A stretch of 64,000 bases of DNA, from positions 32,001-96,000 of IMG/VR virus record IMGVR_UViG_2931736537_000001; one strand, given 5' to 3'. Each line of letters begins with the position of its first letter. Position 1 is the first letter of the stretch. Below the pieces are notes generated by a model, which worked only from the letters and a program-made list of their open reading frames with translations, searched no databases and was not told the DNA's origin. Made by a program: the position numbers and the translations under genes. The DNA comes from a virus (taxonomy: Duplodnaviria; Caudoviricetes). This document shows, piece after piece, positions 1 to 64,000 of the stretch.

Positions 1-1045
1 CACCGGTGCCGGAACCAGTGTCCCGTCCCGCGGGGTTGGTGGTGACCAGCGACGTGTCGGGCTTGGCCTCGCCCTGGCCCTGGTCGGCATCCTGCGTCTT
101 CTCGAGGTCGGTGCTGCGCTGCCCAGGAACCGAGGAGTCCCCGCCGGCGTCTGACCGGTCGGCATCCGGCTGCGGGTTGCCCTGTCCGGCGTCCCGCTGC
201 TGGGTGTTGTCCCCGGCCGGCGGCGCTCCCTGCTCCTGGAGGTCGCTGCCCTGCGTCTCGTTGGACTGCGGCGTGCCGGGGAGCTGCTGCTCCTCGAGCG
301 ACACCTTGCTCTTCACGATGGCCTCGGCCTGCGCCAGGGACAGCTGCCCGTCGACGTACGCCTGCTGCAGGTCCTGACGGAGGCCGGCCAGGACGGTCGC
401 TGCCTCCTTGATCGGCAGGAGCCGTTCGCCGCCGAACTCGAGCTCCAGGCCCTTCTGCTTGCACCAGTGGTCGATGACCGCCTGCTGGAGCGGCTCGATC
501 AGCTTCAGCAGCTTGATCTTGTGGGAGATGGCCGTCTGGGAGATGCCTCCGAGCTTCTTCGACAGCTCCCGCTGCGAGATGCCGAGTTCTTCCAGGGCGG
601 CCTGGTACTCCGCGCCCTCTTCGATCGGGTCGAGGCCGAGACGCTGCTCGTTCTCCTTGATGGCGGACAGTCGCAGCGAGCCGTTCTCCGCGACGGTCTT
701 CCTCACGAAGACCGGGACTTTCTCCAGGCCCTTCATCTGCGCTGCGGCCAGTCGGCGGTGGCCGTGCAGCACGACATAGGGCTTGCCCGACTTCTCGACG
801 TAGTCCTGGTGCTGCGGGTAGTGCGTCACGTACGCGGCAGCGGGGACGACGGTGAGCGCTTGGACGACACCGTCGCCGTCGAAGGATTCGGCAAGTCCTT
901 CGACAGCACGGAGCTTCTTACGTCCGTTCTCCGGGCTGGGCAGGAGGTCCGACACAGGGACCTCGGCGGTTCCCTTACTGAAGAGACGCTGCTGTCCCGC
1001 TGCCTGGCGGGCCTGGTTGAGGCTGAGGTTCGGCATTCCGGCCAT
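1..1045 (-). CDS. parB: ParB/RepB/Spo0J family partition protein (3' end beyond window)
   Basis: Not in the ORF track; translated by hand: MAGMPNLSLNQ...PVSDLLPSPENGRK...VVLHGHRRLAAAQ...AIKENEQRLGLDPIEEG...ISQRELSKKLGGISQTAISHKIKLL. Shows the GxRR motif, ENxQR and an HTH; GGAG RBS upstream. Confidence 0.9.
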   Translation of the reverse strand, partial: MAGMPNLSLNQARQAAGQQRLFSKGTAEVPVSDLLPSPENGRKKLRAVEGLAESFDGDGVVQALTVVPAAAYVTHYPQHQDYVEKSGKPYVVLHGHRRLAAAQMKGLEKVPVFVRKTVAENGSLRLSAIKENEQRLGLDPIEEGAEYQAALEELGISQRELSKKLGGISQTAISHKIKLLKLIEPLQQAVIDHWCKQKGLELEFGGERLLPIKEAATVLAGLRQDLQQAYVDGQLSLAQAEAIVKSKVSLEEQQLPGTPQSNETQGSDLQEQGAPPAGDNTQQRDAGQGNPQPDADRSDAGGDSSVPGQRSTDLEKTQDADQGQGEAKPDTSLVTTNPAGRDTGSGTG

Positions 1046-1215
1046 GGGGTCTCCGGGGGAGGGTGGTGCTGATGTAGTGGGTCTCGGCCGCGAGCTTATC
1101 CGTCTGGATGCGGCGGCCGGAGGGGTGGCGTCCTACCGGAGTGCTCATCGTGTCCCGTTTGGGCGGAAAGGCACCCTGGAATTGGGTTCCGACGCGAAGA
1201 TGGGGCGGCGCGGGG

Positions 1216-1234
1216 GTGATTGCGGGGCAATCAC
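1216..1234. repeat. 19-bp palindrome GTGATTGCGGGGCAATCAC, copy 1 (candidate parS)
   Basis: Perfect 8-3-8 inverted repeat upstream of parB. Confidence 0.8.
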
Positions 1235-1379
1235 TCGGCGGCGTACTCGACGCCCAGCTACTCGTCCTCGATCAGTATGCCCGGTCCCTCTGCCGGTTCC
1301 GTGAGCAACACCTCCTGGTACTTCGGTTCCAGGAAGAGCACCGTCGGTATGTCCGGCCGGGGGTAGCCGACCGACGGCG

Positions 1380-1398
1380 GTGATTGCGGGGCAATCAC
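1380..1398. repeat. 19-bp palindrome, copy 2 (candidate parS)
   Basis: Identical to copy 1. Confidence 0.8.
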
Positions 1399-1454
1399 CG
1401 GGGACGTACGGCGGGTCTTGTAGGGCGGCACGTGCACGAACGGGTCCTCATCTC

Positions 1455-2252
1455 TCAGGCCGCGCCGGTCGTTCGGCGTGGCGTTGGCGGGGCGGTGCTG
1501 TCGGCGGCCGCGCGTTGACGGCGGGCGTACCGCAGTGCCCGGGCGTGGCTGTCGGCCTTGCGCCGGGCTTCTTCCTCGAGCGCCTGCTGGACGTACTGAG
1601 CCTCGGCGTGGTCGTCAGGGTCGGCCTGGATGCGGTCAGGCGTGAGGCGTTCGTACTGCCGCTGCGGGACGGCCGCGTCTCGCCGGGCCTTCGCCTCCTG
1701 GAGCTGCTCCCGTATCTCGGCGTACTCCGCTGTCGGCGGGGTTCCTGGCGGGACACGCCGTGTCGCGGACTCTGAGACGGTGACAGAGGGCTCAGGACGT
1801 GCTGGCGGTCGGTAGGCACCTTTGCGGATCCGGATCCCGGCGAGAGTACCGGCCGGCAGGGCGCGGTTGACGTCGTCGACGATCTGCCGGGAGACCAGGG
1901 AAAGCATCCTCGCCCAGGAGTCCGACTCGCACACCACGGTCAGCGTCTTGGACACCTCGTCGTAGGCTGCGGCCTGCCAGTGGGCGGCGCGCTCGGCGCC
2001 GACGATGTCGGCCCAGCGGTTCAGGAGGCTGCCGCCGTCGGCGGCCTTCTCGTAGCCGTTGTCGACGAGCCACTGCTGCAGAAGGCCCTTAAGTGCCTGC
2101 GGGTCGCGTCGGTCGCCGCGGTGGAGGCGGACGGTGCGCTTCGCCTTCTGCGCCGGCGCCTGCCCGCCTCGTTGCCGGGCGGCCTCCTTGGCCTGGCGCA
2201 GTGCGATCCGGGCGAGGTCGGCTCCGCTCGAGGACGGGCCGCCGGCCGTCAC
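1455..2252 (-). CDS. dciA: DciA/DUF721 family replicative helicase loader homologue
   Basis: ADLARIALRQAKEAAR...RDPQAL...RWADIVG...LTVVCESDSWARML...VNRAL resembles actinobacterial DciA; GGAGGA RBS and GTGA coupling to the upstream ORF. Confidence 0.8.
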   Translation of the reverse strand: MTAGGPSSSGADLARIALRQAKEAARQRGGQAPAQKAKRTVRLHRGDRRDPQALKGLLQQWLVDNGYEKAADGGSLLNRWADIVGAERAAHWQAAAYDEVSKTLTVVCESDSWARMLSLVSRQIVDDVNRALPAGTLAGIRIRKGAYRPPARPEPSVTVSESATRRVPPGTPPTAEYAEIREQLQEAKARRDAAVPQRQYERLTPDRIQADPDDHAEAQYVQQALEEEARRKADSHARALRYARRQRAAADSTAPPTPRRTTGAA

Positions 2253-2536
2253 CACGCGTCCTCCGGTGATTGCCCCGCAATCACCTCTGCGGTGCCTGGG
2301 GTGCTCGGCGCAGCGACTGCGGGTGATTGCGGGGCAATCACCTGGCGGGTCGGGGCTGCGACCGCGGCGGTCGGGCACTGCCAGTCGGAGCCGCACTCGC
2401 GGCACACTCGTCGGCCGTCACCCTCTAGGACCTGCGGGCGGTGAAGCGCGGCGGCGGCACGGAGCCGCTCGAGTTCGGCGAGCAGGGCTTCCAGCTGCGG
2501 GTCCGTTATCGAGCTGGCCGTGAGCTGCTCAGGCAT
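2249..2536 (-). CDS. Hypothetical protein with CxxC...C motif
   Basis: Sits between rep and dciA with coupled stop/start; HRP...CRECGSDWQCPT. Confidence 0.55.
   Translation of the reverse strand: MPEQLTASSITDPQLEALLAELERLRAAAALHRPQVLEGDGRRVCRECGSDWQCPTAAVAAPTRQVIAPQSPAVAAPSTPGTAEVIAGQSPEDAW
2266..2284. repeat. 19-bp palindrome, copy 3 (reverse orientation)
   Basis: GTGATTGCCCCGCAATCAC directly upstream of the dciA RBS. Confidence 0.8.
2323..2341. repeat. 19-bp palindrome, copy 4
   Basis: Identical to copy 1. Confidence 0.8.
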
Positions 2537-2558
2537 AAGTCACCTTCCTGAAAGGCCG

Positions 2559-3908
2559 TCAGTGCAGGCGGATGTGCGGGTTGTTGGAGTTCGCGTCGAG
2601 GCTCAGGCACAGGTCGACCAGCTCATGGCCGTACAGGGCATAAGCCACCGCCGGCCCCATCACCTCGTACGCCGACAGCACGAGGCTCGGGTCGCCGCGG
2701 TACTTGTAGGCGGCCCACCCGTCCGCGCACATCTGCGTGCGGGTCTCCTGGTCGAGGCCGGTGAGGCCATCGACGGCGGGCCGCTCCTCACCCGCCTGTT
2801 GGAGGCGCATCTCCTGGACGGCCGCGCCGAAGTCCGCATTCGGAGCCGAGGCGTTGGCCCAGTCCTCCTGCAGCTGCGCGTCAGCCTTCCGGACAGCGCG
2901 CTCACGCAGGAGCTGGCTGGCGATGTACGTGTGGGGCCGGTTCGGCCGCCAGTCGAGGCCGACGGCGACCGCAGGGGAGATGTCCCAGAGCCAGGCGTCG
3001 ACCTGCTCTTCGCTGCATCCCTCGGCCAGCTTGTCGACCAGCACCCACGACAGCTCGGTGATCTTCGCTCGCTGGGTCCAGTTGTGCAGCGGCCGGAGAC
3101 GGCGGGCCAGACGGTCCGCGGCCTGGAACAGAGCCGCCGTCACTCGGTGCCCCAGGGTGCTCTTCTTCGGTGGCTTGCTCTTTGCGGGCCGCGCGCCGCG
3201 CGTAGCTTTCTCTTTCCCACCCACTTCAGCAACAGGTCCGTCGGGGGAACCACATCGGGAAGGGGGCGCAAGGCGCCTCCCAGCAGTCCGCCGGGCCTGG
3301 GCGACAGCCTGCTTCCGGCCGGCCTCGGTGTACCCGACGATGCGGGCCTCGTAGCCGGTGCCGCTGAGCCGGTGGCCCTTGGCGGTGTCGTAGGCCGGCG
3401 GGATCGTGGCGCCGTAGATCGTGGCGGTGGCGGTGTACTTGCGGCCGGGCAGCCGCAGGTTGCGCTTGGAGCCATGCTCAAGCCAGACCAGGGCACCCAT
3501 CTCGCGGAGGTAGCTCACGTGTCGCTTGACCGTGGACTTGTCGACGCCGAGCGCCGCCGCGGTGTCCAGGAGGCGGTACAGGACGATGCCGCGGTCGTAG
3601 TCCATGCGGGACGCGAGGTCCATGGCGACGCGGACGGTGGTCTGGTTCGCCTTCGGGTGCAGCTGTGCCTCGTAGATCATCCAGTCGAGGGCGACCAGCC
3701 AGTCGCGGGGTTCGGCTCGGCGGGACGAGGTGTGCACGACGTCCTGGGCGCTGCCGCGGACCAGCTCGAAGCGGGCGCGTGCCTCGGTCGCGACCGAGGC
3801 CGGGGTGGGGAGTTTGGGCGTGGATGTGTCGCCCGCAGGGGTGGTGAACGGCCCGACACTCCGCGTCTGGGCAGGGTCAAGCTGACAAAGGGCAGCAGTG
3901 TGCTGCAT
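2559..3908 (-). CDS. Putative plasmid/phage replication initiator with winged HTH
   Basis: LLDTAAALGVDKSTVKRHVSYLREMGALVW HTH; lies between par/dciA and a long non-coding leader; start uncertain. Confidence 0.65.
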   Translation of the reverse strand: MQHTAALCQLDPAQTRSVGPFTTPAGDTSTPKLPTPASVATEARARFELVRGSAQDVVHTSSRRAEPRDWLVALDWMIYEAQLHPKANQTTVRVAMDLASRMDYDRGIVLYRLLDTAAALGVDKSTVKRHVSYLREMGALVWLEHGSKRNLRLPGRKYTATATIYGATIPPAYDTAKGHRLSGTGYEARIVGYTEAGRKQAVAQARRTAGRRLAPPSRCGSPDGPVAEVGGKEKATRGARPAKSKPPKKSTLGHRVTAALFQAADRLARRLRPLHNWTQRAKITELSWVLVDKLAEGCSEEQVDAWLWDISPAVAVGLDWRPNRPHTYIASQLLRERAVRKADAQLQEDWANASAPNADFGAAVQEMRLQQAGEERPAVDGLTGLDQETRTQMCADGWAAYKYRGDPSLVLSAYEVMGPAVAYALYGHELVDLCLSLDANSNNPHIRLH

Positions 3909-4215
3909 GATGGGCTTCGTCGTCCTCTCCGGAAGGCGGCAAAACGAGGCCCCTACGGGGGGCTCGGATGCCTTTCGAAACACGAAACGGGCCGGTGGGA
4001 ACTGCCTCGTGGAGTGCTTCTGAAGGTGGGATCGAGTGGTACTCCGCCCCTGGTACGGGCGGTGAAGTCCCGAACGGCCGAGTAGCGACCGGACGAACGG
4101 GTCCTAGTGGCAGAGCAGGCGGGCAACCTGAACTGACCACCGTTGGAAGTGGCCGCGCGAGGCGACTGGTTGACGGGCAATCAACCGGTCAGCGAGCAGC
4201 GGCCGGCGGAGCGTT

Positions 4216-4234
4216 GTGATTGCGGGGCAATCAC
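4216..4234. repeat. 19-bp palindrome, copy 5
   Basis: Identical to copy 1; upstream of rep. Confidence 0.8.
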
Positions 4235-4687
4235 CTCCGCCGGAGGATCTACGTCATGCCAGCCCCCCTCCGGGGGAGGACCTGGCCTTCCCTCTTGCGC
4301 TGCGAGATGACGCCGAACACGGCGCGGCAGGCGAGGGGTTGAGAAGGCGGAACAGTCCGAGACAGGCCGAGAACTGCCCGCGGGCGCGGCGCGTGCGCGC
4401 TGCCCGGGTGGGTCCCCTCTCGCCGTGCACTGGGTGCACGGGTACCATGGCTCATGCCTCGGCCGTCCCAATCACGGTCTCGGCGCTCTACGGCCCTCGT
4501 TACCCCGGCTGCTACTCCGGGGGTGGCGGGGGCCATATGCGTTGTCGGACTTGTGCGGCCACCGGGTCGGTGATCCCCAAATATGGCCAGGGCTGAGCCT
4601 ACCTCTGTGACCGGGTGCATTGCGACCACCTTCACTCCCTCGTGTCGATACGACTTTCCACACGTGCTCATCGCGTGTCCTTCCTGG

Positions 4688-5134
4688 TCAGGCCGCCGTA
4701 GCGACCGGGGTGTTGGGCGCAGCGTCAGCCTCGGGGGCACGTCGCCGGGCGCGCGCTCGGCTGCCGGCGCCCCGGCAGCGCTTGCACGGGCAGCGCCGCT
4801 TGGTGTAGCGGGCCTCCGTGCCGTGCTGGTCGACCTGACGTTGAGGGCCGGCCGCGCGCCGGGCTGCCTTCCCTTCCTGCTGCGCCTGGGCCAGTGCCTG
4901 GGCGAACGTGGCGTTGTCACGGCGCAGGTTGTACACCGGCGTCCTCGACAGGCCGGCCGAGGCGGCGGCCTCCGCGACCGTCGCCCCGGCCCGTATGTCG
5001 GCGAGCAGCTGCGCGATGCGCTCCGGACTCGTCAGGGCCGGAGGGCGGCCCCGGCCGCGCCGCACCGCCGGGGACGACGGTGCGGCGCCCTGCTCGCCGA
5101 CGGCCGTGCGTGGGGGCCGGAGATCCGCCGTCAT
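4688..5134 (-). CDS. HTH protein with C-terminal HG...CxCxxC motif
   Basis: GRPP...TVAEAAASAGLSRTPVYNLR HTH; HGTEARYTKRRCPCKRC; ATGA overlap with whiB. Confidence 0.7.
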   Translation of the reverse strand: MTADLRPPRTAVGEQGAAPSSPAVRRGRGRPPALTSPERIAQLLADIRAGATVAEAAASAGLSRTPVYNLRRDNATFAQALAQAQQEGKAARRAAGPQRQVDQHGTEARYTKRRCPCKRCRGAGSRARARRRAPEADAAPNTPVATAA

Positions 5135-5715
5135 GCCGCATCCTGCAACGGCACCGGTGTGGACGCGCACGAGGCCGCTCCCAGGTGGGAGTTGGCCCGT
5201 GCGATGACCTCCGGCACGCTCAGCTCGTCCTGGTGGAAACCGAGCTGCTTGCACATCTGCGAGTACACCCACTGGACGTTCGGGAAGGGCCGGTCCATCT
5301 CGACGGCCGCGGCCCGCAGGTCCGGCTGCTTCGTCAGGATCTTCAGCAGCGTCGCCTGGGCGGGCGAGGGCTTCCAGTTCGTGACCGGCTTGGGCCGGGC
5401 CCCCGCCTGCTGGGCCAGCCGGGCACGCCGCTTCCGCTGGCCTCGGCGCTCGGCACGGCGTTCGTCCGCGGACAGGCCGCCCCACACGCCCTCGCTCTCC
5501 CAGACCAGTGCGTACTGCCGGCAGGCCAGCATGACCGGGCAGCCCTGGCAGACCGCCTTCGCGGCGTCGATGTTGACCGCGCCGGGCGTGAAGAAGAGGT
5601 CGGTCTTGTAGGCCGGCTCCCCGAGTTCATCGGTCTCCGCGCAGGCACGCAGCGACCAGTAGGGGTGGGCTTCGAGTTCGGCCAGGGCGGCGATTCGGTC
5701 CATGGTGTCGTTCAC
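5131..5715 (-). CDS. whiB: WhiB family Fe-S transcriptional regulator with C-terminal extension
   Basis: Four Cys (C...CxxC...C), DLFF and GVWGG motifs. Confidence 0.9.
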   Translation of the reverse strand: MNDTMDRIAALAELEAHPYWSLRACAETDELGEPAYKTDLFFTPGAVNIDAAKAVCQGCPVMLACRQYALVWESEGVWGGLSADERRAERRGQRKRRARLAQQAGARPKPVTNWKPSPAQATLLKILTKQPDLRAAAVEMDRPFPNVQWVYSQMCKQLGFHQDELSVPEVIARANSHLGAASCASTPVPLQDAA

Positions 5716-5924
5716 TCCTCACGGGACTGCGCCCGATTGATCACGTCGGTGGCCTCGGCGACGACGAGGGCTTCAGCCAGCTCCGAACGGGTCCGGCGGT
5801 GCACAGCACGCTCAAGGACCCGGTCGAGCCGTTCGCCGGCCAGGGCTTCGTCGATCCGGCGGCGGTGCCACCGCACGGCGGCAGCACCGGCCAGCGCCGC
5901 GGCAGCGATCCAGCGGATACGCAT
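5712..5924 (-). CDS. Small hypothetical membrane-anchored protein
   Basis: GGAGG RBS, hydrophobic N-terminus, overlaps whiB start. Confidence 0.55.
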   Translation of the reverse strand: MRIRWIAAAALAGAAAVRWHRRRIDEALAGERLDRVLERAVHRRTRSELAEALVVAEATDVINRAQSREE

Positions 5925-5981
5925 GGGAGATCACCTCCCTCCACGGCGCGGTCGGGGCCAGGACGGCCGCCGGGCGGCGGA

Positions 5982-7268
5982 TCATGCCGCCAGCCCGAAC
6001 GGCTCGAGGTCCTGGCCGGTGATGAATTCGAAGGCCATCGCCCCGATGTCGCGGGCGATGTTGGGGGTCACGGCCATGCCGACCATGGAGACGAGCTGCT
6101 GGTCGCGCTCCTTCTTCTTCTCCGCGGTCGCCACCAGCTCGTACGTCTCCGGGAAGGACATGGCGACCTTGCGTTCGTCGACCGTCAGCAGCCGGGCATG
6201 CCGGTCGCGGACGTCCTCGGCGGTGCCGTTGACCCACAGGTGGTGGTTGCCGCCTGCGGTCAGCGTCGACAGCGGCCGGCTGGTCGGCCGGTGCGTGGAC
6301 CCGCCACCTCGCAGCTCGGCGATGAACGGGGCACCGCCGTACAGCCGGTGCCCGGCCTGGATCTTCCGCCAGGTGTTCGCGCTGCGCGGGCCGGCGTACC
6401 GGTCGCCGATCAGCGGGCCCGGGTCCGAGTGGTCCAGGATCTCGGCGACCGGCCGCAGCGCGTACGGCTCCAGCGCCACCGTGGCGCAGTGCCGGTGCGG
6501 GCACCGCCAGATGTACTGCGCCCGGTGCTTGCCCCACGGACGCTGCGGCGAGCACGAGTCGGTGGTCTTCCATGCCTGCAGCGCCTGGACCTTGCCGTGC
6601 CGCGCGCACGCCACCATCGGCCGGAGCCACTTGTCGAAGTTCGGCGTACGGCCGACGGACTCGTGCCAGAAGATGACGTACATGCGGTCCCGGCTGCTGT
6701 GTGAGGCCGGCCCGTACGCCGCGGCGTGCGCCGAGTTCGCGTAGACGATGCGGTGGCGGTAGCCCCAGACCCGCATTTGCGCGATCCACGCGTCGAAGGC
6801 GGCGCCCCGGTTGTGCTCCGGTCCCCACCAGCGGGCTTCGACCACGTTCTCGACGACGATGAACAGGTACCCGTGGTGCTCGGCGAACCGCGGGACGCAG
6901 TGCATCGTGGCGCGGGAGCGGATCGCGGTCTCGTCAGTGCCGTTCGTGGAGAACAGCCCGTCGACGAACTCGCCCTGCAGTCGCTTCCTGCCCGCCGCGA
7001 TGGTGTGGAAGGTGCACTCCGGGCTCGACCACATTGCGTGCGTCCGCGGCCAGGCCGACGGAATCACCTGGGACAGGTCCGCCAGGTGCACCCGCACCCT
7101 GGGGTGATTGGCCCGGTAGGTGGCCACGCAGTGAGCGGCGTGGTTGCCGGCCTGGGCGACGACGGTGCCGGGGACCTGTTCCAGGCCGGCGCCCGCCCCG
7201 CCGCCCCCGGCGAACTGGTCGCTCCACGTCACGGCGGCCTGGTCGTGCCACGTCACGGCGTACGGCAT
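5982..7268 (-). CDS. Orphan DNA (cytosine-5)-methyltransferase
   Basis: Motif I DQFAGGGG, motif IV SPEC, motif VI ENV, motif VIII SRDRMY, motif X GMAVTP. Confidence 0.9.
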   Translation of the reverse strand: MPYAVTWHDQAAVTWSDQFAGGGGAGAGLEQVPGTVVAQAGNHAAHCVATYRANHPRVRVHLADLSQVIPSAWPRTHAMWSSPECTFHTIAAGRKRLQGEFVDGLFSTNGTDETAIRSRATMHCVPRFAEHHGYLFIVVENVVEARWWGPEHNRGAAFDAWIAQMRVWGYRHRIVYANSAHAAAYGPASHSSRDRMYVIFWHESVGRTPNFDKWLRPMVACARHGKVQALQAWKTTDSCSPQRPWGKHRAQYIWRCPHRHCATVALEPYALRPVAEILDHSDPGPLIGDRYAGPRSANTWRKIQAGHRLYGGAPFIAELRGGGSTHRPTSRPLSTLTAGGNHHLWVNGTAEDVRDRHARLLTVDERKVAMSFPETYELVATAEKKKERDQQLVSMVGMAVTPNIARDIGAMAFEFITGQDLEPFGLAA

Positions 7269-7296
7269 CAGGCAGCCACCGCCTGCTGCCGGACCA

Positions 7297-8283
7297 TCAC
7301 GCCGCTCCCTGCTGCCGCTGCGCTCGCGCCGCAGCCTTCGCCTCGCGCTGGCTGCGGGCATACGCCGCAGCCAGCCGGTAGGACACGACGTCGCCGAGGG
7401 TGGTCGGGTTACCGGACGGGTCGAGGGCCGCCATCTTCGACGCCCGGCACGCCTGGATCTCACGCGCCAGCTCGGACAGCGCCTCGTACGTCGCCTCACC
7501 GTCGTAGGCCCGGTGGAGGAAGTCGACGCGCGGCGCGCGGTCGACGCCCGTCTCCGCCCAGGTCCTGAGCTGCTTGCCGACTTCGACCGGGTCGGTGAGC
7601 AACTCGTTGCTCAGACCAGGCGCGTTGGACTTCGTGACCCACAGCTCGTGGGTGGGCAGCATCGAACCGGTGAAATCGACTTCGTACTCGAGCCCGTCGC
7701 GGGCTTCCATACGGCCGGCCGCACGGGCTGGCATCGTGCGGCCCTGGGCATCGGTCTCCAAGACGAACTCCACGCGGTTCCGCAGGGTTGCGACGACGTG
7801 TCCGGGAAAGGCGAGTACCGCGTTGACGCTCTGCCGCTCCAAGGGCCGCATCTCCTCCCAGGCGGCGTCCTTGTTCGCGGCTGCGCCCCCACGCATACCG
7901 GTGGCGATCTTGCCGACCTGGTCGCGGATGCCGTCCGGGCCGGCCCAGAACGCCGACCAGCAGTCGAGGACGACGACGTCGTAGGGTGCCGCGGCGTAGA
8001 GCGCCAGGCACAGGTCGCGCGGGGCGAAGGTCTCCATCTCGATCACGTCGAAGGCGACCTGGCCGGCGTACTGCTTCGACTTGCCGCGCTCGGTGTCGAT
8101 GACGGCGATGCTCTCGCCCAGCGCGGAGGCCATGCGCAGGGCGGTGAGGGTGCGGCCCGAGCCGGGCGGCCCGTCCAGCAGGGCCCGGACCGGGCGGGCC
8201 TCCTTCTTGGCGGCGGCGAACTGGAAATGGGTGTGCGGAACCAGGCCGCCCGCAGATGCGGGGGCCTCGGCGGCGGTCGCCAT
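7297..8283 (-). CDS. AAA_24 (Sak4-like) ATPase
   Basis: Walker A GPPGSGRT, IDTE, VVVLD, EYEVD. Confidence 0.8.
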   Translation of the reverse strand: MATAAEAPASAGGLVPHTHFQFAAAKKEARPVRALLDGPPGSGRTLTALRMASALGESIAVIDTERGKSKQYAGQVAFDVIEMETFAPRDLCLALYAAAPYDVVVLDCWSAFWAGPDGIRDQVGKIATGMRGGAAANKDAAWEEMRPLERQSVNAVLAFPGHVVATLRNRVEFVLETDAQGRTMPARAAGRMEARDGLEYEVDFTGSMLPTHELWVTKSNAPGLSNELLTDPVEVGKQLRTWAETGVDRAPRVDFLHRAYDGEATYEALSELAREIQACRASKMAALDPSGNPTTLGDVVSYRLAAAYARSQREAKAAARAQRQQGAA

Positions 8284-8368
8284 GAGGTGGGTCTCCTATG
8301 AGGTTGTTCTGTACGCGGAGGGCCGGGCCGGTGTCGGCTTCCAGCCGCAGGCGCCCCCGCGCGGTGTC

Positions 8369-8905
8369 TTACTCCTGGCCGGCCTCGCCGCCCAGATAGT
8401 CATCGCGCAGGTACTGGGTGATGACCCGGGAGGGGTTCACCAGGAACTTCAGACGCTCCTTGTCGGCCTTGCAGCGGGCGTCGATAGGCGCCCAGTCGTC
8501 GTCGCTCATCCGCAGGCTCGCGCTGGGCAGGGACTTGGCGGGCTTCTCGCCCGATGCCCGGCGGGGCGCCCGGACCGGCTTGACCGGCTCGATGTCCCCG
8601 GCGAGGTACTTGGCGAAGCCCTCGCGCATCACGTCGGCGAGCGCCTTGCGTTCCCGGCTCGCCTTCCGCTCCGCTGCCTCCTTGACGTCCAGCGGGATGT
8701 ACAGCGGCCGGGAAGGCAGGTCGCCCGACTCGTCGCGCATCCTCCACACCGCGCGGCCGGCGGCCCGGGCCAGCGCCCCGAACGCCGCGGCGTCGCCCTC
8801 GAGGACCCCGAAGTCGGTCTTCATCTTGGCGACGCCGCCCTCGGCAGTCACCTCGTAGGACGTCTGGTCGGTCAGGCGGAAAACGGGGGGCTGTTCGTCA
8901 GCCAC
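8369..8905 (-). CDS. Putative tandem ribbon-helix-helix DNA-binding protein
   Basis: RPLYIPLDVKEAAERKA...ALADVMREGFAKYL and SASLRMSDDDWAPID...PSRVITQYL both fit the RHH pattern; first gene of the leftward operon. Confidence 0.55.
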   Translation of the reverse strand: MADEQPPVFRLTDQTSYEVTAEGGVAKMKTDFGVLEGDAAAFGALARAAGRAVWRMRDESGDLPSRPLYIPLDVKEAAERKASRERKALADVMREGFAKYLAGDIEPVKPVRAPRRASGEKPAKSLPSASLRMSDDDWAPIDARCKADKERLKFLVNPSRVITQYLRDDYLGGEAGQE

Positions 8906-9116
8906 GGCGACGGATCCTCTCGACGGCGGAGCGCGCCGGATGCTCGCCGGCGCGACGGTGAACGACATGTGAGACCTCACTTTCGCAGAACCGTGCCGGT
9001 GACCTCGCTGGTGCGTGCTGCACCAACCGTCCCGGCGGCCCCACAGTAACTAAAACCCTATACGTAAGCAACGGGTTAGAGCTATGGTGTGGACCGTCCA
9101 GTCCCGCGATCGCCAC

Positions 9117-9707
9117 ATGGCGCCCATGAAGAGGATGCAGATGCCCGACTCCACCGCGACCGACTCCCCGACCGTACCCGCCTGGCTCGCCGCGGCCATC
9201 GAGGCCGACGAGCACCGGAAGCTCAACGAGAAGGCCAACGAGATCCAGCGCAACAAGATCTCCGCCGACCTGATCAACCGAAAGCTCGACATGTACGGCG
9301 TCGAGCCGCTTCACCCCGCGCACACCGACGAGTGCGGCCACCTGGTCGGCGCCGTCCTCGCCATGCCCGACTACGACGAAGGCACCTACGAGGTCCGGGC
9401 GATGTGGGACGAGGACAGCAAGCAGATCGAACTGCACACCAGCGACTGGATGGACGACCAACCCCAGTTCGGCCGAGTCCGCCTGATGAACAGCCTCGCG
9501 GACGTCGCCACTGCCCGGCACGAGACCCCGAAGTTCCCGGCCCCCCGGCGGGACTTCCGCCTCGAGGCACTGCACGCAATCGACAACGTGAGGCCGGACA
9601 ACATCAACAACGCGGCGGCCGAGGCCATCGTGACCGCCATCAACGGGCTCACCGCCGCGATCCTTCACCAGACCGAGGTCATCGCCCGGGGCAACGACCG
9701 GCTCTGA
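9117..9707 (+). CDS. Hypothetical protein
   Basis: Strong GC3 codon bias; start uncertain. Confidence 0.75.
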   Translation: MAPMKRMQMPDSTATDSPTVPAWLAAAIEADEHRKLNEKANEIQRNKISADLINRKLDMYGVEPLHPAHTDECGHLVGAVLAMPDYDEGTYEVRAMWDEDSKQIELHTSDWMDDQPQFGRVRLMNSLADVATARHETPKFPAPRRDFRLEALHAIDNVRPDNINNAAAEAIVTAINGLTAAILHQTEVIARGNDRL

Positions 9708-9845
9708 CACGACGGCGGCAACGCGAAGGGGCCGCCACCAGGCAGCTGACGGCCCCTCGCTGTCTCGTCTCCGCATGCCGCGTACGGCGCGGCCAGCGTA
9801 ACCGATCTTCGTTCCAGCGCACAGCCCCCACTTTCCACAGGCACA

Positions 9846-9864
9846 GCGATTGCCCCGCAATCAC
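9846..9864. repeat. 19-bp palindrome, copy 6 (1 mismatch)
   Basis: GCGATTGCCCCGCAATCAC. Confidence 0.7.
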
Positions 9865-9895
9865 CGTGAGCCCCAGAGCAGAAACGGAGCCCCTC

Positions 9896-10369
9896 TTGAG
9901 CAGCCCCGCCGCGCCCCGCCGCCGGGTACGAGAGCGCACCGAGGGCTGGCGCAAGGGCGACGCGGTCATCGTCGACCGCACCACGCGCCGGCCCGCTCTC
10001 GGCAACCCCTTCGACCTGGAGTGGGTGTACAGCCTGAAGCTGGCCGAGCGCGGCGACCGCCCGGCCGCGCACGAGGCCGCCGTCGACCTGTTCGCCAAGT
10101 GGCTGGCCGGCGACCGGACCTACCTCGACAGCAACGACGACGACCTGCGCCGCGAGCGCGTCCTCGAGCACCTGCAGCAGCTCCGCGGCAAGGACCTCGC
10201 CTGCCCCTGCAGGGAACGACTGCGCTGCCACGCCGAGGTCCTCATGCAGTGGGCCAACGCCGACCCGACCGAGACCGCCCGGTACGTCGCCCTTGCCCGG
10301 CACCGGGTCGACCGCGCCCGCGCCCGGCAGGGCCTCCCGCCGGTCAGCCGCCTGCTGGAAGCCGCGTGA
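9896..10369 (+). CDS. DUF4326 domain protein
   Basis: VIVDR...GNPF...LRGKDLACPC...CHAEVL. Confidence 0.8.
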   Translation: MSSPAAPRRRVRERTEGWRKGDAVIVDRTTRRPALGNPFDLEWVYSLKLAERGDRPAAHEAAVDLFAKWLAGDRTYLDSNDDDLRRERVLEHLQQLRGKDLACPCRERLRCHAEVLMQWANADPTETARYVALARHRVDRARARQGLPPVSRLLEAA

Positions 10370-10754
10370 CAGCCCCCGCCCGGCCAGCCGTGCCCAACGT
10401 TCCGGAGACCGCCGCCGCGTGGATCCGGGAGCACGTCCTGGCGCCGCTGCAGATCCCGCCCGCCTGGCCGGAGTGCCCCTGCCAGGGGGAGTCCAACGCC
10501 TGCGCGCACGGCCGGCACAACGAGTGCGGCCACGAGCAGTGGATCGCCTGGGGCGGCTACGAGCACGAGACCGTCATCAGCCAGGGCTTCGCCGGCTTCC
10601 CCTGCAGGGGCGCCTTCGGCCTGTACGGCAACGCCGACGTCTACCTCGCCGACCGGCGCTGCCGCACCCGCTGCAACTGCCCCTGCCACCTCCCGAGCCC
10701 AGCACTGCTCCGTCCCACACCGAGCAACTCGACCTGTTCCCGGAGGAGCAATGA
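10366..10754 (+). pseudogene. Cys-rich (DUF6248-like) protein, apparently frameshifted near 10690
   Basis: AAAWIREHVL...CPCQ...CxHGRHNEC...CNCPCH; the natural C-terminus (QLDLFPEEQ*) is in another frame. Confidence 0.55.
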
Positions 10755-11641
10755 AGCGACCGACCACCCACTACATGGCGACCCGCCCGGACGGCACCGT
10801 CCCGCCCACCGACCGCGACCAAGCCCGGTACTTCGAGGGGCAGGGCGAGACCATCCCCACCGTCAACCTCGCCGAACACGTCGGCCGAGTCGTCGACCAC
10901 CCCAGCCCGGGCGCAAAGTGGTACGACGACCGCCCCTTCTCGTACTTCCACATGTACACCCGCCCCGGCGAGGTCCTCGAGCGCGTCGGGTGGCCGGCCC
11001 GCCTCTTCGTCGTGAAGCCCCTGGGCGAGGTCGGCAACTGGGGCGGCGTGCACTACCCGTATTGGCGGATGTCCCACCAGCTGGAGGTCCTCGAGGAGAC
11101 CGACATCTGGCGGGCCTTCGGCCACCGCGGCGAGCGGGTCCTGGACCTCATCGACCGGCAGATCCCCGACCTGGCCCGGCAGTGGGCCGCAGAGTGGGTC
11201 ACCGACCCGGACGGCTCCCGCTGCCGCTACGCCACCTGGGCCGAGCGGCGCTCGGAAACCCAGGTCCTCGAGCAGTGGGTGTACTGGAGGGCGCGCTACT
11301 CCCGCCGGTCGGCCGCCGCCACGATCGCCGAGTCCCTCGCCCGGGCCGCCGGCACAAAGGCCGCGCGCGAAGCAGGGGCCGACGAGGAGGCCACCACGGC
11401 CATCGCCACCCGCGCCTGGTGCCTGGCCGCAGCCGAGCTGCTCCACGACCGGCTCCGCCGCAGCGACTACGAGAAGCAGCTCCGGGACCTGCTGCGCGGC
11501 AGTCCCCACCTCGTAACCGCCTCGACGGGCACGGTCATCGGCACCGCGGCGCCCAAGGGCACGCCCCCGAAGCGCGGCATCCCGATCACGGCGTCGAGGA
11601 CCGGCTCGCCGGCCAAGGGCAGGCCGCGGACCACGACCTGA
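10751..11641 (+). CDS. Hypothetical protein
   Basis: GGAGGAG RBS, codon bias. Confidence 0.75.
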   Translation: MKRPTTHYMATRPDGTVPPTDRDQARYFEGQGETIPTVNLAEHVGRVVDHPSPGAKWYDDRPFSYFHMYTRPGEVLERVGWPARLFVVKPLGEVGNWGGVHYPYWRMSHQLEVLEETDIWRAFGHRGERVLDLIDRQIPDLARQWAAEWVTDPDGSRCRYATWAERRSETQVLEQWVYWRARYSRRSAAATIAESLARAAGTKAAREAGADEEATTAIATRAWCLAAAELLHDRLRRSDYEKQLRDLLRGSPHLVTASTGTVIGTAAPKGTPPKRGIPITASRTGSPAKGRPRTTT

Positions 11642-11742
11642 CCCACCCGGAACCACACCCAGGCCGCCGCCTTACCCGCCCGGGCGGCGGCCCACCGCAC
11701 ACCCTCGGGCGGACGCCGAGAACACCAGATCGGAGACCCGAA

Positions 11743-12006
11743 GTGCCCGACCTCGCCGGCGACCTGGCGAACGCCGAAGACGAACTGGCCCGCTTACGGG
11801 GCATCGTCGCCAACACCACGGCGTGGATCCACGACGACGCCTACGACATTGCGGCCCGCCGCGCCCTCGCCCAGCGCCTGAAGCTGCCCGAGCCCTCACC
11901 GCGGACGCGCTCCACCGACGGTGCACCGGACAGGCACCGGCCCGTCGGCGACCACAGCCCGGGCCCGAACGCAGGCCGGAGCACCCTCTCAGCAACGGAA
12001 GACTGA
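11743..12006 (+). CDS. Hypothetical protein
   Basis: GGAG RBS, GTG start, MPDLAGDLANAEDELARLR. Confidence 0.55.
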   Translation: MPDLAGDLANAEDELARLRGIVANTTAWIHDDAYDIAARRALAQRLKLPEPSPRTRSTDGAPDRHRPVGDHSPGPNAGRSTLSATED

Positions 12007-12010
12007 CCTG

Positions 12011-12238
12011 ATGCCCATCGCTGACGCCGAGCTGGCCGCCGCCGAGGACTTCCGGCGCACCCTGGCCAGCCACGACATGGAGAGCCTGCTCGACCTGCTG
12101 GGCGCGCACAGGGAACAGGCGATCACGAGCCTGCGGAAGGCGCTCAGGGCCCTGCGCGCGGACCTCGACGCCCAGGCCGCCAGCCACCGGAGGCTGCTCG
12201 CCCTCCTGACCGCTCCCACCGCTGGAGGCCACCGATGA
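12011..12238 (+). CDS. Hypothetical coiled-coil protein
   Basis: ATGA-coupled to next gene. Confidence 0.6.
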   Translation: MPIADAELAAAEDFRRTLASHDMESLLDLLGAHREQAITSLRKALRALRADLDAQAASHRRLLALLTAPTAGGHR

Positions 12239-13083
12239 CCGAGGTCCGCACCCCTGACGCCGCCGTGGCGACCCTCACCCGCGCGTACGAGCTGCTCGAG
12301 GACGACGGTGCCACGCAGCACCTCGGGGTTCTTCGCCAGCCGCTGGCCGACCTGTTCGCCGACCACCTGAGCGGCGACCGCCACGGCCCGATCCGCACCG
12401 CCGCCCCGGCCGAGCCGGCCCCGGTCCTCGACGAGGTGTTCAACCGGCCCGGCAGCGGAGCCTGCTACAGCTGCGGAGACACCGGCGTGCGGTACGACGG
12501 CGTTGGCCCCGAAGGACACGAGTGGTCCACGCAGCAGTGCTGCTGTCAGCACGAGCACTGCAGGTGCGGCGCCTGCGGCGGCTTCCCCTGCGAAGAAGTC
12601 GCCACCGTCGTCCACCTCGCCGCCGTCCTGCTGCGCCAACACGGACCCCACGACGCGACACACCTGGCCGCAGTCCCGTCCGTCGAGCACGCTGGCCAGC
12701 AGTACCTCCTCGGCTACCCCTACGCCGACCGCGACGGTGAACAGTGGGAAGTCCTGGACTACCCCGCCCACGACGGCACACCGTTGGCCCTCCTCCTGCC
12801 CGCGGGCGCCGGCGAGCCCACAGCGCTGCCGGAGATCCTCGAGGCATACGGTCCGCTGCGCCGCATCGCCCACCCGGGCGCCACCGCCCCGGCCCCCGAA
12901 GAAGCTCTGCCCTACTGGGGGCAGAAGCGCTGGGAGGGCGCTGTCGCCCGCTGCACGGGCATGCGGCACCTGGCCCCGGTCGGAGACGACGGCCTGATGA
13001 ACACCCACTCCATCTCCGAGGGCTTCACCGGCCAGTGCCCCGGGTCGAACCAGCCGCCGCGGACCGCCCCATGGCCGCAGTGA
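12235..13083 (+). CDS. Cys-rich phage hypothetical protein
   Basis: GGAGG RBS; CxxC clusters; DRDGEQW...LPEILEAYGPL. Confidence 0.7.
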   Translation: MTEVRTPDAAVATLTRAYELLEDDGATQHLGVLRQPLADLFADHLSGDRHGPIRTAAPAEPAPVLDEVFNRPGSGACYSCGDTGVRYDGVGPEGHEWSTQQCCCQHEHCRCGACGGFPCEEVATVVHLAAVLLRQHGPHDATHLAAVPSVEHAGQQYLLGYPYADRDGEQWEVLDYPAHDGTPLALLLPAGAGEPTALPEILEAYGPLRRIAHPGATAPAPEEALPYWGQKRWEGAVARCTGMRHLAPVGDDGLMNTHSISEGFTGQCPGSNQPPRTAPWPQ

Positions 13084-13409
13084 CTCCCGGGCAGGTGGCA
13101 CTCGGCGACGCGACCGCCCCGGCCTCCACGACACCCGACACCGTGCCAGCCGGCTGCTACTGGTGGACCGACCCGGACGGCGACCTCTGCCTCATGCCCG
13201 GCTGTATGGCCCGCGTCCAGGACCCCGAAGCCGAGTGCACCTGCGACAAGCTCGGCGCCCGCCTGCGCCGCGCCGAGGAGAAGCTCAAGGCTCGGCAGGA
13301 GGCCCAACGGTACGCCAGCACCTGGTGGGACGCGCTCACCGAAGCCGTCCGCGCACACCCCGACGCCGCACAGATCCTGGCCGACGCCCGCCGCCGGGCC
13401 GGCCGCTGA
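13080..13409 (+). CDS. Hypothetical protein
   Basis: GTGA coupling; CYWW...MPGCM...ECTC. Confidence 0.65.
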   Translation: MTPGQVALGDATAPASTTPDTVPAGCYWWTDPDGDLCLMPGCMARVQDPEAECTCDKLGARLRRAEEKLKARQEAQRYASTWWDALTEAVRAHPDAAQILADARRRAGR

Positions 13410-13425
13410 ACGGAGGACCCCGACC

Positions 13426-14208
13426 ATGGGCGCAGCCCTGCACCTCGCACACACCGCTCACCCCTCGCCCGGCGACGGTCATCGCACGAGGGGCAAGGGC
13501 GGCGGCGGGGGCGAGACCTTCGCCGACTTCGCCCGGCAGGTCTACAGCGACGAACGCGCAACACCGCAGGCCCGGGAAATGCTCCTCGCCTTCGGCTACG
13601 CCACGATGGTCGCCCACCCCGACGACGATCGGGACGGGGACGCCATCTGGGCCACCGCCCGCCGCGCCATGGGAACTACCCGCACCGGCCGCGAGTGGCG
13701 CCTGGACCAGGCCGTCGCCGACGACGCCCCCCGCTACTCCTCCAACCGGGACCGCGCGCGTCGGGTGTGCGTCGCCCCGCGGCTGCGGCCCCACCCCGAC
13801 GGACCCGACGACTTCCGCAACCAGCGCGGCATCTGCGGTAGCAGCGCCGACTGGGAGCACCACGCCGTGGAGAAGCAGGCCGGCACCGGCTGGTACAAGT
13901 ACCACTGGTACTGCCGACGCCACCTCGACCACCTCGCTCGCGTCCGCGAGCAGCTGCGCGCACCCAACAGCCGCGCGCCCGAGCCGATCCCCAACCGCGG
14001 TGGCCTGCTCCCCGTGTACTTCGAGTCCGACTGGCTCGCCATGTACCGCCAGCGCCTCGGCGTCCCCGACTGGGAGCCCCCGGTCTACGGCATCTGCGCC
14101 GACGACTGGCCCGTGCCCGGCGTGGAGAAGGTCCCGCCCCGCCCTCGGCTCCGCCTGGCCGCGGTCGACGGAACCGTCCTGGTCGAGGCCCCCGACGCCG
14201 GCCATTGA
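13426..14208 (+). CDS. Hypothetical protein
   Basis: GGAGG RBS, codon bias. Confidence 0.75.
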   Translation: MGAALHLAHTAHPSPGDGHRTRGKGGGGGETFADFARQVYSDERATPQAREMLLAFGYATMVAHPDDDRDGDAIWATARRAMGTTRTGREWRLDQAVADDAPRYSSNRDRARRVCVAPRLRPHPDGPDDFRNQRGICGSSADWEHHAVEKQAGTGWYKYHWYCRRHLDHLARVREQLRAPNSRAPEPIPNRGGLLPVYFESDWLAMYRQRLGVPDWEPPVYGICADDWPVPGVEKVPPRPRLRLAAVDGTVLVEAPDAGH

Positions 14209-14247
14209 GCCCCTCCTGAACCGACACAACCCCCGGAGACACACCTC

Positions 14248-14742
14248 ATGACCTTCGCGTACAAGGACCCCGACGGCTTCGGCCTCCTCATCACCCGCAC
14301 CACCGATCAGCGCGGCCGCGAGGTCCTGGACCTCTCGGTCAGCAACCCGGCCGACGGCCAGGGCTGGCAGAGCGGCAGCAACGTGCAGATCCCCGAGGAG
14401 AAGCTCCTCGCCGGCGTCCAGGAAACCGCCACCGCCTCCACCGACCCCCGCCAGCCACTGCGCCTGGTCATCGAACGGCCCGAGCCCGGCGACTGGCACG
14501 GACGCCTCGACGTCCTCGAAGCGCTCGAAGACGCGGGCTGGACCGCCGATCCGGAGTACCCGCTGAGCATCCTGCGCCACCCGTCCGGCGCCGTCTGGGC
14601 CGTGACCAACGAGTCCGGCGACTCCGGGCTCACCTGCCCCAATGGGGCGAACACCGCCTTCCCGTCGGACACTCCATCCATCGTCGTCATCGCCGCCTGC
14701 CTCGCTGCCACCCACACCACCGTGCCCAGCGAGGCCAGGTGA
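14248..14742 (+). CDS. Hypothetical protein
   Basis: GGAG RBS, codon bias. Confidence 0.7.
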   Translation: MTFAYKDPDGFGLLITRTTDQRGREVLDLSVSNPADGQGWQSGSNVQIPEEKLLAGVQETATASTDPRQPLRLVIERPEPGDWHGRLDVLEALEDAGWTADPEYPLSILRHPSGAVWAVTNESGDSGLTCPNGANTAFPSDTPSIVVIAACLAATHTTVPSEAR

Positions 14743-15128
14743 CCGACGAACTCGCCGAGCGGCGAAGCAGCGCCCGGGCGGCCCACCGCCGGCCGGGCCG
14801 GGGCGCCGCGCCGACGCCGCCTGCCGAACCGCCCCGCTGGGTACGGACCTTCGTCATCCCCCGGGACGCCTGCGAGCCGTGCGCCCGGCACCACCACCAC
14901 CGCTGCCACGGCGTCGACGTCCTCCTGGACCCCATCCCCGACTGCCCGTGCGACTGTGGCGACCCGCGCAACCCGCTGCTCCTCAACGCCCGGGCCTGGG
15001 CCGACCTCGCCCTGTACGCCCCTGACCAGGTGTGGGTGGCCGCCATGTTCGAGCGGCAGCGCGCCGCCGGCATCCACCAGTGCACCTGGCGCAACGACGA
15101 CAGTGGCCTGCGGGCTGCCAAAGGGTGA
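14739..15128 (+). CDS. Cys/His-rich hypothetical protein
   Basis: GTGA coupling; CEPC...HHHHRC...CPCDC. Confidence 0.6.
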   Translation: MTDELAERRSSARAAHRRPGRGAAPTPPAEPPRWVRTFVIPRDACEPCARHHHHRCHGVDVLLDPIPDCPCDCGDPRNPLLLNARAWADLALYAPDQVWVAAMFERQRAAGIHQCTWRNDDSGLRAAKG

Positions 15129-15500
15129 AGATCGGTCTCCTGGGCAGCGTTCATGTGCCAGCATGGGCTCGTGCAGTCGAAACGATCGCGTGTCCGCAAG
15201 AGCCGGGGCCAGACGGCCCTGTTGCTGCGCGCATTGATCGTTCTGGCGCTGGACATGTTCCTGGGCGTGGGGGCAGCGGGGGGCCGTCGAGGCCTTGGGG
15301 GGCACGCTTGGGGCACCTGGTCGCAGATGGCGAGGGTGTTTTTGTGGCCAGCACTTCGGCTTCAGAACTGAGAGTTCCTTCCCGAGCCCTTGAGGGCCTC
15401 CGGAGGAACCCGTGCGCATGCGGGACGCTGCGCTCATCGACGAGCTGAAATCGCGGGTTTCCCTCTTCTGCTCACCTCAGACGAGAGAGATCCATCAGGC

Positions 15501-15704
15501 ATGTCTCAGCAGAACCCGGCACAGCGCGGCGAGAACGAACCTCTGAACCGTGACGAGCGGACGCCGGCAGCGGCGCCGCAGGCCGACGCTGTCCCGAGGG
15601 CAGCTCTCGTTGGCGCGGTCAAGGGAACGATGATCGGCCTCGGAACCAAGGCCGGGAAGTGGCTCTGGGAGAAGGGCGTGGAGCTGAAGGACCACTGGCA
15701 GTGA
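15501..15704 (+). CDS. Small hypothetical protein
   Basis: ATG ORF with amphipathic C-terminus. Confidence 0.45.
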   Translation: MSQQNPAQRGENEPLNRDERTPAAAPQADAVPRAALVGAVKGTMIGLGTKAGKWLWEKGVELKDHWQ

Positions 15705-15759
15705 GTTGTACGCCGGTGACCTTGCAGGCTTCTGATCTGCGGGTTTGGGCTCAACGGAC

Positions 15760-15789
15760 TTCCATCTATGCAACGTAGCGTTGTAATGT
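15760..15789 (+). promoter_or_regulatory. Putative promoter (TTCCAT-N18-TAATGT) with palindromic operator CAACG-TAG-CGTTG
   Basis: 16 bp CAACGTAGCGTTGTAA shared with the site at 34185-34200. Confidence 0.6.
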
Positions 15790-15841
15790 GGGGGGTGTTG
15801 GCGGGGACGGTCCCCGCCACACACCACGGAGGGAGCCCCCC

Positions 15842-16345
15842 ATGGCCACCACGACGGACACCGCCTACACCACCGGCGACATCGTCAAGGGCCGCCCCCT
15901 GAAGGAGGGCGTACCGCAGCCGGTCCGGAAGGGCATCGTCCTCCGCCTTTACGGCAACGACGCCTCGAGCGGCTACCTCGTCTGGTGGTACGGCAAGGGC
16001 CCCGCCTCCATGAAGACCGTCTCCTTGATGTTCGGCCGCGAACTCCGCCGCGCCGGCGTCCTCGAGGACCTGTCCCTGCGGCTGATCACCACCATCGAAC
16101 GCGGCGCCGCGACCTTCAACGACGCCCTGCCGATCGCCTACAAGGCCGGGAACCTCCGCCTTCGCAGGCGGCGCTTCCGCATCCAGGACGTCCCCGCCGA
16201 CTGGTCCCCGGCCCACCGCTGCTGCCTTGAGTGCGGCAACACCGAGCCCCAGGTACGGCTGAAGGCCATCACCCACACCGGAACCTCCCAGCAGGCCCTC
16301 GCCTGCGACCGGCACGCCGACCAGGTCGGCGCCGCCCTGGGCTGA
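15842..16345 (+). CDS. Hypothetical protein with C-terminal Zn-ribbon-like motif
   Basis: GGAG RBS; CLEC...CDRH. Confidence 0.75.
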   Translation: MATTTDTAYTTGDIVKGRPLKEGVPQPVRKGIVLRLYGNDASSGYLVWWYGKGPASMKTVSLMFGRELRRAGVLEDLSLRLITTIERGAATFNDALPIAYKAGNLRLRRRRFRIQDVPADWSPAHRCCLECGNTEPQVRLKAITHTGTSQQALACDRHADQVGAALG

Positions 16346-16469
16346 CCTCCAGCCCCAGTAGCCCCCGCTCGCGCGCGGGGCTACGGCTCCTTCAGCACCT
16401 GGGCGATGCGGCACGTCTATGGTGCGGCCTATTCACCCCGTGCGGCCCATCCGGCTGCCACCGAGCCGA

Positions 16470-17831
16470 TCAGGCTGGCCTCTCCACGGTCTGCGACAGC
16501 AGGTAGTGCTGCACCGCCTCGACGACGTGCTCGGGGTGCCCGCCGACGCGCTGCCCAGGTTGCAGAGGCCGGTCGGCGACCGCCGACCACCCGCCGGCCT
16601 CGTCAGCGACCTTGCTGAACAGCCAGGCCAGGTTCGCGGCAACCTCCACGTACACGTCCGGGCCCGTCACCCAGCCCTGCACGACCCGCACGAGTTCCGA
16701 GACCGCGGCCTCGTCGAACCGGGTCTTCTTCTCCGCCAGGTCCACGCCGACGTTCCACGCCAGGCGCACCATGTCCTCCGACTCCCACGAGCCCTCCCGG
16801 CCGGCCATCATCCGGTAGCGAGCTCCGCCCTCCCGCCCGGCGCCCGCGTCCTCGAGCACGAGCCGGTACAACGCCACCAGCAGCGACCCCGCCGCCTTCC
16901 GACCGGCACCGACCAGAGCCGCCTTCACCGCGGCGCAGTCCTCATCCGTCGGCGGCACCACCGGGCGCAGCGGCCCCCGGGTCAGTTCCAGCATGGTGAA
17001 GTCCAGCGTCTCCAGCTCACGCCGGTGCCCACCGTCCGCGTCGAACGTCCCATCCCCGCTGCGCAGGTACCAGCCCTGGTAGAACCGGTCGACGACGCGG
17101 TACGGCCGCCGACTGCTGGAGCTGGTCTTCGCGGCGCCCCCGCGCGCGTTGGGAACCATCTCCGGCAGGTCCTGGCCGGCCGCCTCGCCTTGCGGCTCCC
17201 GTACGGCAGCCGCCAGTTCGGTCCGGCGTGCAGCGACCAGCGGAGCCCACCCGGCGGGCATCTCCGCGTGCTCGCCACCTGTGTGCGCAACGAACTGGGC
17301 TCCGTTGTACAGGGCCAGCGCCTTCTCGTTGTCGAGCGGCATGGCGACGGGGTGACCTTCGACCGGGACCGGGTACTGCTCGAGGACCCAGGCTTTGCCG
17401 GCGTCGTAGAAGTCGGTGACGACCGCTTCCCACTCTCCCGCACGAGCCCACGGGCGAACCGCCCAGGCGTTGACGAGCAGCATCGCGCCGACGTGCCCCG
17501 GCAGTTGCTGCTCCGGCTCCCAGCCCTGCGGCAGGACGACGACGTCGGCCCGGCCCTCATACTCCTCGCCGGTCTTCTCTCGGCGCAGCGTGTGCAGCTG
17601 GTCAGCGAGGGCCTGGACGAAGGCGTGCCGGTCGAGGGCGGCCGGCACGGTGCAGGCGAACACGAACGGCACGACGTGCAGCTCCATGGGCGGGGCTGTG
17701 GGGTCGGCCGACTTCTGCGACGCGGAGGCGCCGCCGTCCAACGTGTGACTGGCCTGGGTGTAGCGCCTCTCGCGGTTCTCGCCCTGGGCGGCACGGATGG
17801 CGCGGGTACGGGCGCGGGAGTCCTTCGGCAT
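16470..17831 (-). CDS. Hypothetical protein
   Basis: AGGAG RBS, 453-aa ORF with codon bias. Confidence 0.75.
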   Translation of the reverse strand: MPKDSRARTRAIRAAQGENRERRYTQASHTLDGGASASQKSADPTAPPMELHVVPFVFACTVPAALDRHAFVQALADQLHTLRREKTGEEYEGRADVVVLPQGWEPEQQLPGHVGAMLLVNAWAVRPWARAGEWEAVVTDFYDAGKAWVLEQYPVPVEGHPVAMPLDNEKALALYNGAQFVAHTGGEHAEMPAGWAPLVAARRTELAAAVREPQGEAAGQDLPEMVPNARGGAAKTSSSSRRPYRVVDRFYQGWYLRSGDGTFDADGGHRRELETLDFTMLELTRGPLRPVVPPTDEDCAAVKAALVGAGRKAAGSLLVALYRLVLEDAGAGREGGARYRMMAGREGSWESEDMVRLAWNVGVDLAEKKTRFDEAAVSELVRVVQGWVTGPDVYVEVAANLAWLFSKVADEAGGWSAVADRPLQPGQRVGGHPEHVVEAVQHYLLSQTVERPA

Positions 17832-18036
17832 CGGAACACTCCTGGTTCACGGCATGCCCCACGCGCACGCCGCACAGTCAAGAGTGGGGCGATGCAGGCC
17901 GCACGAGGAGTCGGAGACGTCTTGTCCGGCTGTGGGATCCCGGGCGTGGGCCGGCTCCCTCACGGAGTCTGGCGGTCGTGCACCGCCGCGGCTCCGACTC
18001 TAGCGGACCGGCCTGCCCTCCCACAGTGCGTCTGGG

Positions 18037-18312
18037 TCACCGCGTGCGGGGCGCTCCGGGGTAGCCGACCGCGTCCGCGTACCGGGAGGCCTCGTTCACC
18101 AGCCAGGCCAGCTGCCTCCCCGCGGCCGCCACGTCGCCGTCTTCCAGCTTGGCCATCCCGTACCCGTAGGAGTACCCGGCCATCCGGCTCAGGACCGGGT
18201 CGAGCTTCTCCGTGCTGATGTCCCGCAGGAACCCGAACCACGTCTCGAGGTCAACGCGCAGCGCCTCGACGCTACGGTCCCGGCCTGCCGGTATGTCGTC
18301 GCTCTTGGTCAT
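18037..18312 (-). CDS. Hypothetical protein
   Basis: Codon bias. Confidence 0.6.
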   Translation of the reverse strand: MTKSDDIPAGRDRSVEALRVDLETWFGFLRDISTEKLDPVLSRMAGYSYGYGMAKLEDGDVAAAGRQLAWLVNEASRYADAVGYPGAPRTR

Positions 18313-18342
18313 CCGCCGAGGGTAGATCGCGCCCCGGACGCT

Positions 18343-18978
18343 TCACACACTGGCCGGTGTCCCGGGCAACCGGTGGCCCGGTACCCACCACGCCGGCGGC
18401 TGCGGGGCGTCGTCCTCCCACTGGTACAGGGTGAGGTCGTCCTGGTGCTCGTCGGAGTGGCCACGCCACCGCGTGCAGTACTGGCGCCCGTCGCCGGGGG
18501 CGACGTACATGGACGGGCACCGGTTCTTCCCCTGGAAGCGGACCCGCAGCTCGTCGGGGTAGGTCGTGGCTGGCTCCACGGTCCAGTCCGCGGCCTCCAG
18601 CGTGGTGACGAGGATGCGCACCGCCTCCACCGCAGGCTGGGGCTCCAGCCGTACGCAGCCGCCGCGGCTGACGTCCTGCCCGAGCGACGTGCTCGAGATG
18701 GTGTACGGGTACTTGCGCAGGGCCCGGTCGGTGAGGTCCCACATCCATTCGCGCGTCTCCACGAGGAAGTACCCGGTGCGCCGCTCGACTCCGGCGCGCG
18801 TGGGGAACTCGTGCAGCCGGTTGACGTCGACCTCCCGCTCACGGCGGCCGGTGGCTGCGTCCGCGATGCGTACCCGCTTCCCGCCCGGGCGCACGATCCG
18901 CACGTACCGGGTCACCGCGTCCTCGGGCTGCCCGCACGGCGCGTACACCTGGCCGCGCTTGAGGTGACAACTCTCCAC
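18343..18978 (-). CDS. Hypothetical protein (SH3-like N-terminus)
   Basis: GGAG RBS; GQVY...VRIADAATGR...RTGY. Confidence 0.65.
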   Translation of the reverse strand: MESCHLKRGQVYAPCGQPEDAVTRYVRIVRPGGKRVRIADAATGRREREVDVNRLHEFPTRAGVERRTGYFLVETREWMWDLTDRALRKYPYTISSTSLGQDVSRGGCVRLEPQPAVEAVRILVTTLEAADWTVEPATTYPDELRVRFQGKNRCPSMYVAPGDGRQYCTRWRGHSDEHQDDLTLYQWEDDAPQPPAWWVPGHRLPGTPASV

Positions 18979-19056
18979 GGCAACTCCCGGGCTCGCCTGG
19001 CGACCCGACGACTCTATCCCCGCCCGGTCCAGCCCACCGGCCCAACGCCGGACCGG

Positions 19057-19611
19057 TCAGAAGCTCGCGGCCGGCATCCCCCCGGACGGCCACACGCAGC
19101 CCTCGCAGCGATCGTTCCGGTCGTGCCCGGCCACCTCCCAGTGCGCCTGCTTCAGCGCCCAGAAGGCCGCCCGGTACGTTTCCCGCGCGCGCAGGCACCA
19201 CTCCCGTTCCACGGCGTTGAGATGCGACCAGCACGCCTGCAGGCCGTCGACCTCGACGAAGCCCTCCGGCCACTCCGCGGCCTGTCGGGTACAGGGCCTG
19301 CCGTCCTCCCGGGCCCGGGTACACAGCGGCTTCTCGGTGCCGAGCCGGGCGCCCCACGGCGGGCTGGTGAACCGCACCCAGTCCGCCGGCAGCGTCCGGA
19401 CGACGCCTGGCGGCGGCAGCCGCACGTCCAGGTGTAGGCGCCCGCGGACGGCCCGCTGCCCGGCAGGCTCGGTGTCGATCGGGACCCCGGTCGACGCCCA
19501 CGACCCGGCCAGCCGCTCAGCGATGGCCTGCAGCGTGGCAGCGTCGCCGGCCACGATGTCCACCACGGCCAGCCCGGGCTCCGCCACGAGGGCGCGGTTG
19601 ATGTCTCCCAT
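19057..19611 (-). CDS. Hypothetical protein (DUF6207-like N-terminus, Cys-rich C-terminus)
   Basis: EPGLAVVDIVAGDAAT...WASTG...LHLDVR. Confidence 0.65.
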   Translation of the reverse strand: MGDINRALVAEPGLAVVDIVAGDAATLQAIAERLAGSWASTGVPIDTEPAGQRAVRGRLHLDVRLPPPGVVRTLPADWVRFTSPPWGARLGTEKPLCTRAREDGRPCTRQAAEWPEGFVEVDGLQACWSHLNAVEREWCLRARETYRAAFWALKQAHWEVAGHDRNDRCEGCVWPSGGMPAASF

Positions 19612-19799
19612 GCCGATGGGGACCGCGTCCGCCGGGCGGTAGTTGCGCAGCGGCGATCAGTTCACTCTGCCGGATGACGTCCCGCCTGAAGCTGCCTAGC
19701 CCAGGGATCCACTCCGAATCCCCCGGTACCAGGCCGGAACAGTGTCGTCCGCCCATAGCCTGGTCGGGGAACAACGAACGTCACGAGGGAGCACACCGG

Positions 19800-20387
19800 G
19801 TGGACTGGATCGTCACTGCTACCCAACAGACCGCCTCGAGTAGCAGTCCCGTCTGGCTGTCGGCTCTGCTCGGTGGTGTCGGCGCGATGCTGGGAGGCTC
19901 GATCACCTCTGTGGTGGCCTGGCGTGTCCTGTCCGACACGAAGTCGGCCAGGCGGCGTGCCGAAGAGCGCGAGGCGTCAGCGGCCATCAGCGCCGCCCTC
20001 CTGAAGGTCCGCCAGAAGTACAAGAATGACGGCATGGGCACCGACCGGCTCCCGGAGGGGTTCGACACCTGGCCCGACTACTTCCACTCGCTCCTTGGCG
20101 AAGCGGAAGTCGCTGTCCTGACCTTCACCGACAGGGGTCTACGGGACCGCCTCACCGGCTCCCTCGATCTGCTGATCTGGGGCGCCCACGATGACCAGCT
20201 ACTTCACGAGAGCCGCCTGAGCTTTCCACGCGTGGTGGCGTACGCGGCGTACAACGATGCCCTTGCGTGCCTCGGCGCCAACCTCCGCAACGAGCCGCTG
20301 CCCAACCCCACAGACACTTGGACTACGGCGCACCGCCAGCTGCAGTGGCAGGAGGAGCAGGTACGGCGGGCAGAAGCAGGAGAGTAG
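19800..20387 (+). CDS. Hypothetical protein with N-terminal TM segment
   Basis: LSALLGGVGAMLGGSIT followed by charged helix. Confidence 0.7.
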   Translation: MDWIVTATQQTASSSSPVWLSALLGGVGAMLGGSITSVVAWRVLSDTKSARRRAEEREASAAISAALLKVRQKYKNDGMGTDRLPEGFDTWPDYFHSLLGEAEVAVLTFTDRGLRDRLTGSLDLLIWGAHDDQLLHESRLSFPRVVAYAAYNDALACLGANLRNEPLPNPTDTWTTAHRQLQWQEEQVRRAEAGE

Positions 20388-20759
20388 CCGCAGCACCACT
20401 GTGCCGTCCGCAACGCTAAGGCGATCGCCCGGCTGCGGACGGCCCTGGCCCGAGCAGTCCGGCCGGCCCCGCCGCTCTCGTACGGCCTCGGGGCACGTCC
20501 TAATCATCCCACCGGGCAACGGGCCGTCAGCGGGCGACCGTCGATGCGGTCCGTACCCGGTTGTCGGCGGCAGCCGGTACCGTAGTGACCACGGCATGAC
20601 GCGAACCGCCGTTTCCGCTGCCGCCCCAGCGCCCACGCCGCACCGGGGCAGCGCCGTCGGACAAGGACCGCACCAGGGTCCCGCGCAGCACCACCTGAAG
20701 CACCCGTCCGTCCGGCTGCGCCCCTCACGCGACGTCCGGCGGGAAGCGTGGGGTCCCGC

Positions 20760-21335
20760 ATGGAGACGACCGTGACCAAAGCAGGCAGCGACTACCTCAA
20801 GAACCAGGCCCGCGAGATCCGCAGGACCACAGGCCGGCGGCTCCCCGACATCCTCGCCGAGCTGCGCGCCCCCCGCCGGGCGCCGTCCAAGGAACTCGTC
20901 CCGCTGTGCAAGGGCTTCGCACACCCCATCGACGGAGGGCGCTGCGCCCAGGTGGCCGGCCACCCGGGCCACTGGACGTGGTGCGGGTCAGAACCGCACT
21001 TCGCCGCGCACGTCTGGCAGGGCTACGTCGAGGCCCGGGACGCCGCCGAGCACGCCAAGCACGAGGCGTGGCTGGCCTCCCTGACCGCCAAGGAACGCAC
21101 GGAGTACGAGGCCGAGCAAGAGGCCGCGCACTGGGCGCAGATGGCCGAAGACGCCCGCGAGCCGTACGACCCGGACGAGGAGAGGGCCATCGAATTCGCG
21201 CTCGACGCAGCCGACGAGGAACGCTGGGAGGCGCAGCGGGAGGCGGAGATGACCGAGCGGGCCGACGACGACGGCTACGTCGACCTCACCGATGACGAGT
21301 ACTACGGGTACTTCGCCGACGAGGACCCCCGATGA
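20760..21335 (+). CDS. Acidic hypothetical protein
   Basis: Codon bias; ATGA coupling to next gene. Confidence 0.7.
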   Translation: METTVTKAGSDYLKNQAREIRRTTGRRLPDILAELRAPRRAPSKELVPLCKGFAHPIDGGRCAQVAGHPGHWTWCGSEPHFAAHVWQGYVEARDAAEHAKHEAWLASLTAKERTEYEAEQEAAHWAQMAEDAREPYDPDEERAIEFALDAADEERWEAQREAEMTERADDDGYVDLTDDEYYGYFADEDPR

Positions 21336-21856
21336 CCAGGTACTGGTCGGTCGTGCAGCACCGCGCCGCCGAGTACTCCCTCGCGCAGCAGCAGCCCGGC
21401 GCCTCCCTGCTGGCCGGCCTGCCGGTGATGGCCGCGCACGCCGCCGCCTTCTCGGCTTTCCACACCCTGCACGTGGCGCAGTTCTGCCTGGCCGTCATCG
21501 TGTCCGAGGACTGCCCCGACCACCTGCGCGGACCGGCGGGCGTCCCGGACCTGGCCCGCCTGGTGCCCGCCGACACCGACGCCCTCACCGTGCTGGCCAC
21601 CGCCGAGGACCAGCGGGCCCTGTTCGGCTCGGGGCTCGCCGAGGAGCTGCGCAACGTGGAGGACCAGGTGGCGGCGACGGGCCGCGCCCGGGCGGCAGTC
21701 CAGCGCGTGCTGGACCAGGTCCCGCACGGGCTCGCCGGCCGCCAGCGGATGCTGGACATCGTCTACGAGCTCCGGGACGACCCGCGGGGCATCTCCGCGT
21801 TCCTCGCCCTGACCGCCGTGGCGCTGCGCGAGGTCGCGGTCCCCTCGCCCGGATGA
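21332..21856 (+). CDS. Hypothetical protein
   Basis: GAGG RBS, coupled start. Confidence 0.7.
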   Translation: MTRYWSVVQHRAAEYSLAQQQPGASLLAGLPVMAAHAAAFSAFHTLHVAQFCLAVIVSEDCPDHLRGPAGVPDLARLVPADTDALTVLATAEDQRALFGSGLAEELRNVEDQVAATGRARAAVQRVLDQVPHGLAGRQRMLDIVYELRDDPRGISAFLALTAVALREVAVPSPG

Positions 21857-21885
21857 CGGGCACCGCCCGCCGGCACCGGGCCCCG

Positions 21886-22191
21886 TCAGGAGGGCTGCGC
21901 GCCCTCGGCAGGCCCGGTGCGGACGACCGATGCCATGAAGCCGAGGCCGGAAGGACGCCAGGCGTCCGCGCCGGTGGGGCCGAGAGCGAAGCCCGCCTCG
22001 GCGAGACGGCGGCCTGCCGCCTCCTGCTGGAAACCCTCCCACTCCGGGAGGTCCACCGTGGCCTGGACGGCGAGGTCCTCGTCGAGGACGTTGAGCTGGT
22101 AGCCGTGCTCGACCCGGCCGTCATCGTGCGGGTGGCTGTTCGGCGTACAGACGGCCATGAGACCGGACATGGGGACCTCCTGGGGGTTCAC
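21886..22191 (-). CDS. Hypothetical protein
   Basis: ORF; true start may be the internal ATG after AGGAGG. Confidence 0.6.
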   Translation of the reverse strand: MNPQEVPMSGLMAVCTPNSHPHDDGRVEHGYQLNVLDEDLAVQATVDLPEWEGFQQEAAGRRLAEAGFALGPTGADAWRPSGLGFMASVVRTGPAEGAQPS

Positions 22192-22260
22192 AGCGGCCGG
22201 AGCGGTTCGGGATCCGGCCGCGCCCCATCGTGCCGTACAGGGCTGACAGCCGGGGCGGGT

Positions 22261-22521
22261 TCAGGACGCGGGCACGACCGTCGGGCCCGCGATCCGCATC
22301 CGGGCGCCGTCGTACTGCACGACCTCGCCGGGCAGGATGAGCAGGCCCGCTTCTCCGTCGCGCCAGGCCTCCCCGATCCGGCGCACCTGGACCGCGGGCC
22401 CGCTGGCGCCGGCCATGAAGACCGTGGGGTCGATCTCCCAGCCGTGACCGGCCAACCACTGCTCCAGAGCGAGGGAGTCCCCGGTGCTCGCACCCCGCGG
22501 CCACTCGAACGTACTCGTCAC
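22261..22521 (-). CDS. Hypothetical protein
   Basis: Purine-rich RBS, GTG start. Confidence 0.55.
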   Translation of the reverse strand: MTSTFEWPRGASTGDSLALEQWLAGHGWEIDPTVFMAGASGPAVQVRRIGEAWRDGEAGLLILPGEVVQYDGARMRIAGPTVVPAS

Positions 22522-22723
22522 GCCAATCCCCCTTCGACCGTGCACTCCGTGGACCCGATCCTGCCACCGCCCACTGACACCCCACCGGCCGGCGACCGCA
22601 CGCCGGGAAACAGTGTGCCTGCGAAGCACAGGCGGAGCGTGGCGGCCCCGCCCTCTTCCGTAGGCGTGGCCGCGGGTGCCAAGCCTTGGAAACACAGGAA
22701 CGGGCGCCGGGTCGATGCTGGCT

Positions 22724-22975
22724 TCACAGCTCCCGGTGGATCACCTCGACGCCGTCGGCCCACGTCCGCACCGGCTCCCGTTCCTCGCCGGCGTCCACCT
22801 CGAGCGTGACGGTCACCCCGCGGACGCTGCCGTGCGTCCCGACCAGCGCCCGGAACTTGCGCAGGGCCACCTCGCCGTCGGCCCAGGTCCCCTCGATCGC
22901 CGGGCCGCCCTTGCGGAACGTCATCCGTACGTGGAAGTCCCCGCCGTCGGAGGGCTCGGCGGGCGGGGTACTCAC
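22724..22975 (-). CDS. Hypothetical protein coupled to recombinase
   Basis: GTGA overlap with recombinase stop. Confidence 0.6.
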   Translation of the reverse strand: MSTPPAEPSDGGDFHVRMTFRKGGPAIEGTWADGEVALRKFRALVGTHGSVRGVTVTLEVDAGEEREPVRTWADGVEVIHREL

Positions 22976-24141
22976 TGCTGCTCCGCGGCGCGCTGCTTCT
23001 CGCTCACCTTGTGCCAGGGGTTCTCCGCCCGGCTCTGCGCCCGGTCGAGGTACTCCTTCTTCACCGTGGCGCTGCCCGGCTTCCACCGGCCCTGCTTCGT
23101 CGGGTCGCCGCCGGCGTCCGCGATCTCCTGGGCGCCGCCGCGTCGCAGGCCGTGCGCGGTGATGTCCTGCCAGTTGGGCAGGTCGGCGGCGTAGGCCATG
23201 CCCCGGATCCAGTCGTTGACGGCGTCGCCGGTGACGAAGTCGCCCCGGACCGTGGCGGTGGCCCGGGACTGCAGCGTCCCGGCGACCGTCAGGGCCCGCA
23301 GCACCGGCCCCGAGTCGACGCCGAGCCGGTGCAGGCAGTTCAGCCAGTCCCGGGTGGCCTGCACCGGGTCGTACAGGCCCTCGTCGCCGGCGGAGGGCAC
23401 CCAGGTGTCCTCACCGTGGGCATCCTGGTCGGTCTTGGAGTAGGCGACCCACTGGGCCACGCCGCCGTCCTCGACGGTCAGGTCCTCGATCGTCAGGTCG
23501 GCCAGTTCGATCCGCCGGTTGAGGGCCTTGCGGCCGACGACCACCACGAACCGGTTCCGCAGCCCGATGGGGTGGCGCAGGTCGCAGGTGTCGACCATCG
23601 CCCGGGCCATCGCGGCCGTGATGGCCGGCGCCTTACGGACCCGGTTCCGCTTCAGCCACTGCTTGCGGTACTCGCGCAGCAGGCCGCGGGCCTTGCTGGT
23701 GCCGGGCTTCTTGTCGTCGGGCATCCACGTCCGCACGGCCGACAGGTACGTGCTGATCGTGTTCGGGCTCATGCCCCGGGCGATCAGGTGCGCGCAGTAC
23801 TCCACGTACGTCGCCGTCGTGCAGGGCCGCGCGACCCGGCCCATCCCGTCGCACCACTCTTCGAACAGCTTGCGCTGGTTCTTGTAGTTGCGGTCCGTGT
23901 TGGCCGGCGCCGACTCTTCCTCCAGGCGCCGGGCGGTCTCCTCGGACACCTCGAAGTCCCGGCGGGTGTACCGCGGGGCGGTGGCCTCGCTCGGCAGGGC
24001 CTCGCCGGGGTAGAGGATTGTGTGCTGGTCGACGGGCGGCTTGGCGGGCGCGGCCGGAAGTGGCACGGACGGCAGGACTTCGTCGTCGTCGACCAGCTCG
24101 GCGTCGACGACCTCGGTGGGCTCGAGTTCGGACGTGGTCAT
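22972..24141 (-). CDS. Tyrosine recombinase, Cre-like (probable multimer resolvase)
   Basis: NRRIEL (R), SKTDQ (K), HGLRRG (HxxR), QGRW, KEYL (Y); SAM-like N-terminus. Confidence 0.9.
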   Translation of the reverse strand: MTTSELEPTEVVDAELVDDDEVLPSVPLPAAPAKPPVDQHTILYPGEALPSEATAPRYTRRDFEVSEETARRLEEESAPANTDRNYKNQRKLFEEWCDGMGRVARPCTTATYVEYCAHLIARGMSPNTISTYLSAVRTWMPDDKKPGTSKARGLLREYRKQWLKRNRVRKAPAITAAMARAMVDTCDLRHPIGLRNRFVVVVGRKALNRRIELADLTIEDLTVEDGGVAQWVAYSKTDQDAHGEDTWVPSAGDEGLYDPVQATRDWLNCLHRLGVDSGPVLRALTVAGTLQSRATATVRGDFVTGDAVNDWIRGMAYAADLPNWQDITAHGLRRGGAQEIADAGGDPTKQGRWKPGSATVKKEYLDRAQSRAENPWHKVSEKQRAAEQQ

Positions 24142-24419
24142 GGCGTCACCGAGCCGCAGCCGGGCGGGGAGCGACGGGCATGGACGGGGCCTTTCGGGAG
24201 CGGGCGGCGCGGGGAGGGACGCCGTACAGCTAGTTGATCACTGTTTGTGGTGGTTAGCGGTGTGTTGGGCGGCACACCGCCGGGCGGAGGCGGCACATGG
24301 GCGGCCGGTCGTGCCTGCGGCCGGGCAACCGCAGGTCACAGCCTGATCAACACGGCCGCACCGTACGGACGGGCGGGAGACGCTGGGCACCACCACACCA
24401 CCTTGGGGGGAGCACTCCT

Positions 24420-24683
24420 GTGTCCGACGAGCCGAGCTACCGCGACGTCCAGTCCGCGGTGAGGGTCGAGAAGTTCCGCATATGGTTCGCTTGGTTCTCC
24501 GGCGGCTTCATCATGCTCGGCATCGCGCTCGCCTGCCAGGACATCGCCGTCGTCAGCGTCATCACGCAGGTCCTGCTGGTCGTGCTCGGCATCCTGTCCA
24601 CCATCGCCGCGGTGACGATGTCCAACCGGCTCAACCGCCGGGCCGCAGAGGCCCGCCGGCGGGTCCTCGGCGACGACATGTGA
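24420..24683 (+). CDS. Small two-TM membrane protein
   Basis: GGAG RBS; two hydrophobic helices. Confidence 0.7.
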   Translation: MSDEPSYRDVQSAVRVEKFRIWFAWFSGGFIMLGIALACQDIAVVSVITQVLLVVLGILSTIAAVTMSNRLNRRAAEARRRVLGDDM

Positions 24684-24699
24684 CGTCGGCCGCGGCGTC

Positions 24700-25293
24700 T
24701 CAGGTCTCCGGGGGCCGCTCCTCGGCGGCAGGGCGCGCGATGGACGGCTCCCGCTGAGTGAGCACCAGCGCCACGGTGTCGAGGAGCCGACGGCCGAGGT
24801 GCTGCAGCTCCTGCTCGTGCGCGGCCAGGGCCGTACGGCTGGCGGTGCTCCGGAACTCCAGGGCCTCGCGCAGCGCGTCGGCGGCATACGCCATACGCCC
24901 CAGCGCCTGGTCCTCGTCGTGGGCGGTCGGCACCGGGGCCGTCGGCAGCCGCTCGAGGAGCTGCTGCAGCTCGGCGTCCGGGACCGCAGCCGCGGGCCGG
25001 TTCTCCAGGAGTGCGCCGCGCAGCGTCTCGGCGATCGGCTGGGCGGGCACATGGAGACGGTCCGGATCGGCCCGGCGGGCGGCGACGAAGCGGGCGAAGA
25101 CACTGGTGTCCTCGGGCATGGGCAGTCCTAGGGTTGCGGCGAGAAGCGCCTCGGCGGAGATGCCGTGCGCGTAGCGGCAGGTGGGGTTCTGGCAGGCGTG
25201 CACGTTACTGGCCGGCGCGAAGTACAGAGCCGTGCCGTGCACCGGGCAGCAGCACAACTCGTCGCACCGGTGCAGTGCGCGGACGGCGGTCAC
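24700..25293 (-). CDS. Hypothetical protein with N-terminal Zn motif
   Basis: CCCPVH...HACQNPTC; GTGA coupling. Confidence 0.6.
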   Translation of the reverse strand: MTAVRALHRCDELCCCPVHGTALYFAPASNVHACQNPTCRYAHGISAEALLAATLGLPMPEDTSVFARFVAARRADPDRLHVPAQPIAETLRGALLENRPAAAVPDAELQQLLERLPTAPVPTAHDEDQALGRMAYAADALREALEFRSTASRTALAAHEQELQHLGRRLLDTVALVLTQREPSIARPAAEERPPET

Positions 25294-25802
25294 GGGCGCA
25301 TCCCGGTCAGCCGCTCGGCCACCGGTACGGAGGCGATGTCCCGGGCGCCGGCCACGCCCTCGCTCAGCTCGGTCAGTTCGCGGCGCACGTCCCCGTGCTC
25401 GGCGGTTCCGACCAGGGCTGCGGACAGCATCTGCCCGACCGGGTCGCTGTAGGCGTGCTCGCCCCGGCGCACCGCGCGCAGCCGGTGCAGGTTCACGACG
25501 TCCCAGGCCCGGTTGTTGGACTCGCGCACGGCGACGCTGGCGTCCCGGGCGGCCTGCAGGGAGCGCAGTATGCCGACGACGTTGTGGCTGGCGAGGTGCT
25601 CGAGGACCTTCGCCTCCAGCAGCGCGGGGGCGCTCGGCCGGGTGGCGTCGTCGTCGTGGTGCCAGTCGCAGCCGTCCAACGGGCAGGCGTAGCACGGCCA
25701 GAGCTCCAGGGCCGCGCGGCTGTAGTGCGGCGCCTGGCCGTGGTCGGCCTTCCACAGGCCCGCATGCTTCGCGGCCTGGAGGGCGCTGGATGCGTGGCTC
25801 AC
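25290..25802 (-). CDS. Hypothetical protein with C2H2-like motif
   Basis: CPLDGCDW...EHLASH; GGAGG RBS. Confidence 0.65.
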   Translation of the reverse strand: MSHASSALQAAKHAGLWKADHGQAPHYSRAALELWPCYACPLDGCDWHHDDDATRPSAPALLEAKVLEHLASHNVVGILRSLQAARDASVAVRESNNRAWDVVNLHRLRAVRRGEHAYSDPVGQMLSAALVGTAEHGDVRRELTELSEGVAGARDIASVPVAERLTGMRP

Positions 25803-25816
25803 GTCGGGGACCTCCG

Positions 25817-26149
25817 TCACTCGGGGGTGGGAAGGCCGACGAGGTGCTGCGGCGGCTCGTCGTCGCCGTAGACCAGGGCGAGTTGGTGGATGACGGCGGT
25901 GAGGCCGGGCAGCAGAGTCCGAGCGCCGGACTCGTTGGGCGGGGTGAAGCCCTCGAGGTCGAAGTTCAGCGCCCACGCGTGCAGGAAGCTGTCGTCGCGC
26001 CGGGCCCGGGCGGAGGCCGCCTCGTACAAGTCGAGGACGCGCAGCACAGCCTTGTGCAGCTCGGGCGCGGCATCGGCTGGGGCGCCAGCGATCGTCTCGC
26101 GTAGCCAGGTGACGGTCTCGTCCGTTCGGTCCGGCAGGGGCTCGGTCAC
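25817..26149 (-). CDS. Hypothetical protein
   Basis: GTGA coupling to upstream gene. Confidence 0.6.
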   Translation of the reverse strand: MTEPLPDRTDETVTWLRETIAGAPADAAPELHKAVLRVLDLYEAASARARRDDSFLHAWALNFDLEGFTPPNESGARTLLPGLTAVIHQLALVYGDDEPPQHLVGLPTPE

Positions 26150-27303
26150 TGCATCTCCGTTCGGGGGCGGATTGCGGACGGGCGCAAGTTCTTCCCGTCT
26201 TCATGGGCTTGGACGTGCGAGCGAGCATCGACGACGAACATGGCCCACCGGGTGTTACTGCGGAACTTGAAGTCGGAGATCACGCGGTCCGCATTCAGTA
26301 GGTTGCTCAGTGATCCCAGTCCGGGAAACAGGTAGTTGCCGACTGATCCAAGGGCCATCGTGCCCAGGGTGCGCAACAGGGTCGGTCGATGCTGGATTCG
26401 AAGCGCCTCATCACGAGCCGCGTCAATGAGCTGTTCGACCTGCTGCGCCAGTGCCGTTGCAGTGCCGGCGGGCGAGGGGCGCCCTGTGAGGAACTCCCGC
26501 AGGTCCTTGATGCGCTTGTCGCTGCGCAAGTCGGAGATGTAACCGTGGTAGGCCCCTCGGGGAGTCAACCTCTCAGCGCTTCGGAGGTGAAGGATTTCCT
26601 CAATGGCCGTGATCTGGGTTGCGTGAAATTGCGCCCCATCGAGGTCATCACCGCCGGTCGTCTGCCAGAGGCTGGGCAGCACCCCGGAGCCGGAGTTGAT
26701 GATGACGTCCATCGGGCCGAGGCCGAGAGCGTCCGCGATCAGGAACTGGGAGAGTTGGTGCAGATCTGCCCACACGCCGAGCCATGGGGTCTCAGTGTGC
26801 TGGATGGGCGCCAGCGAGCAAGTGTAACCACCGGACTCCATGGCGTGCGTGAGGTGATCGCGCAGCCGACTGTGCTGGGCCCAGCGGCGCGCGTACTTGC
26901 GGTTGCGTGCGGGGTCGGCCGCCGCCCCGGGGCCATCGGCGTGCTGCTCCGCCCAGAGGGCCCGCAACATCCGGAGGCCGTCTGCGCCTGCCTCCTCGGC
27001 AGTCTTCGCCAACTGGGGGTCGTCAGAGACAAACTTCACGAAGTCAAGGTTCTGCATGTCCGCCGGACAATGCCTTCGCTTCAGAAACCACAGCTCGTCG
27101 TAGCAGAGTGCTAGTCCGTTCGCGTTCTCCAGGACTGCGTTCGGCCAACCGATGCGTCCATCGGGTCGATAGATGTAGGCATGGTCGAAGAAGGCGGGAG
27201 CGAAGTCGCCTAGGAACGCCCGACGTTTCGTCGGCCGCCAGCCCCCCGCCTGTGAGGTCCCTGGAACCATGACAGTGGGCTGCTGCGGTTGGTCGTTGTC
27301 CAT
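26146..27303 (-). CDS. Hypothetical protein, lower-GC insert
   Basis: 385-aa ORF, GGAG RBS, weaker GC3 bias than neighbours. Confidence 0.7.
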   Translation of the reverse strand: MDNDQPQQPTVMVPGTSQAGGWRPTKRRAFLGDFAPAFFDHAYIYRPDGRIGWPNAVLENANGLALCYDELWFLKRRHCPADMQNLDFVKFVSDDPQLAKTAEEAGADGLRMLRALWAEQHADGPGAAADPARNRKYARRWAQHSRLRDHLTHAMESGGYTCSLAPIQHTETPWLGVWADLHQLSQFLIADALGLGPMDVIINSGSGVLPSLWQTTGGDDLDGAQFHATQITAIEEILHLRSAERLTPRGAYHGYISDLRSDKRIKDLREFLTGRPSPAGTATALAQQVEQLIDAARDEALRIQHRPTLLRTLGTMALGSVGNYLFPGLGSLSNLLNADRVISDFKFRSNTRWAMFVVDARSHVQAHEDGKNLRPSAIRPRTEMQ

Positions 27304-27355
27304 GCCCTCTCCCCCTCAGGATCGTTCCTGACGAACCAGCCTCGTATAAGGGAAT

Positions 27356-27619
27356 TTATACGAGGGTCCCTACGCGGTCCGCCACGACACCATGTCCGCA
27401 GGGGGAGAACCAGTACGACGTCGGGAGTCCGCCCCGGCCGCGCACGTAGCTCTGCACCCCGGCGCCGCACTCCAGGCACGGTGGCAGCGGCCAGTCCTCG
27501 GGGTAAGGGAGGCCACCGGCTTCGAACACCTCCTTGCGGAGGTCCAGGACCCGGTCGAGGGACTCGATCCGCTCGAGCGGGAGGATTACCCGGCCGTCGA
27601 GATCACGTGATGTCGGCAT
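27356..27619 (-). CDS. Small Zn-ribbon protein
   Basis: CLEC...PCGH. Confidence 0.55.
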   Translation of the reverse strand: MPTSRDLDGRVILPLERIESLDRVLDLRKEVFEAGGLPYPEDWPLPPCLECGAGVQSYVRGRGGLPTSYWFSPCGHGVVADRVGTLV

Positions 27620-27692
27620 GCGGCGAAGCGTAGTGTCCCGCCGGGCACCTGCAGCGGGCGTTCGCCCGATCGAGGGATGCCGTCCGCCCGTC

Positions 27693-27902
27693 CTACGCGG
27701 TCGGCCTCCATGCCGGCTCGGCGGGAACGGGAAGCTGGGCGTCGCAGTCGGGGCAGAGCCGGGCCACCAACTCGCCGGTCGGATAGGCCCGTACGGGAAG
27801 CGGCGTGAGGTGGTGGCACCGCCCCCGGATCCACTCCTCGGGGCCGCCGGCGGTGGTCACCTCCACCCACTCGAAGCGCGGATCGTCGGGCTCACCGTTC
27901 AT
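27693..27902 (-). CDS. Small hypothetical protein
   Basis: CHH...CPDC; ATGA coupling. Confidence 0.5.
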   Translation of the reverse strand: MNGEPDDPRFEWVEVTTAGGPEEWIRGRCHHLTPLPVRAYPTGELVARLCPDCDAQLPVPAEPAWRPTA

Positions 27903-28147
27903 CGCCGCGGCGTTGCTCCGTCCCGCCGGCTGTCCAGGGGAAGCACCAGGGGCACGAGTCGGAGCAGCACAGCGGGCCAGGCCAGCAGCAGCCACGTCAG
28001 CAGCCCGGGCAGGTTGTCCTCCCGGCCGCGCAGGGGCAGGGCCGCGCTCTCCGTCCCGGCGGGCCGGTTCTTCACCACGAAGACGACGATGCTCGACGTC
28101 ACCAGCCAGTTGGCGAGCCAGAGAGCCAGCAGCACGGAAGGAGTCAT
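27899..28147 (-). CDS. Small membrane protein
   Basis: Two hydrophobic segments. Confidence 0.5.
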   Translation of the reverse strand: MTPSVLLALWLANWLVTSSIVVFVVKNRPAGTESAALPLRGREDNLPGLLTWLLLAWPAVLLRLVPLVLPLDSRRDGATPRR

Positions 28148-28157
28148 ACCCCTGAAC

Positions 28158-28406
28158 CTACCCGTCCAGCGGGCCCGTGCGACCTTGCGCGCCGGGGCCC
28201 AGGCGGTGCCGACCCTGCTCGTCGACGACGATGACGGGCGGGCAGGCGGGGCACGAGTGCAGCTTCCAGCTTCCGATCCAGCGCCATCCCGCCTCCCACA
28301 GCGGCTTCCACTGCGCGTCGGCCGGCTTCGGCACGCTGGTCTTGCACACGCTGCAGGACACGGTGGCGGCGGCTGCTGCCGCGACGTCTGCTGTGGTGGT
28401 GCTCAT
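28158..28406 (-). CDS. Small Zn-finger-like protein
   Basis: CSVC...GWRW...CPAC. Confidence 0.55.
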   Translation of the reverse strand: MSTTTADVAAAAAATVSCSVCKTSVPKPADAQWKPLWEAGWRWIGSWKLHSCPACPPVIVVDEQGRHRLGPGAQGRTGPLDG

Positions 28407-28552
28407 GAGGGCAGCGTATCCGCCGTCGTGGGACCGGTGCTGGTGGGCGCTCGTGTGCAGCGCAGTAACCATTCTTCGAAATCTTGTTCCCGTGCGGTGA
28501 ATGTCCGGATACCGTCTGTGGAAGCAAGATCGCACGTTGGGGGGACACGCCC

Positions 28553-29215
28553 ATGCACGTCACTGCCGAAACCAGTACCGAGAGGCCCCCGGGCCCCCGC
28601 GCCCGCGGAGAGGTGCTGACCGTCCGCCAGCAGAAGATCGTGGCGTACATCGCTCGCTTCCTCGACGAGCACGGCTACCCGCCGTCGATGCGCGAGATCG
28701 GCGCTGCCGTGGGCCTGTCCAGTACCTCGTCCGTCGCCTACCAGCTCCAGGCTCTGGAGAAGAAGGGCGCGCTGCGTCAGGACCCCAACCGCCCGCGCGC
28801 CTACGTCCTGGCGGACAGCCGGACCGAGGCGAGCCCGGCCGTCGTTGCCCACGTGCCCCTGGTGGGGCGCATCGCCGCCGGCACGCCGATCCTGGCGGAG
28901 GAGATGGTCGAGGACGTGCTCACGTTCCCGCGGCACGTCGTCGGAGATGGCGAGCTGTTCGCGCTGAAGGTCGTGGGCGAGAGCATGATCGGCGCGGCCA
29001 TCTGCGACGGAGACGTGGTGACCGTCCGCCGGCAGGCCAGCGCCGAGCCGGGCGACATCGTGGCCGCCATGCTGGACGGCGAGGCCACGGTCAAGCGCCT
29101 GAAGCGGGACGCGGGACGGGTCTGGCTGATGCCGCACAACCCGGCGTACGCGCCCCTCGCCGGCGACGAAGCGGTCATCCTCGGCAAGGTCGTCGCCGTC
29201 CTGCGGACCCTATGA
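28553..29215 (+). CDS. lexA: LexA repressor
   Basis: [25 protein letters not shown] cleavage site, GESM (Ser), EATVKR (Lys). Confidence 0.95.
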
Positions 29216-29428
29216 CGCTGCGGCGCGAGGCGGGCCATCGCCGGCCGCCTCGCGTTCCGCCTTCCACGCGGCGTACAGCACGGGGTTCCCGGTCCACCAG
29301 TGGCACCGGCCGCAGTAGCCCTGCTCCACGTCCTTGGGGTGCCACGACTGCGCACCGCACTCGGGGCACACGATCGACGGCCGCGGATCGGTGACGGCAG
29401 CGGATGAAGGAAGCTCGAACTCACGCAC
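29210..29428 (-). CDS. Small Zn-ribbon protein
   Basis: CPEC...YCGRCH. Confidence 0.55.
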
Positions 29429-29472
29429 GACAGAAGGCTAGCCCCTGCCGCTCCCGGCTACGGTAGGCGCTC

Positions 29473-29736
29473 ATGAACGCCTACGAGCGGGCCGCGCGAC
29501 GCGCCCTCGCCACCACCGGCCAAACCCACCTCACCACCCGGCAGTTCGCCGCGCTCCTCGACCGCGTCGAGGAAGCCACCCCGCATGCACAACAACTCCA
29601 ACGCCTTCACCCCGGACACGCCACCACCCGCGAGCGCCTGCACGCCGCTGGCATGACCTGCGCACAGATTGGCCTCCACGACGACGGCGACCCGGAGTTC
29701 CTCGACGCGCTGTTGCAGGAGATCGCCCGCACATAG
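29473..29736 (+). CDS. Hypothetical protein
   Basis: Codon bias. Confidence 0.55.
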   Translation: MNAYERAARRALATTGQTHLTTRQFAALLDRVEEATPHAQQLQRLHPGHATTRERLHAAGMTCAQIGLHDDGDPEFLDALLQEIART

Positions 29737-29808
29737 GCCCCGGCAACAGCCCACCTCGGGCCGCGTCGGCCGACGGACTGGCCAGGGCGCGGCGGGGACA
29801 ATGAGCGG

Positions 29809-30408
29809 GTGAATCCCCGTGACCTCGAACTGACCCTCGCCGCCGCCCGCGCGGTTGGCCCGTGCCCGCCGGGCGAGGAGGCGGCCTGGACCGACCAGGT
29901 CCGCGCCCGGGCCATCCATCTCTACACCCTCGCCGACACCGTCGGGCAGGACCTCCAGCGCCTGGACGCGGCGAAGCAGTTCACGGCGACTCTGCTGTCG
30001 CTGCGCCTCGAGGACACGAGCACCCGGGGCGTCCTGGTGGTCCGCAATACCTCCGGCGAGCTGGAGCAGCTGCGCACCGACCGCGGCGACTCCGACGCGG
30101 GGCGGGCCATGATCGAACGGGCCCGCGTGCTGGTCGGGCACCGGCTGCGGGTGTACCGCGTCAACGAGCAGATGGCCGGCAACCCCAAGATGCAGGTGCG
30201 CACCGTCGTCCACCTGACCGACTACGGTCCGGACACCGACCCGGTGCACGAGCACAGCGCGAAGGAGAACGTGCTGGCCGCGGCCGAGGGAGACACAGAT
30301 GCCGCCCGCCGGGCCTGGCTGGACGCGGGGCTCCCCGAGACGGGGTCGGTGTCCGTCCACCAGCTCGCCGCGGCGCTCGCCAAGCTTCCTGCAGCAGACG
30401 CCGGCTGA
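29809..30408 (+). CDS. Hypothetical protein
   Basis: Strong codon bias. Confidence 0.7.
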   Translation: MNPRDLELTLAAARAVGPCPPGEEAAWTDQVRARAIHLYTLADTVGQDLQRLDAAKQFTATLLSLRLEDTSTRGVLVVRNTSGELEQLRTDRGDSDAGRAMIERARVLVGHRLRVYRVNEQMAGNPKMQVRTVVHLTDYGPDTDPVHEHSAKENVLAAAEGDTDAARRAWLDAGLPETGSVSVHQLAAALAKLPAADAG

Positions 30409-30516
30409 CCATCCGCCGGAACGCACGTACGCCGAACGGCGCGGGCCTCTCCCGGAAGGGGACGGCCCTGCACCATTCGGCGTACGGTTCCGATGTCGAG
30501 TCAGAACGGAGCCAGT

Positions 30517-31755
30517 ATGCCTCTCTCCAGTGACGAGCACATCGGTACGCGCGTGCGGATCGCCAGAAACGCCGCCGGCCTCACACAAGTCGAACTCGCC
30601 GACTTCCTCAACCGGGCCGAGAGCTGGATGGCGAACGTCGAGTCCGGCCGCCAGGCCCTCGACCGCTTCTCCGTCATCACAGCGATCGCCGACCGCTGCG
30701 ACGTGGACGTGGTCTGGCTGCTGGGCCAGCCCTACCGGCTGCAGCGCGGCGGCGGCAGCCTCGCCCACGCGCACATCCCCGCCCTGCGCACGGGCCTTCG
30801 CCGGGCCGGCCTGATCCTGTCCGGCCACCCCGGGCTCAGCCCCCAGGGCCCGCCGGCCGACCTCACGGACATGCGCCGCCGCTCCCGCGCGGCGAACGCC
30901 GCCCGCCAGGCCGCGGACCTGCCGAAGGTCGCCACCCTCCTGCCCCACATGATCGAGGACCTCAACACGACCCTGCTCTTCGCGCACGACCGCGGCCGCG
31001 ACGACGTCCTGCGGCTGCTCGTCGACGCCGCCCGCACCGCACGGATGGCCCTCAACCAGCTCGGATACCCCGACTTGGCCTGGATCGCCGCCGAGGTGGC
31101 GGCCGGCGCGGCCGGGCAGCTCGACGACCCGGTCGTCAAGGGCGCGGTCGCGTGGGACCGATGCGGCGCGCTGCTGCATCAGGCCTCGCTGAAGGACACG
31201 GTCGCGGTCGCCGACGCGGCGCTGCGTGACCTCGAGCCGCACACCACCGGACAGGACAGCAAGGCGATCTCCCTGCGCGGCGCCCTGCACCTGCGGTGCG
31301 CCATCGCACACGCGCGCGGCAACCAGAAGTCCGACGCCTGGGCGAGGATCGACGCCGCCCTGGACGACGCCAACCGGCTCGGCGAGGGCTGGTACGACGT
31401 CGACAGCCACACCGTGTTCGGCCGCGGCACCGTCGCGGTGCACGCCGCCGAGGCGGGCGTCGAGGTCGACCAGCCGGACACCGGGCTGAAGAAGGTGCCG
31501 GCCGTGACCGTCGGGGAGGTGCCGAGTCGAGAGCGGCGCACGCACTACGCCATCGACGAGGCGAGGGCCCTGCACCGCATGGGCAAGAGCCCCTCGGCCG
31601 TCCAGAAGCTACGCGCGGCCGCCGCGGACGCCCCGTTCTACGTGCACGCCGACCCCATGGCGAGGGCGCTGGTGAGCGACATGGCCCGCATCGGAGTGCC
31701 GTCGCAGAAGAGCGCCCTGTCGAGCCTGATTCGGCACATGGAGCTGGTGCACTGA
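30517..31755 (+). CDS. XRE-family HTH regulator with helical (TPR-like) C-terminal domain
   Basis: IGTRVRIARNAAGLTQVELA...WMANVESG. Confidence 0.9.
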   Translation: MPLSSDEHIGTRVRIARNAAGLTQVELADFLNRAESWMANVESGRQALDRFSVITAIADRCDVDVVWLLGQPYRLQRGGGSLAHAHIPALRTGLRRAGLILSGHPGLSPQGPPADLTDMRRRSRAANAARQAADLPKVATLLPHMIEDLNTTLLFAHDRGRDDVLRLLVDAARTARMALNQLGYPDLAWIAAEVAAGAAGQLDDPVVKGAVAWDRCGALLHQASLKDTVAVADAALRDLEPHTTGQDSKAISLRGALHLRCAIAHARGNQKSDAWARIDAALDDANRLGEGWYDVDSHTVFGRGTVAVHAAEAGVEVDQPDTGLKKVPAVTVGEVPSRERRTHYAIDEARALHRMGKSPSAVQKLRAAAADAPFYVHADPMARALVSDMARIGVPSQKSALSSLIRHMELVH

Positions 31756-31772
31756 ACGCCCCCCGCCGGAAA

Positions 31773-31797
31773 CGCCCCCTAGTTTTTCTAGGGGGCG
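31773..31797. terminator. Hairpin/operator CGCCCCCTAG-TTTTT-CTAGGGGGCG
   Basis: Perfect 10-bp inverted repeat just after the XRE stop. Confidence 0.5.
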
Positions 31798-31868
31798 CGG
31801 TGCCCGGAGCCCATCATCCTCAGACGGGTCACATTCCGTATCTAAGTGATCACCTGGGGGTATCGGCG

Positions 31869-32453
31869 ATGGAGCCGATCAACACCCGCGCACCGGCAGA
31901 CGCCGCACGCGCCTACGTTCAACTGGGCTGGCCCGTCGCCCTCGGACACCGATGGCGCCCCCGACAGGGCTGCACCTGCGACAACCCCGCCTGCCCGGCG
32001 CCCGGCGCGCACCCCGTTCTTCCCGGAGTCCAGCCCTTCGACGAGCAGGGCGTCGAAGGCGCGCTCGAGACGGCGCCCGGCGCCTCCCTCATCGCCGCGA
32101 CCCGGCAGTTCGACGCCGTCCTCGTCCCGCACCGCATCGGGATGGCGACCATGGCGTGGCTCGACCGCAGCCACCCCGTGCCCTGCCTGGTGACGGACTC
32201 GAACGTCGCGGCCCTGCTGGTGCTGCCGGCCACCGGCCGGTACGCGGCCGTCCACGCGTGCGTCGAGGTTCGCACCGGAGAGGACGGCTGGATCGCCCTG
32301 CCGCCCAGCCACGGCACGCGGTGGGACACCCCGCCCTGGCTGGAGGCCACCCGTACGCCGCGCGAGCTGCTCAACGGCCAAGAGGTCGGCCGATACCTGC
32401 GCGAGGTCATCAGGATGTCGACGGTCATCCGGTCCCGAGGGGCCCGGCGGTGA
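31869..32453 (+). CDS. Bifunctional DNA primase/polymerase N-terminal domain protein
   Basis: GWPVALG...CTCDNPACPAPGAHP...FDAVLVP...ALPPS. Confidence 0.85.
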   Translation: MEPINTRAPADAARAYVQLGWPVALGHRWRPRQGCTCDNPACPAPGAHPVLPGVQPFDEQGVEGALETAPGASLIAATRQFDAVLVPHRIGMATMAWLDRSHPVPCLVTDSNVAALLVLPATGRYAAVHACVEVRTGEDGWIALPPSHGTRWDTPPWLEATRTPRELLNGQEVGRYLREVIRMSTVIRSRGARR

Positions 32454-32797
32454 CCGCCGCGGCGTCGAAGTCAGCCGCGCCGATAGACGTGCAGACCATC
32501 CGCGCCACATACGACAGGCTGCTGTGGGGGGCCGACATCTCCGGCGGCGAGTTGGAGATCCTCGCCGGCCGGGTGCGCGGCCACGTCGGCCTGCTGGTGC
32601 ACGAGGTGGCCACACTGGTGCCGCGGTTGCGCGGCCACCAGCAGTTCGTCGCTCGATGGGTCCTCGTGCGAAGCCGGCGCATGCTCCGTACGTCCCGCGG
32701 CAACGACTGCCCCGAGCAGTTGCGGGACCTGGCGACACAGTGCCGCGCCCTCCTCGTCCTCCACGAGAATCCCGGCGTCCTTCATCCGCCGTCCTGA
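32450..32797 (+). CDS. DUF6415-like protein
   Basis: IDVQTIRAT...VRGHVGLL...LATQCRALL; GTGA coupling. Confidence 0.65.
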   Translation: MTAAASKSAAPIDVQTIRATYDRLLWGADISGGELEILAGRVRGHVGLLVHEVATLVPRLRGHQQFVARWVLVRSRRMLRTSRGNDCPEQLRDLATQCRALLVLHENPGVLHPPS

Positions 32798-32846
32798 ACT
32801 TCCGTCCCGCCCGGGCCTCTGCGGTCTGCGGCGGGACGGGGTGTGT

Positions 32847-33296
32847 TCAGTTACCCACGAGGGAGGCGAGCGCGGCAGGGTCCGCCGCACGTGTGGAGAG
32901 GTATCCGCCGTGCTCGTCGTAGCCGATGAACCCGCCCTGGAACAGACGCGTGTGCGAGGCGATGTACTCGTCGAGGTCCATGTCGTCACGGGACCTGACG
33001 CCGGCGTTCTCCTCGGCGGTGGTGATCATCGCCGCCAGGTAGCGTGCGTCGTGGCCGGTGATGCGTCCCTCGGCGATGGCGCACATGCTTGCGATGGCGT
33101 CGAGCGCCACGAGGTCGCCGGTCTCCTCCATGCGGATTCGCATCGTCGGAGGGTACGTTCGCCCTTCGATCACTTCTGCGCAGTCCCGGTGCACGAGGGG
33201 GTACAGGGGCACTGACATGGCCGGCGCGTCCCGCCAGCTGCGGTCCTTGGGCCTCTTGCCCTTCGCCGCTCGTCGAGCCTGACTCTTCCGTCCCAT
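32847..33296 (-). CDS. Hypothetical protein
   Basis: Basic N-terminus MGRKSQARRA; codon bias. Confidence 0.65.
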   Translation of the reverse strand: MGRKSQARRAAKGKRPKDRSWRDAPAMSVPLYPLVHRDCAEVIEGRTYPPTMRIRMEETGDLVALDAIASMCAIAEGRITGHDARYLAAMITTAEENAGVRSRDDMDLDEYIASHTRLFQGGFIGYDEHGGYLSTRAADPAALASLVGN

Positions 33297-33452
33297 GGCC
33301 GGTCAACGACTCGGAACTGCGCCCGGCGCTGGTCTGGTCCCGTACTTCACGCATTCGGTGCAGCGCGGATACCCGAGGGTGTGGGCGGCCTACGATGGCG
33401 GCCCGGGGCCGACCCCGATACGCGCGGGGCCGGGCCCGGGCCTGTGCCTGCG

Positions 33453-33842
33453 TCAGGCCGCCGCGGCGGTGCCCGTCTCGGCCGGGCCCCGGTCGACGCC
33501 CTCGGGGGCCACCAGCCGCTCCAGGAAGGCGCCGATCAGTTCGACCGGCACCTCACCGGTGAAGGTGGCGGTCCAGGAGCGCGGCTTGGCCGGTACCGCG
33601 AGGAACTCCTGGTCGTGGCCGGGCGCGAAGGTGACCGCCTGGACCTTCCAGAGGACGTCGGTGCTGGCGTACTCGGCCGACTCGGGCTGGAACACCAGCC
33701 GGGCCTGCCCGCCGGGCGCCACCATCTGGCTGTTGTCCGTCGGGACGGAGTGCAGGGTCCACCCGGCCGCGGCCAGGAGGTCGAAGGCGACCTGCGGTTC
33801 GCCCTCGTCGGCCAGGAGCGCCGGGATGTTGGTCGTCGTCAT
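33453..33842 (-). CDS. DUF317 domain protein
   Basis: LAAAGW...WTATFTGEVPVELIGAF. Confidence 0.75.
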   Translation of the reverse strand: MTTTNIPALLADEGEPQVAFDLLAAAGWTLHSVPTDNSQMVAPGGQARLVFQPESAEYASTDVLWKVQAVTFAPGHDQEFLAVPAKPRSWTATFTGEVPVELIGAFLERLVAPEGVDRGPAETGTAAAA

Positions 33843-34173
33843 GCCGTGGAGTCCATTCCTCGGGTCGGCGGAATTTCCCGCTCGCCGCTTTCGGGTGGCC
33901 AGGAACGTAGCTCGCCGTTCCGGACCACATCAACGGCCTTCGAAAAGATCCCGGATTCGGCGCGGACGACTTTTTCCCACGCGGCTTCGCCGCCCGCGCC
34001 GGCGCCTAACACCACTGGTGGATGGCCTACGGCCGTCACCACCGACGCCTTTCCCAGGTTCATGCTTCTAACAGGTTCGTCGGCAACGGTTTCTACCCGT
34101 GGGCAGCGTCGTATTTCCACCCGCGGCCCGTTCCAGCGGGCCGCTGGAATTCCGGATCCGATCCCGAATCGAC

Positions 34174-34203
34174 TGGACTCTTTACAACGTAGCGTTGTAA
34201 AGT
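34174..34203 (+). promoter_or_regulatory. Putative promoter (TGGACT-N18-TAAAGT) with palindromic operator CTTTACAACG-TAG-CGTTGTAAAG
   Basis: Perfect 10-3-10 palindrome at 34180-34202; core shared with 15771-15786. Confidence 0.7.
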
Positions 34204-34241
34204 CGTGGGCGTAGGGAACGCCACGACGACGGAGGACCACG

Positions 34242-34487
34242 ATGCGGCCCGAGGGCATAACCGACACCACCGCCGAGTCGCTGTTCATCGAGGAGCTGGA
34301 CGGCATCACCTACGCCACCGAGGACGAGGCGGTGTACGCCCGGTACAGCCCGGAAGACTGGGAAGCCCAGGCCAAGAGCGAGGCCGACGCCGAGAACGGA
34401 TGGCTGCGAGCGGCGGAGACCAATGACCGCTACGCCTGGGAGGACGAACAGGACCGGATGCGAGCCGCCTTCTACGGCACCATCTGA
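34242..34487 (+). CDS. Small acidic hypothetical protein
   Basis: GGAGG RBS; very D/E rich. Confidence 0.75.
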   Translation: MRPEGITDTTAESLFIEELDGITYATEDEAVYARYSPEDWEAQAKSEADAENGWLRAAETNDRYAWEDEQDRMRAAFYGTI

Positions 34488-34524
34488 CATCACCAACCGG
34501 CCGAGACGGAGAAAGGGAGCCACG

Positions 34525-34668
34525 ATGCCGACTGAGACCATCGAGACGGAGCCGCGCACCTGCCGCGGCTGGACCGAGCCCTGCGGGAACCCGGTCGAGG
34601 ACGGCGACCTCTGCCCCGACTGCACCATGGGGCGCCTGGACGCGCAGTCCCCCCGGATCCCGCTCTGA
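34525..34668 (+). CDS. Small Zn-finger-like protein
   Basis: GGAG RBS; CRG...PC...LCPDC. Confidence 0.55.
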   Translation: MPTETIETEPRTCRGWTEPCGNPVEDGDLCPDCTMGRLDAQSPRIPL

Positions 34669-34680
34669 CCCCGACCACCG

Positions 34681-34702
34681 GGCCCTGCCGAGAGGCAGGG
34701 CC
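34681..34702. terminator. Hairpin GGCCCTGCC-GAGA-GGCAGGGCC between convergent genes
   Basis: Perfect 9-bp stem. Confidence 0.65.
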
Positions 34703-34720
34703 CTTCCGCTGTCCCGCTCG

Positions 34721-35596
34721 CTACCCGGCCGGTGGCCCCGCGGCCGCGCTCTCCTCGTCGGCCTCGACAGTGCAGAACTGCTCGAACAGCAGCGGCGTGC
34801 CCAACGCCGTGGCGGTCAGCTTGCGGTGGGCGGCCTCCAGCGTCCGTACGGCCGCAGGCAGCCCGGCCGGGGGCGCCGGCTGCCCGCCGCGCGGACGCCC
34901 GGGCGCCGTGGTCACCCACACTTCTTCCACCCGCCCGCCCTTCAGGACCTTCAGGTGCCCGGCGGTCAGCGCCTTGTGCGTCGCCTTCCAGCGGGCGAGT
35001 GCACCGCGCGAGACGGCGTCCAACGGGTACCAGGCGCCGGCGACCCGGGCACGCGGCAGCGACCGCTCCAGCTCGAGGTCGGCCAGCCGCATCGGGTGCA
35101 GCACTCCTATCCCGTGCCCCGTGCACACCGCGAGCGCGATCAGCGCGACCGAGCGTTCCCAGGTCGCCTCGAGCATCCCGGCCGGGTGGTGGCCGGTCAG
35201 CAGCCGCAGCGTGCGGTGGGCCTCGGTCGGCGTGAGCCGGTCGGCGAACTCCGCCGCCGGCGGCTGCAGCTCGAGCGGATGACCGCAGTAGCGGGAGAAG
35301 GTGTTCACCGAGCTGGTGCGCGCGGCCATGGAGTTGGTCGCGGCCGGCGCGGTCGGCCCGTGCAGGCCCGGGCGGCGCCGGGTGAGGCCGCGCTGGGCAG
35401 CGGCCAGCCACGCCAGGGCGTTCTCCTCGTCCAGGAGGTCCTCGGTGGTGACCCGGCTGGTGCCGCACTGCTGCTGCTCGGCGAGCCAGGCGATGTACTC
35501 GTCCAGGTACGTCCGGCGCAGGCGCTGGGTGGCCTCCGCGCGCAGCGTGGCCACGAACCGCTTCACGGCGGCCGTACCGCGGGCCGGGGCGTTCAC
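34721..35596 (-). CDS. Degenerate tyrosine-recombinase-fold protein
   Basis: SAM-like N-terminus; ERSVALIALAVCTGH..L..MRLADL resembles Box I; no HxxR or catalytic Tyr. Confidence 0.55.
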   Translation of the reverse strand: MNAPARGTAAVKRFVATLRAEATQRLRRTYLDEYIAWLAEQQQCGTSRVTTEDLLDEENALAWLAAAQRGLTRRRPGLHGPTAPAATNSMAARTSSVNTFSRYCGHPLELQPPAAEFADRLTPTEAHRTLRLLTGHHPAGMLEATWERSVALIALAVCTGHGIGVLHPMRLADLELERSLPRARVAGAWYPLDAVSRGALARWKATHKALTAGHLKVLKGGRVEEVWVTTAPGRPRGGQPAPPAGLPAAVRTLEAAHRKLTATALGTPLLFEQFCTVEADEESAAAGPPAG

Positions 35597-36327
35597 GTGG
35601 CGCTCCGCACCATCGCGCGGTGCGCGGCCTTCACGGCGCGGGCGGTCGGTGCGACGAAGGCGTGCAGCAGTTGCAGCGCGCCGTCGCACTGGGCGCCGAC
35701 GGCCGCGAGGTCGCGGTGCCGTCGGCGGCGGGTGCCCCGACCGGAGGGGTCGACCAGGTCGAGTTCGTGGACGACCTCGTGCCGGGCGTTGAAGAACGGC
35801 TGGTGGCTCTTGAGTATCTGGTCGTCGAGGGCGGGATCGTTCTTCAGGCCGAGGGCGTTGCGGCAGCGGATGAGGTCGGCGCCCCCCTGGATGCTGGAGC
35901 CGGTTAGGTCCTGGACGTAGAGGTCGATCAGGGCCGAGCGGGGGTCGATGTCGACGACGGCCTGCTTGGTGGCCCGGGTCATGTCGCCGTTGAGCCGGTT
36001 GGCCATGAAGTGGGCGACGAAGGCGCCGTGTGCGTCGCCGGCGGTGGAGAGCAGGGTCGGCAGCGAGTCGCGCAGCAGGGTGCGCAGGCAGGCGTCGATG
36101 CCGGCCGCGGTGAAGACGATCGCGGCGCGGGCCTGGTCGCGGTGGGTCTCGGAGACGGCGCCGCGCATGTCGTCCTGGGCGGCGCGCAGTTCGTTGAGTG
36201 TGGTGAACAGTCCGGACACGGACTTGTGCGTGGCCTTCAGCCTCTCCCAGCTGCGCTGGACCTCCGTGGGGCAGCCGTGGGGCTTGTGGGGAAGGTCGCT
36301 CAGCTCGACGAGGGTCAGTTTCGACAA
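35593..36327 (-). CDS. Putative HEPN-domain protein
   Basis: RAAIVFTAAGIDACL helix and C-terminal RHEVVH (Rx4H); AAGGAG RBS, TTG start. Confidence 0.65.
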   Translation of the reverse strand: MSKLTLVELSDLPHKPHGCPTEVQRSWERLKATHKSVSGLFTTLNELRAAQDDMRGAVSETHRDQARAAIVFTAAGIDACLRTLLRDSLPTLLSTAGDAHGAFVAHFMANRLNGDMTRATKQAVVDIDPRSALIDLYVQDLTGSSIQGGADLIRCRNALGLKNDPALDDQILKSHQPFFNARHEVVHELDLVDPSGRGTRRRRHRDLAAVGAQCDGALQLLHAFVAPTARAVKAAHRAMVRSAT

Positions 36328-36643
36328 CGTCTCTCCTTGGCCGTGTCCGCGTGGTGCCCGCGGTCCTCTCGCCTCGAAGTATGCGCGGTGTCCGACCGCC
36401 GTGTCACAAAATAAGAGCAAGCAGCTAGCGATCACACCTCCCCTCGTCCAGCCAGCCCATCGTTTCGGCTCGTGTCGAACCGAGTCGTACGTGCCGGTCC
36501 GGTACGGACATTGCGAACCTCCGACCCTCCGGCCACGCGCTCCCCCACCCCTGCCAACCCATGTATCAGGGTGTTCGGCTGTTTGCTGTTATTTAGTTAC
36601 ACGAGGGTCGGACACCCGCGCGCAGCCGGTGCCCGATCCCTTC

Positions 36644-37390
36644 CTACTGCTGGGGCGGGATGACGCTCGGCTCGCCCTCGCCCGAACCGTCGCCGGCCGA
36701 CGGCGTCCTCGAGCTGGCACGCCGTGCTCGGCGCTCCTCGATCTCCCGCATCATGCGCTCCCGCTCCTCCTGCACGGCCGGACCGGTCACCTGCTTGTAC
36801 CGACGGACCAGCTCATCGAGTTGTGCGGAGATGCCGTCCAACGCCTCCTCCAGCCGCAGCGTCGGCCGCTCCTCCGCGAGGGACTCCGCCCACGTGGAGA
36901 TATCGACGGTGTACTCCGCGGGCTCCATCTCGTCGTACGGGCCCTTGGCCCGAACCGTGAACACGTAGACGCTGGGCAGTTCCGTCCCCCACCGGTCGTG
37001 ATCGTCGAACAGGTAGGTCAGGCGCCGCCCCGGCGGCAGCATCGGGATCGGACGAGTCAGTACCCGCTGGAGGATCTCGGTCGGCTCCTCGCCCCAGGTC
37101 GTCTCGAGCGGCCGGTCCGCGCTGATCCGTACGTTGCGCGCGACCGTGGTACCGATGTTCTGGATGACGAGAACCATCAACGCGTGCCCGGGCATGTAGG
37201 GCTCGATGTCCACGATGACGTATGGCTCGTTCTGCTCGCGGTGGACGCGCTCCGCCAGCTCCAGCTGCTTCTTCCCAGAACTGCGGGCGATGTTCGCTTG
37301 CCACGCACTGATGACGGCCGCGATGACGGCAACGACTGCGGTTCCGAGACCGATCCAGTCTCCGGCGTCCAGCGCCTCGAGGTGATCCAT
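36644..37390 (-). CDS. Hypothetical protein with N-terminal TM segment
   Basis: TM helix then PYVIVD...NIGTTVARNV...LPPG. Confidence 0.75.
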   Translation of the reverse strand: MDHLEALDAGDWIGLGTAVVAVIAAVISAWQANIARSSGKKQLELAERVHREQNEPYVIVDIEPYMPGHALMVLVIQNIGTTVARNVRISADRPLETTWGEEPTEILQRVLTRPIPMLPPGRRLTYLFDDHDRWGTELPSVYVFTVRAKGPYDEMEPAEYTVDISTWAESLAEERPTLRLEEALDGISAQLDELVRRYKQVTGPAVQEERERMMREIEERRARRASSRTPSAGDGSGEGEPSVIPPQQ

Positions 37391-37463
37391 GCGGGCACGC
37401 TATCGGCCGGTACCGACACCGGGGCGAGCCCTCCCTACGGTGGCCGGTACGGACCGGTCGCGC

Positions 37464-38291
37464 TCAGATCGCGGTACTGCAGAACTCACGCACGCCGCGC
37501 AGTGTCGTCCTCAGTTTCTGCTGGGTTGCCTGGCTGTCGAGGCGTACGTCCAGGGCGCCGGGCAGGGGGCTGTCGGCCCGCAGTCCGGCGGGCAGGCGTG
37601 AGGCGTCGAGGCCGTCCCGGCCGGCGATGAGCGTGCCCAGCTCGAAGCGGCTCACCGCGTCGGCTCCCGCGATGTGGTGGATGCCGGCTGTCTCCAGTGA
37701 CGCCAGCTCCAGCAGGGCGGCGGCCAAGTCGCCCACGTACACGGGGCAGCGGACGTCATCGGTGAACAGGGCGCCGGCGCGGGTACCGGCGGCCAGCTGG
37801 TACACGGTCTGCTCGTGAGCGGACCGTCCGTGGCCGATGATCAGCGACGTGCGGGCGACAGCGGCGTCCGGGTGCACGGCCAGGATCCCGGTCTCGGCCG
37901 CCGCCTTCGCTGCGCCGTACGGGGTGACGGGGTCTGGAAGGCAGGACTCGTCGTAGTGCACTCGCGAGCCGGAGAAAATGGCGTCGCTGGACACGTGGAC
38001 CAGGCGGATGCCGTGCTGCGCGGCGGCCATCGCGAGCCGGATGGGGCCCTGGGCCGTGATTGCCCAGTCGGCGGCGCCGCTCGAGACGTTGATGACGACG
38101 CGTGGCCGGACCTCGGCCAGGACGGCGTCGACGAGCTCCGGGTTGCGCAGATCCAGGTGGTGCCAGGCCGCGGTGGAGGCGTCGCCCGGTTTCGTGGCGT
38201 ACGTTGCGGCTGTGGTGTGCCCGGCTTCTGTCGCCTGTCGGACGAGTTCGGAGCCGAGGAAGCCGCTGCCGCCGATGATCAGAGTGGTCAT
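37464..38291 (-). CDS. RmlD-like NAD(P)-dependent sugar reductase (extended SDR)
   Basis: GGSGFLG, HVSSDAIFSG, YGAAK (YxxxK). Confidence 0.9.
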   Translation of the reverse strand: MTTLIIGGSGFLGSELVRQATEAGHTTAATYATKPGDASTAAWHHLDLRNPELVDAVLAEVRPRVVINVSSGAADWAITAQGPIRLAMAAAQHGIRLVHVSSDAIFSGSRVHYDESCLPDPVTPYGAAKAAAETGILAVHPDAAVARTSLIIGHGRSAHEQTVYQLAAGTRAGALFTDDVRCPVYVGDLAAALLELASLETAGIHHIAGADAVSRFELGTLIAGRDGLDASRLPAGLRADSPLPGALDVRLDSQATQQKLRTTLRGVREFCSTAI

Positions 38292-38442
38292 GGAGCGACA
38301 CGGTAGACCGCTCGGAGCCGGTGGCGATGGACCCCTCGACGGTCGCCGGGACGCCGCCGGCCCGTGGCGGCCACCGCGAAGTGCAGGTGACCGGCACGGG
38401 CCGACAGCGTTCGGTCCCGGCGGGCGGGCAGTTTCGGACCGT

Positions 38443-38898
38443 CTACGCGGGTGCCCAGACGTAGCAGATGTCCGGCTCCCGCTCGTCGTTGCGGGCGCCG
38501 TCGGTTCGGTCGGCCTCGACGAAGCCGTGCCTCTCGTAGAAGCGACGGGCCGGACGGTTCACCTGGAACGTCCACAGCGTCAGTCCGCCCGGCTGCCGCT
38601 GCTTGGCCAGGTCCATGAAGCGGTCGCCCAGCCCGCGGCCGCGCCAGGCCGGGTCCAGATAGAGCTGCTTCAGCTCACGGCCGGCGAGCACCATGACGCC
38701 CACCACGCTGCTTCCGCTGGTCGCCACCCAGGTCTCGCGGTGCGGCACGAGCACGCGTGTGAACCAGTCCCGCACCTCGGCCGCGGTGTGGGCGCAGCGC
38801 ACTGAGGGCACGGCGGCGGCGTAGGAGCGCAGCCACACGTCGGCGGCGGGCAATGCGTCGGCGCTGTCGGCGCGACGGAGAACGACCTCGTGGGGCAT
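38443..38898 (-). CDS. GNAT acetyltransferase
   Basis: LYLDPAWRGRGLG, NRPARRFYERHGF. Confidence 0.9.
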   Translation of the reverse strand: MPHEVVLRRADSADALPAADVWLRSYAAAVPSVRCAHTAAEVRDWFTRVLVPHRETWVATSGSSVVGVMVLAGRELKQLYLDPAWRGRGLGDRFMDLAKQRQPGGLTLWTFQVNRPARRFYERHGFVEADRTDGARNDEREPDICYVWAPA

Positions 38899-38938
38899 CG
38901 TGCGTCATCTCCTGCTCGGTGCGGTGGCGGGCGGGGTT

Positions 38939-40261
38939 CTACTTGCCGGGTCGTCCGAGTTGGTGGACGGTCCAGCCGGCCGCGCGCCAGGGCTCGGGGT
39001 CGAGGCTGGTGCGGCAGTCGACGAGCAGGGGCTGGGCGGGCCGGTCCGCGAGGGTCTGGGGGTTGGCCTGCTGGTACTCGGGCCACTCGGTGGCCAGGAC
39101 GACGATGTCGGCTCCGTCGAGGGACGCGGGCAGGTCGTCGGTGTAGTCGAGCTCGGGGTTGCGGACCATCGCGGTGGTCACGGCCTGCGGGTCGTGGATC
39201 GTGATGGTGGCGCCGGCCTGTTGGAGGGCCTGCGCGAGGGCGAGGGCCGGGCTTTCCCGGACGTCGTTGGTGCCGGGCTTGAAGGCTGCGCCCCATACGG
39301 TGGCCTTGCTGCCCTTGATGGGGCGGTCGCCCAGGGCGCGGGTGATGAGGCCCAGGGCGACGGTCGTGCGGTTCTCGTTGATCACCTCGGCGGCGCGCAG
39401 GAGCGTGGCGGCCTGGTCGGCGCCGAGCTGCCGGGCGCTCGCGGTGAAGGCGCGAACGTCCTTGGGGAGGCAGCCGCCGCCGTAGCCGATGCCGGGCTGC
39501 ATGCCGCCGCTGCCGATCCGCGGGTCGATGCCGAGGATCTCCACGATCTGGGAGATGTCGCCGTCGGCGGCCTCGCACATGTCGGCGACGGCGTTGATGT
39601 AGCTGATCTTCAGGCCGAGGAACGTGTTCGCGGCGCCCTTGGCCAGCTCGGCGGTCTGCGGGTCGGTGACGAAGATCGGCACTCCCGCGTCGATGATCCC
39701 GGCGTACACCGCGCGGATCGCCTTTTCGCCCTCCGCGGTGGTGACGCCGGCGATGAGGCGGTCCGGGCGCAGGGTGTCCTCGACGGCGTGGCCTTCGCGT
39801 AGGAACTCCGGGTTCCAGACGACCTCCACCGCTGCGCCGGCGGGCGCCAGGCGCTGGGCGAGGGCGGTGACCTGTCGGGTGGTGCCGACGGTGACGGTGC
39901 TCTTGCCGACGATGGTGCACGGCTGGTGGAGGTGGGGGGCGAGTTGGCGGATGGCGCCGTAGACCTGGCCAGTGTCGTAGGAGCGGCCGTCGGCGTCGAT
40001 GGGGGTGCCGACGCCGATGAAGTGCAGCTCGGCGAAGTCGGCGGCCTCGCGGATGCTGGTGGTGAAGCGCAGGCGACCGTTGGCTGTGTGGCGGGCGAGC
40101 AGCTCGGGCAGGCCGGCCTCGTAGATGGGGCATTCGCCGGCGTTGAGCCGGTCGACCTTGGCCTGGTCGACGTCCACGCCGACGACCTCGTGGCCCAGTT
40201 CGGCCATGGCCGCTGCGTGGGGGATGCCGAGGTGGCCACAGCCGATCACGGATACGCGCAT
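38939..40261 (-). CDS. ugd: UDP-glucose/GDP-mannose dehydrogenase family
   Basis: GCGHLG, NPEFLREG, GYGGGCLPKD, AFKPGTNDVRESP. Confidence 0.93.
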   Translation of the reverse strand: MRVSVIGCGHLGIPHAAAMAELGHEVVGVDVDQAKVDRLNAGECPIYEAGLPELLARHTANGRLRFTTSIREAADFAELHFIGVGTPIDADGRSYDTGQVYGAIRQLAPHLHQPCTIVGKSTVTVGTTRQVTALAQRLAPAGAAVEVVWNPEFLREGHAVEDTLRPDRLIAGVTTAEGEKAIRAVYAGIIDAGVPIFVTDPQTAELAKGAANTFLGLKISYINAVADMCEAADGDISQIVEILGIDPRIGSGGMQPGIGYGGGCLPKDVRAFTASARQLGADQAATLLRAAEVINENRTTVALGLITRALGDRPIKGSKATVWGAAFKPGTNDVRESPALALAQALQQAGATITIHDPQAVTTAMVRNPELDYTDDLPASLDGADIVVLATEWPEYQQANPQTLADRPAQPLLVDCRTSLDPEPWRAAGWTVHQLGRPGK

Positions 40262-40356
40262 TGCAGAGTCCTTGTCTGGTCTGGGGGCACTCCGTGCCCG
40301 GTGTGCCCCCAGACGGTATCGGGATGTGAACTCGCCCTGGCCCGGGCGGAGTTCGC

Positions 40357-41601
40357 TCAGATGTTCACCTTGAGGAGTTCGGCCAGGTGCTGGAGGGCGG
40401 GGATCGCCTCGGAGCGGACGATGACGTCGCCCTCCCGGGCGCCCTCGATGAGGTATTCCTTGTGCACCCCGTTCTCGGTGACGCCCTCGGTGTCGAGGTA
40501 GAAGACCTTCAGGCCGCGCTCACGGGCGCGGGCCTGGACGGCGCGGCGGTCGGCGTGCAGGCCGATGACGAGCAGGGCCTTGGCGTCGTCGGGGAAGGGC
40601 ATGTACGGGGTGCGCTGGTCGTAGCGGCGCATGAACGCCTCTTGCAGCTCCGCCTTGGCGAACAGCCGGTCGAAGTTGTGGGTGGCCACCGGGCCGGTCA
40701 TCGCGCCGGCGTCGTGGAGCGCCTTCAGGACGCGGTGGGCGCTGGTCGGCTCGGCGAGGACCAGGGACCGGAACATGGAGGTCATGTCGTTGACCTTGCG
40801 GGTGGTGTCGGTCAGGACCTCCTTGACGAGGATGTCATCGGCGGGGACGAGGGTGAACTTGTATCCCTGGGTGAGGTCGTTGCCCGTGCGGGCGGTGACC
40901 CGGTAGACCTCGTGGAGCCAGTGCAGCGGCGGGATGCCGGCCTCGATGCTGGTCCCGCATCCGGCTTCCACGACGAACGGCAGGTAGTCCAGCAGGCCGG
41001 ACAGGTCGTCGGCGTAGGTCGGCGTGCCGCGCTGCTCCTTGACGCGCATGCCGCCGGCGAGGACGTCCCAGGGCAGGTTCCGGGCGGCCCGGGTGAGGGT
41101 GTAGTCCACGGAGTGGATCGTGACGTCGACCGACGTGAACCCGTCGGGGGTGTCGCGGTCGGCGCGTTCGTCCTGCGGGTGGGTGGTGTGCTCGGTGACG
41201 GTGGCGCGGAGGTCGCCGCGGCGCCAGGTGCCGGGCTCGTCGCTGGCCGGCTTCCATCGGCCCTCGGCGAGCCACTTGTCCAGCTCCTTGCGGTGGACGG
41301 CGACCTCGGCGGCCGGGGCCAGCCAGGACACGTACAGGTACAGCTCCTCGAGCACCAGGCGCTCCATGGGCTGGGTGCGGTCGAGGCCGTAGTGCAGGCG
41401 GTAGTGGACGACGCGGCGGCGTCCGGACTCGTCCTCGGTCCATCCGGACTGCTCGCGGTTGGCCGGGTCCTGGGTCCGCCGCCAGATGCCCTCCTCGATG
41501 GCCGGGCGGCGCTGGCCGCCGGCCTCCGGGGAGAAGTGCGCGTCCCACATGCTGACTTGCTCGGGGGTCAGGGAGTCGATCACGGGGTAGGGCAGGAACA
41601 C
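40357..41601 (-). CDS. Protein with unknown N-terminal domain and atypical SIR2/sirtuin-fold C-terminal domain
   Basis: AGCGTSIEAGIP, EPTSAHRVLKAL, THNFDRL, LLVIG; GGAGG RBS. Confidence 0.7.
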   Translation of the reverse strand: MFLPYPVIDSLTPEQVSMWDAHFSPEAGGQRRPAIEEGIWRRTQDPANREQSGWTEDESGRRRVVHYRLHYGLDRTQPMERLVLEELYLYVSWLAPAAEVAVHRKELDKWLAEGRWKPASDEPGTWRRGDLRATVTEHTTHPQDERADRDTPDGFTSVDVTIHSVDYTLTRAARNLPWDVLAGGMRVKEQRGTPTYADDLSGLLDYLPFVVEAGCGTSIEAGIPPLHWLHEVYRVTARTGNDLTQGYKFTLVPADDILVKEVLTDTTRKVNDMTSMFRSLVLAEPTSAHRVLKALHDAGAMTGPVATHNFDRLFAKAELQEAFMRRYDQRTPYMPFPDDAKALLVIGLHADRRAVQARARERGLKVFYLDTEGVTENGVHKEYLIEGAREGDVIVRSEAIPALQHLAELLKVNI

Positions 41602-41688
41602 GATGGTCCTCCTGAGCACTGGTGATTCGTGGTCACGAGCGCGCGGGGGCCGCGGTGGCCGTCTGCGGCGTTCGTGGTGGTGTCGGCG

Positions 41689-42993
41689 CTAGCCGTTGTG
41701 GTGCAGCGCGGTCGCCGCGTCGGCGAGCGCTGCGGTGAGGAAGTCGATGTCCTCGTCCGTTGAGGTCAACGGTGGGGCGACGACCAGCCCTTCGGTGCGC
41801 GGCTGGCCGGCCCCGGTGAACGGGTAGAAGAAGACGTCGCGCTCTTCGGTGGCCTCCATCAGGGGCCAGAGCAGACCGGGCTCGACCTCGACGCCGTACA
41901 GGTGCCCGAGCCCGCGCACGGTCCTCACCGGCCCTCGGCCGGCCAGTTCGTGCAGGGCCCGTCCGAGTCGCTCGCCGCGGGCGGTGAAGGCGTTGTGGTC
42001 CATGGATTCCAGCTCGTCCAGGACGCCGAGGCAGGCTGCCGCCTGCAGCGGGTGGGTGGCCATGGTGCCCATCGCGGGCAGTGGGTCGGCGTTCTGGTGG
42101 CGGATGAGGGGTGCGATGTCGGGCGCGACGAGTACGGCTCCGATGCCGGTGTAGCCGGCTCCCAGCCCTTTGGACAGGATGCACAGGTCCGGTTCGGCGC
42201 CGTCCCAGTGGTGGCTGGCCAGGGGTGTGCCGGTGCGCCAGAGCCCGGTCAGCACCTCGTCGTGGATGACGAGGACCTCACGTTCCCGGCAGATCTCCGA
42301 CACGCGCCGCAGGTACCCGGCGGGCGGGACGTAGGCCCCGCCGGTGGTGCCGTTCACTGGTTCGAGCAGGACGGCGGCGACGTTCTCCGCTCCCCTGTTG
42401 TCGATCGCCTTGGCCACCTCGTCGGCGCACGAGGCGTCGCACTCGCGCTGTTCGTGGCTGTGCGTCGGCGGGTAGGGCGCGGCGAAGGCCGGTCCGAGGC
42501 CGAGGGCGTCCTCGGGGTGGGGTCGTCGGGCGTGGTTCCCGGCGAGCGCGAGGGTCAGGGCGCTGTTGCCGTGGTAGCTCAGGGTGGACGTCAGGATGTC
42601 CCCTCGGCTCTTCCCGCCTCGGCGCATTCGGGTGATGTTCCGGGCCAGGCCCACGGCGACCTCGACGCCCAGGGTGCCGCAGGTCGTCAGCGCGACGGAG
42701 TCTTCCGTGCGTCCCACGGCGCGGCAGAGGCGGTCCATCAGTTCCATCTGGATGTGGGGCTGGACGACGGCCGCGCCTCCGAAGGAGTAGCGGTGGAACT
42801 GCTGCTCGATGCGGGCGAGGACCTTCGGGCTGCTCTGCCCCACGTTCGCGCAGAGGAGGCCGCTCGATCCGTCGAGGATCCGCCGGCCATCGGCGCGGTG
42901 GAGCCAGGAGCCGCTGGTGGCCACGACGTCGAAGTCCGGCAGGGGCCTGGATGACGTCAGCAGCCTTGTGCGGCTGGGTAAGTACCGATCCAC
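41689..42993 (-). CDS. Class III PLP-dependent aminotransferase
   Basis: LDGSSGL, SYHG, LLEPVNG, DEVLTGLWRTG, SKGLG (PLP Lys). Confidence 0.93.
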   Translation of the reverse strand: MDRYLPSRTRLLTSSRPLPDFDVVATSGSWLHRADGRRILDGSSGLLCANVGQSSPKVLARIEQQFHRYSFGGAAVVQPHIQMELMDRLCRAVGRTEDSVALTTCGTLGVEVAVGLARNITRMRRGGKSRGDILTSTLSYHGNSALTLALAGNHARRPHPEDALGLGPAFAAPYPPTHSHEQRECDASCADEVAKAIDNRGAENVAAVLLEPVNGTTGGAYVPPAGYLRRVSEICREREVLVIHDEVLTGLWRTGTPLASHHWDGAEPDLCILSKGLGAGYTGIGAVLVAPDIAPLIRHQNADPLPAMGTMATHPLQAAACLGVLDELESMDHNAFTARGERLGRALHELAGRGPVRTVRGLGHLYGVEVEPGLLWPLMEATEERDVFFYPFTGAGQPRTEGLVVAPPLTSTDEDIDFLTAALADAATALHHNG

Positions 42994-43267
42994 GTAGGAC
43001 GTCCCTTCTTGGGCGTGCTCGCACGCGGGCGCGCGGGAGCACGACGGCGGGTCTGTGTGGAAGGTGGCCGAGCGCGCCTTGCAGGGTTCCGGGAACGGCG
43101 ATGACCTGCGGTCGCGTCCGGAGGTCCGACTGCTCGACCGCTTCCGACGATACTCATAACACCCCCTTACGCATAGGGTTTCGAGAGTGATCGTGTGTCC
43201 TGCGGCACATCTCGGCCAGGTGTCCCTGTCGGCAGGCATATGCGGCGATCGCAGCCGAGCGCCGTCA

Positions 43268-43298
43268 ATGGCACCGAGCCCCCTGAGCTGGGTGCCAT
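43268..43298. promoter_or_regulatory. Inverted repeat ATGGCACCGAGC-N7-GCTGGGTGCCAT (candidate GntR operator)
   Basis: 11/12 inverted repeat in the divergent intergenic region. Confidence 0.4.
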
Positions 43299-43372
43299 GA
43301 TTAAGAAAACATGGCGGTCGGACACACCGTCAGCGGGCGCACCCCGCCCGAGGTGACGAGTGAGGGGACTTT

Positions 43373-44053
43373 GTGGCCAGGCGCACGACGGCCTACCGGC
43401 GCGTCGCCCAGGAGCTGCGCGACCAGATCGCAGGCGGGCAGCTCAAGGAAGGCGACCGCATTCCGTCCCTGACGGAGCTGCAGGCCGAGTTCGGTGTCTC
43501 GGACACCGTGATCCTGGAGGCTCGCAAGGTCCTGGTGGCCGAGGGCCTCCTCGTCGCGCGGACCGGCGACGGCACGTACGTCCGTGAGCGGCCCGAGCCG
43601 CAGCGCCTGCTGCACGGTGAGCCGGCCGAGGCCGGGCAGCCCTGGTTCCGGCTGGAAATCGGCGAGTCCGCCCTGTTCCCCGACGTAGTCGAGGTGGAGC
43701 CGGAGACGAGCGTGCCGGCGCCCGCCGACGTAGCTCGGCACCTGGGCGTCCGTACGGGTCGCCGGGTGCGCCGCGCGGTGCGGCTCTTCCGGCACGACGG
43801 CTCCGCCGTGCAGCTGGTGACCGCTCACGTGCTGGCGAGCGGAAAGGCGGAGACCGCAGCGACGGAGGAGCAGGTCACCTCGCGGCCGGCGCTGGATTCG
43901 GAGGCCCGGGCGTTGGACGGCGTAGTCGGCCAGCCGGTGACCGTGGTGACCCGTGTGGAGCGTCCGGAGTCCGGCCGGGCCCGCGTGCTGCAAACGGTGG
44001 TGCTGGCCGACCGGTTCAGCCTGGTCTACCAGCCTGGGCGCCCCGGGGAATGA
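43373..44053 (+). CDS. GntR (HutC-like) transcriptional regulator
   Basis: YRRVAQELR...IPSLTELQAEFGVS...GTYV; degenerate UTRA-like C-terminus. Confidence 0.88.
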   Translation: MARRTTAYRRVAQELRDQIAGGQLKEGDRIPSLTELQAEFGVSDTVILEARKVLVAEGLLVARTGDGTYVRERPEPQRLLHGEPAEAGQPWFRLEIGESALFPDVVEVEPETSVPAPADVARHLGVRTGRRVRRAVRLFRHDGSAVQLVTAHVLASGKAETAATEEQVTSRPALDSEARALDGVVGQPVTVVTRVERPESGRARVLQTVVLADRFSLVYQPGRPGE

Positions 44054-44177
44054 CGGCACCCCGGCCACGGGGCCGGGGTGCCGAGGGGGGACGCAGACCT
44101 GCCCTGCGGGCCGGGCTACGGGGCGAGCGTAGCCCTGGGTCAGGGGCAGTGTCGGGCAGTTCGGGTGATGTCGCCGC

Positions 44178-44576
44178 TCAGGCGACGCCCTTGGCCCAGC
44201 CCGGGGTGCAGGAGATGATCGTCTTGTTGCCGTTCTCCCCGATGCACGCCTGGTAGTAGACGGTGGTGCCCTCCGGGATGGCGGTCCCGTAGCTCTTGTA
44301 GCGGGCGGTGCCCTTGCCGTCGGGGTTGAACAGGTTGTGCGCGATGCCGACGGAGGGGACGTAGACGCGGACGACGGCCGAGTGGCCGTCGGCCTTCGTG
44401 TCCTCGACCCAGAAGACGTCGCCGTAGTGCTTGAACCAGGCCGTTGCGCCGCGGGTGGGGTCGACGACGCTTCCGCCGTCGGAGCCGGCACTCGCGGCGG
44501 AGGCGGTGGCGAACAGCAGGGCGGTGGACGCGGCGAGCGCGCCGGCGACGTAGCCGAAGCGGGTGCGGAAACGCAT
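44178..44576 (-). CDS. Small secreted protein
   Basis: Sec signal peptide ending ASA; two C-terminal Cys; AAGGAG RBS. Confidence 0.8.
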   Translation of the reverse strand: MRFRTRFGYVAGALAASTALLFATASAASAGSDGGSVVDPTRGATAWFKHYGDVFWVEDTKADGHSAVVRVYVPSVGIAHNLFNPDGKGTARYKSYGTAIPEGTTVYYQACIGENGNKTIISCTPGWAKGVA

Positions 44577-44673
44577 GGGGAACTCCTTCTTCAGGGGATC
44601 GGGGCAGCAGGTGGTGTGCTGGGCCGCGCCGGGCCGGGCGGATCGGGACGTCTGGCCCGGCGCGGACCCGGAA

Positions 44674-44919
44674 TCAGCGGCCGAAGGCACCCCAGGCGCC
44701 GACGATGAGGGCGCCGAGGGCGATCAGGACGCTGAGGGTGGGAAGGGGCCAGCGGGCACGCTCGAGCGCGGCGACGCGTTCCTGGAGGTCCGCGACGTCC
44801 TTGTCGGTCTGGTCGGTGCGCTGGACCAGCAGGGCCAGTTGGCCGTCGATGCCCGCCAGCCCGACTTCGAGGCTGCGGCGCAGGTCAGCCAAGGCGAGAG
44901 CGACCTCTCCGTCGGGCAT
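44674..44919 (-). CDS. Phage lysis-region membrane protein
   Basis: Coiled coil plus C-terminal TM helix; follows holin. Confidence 0.75.
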   Translation of the reverse strand: MPDGEVALALADLRRSLEVGLAGIDGQLALLVQRTDQTDKDVADLQERVAALERARWPLPTLSVLIALGALIVGAWGAFGR

Positions 44920-44935
44920 GGTCAGGTCCTTTGTG

Positions 44936-45193
44936 CTAGGAGCGGGTGGTGGGGTCGGACTTGGCCGGCAGCCAGGAGGCGGTGCCGAGCTTCCCGAGGC
45001 GGGTGCCGATGGCGCCCTTGATGACGGTGAGTCCGGCGGGGATCGAGGCGACGGCCGCGGACTGCAGGACCGAGAGGTCGACGACGTCGGTGGCGGCCCC
45101 GGCGAGCAGGAGGCCGAGGAACGCCTCGGCGTAGGTCAGGGCGGTGCGCTCGGCGACGTCGGCGAGGGCCTCGGTGGTGGACTTGGCTGCCAT
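44936..45193 (-). CDS. Holin (r1t-like)
   Basis: DVAERTALTYAEAFLG...; two hydrophobic segments; follows endolysin. Confidence 0.8.
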   Translation of the reverse strand: MAAKSTTEALADVAERTALTYAEAFLGLLLAGAATDVVDLSVLQSAAVASIPAGLTVIKGAIGTRLGKLGTASWLPAKSDPTTRS

Positions 45194-45213
45194 GGGGTGT
45201 CTCCCTTGAGGTG

Positions 45214-46677
45214 TCAGGCGGTTGCGGTGAAGCCATGCCGGGCGGCCAGGCGGCGCAGCGAGTCGAGGCCGGGGTAGCCGTCGGCGGCCGAGCCGGTGTA
45301 GGAGCCGCCGGCCTTGCTGCGCTGCCAGGCGGCGTACGCGGTCCGGGTCTTGGTGCCGAAGGAGCCGTCGGCGTACCGGCGGGCGAGTAGGCCCTCGGCG
45401 ACCAGGGCGTCCTCGACGAGGCCGACCTCGCCCGGGTAGGTGGTGTGGCCGTCCGGGGCGGGGATGTCCGCCTTGGCTGCGGCGACCATGTGGGCGACGC
45501 TGACCTTGCGCTTCGCGGAGGCGGCCGGGATGTCCTTGCCGCGGCCGGTGACCAGCAGTTCCCACGTGGTCGGTCCGGGGATTCCGTCCGCGTCCGCGCC
45601 GCTCCAGCCCTGGGCCGTCTGGAAGGCCTTGGTCGCGTCGCGGTCGGCGTCGCTCCAGCGCGGGCCGGCGCCGACGGAGTAGAAGCGCTTGCCGCCGCGG
45701 GCGATGAGCATGGTGCCCAGCCGGGTGACGTGGGCGTTGTTGGCGCCCGGGCCGAAGACGCCGACGCCGGGGAAGGCGTCCTTGGCGGGCTTGCTCGGTG
45801 CCGGCGTGCTGCCGGTGCCGCCCAGGATCTTCCGGGTGTCGACCGCACCGGGGTCGCCGTGGTCGTTGCCCGGGACGTGGGCGTGGGCGAAGTGGCCGCC
45901 CTTGTTCTGCCAGGTGCTGCGCGAGCGCGCCGAGTAGCCGCCGGGGTACTTCGGCGGGGCACCGGCCGGCCACACGTCGGGGACGCCCCAGGAGCGGGCG
46001 GCGGCCAGGATCTTCTGCCAGCCCGGCTTCTTCGCCGGGTCCCAGCCGGTCGTCCAGGGGTTCTTGGCGTACGCCAGGACCTCGATCTGGATGTTGACGC
46101 GGCCTTCGCGGTTCGTCCGGCGGCTGCCGTCGTTGCGCAGGGCGCGGGCGCTCTGGTTGAGCGGTCCGAACTGGCCGACGCGGTCGGTGACCGGGCAGTA
46201 GATCAGGTGCGGTTCGGAGGCGACTCGGATCAGGTACGAGCCGATCGACTCCAGGTACTTGCCGCCGGCCGGGGACTCGGTGCTGTGGTGGGTGACCCGC
46301 GGCGGGTTGCCGGGGGTGTCCATCGCCCCGCCGATAACGCCGTCGCCGAGCCGGATGGCGCCGGAGATCCACGCGGTGCCGGTGGCGCCGCGCGGCAATT
46401 CACCGGCCGGCGGGAGGTCGTCGGCGACGGCCCGCGGCTCGGGGTCGGGCATGTAGGCGGGCGCGGGGGCGGCGTCGACCGGCTCGTACCAGTCCAGGTC
46501 GCCGTCCTCGCGGAGCACGAACAGCGCGCCGGGGCGGCTGGGGTGCTCGACGGTGAACCGGGGGCTGGTGTCGGCGGCCGCGATGGCGCGGACCTGGTCG
46601 AGGTGGTCCTGGGTGACCTCGCCGCAGTAGGTGACGGACTGGTCGGGGTGGACGATGGCAGCGTGGAAGGCGGACAT
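45214..46677 (-). CDS. Endolysin: amidase with peptidoglycan-binding domains
   Basis: HHSTE, IQIEV, HAHVPGNDHGDPG; ADGIPGPTTW and DGSFGTKT binding repeats. Confidence 0.9.
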   Translation of the reverse strand: MSAFHAAIVHPDQSVTYCGEVTQDHLDQVRAIAAADTSPRFTVEHPSRPGALFVLREDGDLDWYEPVDAAPAPAYMPDPEPRAVADDLPPAGELPRGATGTAWISGAIRLGDGVIGGAMDTPGNPPRVTHHSTESPAGGKYLESIGSYLIRVASEPHLIYCPVTDRVGQFGPLNQSARALRNDGSRRTNREGRVNIQIEVLAYAKNPWTTGWDPAKKPGWQKILAAARSWGVPDVWPAGAPPKYPGGYSARSRSTWQNKGGHFAHAHVPGNDHGDPGAVDTRKILGGTGSTPAPSKPAKDAFPGVGVFGPGANNAHVTRLGTMLIARGGKRFYSVGAGPRWSDADRDATKAFQTAQGWSGADADGIPGPTTWELLVTGRGKDIPAASAKRKVSVAHMVAAAKADIPAPDGHTTYPGEVGLVEDALVAEGLLARRYADGSFGTKTRTAYAAWQRSKAGGSYTGSAADGYPGLDSLRRLAARHGFTATA

Positions 46678-46692
46678 GCGTGACGCTCCTCG

Positions 46693-47508
46693 TCAGGCGT
46701 GGAGTTGGATCGCGTCGACCTGCTCGCGCAGCGCGACGTAGGTGGACAGGCGCAGGAAGAAGTCGCCGCCTTGGCCCCAGGCCGGGCCCCAGGAGTTGCG
46801 CAGCCGCAGCACGGTCCGCTCCGGGACGACGCGGCCGTCGCTGTACTGGGCGACCTCCTCGAGGCCGATGGCACACACCTCGTGGCCGCCGGCGAGGCCG
46901 GAGGTCCGCCAGTACGGGACGGTGTCGACGAAGCCGTCCGCTGCGGGCGTGAACCAGGCGTTGAACCAGGGCAGACCGAGCAGGACCGGCCCCTTCTGCA
47001 GGGCGGCGGCCAGCGCCGCGGCGTCCAGGGCGTGGGTGTAGGAGCCGATCAGGCCGCGGCTCTTCAGGACGCGGGCGACGCCGAGGCCGGAACTGCCGCT
47101 GTCGGCCGGCGGCCACTGGTAGGGCACGAACTCGTCGACGGCGGTGGCCTCGGAGTACAGCTGCAGCGCCCACTGCTCTGCGGCGACCGCGTCGTCGGTG
47201 GGCAGTCCCGCCCGCTCGAGGGCGGGTGCGTCGAGCAGGACGGACAGGGCCGCCGCCGCGGCGTTCGCCGTGCAGGAGCCGACGGCGTCGACGTCCCGGG
47301 TGCCGGTGATGGTGGAGGTGTGGATGCCCTGGGCGAGCAGGTCCTGCTGGTTCAGGACGGGGATGGCGGGCTGCCAGCGCACCGGCTGCAGCGCTTCACC
47401 ACCGTGGGTCTCGCGGTGGGCCAGTGAGCGGGCGTCGAGGACCTGGTGGCGGCCGAGCGCCGGATGGACGTCGTAGTGGCGTACGAGGACGCCGTGCGTG
47501 GTGGGCAC
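46693..47508 (-). CDS. Papain-like (C1) cysteine peptidase
   Basis: Q...GSCTANA, GGHEV, RNSWG...WG..G. Confidence 0.85.
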   Translation of the reverse strand: MPTTHGVLVRHYDVHPALGRHQVLDARSLAHRETHGGEALQPVRWQPAIPVLNQQDLLAQGIHTSTITGTRDVDAVGSCTANAAAAALSVLLDAPALERAGLPTDDAVAAEQWALQLYSEATAVDEFVPYQWPPADSGSSGLGVARVLKSRGLIGSYTHALDAAALAAALQKGPVLLGLPWFNAWFTPAADGFVDTVPYWRTSGLAGGHEVCAIGLEEVAQYSDGRVVPERTVLRLRNSWGPAWGQGGDFFLRLSTYVALREQVDAIQLHA

Positions 47509-47709
47509 CGTCTGGTCCGCTTCTCCCCCGCGCCCCGATGGCTGTGTCCTCCGGTCCGCGCAGTGGCGGAACGGCCGGAATCCCTCGGGGGGTGGTGCGG
47601 ACCGCGAAGCGGTGGCGTTGGGACGGAGGGTCGTCCGCAGGTGCCGTGATCAATGATAGGTGCGGCCCGATGGGCGCCAGGCCCGCGTGCCCGGGCCCGC
47701 CGGTGCGGC

Positions 47710-49044
47710 TCAGGTGCCGTCGATGAGGCGTTCGGCGAGGAACGGGCTAAACGTGCCGGCGGGGGTGTCGGCGGGGGCGATGCCGCACTGCCCGTCGCTG
47801 TCCCCCGGGTACTTGATCCAGAGCAGGTACTCGGCGCCACCGACGCCGATGGAGCTGGGGACGCCGAGGCGCCGCCCGGCGGGGTTGCAGTAGTCGACGT
47901 GCTGGCCGCGGTCGTCCATCGCTCCGTTGCCGTTGCGGGCGGTGTCGATGACGAAGGTGACACCGGGGACTCCGGCGGCTGCGAGGGCGGCGACGACCTG
48001 CTGGCCGTACTGACAGGAGATGTCGGTGGAGTCGAAGTTGCTGACGCCGATGGCGATGCGCCTGGTCGCGGCGACGCCGCCCCGGATGAGCTGGGCGGCC
48101 ATTTGGACGGGGCGGAGCCAGGTGGCGTTGCCGGCGTCGAGGTACGCCTGGACGCGGGGTCTCGCGGCGAGGGCCTGTGCGATGTACGTGCACAGCTCGT
48201 ACCGGGTTGCCCGGGCCTCCGGGGTGGGCAGTTGCTCGGCCTGGGCCAGGGAGTCCGGCTCGACGATGACGATCGCCGGCCGGTCCCCGAGCCCGGCGAC
48301 GAAGGCGTCGACCCACGCCTTGTACGCCTCGGGGGTCGCCGCGCCGCCGCTGCTTTCGCCTCCGTTGTCCCGCCAGTACATGGCGTACGCGGCCAGGATG
48401 GGGACCTGCCCGGCCGCGGCGGCCGCGGCGACGTACGCGTCGACGTCCGTCTGGATGGTGGTGTTCCAGTCGCCGAACCAGCGGGCGCCCGGACGCCGCG
48501 CTATCGATTGGCGGATCTTCGCGGCGCGGCCGTCGGTGGGGTTGGCCGCCAGCCACTTCGCGGCGTTGCTGTCGGGGTCGACGTAGAAGCCTTCTCGGAT
48601 GGTCGACGTGGTGAGCCGGACCTGGGCGAAGGTGATGGTGACGGGGCTGGCCTGCCCCATCTGGAAACTGACCTGCCCGGCCGCGGTGTCCAGGTCGGAC
48701 ACGAAGGTGTACACGAAGCTCGTGTCGCTCATCCCGAGGGTGATGGTCTTGTCCAGGGCCGGGGTCCACGGGTCGACGCCGAGCCCGACCTGCACCCGGA
48801 GCTGGGCGCCAGCCTGCGAGGCCCTCGCCGTGAAGCTCAGGGTGTACCGGGCGCCCTTGCGCAGCACGATGTTGTCCTGCCCGAAGGGCGCGTCCCAGAG
48901 GTTCAGGGCATCGGTGGTGGCCACGGCGTCCATGCCGCCGGGGCCGGGCGCGATGGTCACCATGGCGGGGTCGCCGGCCCACCAGGAGGCGGTGCCGTCG
49001 GTGAAGTCGGGGTTGTCGATCAGGTCGCCGTACATGCCGGCCAT
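47710..49044 (-). CDS. CBM4/9 + GH6 endoglucanase, no signal peptide
   Basis: LIDNPDF...W...GQDNIVLRKGARYTLSFTA (CBM4); FYVDPDS, RD..GESSGGA, EPDSL, YLDAG, IDTARNGNG, WIKYPGDSDG (GH6). Confidence 0.9.
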   Translation of the reverse strand: MAGMYGDLIDNPDFTDGTASWWAGDPAMVTIAPGPGGMDAVATTDALNLWDAPFGQDNIVLRKGARYTLSFTARASQAGAQLRVQVGLGVDPWTPALDKTITLGMSDTSFVYTFVSDLDTAAGQVSFQMGQASPVTITFAQVRLTTSTIREGFYVDPDSNAAKWLAANPTDGRAAKIRQSIARRPGARWFGDWNTTIQTDVDAYVAAAAAAGQVPILAAYAMYWRDNGGESSGGAATPEAYKAWVDAFVAGLGDRPAIVIVEPDSLAQAEQLPTPEARATRYELCTYIAQALAARPRVQAYLDAGNATWLRPVQMAAQLIRGGVAATRRIAIGVSNFDSTDISCQYGQQVVAALAAAGVPGVTFVIDTARNGNGAMDDRGQHVDYCNPAGRRLGVPSSIGVGGAEYLLWIKYPGDSDGQCGIAPADTPAGTFSPFLAERLIDGT

Positions 49045-49058
49045 GAACGCGGTCTCCT

Positions 49059-51341
49059 CTACTTGGTGTAGGTCACCCGCAGCTTGGGCGGATAGGTCTG
49101 GCCGGCCCCCCTGAAGGCGCCGTAGTAGGTCCTGTTCGTGGAGTTCGGATCGAGCGCGACCCCCCTCCATCGCGTGCTGTCGAAAACCGACGTGATGTCG
49201 ACCCACTTGCCTTCGTTGCGGCGCCACGAGACGGTCTTTGCTTCGGAGTCGCTGGAGAACTTGGCGGGTCGGCTGGTGTGGGAGTGGGCCTTGATGACCG
49301 CGCTGCCGCCGGACGCGTAGTACCAGTGCTCCGCGTACAGGTAAATTTCCGCTCTCTGGATGGTGGCGCCGGCCAGGTCTGTGCCCAGGGCGGCGGGGAA
49401 TCCGATCAGGGACGCCTGGACTCCGTTGTTGGAGCTGTAGTAGCCCTGCATGCACTTGGCGCCGTAGTAGGAGTTGTAGCCGGAGCGGTTGGCGTAGGAG
49501 CCCGACCAGCTCGCCGTGTAGGTCTTGGTGTACTGACGCACCGGGTCCGGTTCGCTGCCACCGCCGGTGTTGTAGCCGCCGGTCTCCGGTACGTGCGGTC
49601 CGATGTCCTCGACGTACAGAACGCCCAGGGCGGTCGAGGAGCCGTAGAGGTCGACGGTCTGGCCGGACGGTCCGCCCGCGCACCTGAAGGTGATGAGCAG
49701 CCGGTGGAGCCCGGCGCCGAATCCGCCGCCGTTCCGGACGGCTTCCAGCCGTACTCTCTGGCTCGTGGCCAACGGCATGGGGTACGTGGCCAGCTGCAGC
49801 TGTGGGGAGCTGACGGTGGGCTTCCCGGTCTTGCCGTCGCGCAGGCGGATCTGGATCTCGCCGCCGGCCGCGGACGGATCCGCAATGGCGTCGAAGACGA
49901 CCCGGTACATGCGGTCGGTCTCGGCCTCGAAGGCGAGTTCAACGAACCCGATCTCGCTGGTGCCGCCGGTGACGCTGGCGGCCTGGTAGTCGATGGCGAG
50001 CAGCCCCCGGGGGCGGTCGCCGAGGAACGCGGAGATCGGCTGGCCGCCGACCGTGAGGCCGCCAGCCACGCTCACGTCGGCGAAGGCGGCGTTGCCCTGG
50101 TCGTCGATGGTGGCGACGGCGGTGCCGCCATTGCGCAGGGTGAGGTACTGGGGCTCGCCGGTGACCAAGGAGACCGCTTCCTCGCCGGTCTCGTCGTACA
50201 GCCGGACCCCTTGCGGCCCGACTTCGGCGCGGGCGCCGCCGGTGACCCGGCCGAAGATGGCGGTCGCCTCCGCGTTGTCGAACACCACCCAGCCGCGGGT
50301 GGCCTCGGACGCTTCCAAGCACACGACGGCCTGGGTGGCGCCCTGCGGCGCGGCGACCTGCCCGGAGATGCGCTGCCAGCGTCCGGGCTCCGGCGCGACG
50401 GCCTCCACGACTCCGTATCCGAGGACGGTGCCGGCGGCGCTCTCGTAGCGGGCCAGGATCTTCACTGCCTGCGCGGCGAGGTCCTCGGAGATCAGGAGGT
50501 CAATGCCGAGGGCGAACTGCTGACCTGGCAGGACGGGGACCGTGGCCAGGGGGAGGGTGAAGTAGGTGGCGGTGTCGGCGGTGCAGTCGCACAGGACACC
50601 GACGCCGGTCCGGTTGCCTGGTGCCAGGGCCCAGGGGGCGCCCGCGGCGGCGATGGTGCTGGCGGTGGCTGCGCTCTCGAAGCCCGGGTCGGGGATGAGG
50701 TTGGTTCCCTGGCCGACGGCTATCTGGTCGGGGGTGACCGCGCCGACGGCCAGGTGCGGCGTGACGATCGCGCCGACGGCGATGTGGCCCTCCTGGATGG
50801 CGCCGTTGCCGACGTCGCCGGCCGCTGCCCGGCGGGCGGCCGTACGGGTCGCGGCCGAGGCGACGCTCGGGGTACCGGAGGTGTTGACCGCGACGAGCCG
50901 TACCCAGATGTCGTCGTAGTAGTTGGTGGCGATGGTGACCGAGGCCCCGGAGGCGGCTTCGATCGTCGCGGCCGGCCACATCACGTCCGGCTCGGTGTCC
51001 TCGCCGGTCACCAGGTGCACCTGGACGCGGGACAGGTCCAGCGGTGCGACGGTGTCGGCGTCGGCGAAGGCGCCGTCCCAGGTGATGCGCAGGCCGCCGA
51101 GGATGGGCTCGGCCTGCGGGGCCGACGGTGTGGGCGGGCGGGGCCCGTTGACCGCGACGACGCCGCTGGTGCCGTCCGGCTGCTGCCCGATGACGGCGCG
51201 CAGCGAGCCGTCCACGTCGTACACCTCGACGGCGCCGTCCTCGATGGAGGAGTAGGCGAGCTGGGACGTGCGGCTCTGCTGGCTGATGAGCCGCTCGAGG
51301 TTGGCGATGCGCCCGGCCAGTCTCGCCAAGTCGTTGGCCAT
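49059..51341 (-). CDS. Minor tail / tail fibre protein
   Basis: FN3-like and CBM-like (NLIPDPGFE) segments; position after tail tip genes. Confidence 0.8.
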   Translation of the reverse strand: MANDLARLAGRIANLERLISQQSRTSQLAYSSIEDGAVEVYDVDGSLRAVIGQQPDGTSGVVAVNGPRPPTPSAPQAEPILGGLRITWDGAFADADTVAPLDLSRVQVHLVTGEDTEPDVMWPAATIEAASGASVTIATNYYDDIWVRLVAVNTSGTPSVASAATRTAARRAAAGDVGNGAIQEGHIAVGAIVTPHLAVGAVTPDQIAVGQGTNLIPDPGFESAATASTIAAAGAPWALAPGNRTGVGVLCDCTADTATYFTLPLATVPVLPGQQFALGIDLLISEDLAAQAVKILARYESAAGTVLGYGVVEAVAPEPGRWQRISGQVAAPQGATQAVVCLEASEATRGWVVFDNAEATAIFGRVTGGARAEVGPQGVRLYDETGEEAVSLVTGEPQYLTLRNGGTAVATIDDQGNAAFADVSVAGGLTVGGQPISAFLGDRPRGLLAIDYQAASVTGGTSEIGFVELAFEAETDRMYRVVFDAIADPSAAGGEIQIRLRDGKTGKPTVSSPQLQLATYPMPLATSQRVRLEAVRNGGGFGAGLHRLLITFRCAGGPSGQTVDLYGSSTALGVLYVEDIGPHVPETGGYNTGGGSEPDPVRQYTKTYTASWSGSYANRSGYNSYYGAKCMQGYYSSNNGVQASLIGFPAALGTDLAGATIQRAEIYLYAEHWYYASGGSAVIKAHSHTSRPAKFSSDSEAKTVSWRRNEGKWVDITSVFDSTRWRGVALDPNSTNRTYYGAFRGAGQTYPPKLRVTYTK

Positions 51342-51346
51342 GGGGG

Positions 51347-52435
51347 TCAGCTCCCGTAGGTGAAGCGGTCGGCGCGGGCGAGTTGGAGGGTGATGCGCTC
51401 GGGGGCCTTGCCCTGGGGTGGGCGCAACGTCCAGCTGGTGATGCGGCACCAGCCGTCGAAGTCGGACCACTGGTCGTGGAGGGACACCCGTACGTCGTCG
51501 CCGACCTGCCAGGACCCGATGCGGGCGGCGGGGTGGTCGATGACCTCGATCTCGGTGACTTCGCCCATGACCTGGCGGGAGGTGCGTTCGGTGCGGGCCC
51601 GGGCGGCGAGCCGGTCGTTGCCCTTTTCCGCCGGGACCTCGAGGACGTGTTCCAGGCGCAGTCGGCCGTTGCGGATCGCGTCGATCGCGCGGCGGCGTCC
51701 GCGGCCCTCGCCGGCGCCGAGCGCGATGACGACCTGGGCGTAGTCGTCGGCGTCGTAGCTGACGGGCACGGTGGTGGCGACGTTGACGCCGGAGGTGAAG
51801 GAGATGTCCGTGCGCCTGGTGCCCAGCCTGGGCCAGCCGAGTCGGATCCGACCGGCCGGTCGGCCGCTGGACCAGTCCGTGGTCTCCGTCCACTCCGGGC
51901 CGCCCTCGGTCTCCGTCATGTCGTCGACGACCTCGCCGAGCACTGGGGACTCCCACCAGGCGGTGCTGTAGGGCTCGGCGGTGGTGCCGACCTTTGCCTT
52001 GCTGGTGGTGGCGTCGACGCTGACCCGGAGGTTGCCGTCCGGCTGGGCCTGCGCGTAGGCCCAGGCGTCGCGGATGACCTTGCAGGGGTCGGCGTTGGTG
52101 TACGGGCCTCGGCCGTCGAGGTTGCCGTGGGTGTCGTGCCGGCGGTGGAGGTAGCTGCCCCAGCCGGAAGCCTCGACCGGGTAGCTGGCTCCTTCCGGCT
52201 CGGCCCGCCACAGCACACCGCCCCACAGCAGCGTGCGGTCGCGTTCGGCGGTCAGCACGGTGTTGCCCGGGTCGAGCTGGGAGCCCAGCAGGTGCGCGAA
52301 GCGCGGCTCGAGGCGGCCGGAGAACTCCCCGGCCGCGTTGCGGGCGGTGCCGAATTCGACCTGCGACAGCGGCAGGTCCGCGGCGAGCAGCTCGCCCGTG
52401 AGGGCATGCCAGCTGCGGAACCGGTACGTCTGCAC
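51347..52435 (-). CDS. Minor tail protein (Tal/hub-like)
   Basis: LLWGGVLW, IALGAGEG; gene order. Confidence 0.8.
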   Translation of the reverse strand: MQTYRFRSWHALTGELLAADLPLSQVEFGTARNAAGEFSGRLEPRFAHLLGSQLDPGNTVLTAERDRTLLWGGVLWRAEPEGASYPVEASGWGSYLHRRHDTHGNLDGRGPYTNADPCKVIRDAWAYAQAQPDGNLRVSVDATTSKAKVGTTAEPYSTAWWESPVLGEVVDDMTETEGGPEWTETTDWSSGRPAGRIRLGWPRLGTRRTDISFTSGVNVATTVPVSYDADDYAQVVIALGAGEGRGRRRAIDAIRNGRLRLEHVLEVPAEKGNDRLAARARTERTSRQVMGEVTEIEVIDHPAARIGSWQVGDDVRVSLHDQWSDFDGWCRITSWTLRPPQGKAPERITLQLARADRFTYGS

Positions 52436-52438
52436 GGC

Positions 52439-53368
52439 TTACCTCACGCCCTCGTTGAACTCGATGTCCGCGATCAGGGAGGTGGAGCCGTCGACGCTGA
52501 GGTCACCGGTCTCGATCTTCGACATGTACGTCTGCACGTACAGGGTCTGGGTGGTGCCGCGTATGGCTGCGGGGATGGACAGGCTGTCGGCGAGGACGAT
52601 CGTGTTGCGACGGGTGGAGGTTCCCTGGTCGTCGTCGATGGCGGTGTTCTGTCCCTGCACCGTCCCGAAGACGTTCTGCATGTTGGCGTATACGTTGCTC
52701 TTGGTCAGCCGCAGGCCCGCGAAGGTGGTTACGAGCTTGGCGCTGGTCGCCCATGACGGCACGGCAATGCTCCAGCGCGCGGAGGACGGCCAGTTGTGCC
52801 ACTTGTTGTCCTGGTACGTCAGCGTGCTGAGCGAGCCGGGGAAGGACGTGTACAGCCGACGCTCGCGGCGCGGGTTGGCGACCGCCCGCACGTCCTTGAT
52901 CATCGAGTCGGTGATGACCGCCGTGTTGGCGGGTATGTCGATGCGGGCTAGCGGGACGGCCGTCATGCCGGCGGGCACCGTCGTGGTGGTGGCCGGCACG
53001 TTGCTGACGACGTGGAAATATCCGATCTCGTCCTTCTCCGGATCGCGGGTGCCTTCGTACTCGGGGTCCTCCACGCGCAGGCACACCAGGTCGGAGCGGG
53101 CGGTCGCGCCCGTGGGGGCGACGGGCACGATGGCGTCGCCGACGTTGTACTGGGTGTACGAGCCCTGCCCCCAGGTGGCTCCGCGGATGACCGCCGAGCC
53201 GTCGCGGACGCGTACGCCGGCCCCGGGGGTGGCCAGCTGGTAGACCTTGAGGTCGTCGCCTTCGGTGACGCCTTGGGAGCCGCGCGCCAGGTCGCGCACC
53301 ATCATGCGGAAGGCGCGGGCGGCGTGGGTGCCGCCGTGGGTCATCAGCGGCGGGTTGATCAGCGTCAC
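52439..53368 (-). CDS. Minor tail protein
   Basis: RSDLVCLRVEDP, VPLARIDIPA...IKDVR; gene order. Confidence 0.8.
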   Translation of the reverse strand: MTLINPPLMTHGGTHAARAFRMMVRDLARGSQGVTEGDDLKVYQLATPGAGVRVRDGSAVIRGATWGQGSYTQYNVGDAIVPVAPTGATARSDLVCLRVEDPEYEGTRDPEKDEIGYFHVVSNVPATTTTVPAGMTAVPLARIDIPANTAVITDSMIKDVRAVANPRRERRLYTSFPGSLSTLTYQDNKWHNWPSSARWSIAVPSWATSAKLVTTFAGLRLTKSNVYANMQNVFGTVQGQNTAIDDDQGTSTRRNTIVLADSLSIPAAIRGTTQTLYVQTYMSKIETGDLSVDGSTSLIADIEFNEGVR

Positions 53369-53387
53369 GGGTCGTGCTCCTTCGGGG

Positions 53388-54284
53388 TCACAGGGCGGCG
53401 TGGGCCGCACGCCAGGTGATGGCCAGCCGGGTGCTGTTGGAGTAGTTGCGGGCGGTCCACCAGAGCTCGGTGGTGCCGGGCGGGACGGTGAAGTCCTCGA
53501 GTCGGCTGGCGGCCGACAAAGCGGTGGCGAGGTTCCCGGAGCCGTTCTTGAGGACCCATCGGGTGCCGGGGCGGGTCTCGATCTCGATGCGCTCGCCGGT
53601 GGCCAGCGACGTGCCCAGCTCGATGACGCGGCCGGACTCGACGTGCCGGATGCGGGGGTTGGTGCACGGGCCGGTGATGACCAGCGACGGCCAGGCCGGC
53701 CGGTCCCCGTCGTTGGTCATCCAGCCGCGCCGCTCGTCGGGGATGGCCACGCCGGTGGTGAGCGGTGCCACGAGCGGGGCGCGGAAGCCTCCGAGGCCGT
53801 CCGTGGACAGCGGCAGGGTCAGCGAGTAGGCGTCGTCGGAGTGGTACAGCGGGTCGACGGCGACGAACTCCAGGTCGAGGGGGATCCAGCCGTTGACGGT
53901 GTTGGCGGTGCTGGTGGCCTCGACTCGGCGCAGCCGCCCGTACAGGCGGCGGGCGGGCCGGCCGGGCCAGCTCATCCGCAGGACGCTCATCGCGCCGGGC
54001 GTGAGGCGGACGTCCGGGTTGTCGGCGGCGCGCTGCAGCTGGGCGAGGAGGTCCAGGCCGCGGCCGGGGTCGCCTGGCGTACGGATGCCGGCCTCCATGC
54101 GGATGGTGCGCGCGCCGTACAGGTCGACGCCGGGGAAGACGCCGTCGCCGGCCGGGTTCTCCGTGTCCTGCGAGCGCTGCTCGGGCCCGCCGATGCCCTC
54201 GACCTCTCCGACGGGGATGTCGGTGCCGGCGCCCATGAGGACGCCGTCGACGTCGAACTGCCACTCCTTCAGGTCGGCCATCAC
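53388..54284 (-). CDS. Distal tail protein (Dit-like)
   Basis: Directly after tape measure; FVAVDPLY, NDGDRPAWP..ITGP..NPRI. Confidence 0.85.
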   Translation of the reverse strand: MMADLKEWQFDVDGVLMGAGTDIPVGEVEGIGGPEQRSQDTENPAGDGVFPGVDLYGARTIRMEAGIRTPGDPGRGLDLLAQLQRAADNPDVRLTPGAMSVLRMSWPGRPARRLYGRLRRVEATSTANTVNGWIPLDLEFVAVDPLYHSDDAYSLTLPLSTDGLGGFRAPLVAPLTTGVAIPDERRGWMTNDGDRPAWPSLVITGPCTNPRIRHVESGRVIELGTSLATGERIEIETRPGTRWVLKNGSGNLATALSAASRLEDFTVPPGTTELWWTARNYSNSTRLAITWRAAHAAL

Positions 54285-57200
54285 GCCCGCCCTCCTCGCT
54301 GGGCGTTGCGCAGCCGCCGCATGACCTCGGCGCCGAACTGCTCGGGTGTCGCGCCGGGAGCGGCGGCCATGGTGACGGGCATGCTGCCGATCAGCGCGGC
54401 AGGCTGGCGGATGACGATGACGCGGACCCGGCTGGACTGGGCGTCCTGGGCACCGGTAAGGGTGTAGCCGAACCGGCCGGCGACGTCGTCGAGCACGGCG
54501 GTGGCGCGGTCGCGCCTGCCGAGGCCGAGGGGGATGTACGCCTCTCCCCCGGTGCTCGGCTCCGCGAAGCGGACCAGGCCGGCGCTGGTGGAGTAGATGC
54601 CCTCACGGATGCCGCCGTCCGCGAAGGCCAGGCCCTTGTTCGCCGCGCCGAGGTCAGCGAGAAATTTCGTCGCCCGGGAGCCGAGGGCGCTCTGGATCTG
54701 CGACTTCGCCAGGTTGGCGATGTCGATGATGTCCTCTTCGCTCAGCCCGGTCTTCTCGGCGACGTCGTGAATGCCCACCTTGCTGCTGGTGACGGCGGAG
54801 ATGATCTGGACGAGGTCCTCGACCTGGTCGGAGCTGAGCGTGGTGTTGGCCTTCTTCGCCGCGCTGTTGGCCGCCGCAGCCTTCTTGTTGTCCTTGACCG
54901 CGGCCGCGGCCAGGTCGGCAGCGTCCTGGTCGTTCTGCTCGGCCAGGCGGGCTGCGAGGTCGCCGTAGCCGCGGGCGGCCAGGGTCGCCAGGTTCTTCTG
55001 GAACGCGGTCTGGTCCTTGACGGCGTCCGTGAGCTGCGAGGTGTATTCCGGCAGCGACGCCTTGGCCGCGTTGGCCAAGTTCTGCAGCTCCTTGGACATC
55101 TGCTTGAGGTACTTGGAGCTGCCGGTGGCCATCTGCCGGGTCAACTCGATGCCCTCGTCGCCCATCTCGGCGAGCGCGTCGGCGACGTCCTGGCCGGCCC
55201 GCCGGGCGACGGTGTCCAGATTCTTCCGCCACGCGGCAAGCGCGTTGTTCGACTGCGCGAGCTTCTTCGTGAAGATCGAGAGGCTGAAGTTGCCCTTCTT
55301 GTCGTTGGAGGCGTTGATCAGGCCGGACAGCGTGTACTTGTTCGCGGCCGTCCCGGACGACGAGTAGGAGAAGCTCATGCCGCCGTCGGCGTAGCGGGTG
55401 ATGCCCCCGTCGGCGTTCCACGCGATTCCACTGGGGTCACCACCGAGGCGGCGTACAACTTCCTCGGTGATCCGACGCGACCGCGGGCGCTTTGACCTGG
55501 CGAAAGGCACGTACGCCTCGCCGTGAGTCTCGTCCTCCGCCCATATGCGCCAGTCGCCGCCGCGGGCGATCTGCGCGATGTGGTTCTCGCGGCGCAGGCC
55601 GCCGTCGGCGTAGAAGTCGACGATGCCGCCGTCCGCCTGCGCACCGAAGTTCCTCGCCTGCTGTTCGATGAGGTCGGCGGTGGTCTGCGTCTGAGTGTGG
55701 ACCGTCTCGTAGATGCTGACGTGCCGGGTGGTGATGGTGATGGATTTGTCGCTGAGGGCGTCCCGGGCGCCCTGCACGGCGCCGATGTTGGAAAGCGCCG
55801 TACCTGTCGCCGCGGTCACCACGACGCGGCCGTCGGGGAGGGTGCGGGTGGTGAAGCCCACCGCGTTCAGCGCCTGGATGGCCGTCTGCGACAGGGTCTT
55901 GACGGTGACGCTCTTTGCTCCGGGCGTGGCCCTGATCTTGGCGATCACCGCGTCGAGGTCCTGCACCGCGTTGGCGCTGTTCGCGTCAATGGTGATCGTC
56001 TTGTTCTGCAGACCGTCGCGCGTCGCCTTGAGGCCCTCGAGGCGGTCCTTGGCCGTGCCGGTCTCCGCGGTCACCTCGAACTGGCCGTCGGGCAGCCGGG
56101 TGACCTCGAACCCGAGGGACTCCAGCACGGTGACGGCGTCCTTGGTGAGGGCGTCGACCTTCACGCTCTTGGCGTCCGGGGTCGCCTCGATCTGCTCGAT
56201 GACCGCGTTCAGGCCGGCGAGCGCGTCTTCGTTTCGCATCTCCAGACGGGTCGTCTTCTCGTCCGGGATCTGCAGGTAGCTGTCGGCCAGCGCCTCGGCC
56301 TGTTCACGGGTCAGGCCCATGGTGTCGGCGGCGTCGATGAAGGTCTTGCGGCCCTTCTCGTAGATGCCGGTGACGTCTTCCCAGGAGCGGCCCTGCTCAC
56401 GGGCGGCGGTGGTCGCCGCATCCGTGTTCGCCGCCAGTTCGCTGAGCGTCTTCTCGGCCTCGCGCGCCTTGTCGTTGCCCAGGTCGAGCTGCCCGTCCCG
56501 CATCTTGAGGACGTTGTGGTGTTCCTTCGCGGCCTTGGCGACGTCGTCGATCGAGGCTTCGAACGCGCTCATGGCGCTGCCGGCCTTACGGTTCACGTCG
56601 TTGAGGGCGACGATGCTTTGCCGCAGACCGTCCGCGCTGGCCTTCTGGGCGTCCAGGCGGGCCTGGGTGTCCTGAGCGGCCTTGCCGAAGATCCCCATGC
56701 TGGCCGCTGCGAGCGACTGTTCGAACTCCAGGTCTTCGACTGCGGACTTGTACTGGTCCATCTGCCCGGTGAACTCACCGACGTCGTGGCCGCCCTTGGC
56801 GTACGCCTCCTTCAGCCGCTCGTACGCCGCGGCGGCCTGGTCGGCCTTGCCACCCTTCACCAGGTTGGCCAGGCCCTCGTCGATGGCGTCGAGGTTCTCC
56901 CGGGCCTCCTGCCACGGCGTGGAGTCCATCAGGGTGAGGCTGAAGATCTTGACCAGCGCGTTCTGGACGTTGTCGGCCGTGCTGGGGTCGGTGATGTTGC
57001 GGATCTTGTCGTAGAGGTCGTCCAGGTCCTGACCGAAGTTCTTCGACAGCTCGCCGGTGACCTTCCCGGACTGGCCCAGCTTCCCCAGGGAGGTGGTGAG
57101 CCTGTCGATGTCCGGCGGAGCCTCCTTGCCCATCTCCATCAGCTCGTGGATCGCGGCGGCGGCCAGACCGATACCGGCGACGATGACGGAGGCCCGGGCG

Positions 57201-58915
57201 GCGGTGCCCAGGCTCAGGAAGGCCGCGCGCAGGCCGGCCAGGCCGCCGCCAGCGGCGACCGACGTGGCGTGCAGCGCGGCAATACGGGCCTGCACGGTGG
57301 CCAGGCCGCCGGCTACCGCCGCGATACCGGCGCCGGCGAGCTGCACGAGCTTCAGCGCGGCGGCGACCTGGATGATCGTGCCGACCAGTTCCGGGGGCAG
57401 GGCCGCGACCAGCTTGGCGGCGGCGTTGACCAGGGTCAGCATCGTGGGTCCGGCCTCTGCGGCGCCCTCGAACAGGTTGCCCACGGCGTCGCCGAGGTTG
57501 GACAGCGTCTCGCGGGCCTCGTCGCCGTTGGCCCGGATGTAGTCCATGACCTGGGCCAGGGGGCCGCCGACCTCGCCTTCGGACATCAGCCGCAGGACGT
57601 GCACGAGCCGGTCGCCCATCCGGTCCAGGGTCTGGTCCGTGAAGTCGGCGAACCGGTCGCTGGCTGCGTCGAAGCCGGGCGTATTCACTGCTCCGCCCGC
57701 GAGGGTGACGAGCCGGTCCAGCTCCCGGGACGCCGACTTCACCTCAGGCGTGAGGTGCGGCAGCAGCGCGTCCATGAGCGCCAGTGAGTGGATGACCGGC
57801 TGCATGGTGGAACCGCTGAGACTGTCCGACCACTGCTGGTAGTTGTCCTTCAGCTCGGCCAGGGCCATCGCGGCGCGCTGTGCCTCGGGCGGGAGCTGGG
57901 CGAGCTGGGACTGGTACTCCGCCTGCGCTTCGGCGGCCTTCTGCGAGGTCGCGCCGTGCTGGCGCACCGCGTCCTGGTACTTCGTCGCGGCGTCCGACAC
58001 CTCGGAGATGGCGGTGAGCTGCCCGGCGACGGCCAACCCGAAGGCGGTGGCCGCGGCGCCGGACGCGGCGAAGATGCCGGGCAGCGGGGCGAGGGCGGTC
58101 GCCAGCGGGATGACTGCCGGCGCGAGCAGCATGAGGCCCTGGAGGCCGCCGCCCGCGTCGCCGCCACCACCGCCGCCGCCGAGCGTGCGGGGTAGGTCTC
58201 CCAGGCCGCTGGTATCGGCGCGGACCCGGACGGTGATGGTCTGGTCCGTCTGCGCCCAGCGCACGGCGGCGCTGACGTCCCGGCGCAGTTGCATCGGGTC
58301 CGCGAGCCCGATCGGGATGTCGATGCGGTGGCCCCACGAGGCCCAGCGCACGGCGTTCTGTACGTCCCGGCGCAGTTGCTGAGCGTCGACGAGCCGTAGA
58401 CCGACGGCCAGGCCACGGTCGGGGTCGGCGCCGCCCACTGCGGCCTGTACCTCGGCGCGCAGGCTGCTTCCGTTGCCCCGCAGTCCGATCGGCACTTCGA
58501 TGCGGTGGCCCCACGAGGCCCAGCGCACGGCGTTCTGCACGTCCCGGCGCAGTTGCTGAGCGTCGGCGAGCCGCAGACCGACGGCCAGGCCCTGGCCGGT
58601 GCCGGCGGCACCGACCGCGGCCTGTACGTCGCTGCGCAGGGTCGCCGCGTCGACGCGGAGCCCGACGTGGATGTCCGAGGTTGCCTCGCGACGCAGCTCG
58701 GCCAGTTCCCGGCGAAGGTCACTGACGTCGCCGCGGGCGTCGCGGACCTCCCGGGCCAGCGTCGTCAGGCTGCCGCTGCCCAGGGCGTCCAGGTTCCGGC
58801 GGGCGTCGGCCAGTTCGCGGGAGAGGTCGCGGGCCTGGTTGGTGGAGCGGCGCAGGGTGCGCACGAGGTTGTCGCTGTTGCCGGTCAGGGAGACCGACAG
58901 GTTCCAGGCGACCAC
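54281..58915 (-). CDS. Tape measure protein
   Basis: ~1544 aa, Ala-rich helical, TM-like segments, ADGG...GEAYxP motifs; follows tail chaperones. Confidence 0.92.
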   Translation of the reverse strand: MVAWNLSVSLTGNSDNLVRTLRRSTNQARDLSRELADARRNLDALGSGSLTTLAREVRDARGDVSDLRRELAELRREATSDIHVGLRVDAATLRSDVQAAVGAAGTGQGLAVGLRLADAQQLRRDVQNAVRWASWGHRIEVPIGLRGNGSSLRAEVQAAVGGADPDRGLAVGLRLVDAQQLRRDVQNAVRWASWGHRIDIPIGLADPMQLRRDVSAAVRWAQTDQTITVRVRADTSGLGDLPRTLGGGGGGGDAGGGLQGLMLLAPAVIPLATALAPLPGIFAASGAAATAFGLAVAGQLTAISEVSDAATKYQDAVRQHGATSQKAAEAQAEYQSQLAQLPPEAQRAAMALAELKDNYQQWSDSLSGSTMQPVIHSLALMDALLPHLTPEVKSASRELDRLVTLAGGAVNTPGFDAASDRFADFTDQTLDRMGDRLVHVLRLMSEGEVGGPLAQVMDYIRANGDEARETLSNLGDAVGNLFEGAAEAGPTMLTLVNAAAKLVAALPPELVGTIIQVAAALKLVQLAGAGIAAVAGGLATVQARIAALHATSVAAGGGLAGLRAAFLSLGTAARASVIVAGIGLAAAAIHELMEMGKEAPPDIDRLTTSLGKLGQSGKVTGELSKNFGQDLDDLYDKIRNITDPSTADNVQNALVKIFSLTLMDSTPWQEARENLDAIDEGLANLVKGGKADQAAAAYERLKEAYAKGGHDVGEFTGQMDQYKSAVEDLEFEQSLAAASMGIFGKAAQDTQARLDAQKASADGLRQSIVALNDVNRKAGSAMSAFEASIDDVAKAAKEHHNVLKMRDGQLDLGNDKAREAEKTLSELAANTDAATTAAREQGRSWEDVTGIYEKGRKTFIDAADTMGLTREQAEALADSYLQIPDEKTTRLEMRNEDALAGLNAVIEQIEATPDAKSVKVDALTKDAVTVLESLGFEVTRLPDGQFEVTAETGTAKDRLEGLKATRDGLQNKTITIDANSANAVQDLDAVIAKIRATPGAKSVTVKTLSQTAIQALNAVGFTTRTLPDGRVVVTAATGTALSNIGAVQGARDALSDKSITITTRHVSIYETVHTQTQTTADLIEQQARNFGAQADGGIVDFYADGGLRRENHIAQIARGGDWRIWAEDETHGEAYVPFARSKRPRSRRITEEVVRRLGGDPSGIAWNADGGITRYADGGMSFSYSSSGTAANKYTLSGLINASNDKKGNFSLSIFTKKLAQSNNALAAWRKNLDTVARRAGQDVADALAEMGDEGIELTRQMATGSSKYLKQMSKELQNLANAAKASLPEYTSQLTDAVKDQTAFQKNLATLAARGYGDLAARLAEQNDQDAADLAAAAVKDNKKAAAANSAAKKANTTLSSDQVEDLVQIISAVTSSKVGIHDVAEKTGLSEEDIIDIANLAKSQIQSALGSRATKFLADLGAANKGLAFADGGIREGIYSTSAGLVRFAEPSTGGEAYIPLGLGRRDRATAVLDDVAGRFGYTLTGAQDAQSSRVRVIVIRQPAALIGSMPVTMAAAPGATPEQFGAEVMRRLRNAQRGGRA
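58320..58591. repeat. Near-identical ~95-bp direct repeat (177-bp period) inside tape measure gene
   Basis: 58320-58414 vs 58497-58591; encodes LAVGLRL.DAQQLRRDVQNAVRWASWGHRI. Confidence 0.85.
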
Positions 58916-58938
58916 CGCCGCTTCCTCCTTCCTGGCTG

Positions 58939-59322
58939 CTACCTGCGGTGGTCCCGGAGTGCACGCGCCCGGGTGCGCATTTCGTACACGGCCCTGGGGA
59001 GCAGGCCGACCTTGACGCCGAAGCCGTGCGGTCCGTCCGGAACGTTTTCGCGTTCGTGGGCGATCAGTTCGCAGCCGGGGCAGCGGCTGGTGGAGCTGAC
59101 GTAGGCGAACCGGTCGCCGCCGGCGTCTTCGTCCCACTCGTCGCTGCGGGTTCCGCACGACGCGCAGGTCGCCCGCATCAGGTCCTGGTAGGCGAGGGCC
59201 TTGGCGCGGTCGGCGGGGCTCCAGGTGCCGTCACCGCCGTGGAACTGGCTGTGCGGGATGCCCCACCGGTCACAGAGTTCGAGTTCGGCTCTCAGCCGCG
59301 GGTCGGCCCGGAGCCTTTTCCC
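58939..59322 (-). CDS. Tail assembly chaperone, -1 frameshift extension (gpT-like)
   Basis: RLRADPRLRAELELCDRWGIPHSQF frame entered at G GGA AAA. Confidence 0.8.
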   Translation of the reverse strand, partial: GKRLRADPRLRAELELCDRWGIPHSQFHGGDGTWSPADRAKALAYQDLMRATCASCGTRSDEWDEDAGGDRFAYVSSTSRCPGCELIAHERENVPDGPHGFGVKVGLLPRAVYEMRTRARALRDHRR

Positions 59323-59861
59323 CAGTCGCTCCGCCGTGTGTTCTGCGCCGAGAGGGCGGCCTGGAACAGGCCGGCACGGTCGGCCACGCCCCAGGTGGCG
59401 AGCAGCTCTGCTGCGTCGTCCTCGGTCATGGGGTCGACGCTGGCGGCGGCGACCAGCGCGGCGGGGAAGGTGTCCTCGTTCCAGTCGCTGCCGTTCTCGG
59501 CCTGCTCTTCGGTCGGGGGGTGTGCCTTGACGAGCTTGGTGAAGGTGTCGCCGGGCAGGGACCGGAAGACGAGGACCTCGCAGTCCGCCTCGTGGGCCGT
59601 CCGGGCCTCTTCCAGGGCCTTCTCCGCGGCGTCGGCGGCCACGGCCAGTTCGGCGTCCTCCGGGGCGGCCTCGGCGTGCTTGCGGGCGCGCTGGGCGAAG
59701 CGGCGGGCTTCCTCGAACTTCTCCCGCAGCGCCTGGTCCTGCCACAGGTACAGGGGGACTTCGGCGGCGGCCCGGGCCTTGAGGCGGGCCATCTTCTGCG
59801 CCCAGTGGGCGTCGGCAGCCACGGCCTTGGCGGGCGGTTCGTTGTGGATGGCGGCGCTCAC
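59292..59861 (-). CDS. Tail assembly chaperone (gpG-like)
   Basis: Between major tail and tape measure; HPPT; ends DWGK slippery site. Confidence 0.85.
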   Translation of the reverse strand: MSAAIHNEPPAKAVAADAHWAQKMARLKARAAAEVPLYLWQDQALREKFEEARRFAQRARKHAEAAPEDAELAVAADAAEKALEEARTAHEADCEVLVFRSLPGDTFTKLVKAHPPTEEQAENGSDWNEDTFPAALVAAASVDPMTEDDAAELLATWGVADRAGLFQAALSAQNTRRSDWGKGSGPTRG

Positions 59862-60403
59862 TGGGCCAGCTCCTTCTTCGCGCGGTTCGTGACGGTCTGG
59901 GCGCCGGCGGCGGCGGGCACGGCGAGGCCCTGCTTCGGGCGGCGGGTGATGGTGAATTTGGTCTCGAACTTCGCGGCTTCGTTGTCGGTGCTGTACGCGG
60001 GCGACTGGGAGCCGACGCGGATCGGGAAGACGTCCATGGACTTGCTGGCGGGGACGTCGCCCTTGCGCAGGATGACGATGTTGCCGACGGTGCCCTTCTT
60101 CAGGAGCTCCTCGATGACGGCCGTCACCTTGTCCTCGTAGAAGGTGAAGGACGAGTCCTCGGCCTTGTCGGAGCCGGGGATGGAGCTGTCGAAGTCGTCG
60201 CTCATGTCCGGCGTCTCGATGCTCTGGTTCTCGAGCGTGAAACCGGAGATGCCGGCGATCGCCGCGGACAGGTTGGTGCCCGCGTCGAGTTCGGCACGGG
60301 TGGGGGTGAGGTCCGTCGTATCGGCGATCTCGGGGACGAACAGGAAGATGGAGACGCCGCGCCGGGAGAACTTCTCGACCGGCGTGGCTGCGGGCAGTGC
60401 CAT
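59858..60403 (-). CDS. Major tail (tube) protein
   Basis: PTRAELDAG...TPD...IPG...DVFP; gene order. Confidence 0.88.
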   Translation of the reverse strand: MALPAATPVEKFSRRGVSIFLFVPEIADTTDLTPTRAELDAGTNLSAAIAGISGFTLENQSIETPDMSDDFDSSIPGSDKAEDSSFTFYEDKVTAVIEELLKKGTVGNIVILRKGDVPASKSMDVFPIRVGSQSPAYSTDNEAAKFETKFTITRRPKQGLAVPAAAGAQTVTNRAKKELAQ

Positions 60404-60504
60404 GAGGAAGCCCCTCGGGTCTGAGCGTGTCAGAACTGGTTGGCCACCTGGTACTGGTGGCTCGTCCGCGTGAGGGGCCGCCGCGGTGCGGAGTGGCCGG
60501 ACGG

Positions 60505-60939
60505 TCAGCCGGCCGATCGGGTCCAGCGGAGCCGGAACCTGATCACATAGAAAACGATAGCCGCGGCTGCGTCCTCCTCCGGTCCAGCGTCGAGGTCCAG
60601 GTCGCGGGCGTAGCAGGACCATCCCGGCACGGCGAGGGCGTGCAGCCACCCCCCTCGGTCGTCGCGGCCGAGGACGCCGGTGCGGGCCCGGTCGCCGAGC
60701 CACTCGGCCTGGGCGTGATTGCGGGCCACGCAGTCGACCTGGTACACGGTGTCGGCGTCCTCGTGCCGGTCGGTGAACGGGGCGCCGGCCAGGGTGAGGG
60801 GCAGGGAACGGAGCACGCTGTACGGCGGCTCGGCCGGCTTTCCGCCGACCTGGGGCAGTGCACCCGTGCCGCACGGTTTCCCGGTCGCCGCGGCGAGCAG
60901 CCCCTGCAGCGCGGTCGTCACGAGGCGGCGTTCGATCAC
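60505..60939 (-). CDS. Tail terminator-like protein
   Basis: PPYSVL...YQVDCVA...AEWLGD; gene order. Confidence 0.75.
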   Translation of the reverse strand: MIERRLVTTALQGLLAAATGKPCGTGALPQVGGKPAEPPYSVLRSLPLTLAGAPFTDRHEDADTVYQVDCVARNHAQAEWLGDRARTGVLGRDDRGGWLHALAVPGWSCYARDLDLDAGPEEDAAAAIVFYVIRFRLRWTRSAG

Positions 60940-61343
60940 GCGAGTGCCTCCATCGCGGCGGTGCCGATCCGCTCGGCGAAGCGTGGCCGGACCACGGCGA
61001 GGGCTGGCGCGACGTGCGGGAAGGGCGGTTGGGCGTAGACGCGTCCCAGGGAGTCGGCGCCGTAGAAGCCGAGTTCGAGCCGGCGGCCCTGCGGTGCAAA
61101 GGTCCCCACGATGGCGGTCGCCCCGTTCCCGTGGGGGAACACCTGTGTCTGCCAACTGGCGCGGTAGCGGCCGGTGATGACGTTCGGCCCGGGCCGGCCG
61201 CTCGCGGCGGCCTGGATGAGGTGCTGCAGCAGGAGCGCCTCGTGCCGGACCGCCTGTTCGGTCGCCAGCCCCACCCGAGCGGCGGCCTGGGCCATAGCGG
61301 CGGCGAGTTGGTCGGGGTCGGTGAAGTACCGGGTGGTGGTCAC
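60936..61343 (-). CDS. HK97 gp10-like neck protein
   Basis: TGRYRASW...RLELG...PHVAPA. Confidence 0.8.
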   Translation of the reverse strand: MTTTRYFTDPDQLAAAMAQAAARVGLATEQAVRHEALLLQHLIQAAASGRPGPNVITGRYRASWQTQVFPHGNGATAIVGTFAPQGRRLELGFYGADSLGRVYAQPPFPHVAPALAVVRPRFAERIGTAAMEALA

Positions 61344-61765
61344 GGGCTGCCTCCTCTCGGGTTGCTCTCGTCGACCCAGGTCACGCGGACTGCGATGACC
61401 GTGGCGGCCTGGCCCGGCTGGGTACAGCGCCAGGAGCGGCCGAGCAGGGCCGGGTCCTGCGCGGCCTGCAGGACCTGCACGGTGTCGTCCCGTTCGGCGA
61501 CCGGCGCGTCCGCCGGGGTGATGAGCCGGTAGGCGGTCCGGGGATCGTCCGGGTACGGCTGGGTGGCGACGGGTGCGGTGATGCCGGGTGCCGCACTGGC
61601 GTCGAAGAGGGCGCCCGGGCCCTCGTAGACGACGGCCGGTGGCGGGTCCTCCAACTCGCCGGTGGCCGGGTTGAGGACCGGCGGGCCGGCGGGCCGGCTG
61701 ATCCGCACGGTGTCGCCCATCACCAGGTCCTGGACGAGCGCCCCGAGGAAGCTCAGGTCCAGCAT
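61340..61765 (-). CDS. Head-tail adaptor/stopper (DUF6093-like)
   Basis: MGDTVRISR...VYEGPG; gene order. Confidence 0.75.
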   Translation of the reverse strand: MLDLSFLGALVQDLVMGDTVRISRPAGPPVLNPATGELEDPPPAVVYEGPGALFDASAAPGITAPVATQPYPDDPRTAYRLITPADAPVAERDDTVQVLQAAQDPALLGRSWRCTQPGQAATVIAVRVTWVDESNPRGGSP

Positions 61766-61767
61766 GC

Positions 61768-62145
61768 TCAGCCGTCACCCCCTGCCCAGGCGGCGAGCTG
61801 GCGGAGTAGGGCGCTGGTCAGCTCGGTGGGGCTCCCGTCGAGGTCGTCACGGTCCAGGACGGCCCGCTGCAGGCGGGCGGGGTCGACGCTGGCCAGGAAT
61901 GCCGCGATGGCCTCGGCCGGTGGTGTCTCGCTGGCCACGGCAATCTGTGCGTGGCCGTCGAAGACGGCGCCGGCGTTCGGCCGGGCGTAGAGCACGAGCA
62001 GCGGGGGCTGGTTGGCCCGGTGCTCGAGGGTGTAGCCGGACAGTGCGCCGGTCACGTCGGTCCCGTCGAGGGTGACGGCGGCGCGCACCCCTTCGGTGGT
62101 GATGCGTACGGCGTGCAGGTCGTCGGCCAGGCTGGCGTTGTTCAT
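61768..62145 (-). CDS. Phage hypothetical protein
   Basis: ORF in the late operon. Confidence 0.65.
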   Translation of the reverse strand: MNNASLADDLHAVRITTEGVRAAVTLDGTDVTGALSGYTLEHRANQPPLLVLYARPNAGAVFDGHAQIAVASETPPAEAIAAFLASVDPARLQRAVLDRDDLDGSPTELTSALLRQLAAWAGGDG

Positions 62146-62180
62146 ACGGTGGGCATCCTGATCAGTCGGTTGGCCGGTGG

Positions 62181-62378
62181 TTACTCGTCGTCGGGGGCGC
62201 GCTCGGTGTCAGTACTGACGGAGAACCCGAACGGGGTCTCGGCCTGCTCCTCCTGGTCGCCGGGCATGGCGGCCAGCAGACGGAGTGCGACTCCTTCGGC
62301 AGCCTTCAGCGCGGCCTGGGTGTTCTGGCCCAGCTCGATGTCGATCTCACGGCCGGGTGCGCGGACGGTCAGGCGCAT
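62181..62378 (-). CDS. Phage hypothetical protein
   Basis: ORF in the late operon, PFGF motif. Confidence 0.6.
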   Translation of the reverse strand: MRLTVRAPGREIDIELGQNTQAALKAAEGVALRLLAAMPGDQEEQAETPFGFSVSTDTERAPDDE

Positions 62379-62623
62379 CGGGTGTCGCCCTTCTGCTGGT
62401 TGGGCCAGTGCCAGGTGCCGCCGGTCAGCGGGACGGGCTCGGCGTGCGGCAGCGGGCCGCTGCAGAAGAAGCCCTCGGGGCTGAAGACGGTGAGGGTGGG
62501 CTGGTCGACGTCGTCGACGGCGGTGACGATCGCCGCCCGGCAGGTGCTGGGGTACTGGCCGTCGGCGCTGCCGCGGGCGACGTAGTGGACGATGCGGCCG
62601 ATGACCAAGGGCTGGCTGCTCAT
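62369..62623 (-). CDS. Phage hypothetical protein
   Basis: IGRIVHYV...CRAAIVT...GTWHWP. Confidence 0.75.
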   Translation of the reverse strand: MSSQPLVIGRIVHYVARGSADGQYPSTCRAAIVTAVDDVDQPTLTVFSPEGFFCSGPLPHAEPVPLTGGTWHWPNQQKGDTRCA

Positions 62624-63471
62624 GAGTGCTGTCCCTCCTCGATGGCGGGGTCTTCGTTGAGGTCCGGGCGGGGGATGAAGCGGCGGAGGCAGCCGGGGTG
62701 CGCGATCGGGTGGGCGGCGGCCTCCTCGGCGGAGCGGAAGGTGTTGTGGGCCAGGTCGGGGTCGGTGTGGACGGTCCATCCGCACTCCGGGCCGTCGGTG
62801 ACGTGCACCCAGTGCGCTGCCAGGTCCGCCGTGGTCGCGGTCAGCGCCCCGGTGTTGGCGACGGTGACGGCCTGGGCGGTCAGGGCAGTGCGGGCCCAGG
62901 AGAAGGCCGGGTGCCGGGCGCCGTGCTCGTAGGTGACGGTGTCCAGCGGGTGGGCAGCGGCCAGGTCCTCGGTATCCGGTGAGGTAGTCGAACGGGCGGC
63001 GGAGGTGACGGCCCGGGCGAAGGCTTGGGCGCGGCGGACGGTGTCCGTGACCCGGCGCATGAGCGCGGAGTAGCAGGCGTCGGTCAGTACGCTCAGCACG
63101 TCCTGGTGGGTCGACGTCCAGTCAAAGGACGGCCGCCGGCGGCCGGGGGCGAGAACGGCGGTGCGCAGGGCGTCCTCGGCTCCCAGCCGGTAGGCCCAGG
63201 GCAGGTCGACGGCGGTCCACCGTTCGAAGAGGGCACCGATGTCGGTGCTGAAGCGGCGGGTCGCCGTGGTGAAGACTTTCAGGGCGTCGCGTACGGCCAG
63301 GGGCACGGAGCCGGGCCGGAGGCCTCGGCGGCGGGCGCCGGCCAGCGCGCGGAGTACCGTCTGCTGGGCTGTGGTCAGCCGGGTCCAGCCGCGCTCGAGC
63401 TGCTCCAGTGCCGCGCGGATCAGTTGCCGCAGCGCCTCGTTGCGGGTGGGCTCGCCCGGTGGGGTGGTCAT
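62620..63471 (-). CDS. Minor capsid / MuF-like head morphogenesis protein
   Basis: C-terminal DGPEC...HPGCLR motif. Confidence 0.65.
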   Translation of the reverse strand: MTTPPGEPTRNEALRQLIRAALEQLERGWTRLTTAQQTVLRALAGARRRGLRPGSVPLAVRDALKVFTTATRRFSTDIGALFERWTAVDLPWAYRLGAEDALRTAVLAPGRRRPSFDWTSTHQDVLSVLTDACYSALMRRVTDTVRRAQAFARAVTSAARSTTSPDTEDLAAAHPLDTVTYEHGARHPAFSWARTALTAQAVTVANTGALTATTADLAAHWVHVTDGPECGWTVHTDPDLAHNTFRSAEEAAAHPIAHPGCLRRFIPRPDLNEDPAIEEGQHS

Positions 63472-63800
63472 CGGCGGGGCCGCTCGCGCAGGCGCAGGAT
63501 GCCGCTGCTCTGTTCGGTGCCCTCGCCCGGTGTCTCCTCGCCGGGCACGGGCGTGGTCGGGTCCTCGAGTTCGGCGATGAGCCGGTCCAGGACGGCGACG
63601 TTGCCACTGGTGTCGACGGACACCACGCCGCTGAGGGTGACCTTCAGCGGCTGCGCGATGAGCGACGCGCGGCGTTCGCGCAGCACCTCGAGCGCCACGG
63701 CCCGCAGCGAGTGCAGTCGGGTGTAGCGCGTCTCGAGGTCGGTGGTGTCGGTGGCCGGGCCGAGGGTGGCCAGCAGCCATCGGCGGGATGCTTCATCCAC
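63468..63800 (-). CDS. Head-tail connector-like protein
   Basis: Size, position, ALEVLRERRA helix. Confidence 0.6.
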   Translation of the reverse strand: MDEASRRWLLATLGPATDTTDLETRYTRLHSLRAVALEVLRERRASLIAQPLKVTLSGVVSVDTSGNVAVLDRLIAELEDPTTPVPGEETPGEGTEQSSGILRLRERPRR

Positions 63801-63828
63801 GGGACAGCCCCAGCTGGTGGGAAGGGGT

Positions 63829-63873
63829 GTCCGGTGCAGGGCGGGCGAGGACGGGTCCCGCCCTGCACCGGAC
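63829..63873. terminator. GC hairpin GTCCGGTGCAGGGCGGG...CCCGCCCTGCACCGGAC
   Basis: 17-bp perfect stem in the intergenic gap. Confidence 0.7.
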
Positions 63874-63886
63874 GTGAGGGGCCGAC

Positions 63887-64000
63887 TTACTCGTCGGTCT
63901 TGGAGGCCGGGCGGCGGGCGCGCGGCTTCTTCTCCAGCTCCTGGTCGGCCGGCTTCTGCGCGCCCGGGTCGGCGCCCGGGACGGCGTCCTTCTCGGCGCT
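63887..64000 (-). CDS. C-terminal end of a small phage protein (5' end beyond window)
   Basis: Open frame ending ...EKKPRARRPASKTDE*. Confidence 0.5.
   Translation of the reverse strand, partial: SAEKDAVPGADPGAQKPADQELEKKPRARRPASKTDE

Follow-up and report, generated by a model that had tools for sequence, protein, structure and literature searches.

What does a sirtuin-like protein do in an operon of sugar-nucleotide enzymes that is carried by a phage? An earlier note on the viral DNA analyzed here (64 kb, referred to as the window) had reported five co-oriented enzyme genes beside a lysis cassette, with a divergent GntR gene and an inverted repeat between them. All of these are present (Table 1), and the six genes are backed by codon-position GC and by family matches. 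The intergenic gaps within the five-gene cassette measure 40-151 nt.

Table 1. Cassette genes, candidate operator and adjoining phage genes, in positions of the window
Feature	Position	Strand	Remarks
RmlD-like short-chain reductase ("sugar nucleotide-binding protein")	37464..38291	(-)	275 aa; last cassette gene
GNAT N-acetyltransferase	38443..38898	(-)	151 aa; PF13508 2.8e-13, PF00583 2.2e-10
Ugd, UDP-glucose 6-dehydrogenase paralogue	38939..40261	(-)	440 aa; three UDPG_MGDP_dh domains
SIRL, sirtuin-like two-domain protein	40357..41601	(-)	414 aa; longest ORF extends to an alternative GTG start at 41619
Class III (omega-type) PLP aminotransferase	41689..42993	(-)	434 aa from GTG 42993 (most likely start); first cassette gene
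Inverted repeat, candidate GntR operator	43268..43298	(.)	379-nt divergent intergenic region
GntR-family regulator, partial UTRA domain	43373..44053	(+)	226 aa; divergently transcribed
Phage lysis region (context)	44178..47508	(-)	170-aa ORF, 81-aa phrog_5225 protein, endolysin, peptidase; PHROG matches

Phage surroundings and regulation

The cassette is inside phage DNA, between the lysis genes and an immunity/recombinase region, and directly adjoins the lysis and tail module. The endolysin (45214-46677; phrog_17214, 2e-86) is followed on the same strand by a peptidase (46693-47508), minor tail proteins and a 1625-aa tape measure protein, and just past the window lie a major head protein, scaffold, portal and large terminase. 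The carrier, a temperate Streptomyces siphophage, is most likely of the phage-plasmid type. Lysis genes, GntR and cassette are arranged alike in two further loci, with lysis-region genes that are 95-100% identical in L002, and with three of the four (peptidase, endolysin and the phrog_5225 protein) matching at 74-82% in L156. In NZ_CP054917.1, a complete linear Streptomyces plasmid of 151,949 bp, the homologous region next to the cassette is annotated with a holin and a LysM peptidoglycan-binding lysin and also includes a GH6 gene; on this related plasmid an AbiV abortive-infection gene is located within a few kb of the cassette. The window, L002 and L156 are the only phage-linked loci, the others being chromosomal or plasmid-borne. 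The description of the cassette as phage-borne cargo thus fits the window, but the cassette is not phage-specific.

The regulator matches the GntR and UTRA families (PF00392 1.1e-17, PF07702 8e-8), and its top NCBIfam matches, PhnF and HutC, both fall below their cut-offs. The inverted repeat, ATGGCACCGAGC-N7-GCTGGGTGCCAT, has 12-nt arms (43268-43279 and 43287-43298) that are 92% complementary; it is the sole match in the window to its own half-site pattern, a post hoc comparison in that the pattern was derived from the repeat itself. A near-identical copy occupies the same place in L002, and we consider the repeat a candidate GntR operator. Orthologues of the regulator hold the same position in L002 (97% identical) and L156 (75%), and in L006, L063 and L064 SIRL is flanked by GntR genes that are more distant (30-34% identical). 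Most other loci have XRE-type regulators instead.

GntR/HutC-UTRA regulators typically control catabolic operons, and the operon might accordingly serve the uptake and conversion of an amino- or uronic-sugar derivative, with the regulator as a substrate-responsive repressor. The sub-cut-off PhnF and HutC matches and the frequency of omega-transaminases and GNATs in amine catabolism agree with such a role. We nevertheless regard it as very unlikely, because the cassette and its flanks show none of the transporters, kinases, hydrolases or isomerases expected for sugar catabolism, Ugd and RmlD-like enzymes serve the biosynthesis of nucleotide-sugars, and most other loci have regulators of the XRE type.

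A truncated sirtuin fold

Searches of Pfam, NCBIfam and PHROG profiles with the window SIRL gave no match, and PF02146, which matches 26 of the 66 members of the SIRL family, does not detect the window protein itself. The C-terminal sirtuin fold that had been read from the sequence was nonetheless borne out by more sensitive comparisons: Sir2Tm is the best match of the family profile (E 2.2e-6) and the best Foldseek match of the AF2 model (pLDDT 93.3; E 2.8e-7, TM 0.57), and hhalign aligns SIRL with Streptomyces sirtuins at a probability of 96.7-96.9%. The sirtuin-fold domain is truncated and spans residues ~200-420. It is preceded by an alpha/beta domain (residues ~7-195), rich in Arg and Trp, for which a structure search found nothing in the PDB below E 0.039, in line with its having been called unrecognized.

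The motifs GCGTS, PTSAH and THNFD, reported as NAD-binding, are present in the translation, and the reported lack of the catalytic HG and of the zinc-binding subdomain is equally evident: the dipeptide HG is absent from the whole translation, and the entire protein has one cysteine, so that the Cys4 zinc module is missing. Some 35 residues stand for the whole segment from TxNxD to the next core strand, and the position of the catalytic His is taken by Arg332 in a gapless extension of the Sir2Tm alignment or by Pro343 according to hhalign. Among the 66 family members, the pocket residues N315 (63/66), D317 (66/66) and R331 (65/66) are retained, as are G353, H355, D357 and R358 (66/66 each). SIRL hence contains a real but truncated sirtuin fold that has kept the NAD-pocket motifs and lost the catalytic His and the zinc module. 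Motif conservation and fold together suggest that SIRL binds NAD, and NAD+ is most likely its substrate; with the His gone, SIRL might equally well be a non-catalytic sensor of NAD or ADP-ribose.

An invariant SIRL-Ugd core with optional partners

Streptomyces chromosomes and plasmids carry the cassette in many settings that are unrelated to one another. Ugd directly follows SIRL in 16/17 and 18/20 loci of two Streptomycetaceae locus sets, which answers an objection that the earlier note had raised against itself, namely that the genes might not be syntenic elsewhere. The aminotransferase is present in 13/17 and 7/20 of these loci, and a GNAT gene comes after Ugd in 8/17 and 3/20 (in L009, L013 and L014 it has other positions). 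An RmlD-like gene accompanies the cassette in L003, L005, L013, L055, L064 and L156, and an annotated "sugar nucleotide-binding protein" takes its place in the plasmid loci L162 and L164. In an ORF-based table of 32 loci, Ugd occurs in 29, the aminotransferase in 14, GNAT in 10 and the RmlD-like gene in 5. The self-contained five-gene set does recur, in six other loci (L003, L005, L055, L156, L162 and L164; in L055 and L164 the SIRL gene comes before that of the aminotransferase), but in many loci SIRL and Ugd occur without the aminotransferase, the GNAT or the reductase. SIRL and a dedicated Ugd paralogue thus make up the invariant core, the other three enzymes being frequent yet optional, and the co-occurrence supports the cassette genes as a conserved, co-inherited unit.

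Ugd scores above the cut-off of TIGR03026 (5e-126), has 4a7p as its best solved structure (4e-88) and retains the GGxCxPKD catalytic-cysteine motif; the next-best copy in five host genomes is just 48-49% identical, which marks the cassette gene as a separate, dedicated paralogue. The RmlD-like reductase matches PF04321 (9e-39) and PF01370 (1.5e-21), reaches 117.9 bits against TIGR01214 rmlD, under the 224-bit cut-off, and is closest among solved structures to dTDP-4-dehydrorhamnose reductases (1e-17). The aminotransferase (PF00202 1.8e-63) has as its best solved structure 3i4j, a class III aminotransferase (8e-49). Its nearest solved relatives are omega-transaminases acting on small amines, so that an NDP-sugar is not its default substrate. 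Its GTG start is preceded by a ribosome-binding-like site, AAGAAGGGA, and aligns with the first codon of the gene in 15 of 21 related loci; both disfavor the first ATG of the ORF (43239).

SIRL may be a protein-directed ADP-ribosyltransferase, or a regulatory subunit sensing NAD or ADP-ribose, with its operon partner Ugd as target, on the model of SirTM and GcvH-L. As a partner, Ugd is dedicated, always adjacent and conserved to an unusual degree, and SirTM, a known class of His-less sirtuins, modifies a protein of its own operon, as described in excerpts of PMC4518038. We consider this unlikely, since there is no macrodomain or other eraser among the annotated neighbors, the peptide-binding zinc module is missing, and the immediate partner switches to a methyltransferase or NUDIX protein in distant family members.

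Sequence divergence is much faster in SIRL than in Ugd. In 71/406 locus pairs Ugd is at least 84% identical and SIRL at most 65%, the converse never being seen, and between L156 and the window SIRL is 46% identical, the aminotransferase 82% and Ugd 87%. Such a pattern is also typical of conflict genes. The family is patchy as well, being found in 25/401 Streptomycetaceae genomes. An anti-phage or superinfection-exclusion system with SIRL as NAD+-depleting effector would account for SIRL alleles that are swapped or evolve fast beside a constant Ugd, for the patchiness, for the placement among the cargo of a temperate phage element and for the AbiV gene near the cassette in the related plasmid; PADLOC also gives a weak SIR2 match (E 0.017). 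This match is not significant, however, and the family matches PF02146, SIR2_2 not being among the four Pfam families matched. Characterized SIR2 NADases require the catalytic His that SIRL lacks; no HerA, TIR, Argonaute or STAND-type partner is seen, a search of 50,697 phage records returned no homologue, and the conserved partners are metabolic enzymes throughout the family. The NAD-consuming defense role that the earlier note had entertained is therefore improbable.

The link to Ugd is confined to Streptomycetaceae, as among 83 metagenome and viral loci a clear adjacent Ugd is found in L156 only. The two Streptomycetaceae loci that lack Ugd instead have genes for class IV aminotransferase, HAD, GT4, inositol-monophosphatase-family, APH-kinase, NUDIX and methyltransferase proteins. 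Around distant SIRL relatives lie glycosyltransferases, methyltransferases and phosphatases, with a NUDIX hydrolase fused or following: 61 loci from metagenomes and viral contigs, all 4 kb or longer and counted with one annotated representative per neighbor family, have methyltransferase (23), GT2 (13), GT4 (13), NUDIX-fold (11), class IV aminotransferase (7), aldo-keto reductase (6) and IMPase (5) neighbors. SIRL is fused to NUDIX in P0148, P0279 and an ORF of L080, and NUDIX genes lie just 3' of Ugd in L007, L015 and L065.

A proposed pathway and its relation to known systems

We propose, at a probability of roughly 0.4, that the cassette is a horizontally mobile, self-regulated pathway that makes either a modified nucleotide-sugar or a sugar metabolite derived from NAD, carried as phage cargo; its chemistry and product we infer. 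Ugd would supply UDP-glucuronate. SIRL would bind NAD+ in the manner of sirtuins and, with Asn315 and Asp317 intact and the general-base His gone, consume it as a substrate, displacing nicotinamide and passing the ADP-ribosyl group to an acceptor, either a sugar or a nucleotide-sugar, which the Arg/Trp-rich N-terminal domain would hold; protein deacylation is not part of the proposal. ADP-ribosyl transfer by a protein of this kind has a precedent in SirTMs, ADP-ribosyltransferases rather than deacylases in which Gln replaces the His and Asn and Asp are kept (excerpts of PMC4518038). A keto or aldehyde intermediate would then be taken through amination, N-acetylation and reduction by the aminotransferase, GNAT and RmlD-like reductase, and GntR may repress the operon at the inverted repeat until a pathway-related ligand occupies its UTRA domain. 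In relatives outside Streptomycetaceae, the fused or adjacent NUDIX hydrolase might cut the ADP-ribosyl adduct back to a (phospho)ribosyl group, assisted by the phosphatases nearby in some loci. For the lysogen, the benefit may be an altered envelope, a protective metabolite or a signal. The recurrent sugar and small-molecule enzyme neighbors argue for a pathway role across the whole family. The cassette in the window has no NUDIX or phosphatase gene and, as had been remarked, no glycosyltransferase or exporter is visible among the neighboring ORFs scanned, which leaves the fate of any product unexplained.

SIRL could also use NAD+ as a redox cofactor, oxidizing and perhaps decarboxylating UDP-glucuronate to a keto-sugar that is aminated, acetylated and then reduced or epimerized by the aminotransferase, GNAT and RmlD-like enzyme. 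The cassette would in that case be a non-orthologous copy of the five-enzyme logic for 2,3-diacetamido-uronic acids (Wbp) or 4-amino-arabinose (Arn). It encodes a producer of UDP-GlcA and consumers of keto- or aldehyde-sugars, no 4,6-dehydratase or oxidase is recognized in it, and SIRL is its sole unassigned NAD-fold protein. The diacetamido-mannuronic acid route employs a dehydrogenase, oxidase, aminotransferase, acetyltransferase and epimerase, and AcbV is, like the cassette enzyme, a class III aminotransferase. Excerpts of the respective sources report a five-enzyme route for this acid (PMC10622841) and AcbV of actinomycetes as a 4-aminotransferase acting on a dTDP-keto-sugar (PMC8234114). 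The RmlD-like SDR could itself be the oxidase, however, the NUDIX fusions better match an ADP-ribose product, and SIRL and Ugd pair without the three later enzymes in many loci. To our knowledge, hydride transfer is undescribed for the sirtuin branch of this fold, and the nicotinamide-pocket Asp and Asn, which are invariant here, are those that serve glycosidic-bond cleavage in sirtuins. We thus hold a redox role to be quite unlikely and prefer ADP-ribosyl transfer to a sugar or nucleotide-sugar.

A literature search found no account of this gene combination, which had been suspected to be undescribed, and the cassette differs from each of the systems that it resembles. The Wbp and Arn routes, which lead to UDP-diacetamido-mannuronic acid and UDP-4-amino-arabinose and both start with a Ugd-family dehydrogenase, likewise encode together a 6-dehydrogenase, aminotransferase, N-acyltransferase and SDR-type enzyme; their aminotransferases are of the DegT type rather than class III and their acetyltransferases are left-handed beta-helix proteins rather than GNATs, and the cassette lacks a glycosyltransferase or lipid-carrier step as well as a recognizable oxidase or decarboxylase, unless SIRL or the RmlD-like SDR fills that role. 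Canonical sirtuin deacylases (Sir2Tm, CobB; PF02146) share with SIRL the Rossmann-type NAD-binding fold, the GxGxS phosphate loop followed by E(A/S)GIP, and TxNxD with the Asn and Asp of the nicotinamide pocket, but SIRL has no catalytic His or Cys4 zinc module and has an additional ~195-aa N-terminal domain. SirTM (Rack et al. 2015, PMC4518038) resembles SIRL in the replaced His, the retained Asn and Asp and an operon with functional partners; it keeps the zinc domain that SIRL lacks, its active site contains Gln and Arg, and its linked partners are a macrodomain, GcvH-L and LplA2. No counterpart of these features was found here, whereas the partners of SIRL are sugar-nucleotide enzymes or NUDIX proteins. 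The SIR2 anti-phage effectors (ThsA, DSR1/2, SIR2-HerA and SIR2-Argonaute) have in common with SIRL a SIR2-type fold, mobile elements and a patchy distribution, but SIRL belongs to a different Pfam branch, is without their typical sensor or partner domains and has metabolic neighbors. Finally, like prophage morons and lysogenic-conversion cassettes, the cassette lies beside a lysis module, has its own divergent repressor and also occurs outside phages; classical serotype-converting cassettes encode an envelope-acting glycosyltransferase, acetyltransferase or flippase, whereas this one consists of soluble pathway enzymes alone.

A putative sugar-pathway cassette beside phage lysis genes

We regard the 414-aa sirtuin-like protein (SIRL) as a new class of sirtuin, and the sugar-pathway cassette that holds it as new too; carriage of this cassette by a phage is real, but secondary. 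In the window, which has a G+C content of 70%, third-position GC marks a run of five minus-strand genes (37464-42993) and one plus-strand gene (43373-44053). The reductase scores 117.9 bits against the TIGR01214 equivalog, below the cut-off of 224, and hence can be named only as an RmlD-like SDR. The nucleotide-sugar 6-dehydrogenase (Ugd) has 4a7p as its nearest solved structure (4e-88) and keeps the catalytic Cys of the GGxCxPKD motif (GYGGGCLPKD, aligned to GYGGSCFPKD in 4a7p). Set against the TuaD and AglM equivalogs it reaches 315.7 and 311.3 bits and passes neither cut-off (700 and 670), and of these models only the subfamily-level TIGR03026 is passed, so that its sugar substrate is not fixed by sequence.

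Coordinates and assignments of the features discussed (positions in the window)
Feature	Position	Strand	Basis
Tyrosine recombinase, weak match	22972-24141	-	
LexA/CI-like S24 repressor	28484-29215	+	
420-aa XRE regulator	30493-31755	+	phrog_5823, 1e-67
Small SPDY/DUF317-domain protein	33453-33842	-	
RmlD-like SDR	37464-38291	-	PF04321, 9e-39
GNAT	38443-38898	-	family searches
Ugd, nucleotide-sugar 6-dehydrogenase	38939-40261	-	three UDPG_MGDP_dh domains; TIGR03026, 5e-126, passes
SIRL	40357-41601	-	no Pfam, NCBIfam or PHROG match
Class III aminotransferase	start GTG 42993 (most likely)	-	PF00202, 2e-63
Inverted repeat, 12-nt arms	43268-43298		
GntR regulator with partial UTRA domain	43373-44053	+	family searches
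657-aa protein, end of tail block	47710-49683	-	CBM_4_9 and glycoside hydrolase family 6 (cellulase-type)

With this aminotransferase start, the divergent intergenic region measures 379 nt and includes the inverted repeat, which is unique within the window (a post hoc test) and has a near-identical copy in L002, a phage-linked locus sharing the lysis genes, GntR and the cassette. GntR would act as a repressor at this repeat. Ahead of the conserved GTG, the aminotransferase frame keeps a high third-position GC (0.8-0.9) over some 150 nt (43000-43150, minus strand), and it has no in-frame start codon before 43239. Upstream regions of the aminotransferase from 21 loci align only up to the ribosome-binding site, with no conserved leader or riboswitch; Rfam returned a single chance snoRNA-like match across 36000-45000 (E 0.12), a scan of the cassette gave no promoters and one terminator-like site, not above shuffled sequences, and the tRNA scan gave no tRNA.

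The cassette lies in a cargo region, between lysis genes and immunity/recombinase genes. Downstream and on the same strand are an endolysin (phrog_17214, 2e-86), a peptidase and an 81-aa phrog_5225 protein, followed by minor tail proteins and a 1625-aa tape measure protein, with the major head, scaffold, portal and large terminase genes just outside the window. On the other side are six short or unknown ORFs, one of them matching phrog_9607 and one carrying a DUF317/SPDY domain, and the XRE regulator, the LexA/CI-like repressor and the weak tyrosine-recombinase match, which together likely form an immunity and recombination region. The SPDY/DUF317 domain is typical of Streptomyces mobile elements, and the plasmid NZ_CP054917.1 has an annotated DUF317 gene as well. 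Related XRE proteins adjoin SIRL at other loci, and the 420-aa XRE regulator was for this reason considered as a cassette component; an identity of only about 28% to those proteins led us to reject it and to treat it as an unrelated phage regulator.

With phage genes on both flanks, the cassette has the arrangement of prophage cargo (a moron), common to L002 and to L156/L163, where L156 is a second phage-linked locus and L163 is NZ_CP054917.1. The IMG/VR record, of which the window is bases 32001-96000, comprises 141,694 bp and is 97% complete by CheckV. NZ_CP054917.1 is a complete linear Streptomyces plasmid of 151,949 bp in which GH6, LysM-lysin and holin genes are followed in turn by GntR, the five cassette genes, a 2'-5' RNA ligase family gene and AbiV, and the IMG/VR contig of L156 equals it in length and is identical in gene order. 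The complete cassette-bearing relatives (L162, L163 and L164) are plasmids by annotation, linear or circular and 119-152 kb long; one has the lysis genes (holin, LysM lysin) and GH6. Because these complete records are plasmids, one of them with phage lysis genes, the element is probably a phage-plasmid and not an integrated prophage.

Several other genes were observed on these elements. In NZ_CP054917.1, the 2'-5' RNA ligase (2H phosphoesterase) family gene (16129-16803) abuts the cassette and the abortive-infection gene AbiV (20015-20758) lies about 4 kb beyond it; neither is among the scanned window ORFs. The 657-aa CBM_4_9/GH6 protein, whose GH6 equivalent occupies the same position in the plasmid, may be a tail-associated depolymerase for a beta-glucan of the Streptomyces surface. 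Beyond the terminase, the whole record carries two DNA methyltransferase genes (106911-108251 and 109181-110491, or 10911-12251 and 13181-14491 of L159), one of which has a ParB-like partition-protein match in its N-terminal part.

A sirtuin fold with parts lost and a domain gained

SIRL is, on its motifs and predicted structure, a sirtuin fold with NAD-pocket motifs. The translation contains GCGTS, PTSAH and THNFD, with GCGTS...AGIPP equivalent to GAGxS...GIP and THNFD to TQNxD with its Asn and Asp, and has no HG dipeptide and one cysteine in the entire protein. The AlphaFold (AF2) model is confident (pLDDT 93.3), and the 50 best Foldseek matches listed from the PDB are all sirtuins (best 2.8e-7, target TM 0.57). 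By hhalign, SIRL matches six Streptomyces sirtuins with probabilities of 96.7-96.9%, and a profile of 66 SIRL members matches the canonical sirtuin Sir2Tm at 2.2e-6, over the first half of the sirtuin domain only, from the GAGxS loop to TQNID (Sir2Tm residues 21-111). PF02146 is matched individually by 26 of the 66 members (best 1.9e-8), and SIR2_2 is absent from the four Pfam families that the 66 match. The window protein itself has no PF02146 match at E <= 0.01, the model misses the SIRL loci in three genomes (G001-G003), and a single-sequence search of the PDB gave nothing under E 0.27.

The pocket is strongly conserved, with N315 in 63/66 members, D317 in 66/66, R331 in 65/66 and the GxHADRR loop in all 66. 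The catalytic His (H116 of Sir2Tm, named as such in PDB titles; the HG motif) is not kept in the window protein, where gapless extension of the HMMER alignment puts Arg332 at the equivalent position and hhalign puts Pro343 there. In 24 of the 66 relatives, column 343 holds His, so that part of the family, judged from the alignment, may keep a His. The Cys4 zinc-binding small domain is also missing, and the 35 residues from D317 to G353 stand in its place. An alpha/beta domain, whose conserved motifs are GIWRRTQ, SGW, RRR and HPxD, makes up the N-terminal ~195 residues; modelled in isolation, it reaches moderate confidence (pLDDT 72.6), Foldseek gave no significant match for it (best E 0.039, TM ~0.2), and the Atlas feature search gave no usable one.

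Coupling to Ugd and the wider family

In the Streptomycetaceae, SIRL is tied to Ugd. By tblastn, Ugd lies immediately 3' of SIRL in 16 of 17 genome loci, the exception being at a contig edge, and the same loci have the aminotransferase in 13, GNAT in 8 and the RmlD-like gene in 3. Of the 401 Streptomycetaceae genomes sampled, the centre genome included, 25 contain SIRL; none of the 400 other Actinomycetota sampled does. Among 20 wider loci from the Streptomycetaceae sample, two of which duplicate earlier ones and were left out of the combined table, 18 have SIRL next to Ugd and 7 carry the aminotransferase. The combined table of 32 loci with a called full SIRL ORF (L007, L012, L015 and L018 being excluded because no ORF was called) has Ugd in 29, the aminotransferase in 14, GNAT in 10 and the RmlD-like gene in 5, with GntR in 6 and two families of XRE regulators in 11 and 9. 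The complete five-gene set also occurs in L003, L005, L055, L156, L162 and L164, with SIRL ahead of the aminotransferase in L055 and L164, and the flanks of the loci vary (WhiJ-like regulators, transposases, a recombinase). In five host genomes the cassette Ugd is 48-49% identical to the next-best Ugd copy and is, from this comparison, a dedicated paralogue.

SIRL is found on 13 plasmid records, and the phage-linked loci are only the window, L002 and L156. Searched against phage collections, the cassette DNA matched only by a 755-bp Ugd stretch in a Pseudomonas phage; a search of 50,697 phage records with the SIRL protein was negative, and scans of viral contigs gave none with the single protein and three with the profile.

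SIRL diverges beside conserved neighbours. One Ugd type (at least 78% identical) is combined with four SIRL types, and Ugd identity of at least 84% goes with SIRL identity of at most 65% in 71 of 406 locus pairs, while the reverse case never occurs. The SIRL of L156 (9995-11245) is 46% identical to that of the window, whereas the aminotransferase, Ugd, GNAT and reductase are 76-87% identical, which suggests, at the level of sequence, that SIRL alone was replaced by another allele or evolved very fast. Divergence is slightly higher in the N-terminal domain than in the sirtuin domain.

Sequence searches gave 244 relatives; the representatives at 50% identity form 233 clusters, 91 of them under 1e-30, and the majority align along the whole of both domains. 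Scanning metagenomes with a profile gave 143 relatives and 80 retained loci, with identities of 29-49% (one 86% fragment apart) and GC contents from 23 to 74%; one named member is from a Bacillota genome. Two Streptomycetaceae loci without Ugd, with SIRL 48-49% identical, carry genes for a class IV aminotransferase, HAD phosphatase, GT4 and inositol-monophosphatase-family protein, as well as an APH-type kinase, NUDIX and methyltransferase. Across the 61 loci from metagenomes and viral contigs that span 4 kb or more, counted with one annotated representative per family, the neighbours are an adjacent methyltransferase (23 loci), a GT2 resembling polyprenyl-phosphate glycosyltransferases (13), GT4 (13), an adjacent ~270-aa protein (11), class IV aminotransferase (7), aldo-keto reductase (6), inositol monophosphatase family (5), and O-methyltransferase, HAD hydrolase and APH-type kinase (4 each).

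The ~270-aa neighbour is a NUDIX hydrolase whose profile matches 3ees at 1.4e-7 via the Nudix box; it is divergent, and Pfam was silent in the one representative scanned. SIRL is fused to such a hydrolase in the family proteins P0148 and P0279 and in an ORF of L080 (7995-10025); the fused domain was identified solely through the neighbour-family profile, and the fused proteins had no match in the PDB. NUDIX genes directly follow distant SIRL homologues in L081-L093, L105 and L110 and lie downstream of Ugd in L007, L015 and L065; the window cassette has none.

Proposed function and comparison with known sirtuins

The best reading of the cassette is a biosynthetic pathway, given the strict coupling of SIRL to Ugd, the recurrence of the five-gene set although gene order changes, and the sugar-enzyme neighbourhoods throughout the family. 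A catabolic cassette seems very improbable. The coupling could also mean that SIRL acts on a protein target such as Ugd itself, which we hold to be fairly unlikely, and a redox role of SIRL in a Wbp/Arn-like route is likewise unlikely. We favour the biosynthetic reading with NAD+ as the substrate of SIRL and a sugar or nucleotide-sugar as acceptor: the Asn and Asp of the nicotinamide pocket are kept while the general-base His and the peptide-binding zinc module are lost, in parallel with the His-less ADP-ribosylating sirtuins (SirTM), and the NUDIX fusions fit a product containing ADP-ribose. The aminotransferase, GNAT and reductase would then supply tailoring steps.

A bolder reading, to which we give a probability of about one in four, is that SIRL represents a new class of His-less, zinc-less two-domain sirtuins that use NAD+ as ADP-ribosyl donor to sugars or nucleotide-sugars, the adduct then being cut back to (phospho)ribosyl by NUDIX and phosphatase partners. 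Glycan and natural-product clusters of many phyla would on this reading contain a so far unrecognised route of NAD+-dependent glyco-tailoring, which in Streptomyces is paired with its own Ugd and spread by phage-plasmids, giving lysogens a new uronate-derived metabolite or envelope modification.

Neither the SIRL branch nor the gene combination is described in the literature searched, including the consulted portion of a review of viral NAD/ADP-ribose systems (PMC9503650), and no paper was found with a sirtuin-like gene, Ugd and aminotransferase together. Source annotations of the relatives read 'hypothetical', 'SIR2 family protein' or 'Deacetylase sirtuin-type domain-containing protein'. The branch is large and uncharacterised, with its 50%-identity clusters drawn from contigs with GC contents from 23 to 74%, and the Streptomyces form, with five genes, its own repressor and a dedicated Ugd, is compact and hence open to direct test. 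A temperate Streptomyces phage-plasmid that moves a metabolic pathway between hosts also bears on the spread of accessory metabolism among antibiotic producers.

The sirtuins known so far deacylate proteins, ADP-ribosylate proteins or deplete NAD as immune effectors. In the SIRL branch the histidine is lost, as is the zinc module that binds peptides, a new domain is gained, and sugar-handling enzymes are always nearby, which points to a fourth use of the sirtuin fold, in small-molecule or glycan chemistry. The SIR2 anti-phage effectors have a cognate partner, whereas among SIRL neighbours in the window and related loci there is no HerA, TIR, pAgo or large sensor-domain partner, and the best match to the defence SIR2 models of PADLOC is not significant (E 0.017, 11.9 bits); an NAD-depleting role in defence is therefore quite improbable. 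SirTM enzymes are linked to a macrodomain and GcvH-L/LplA2, whereas the annotated neighbours of SIRL in the window and related loci include no macrodomain eraser, GcvH-L or LplA2, and the residue replacing His is Gln in SirTM, according to the source paper, but Arg or Pro in SIRL. The likeness lies in the pocket: SIRL too has the His replaced and the Asn and Asp kept, and in SirTM, as that paper reports, replacement of the His accompanies ADP-ribosyl transfer instead of deacylation (PMC4518038).
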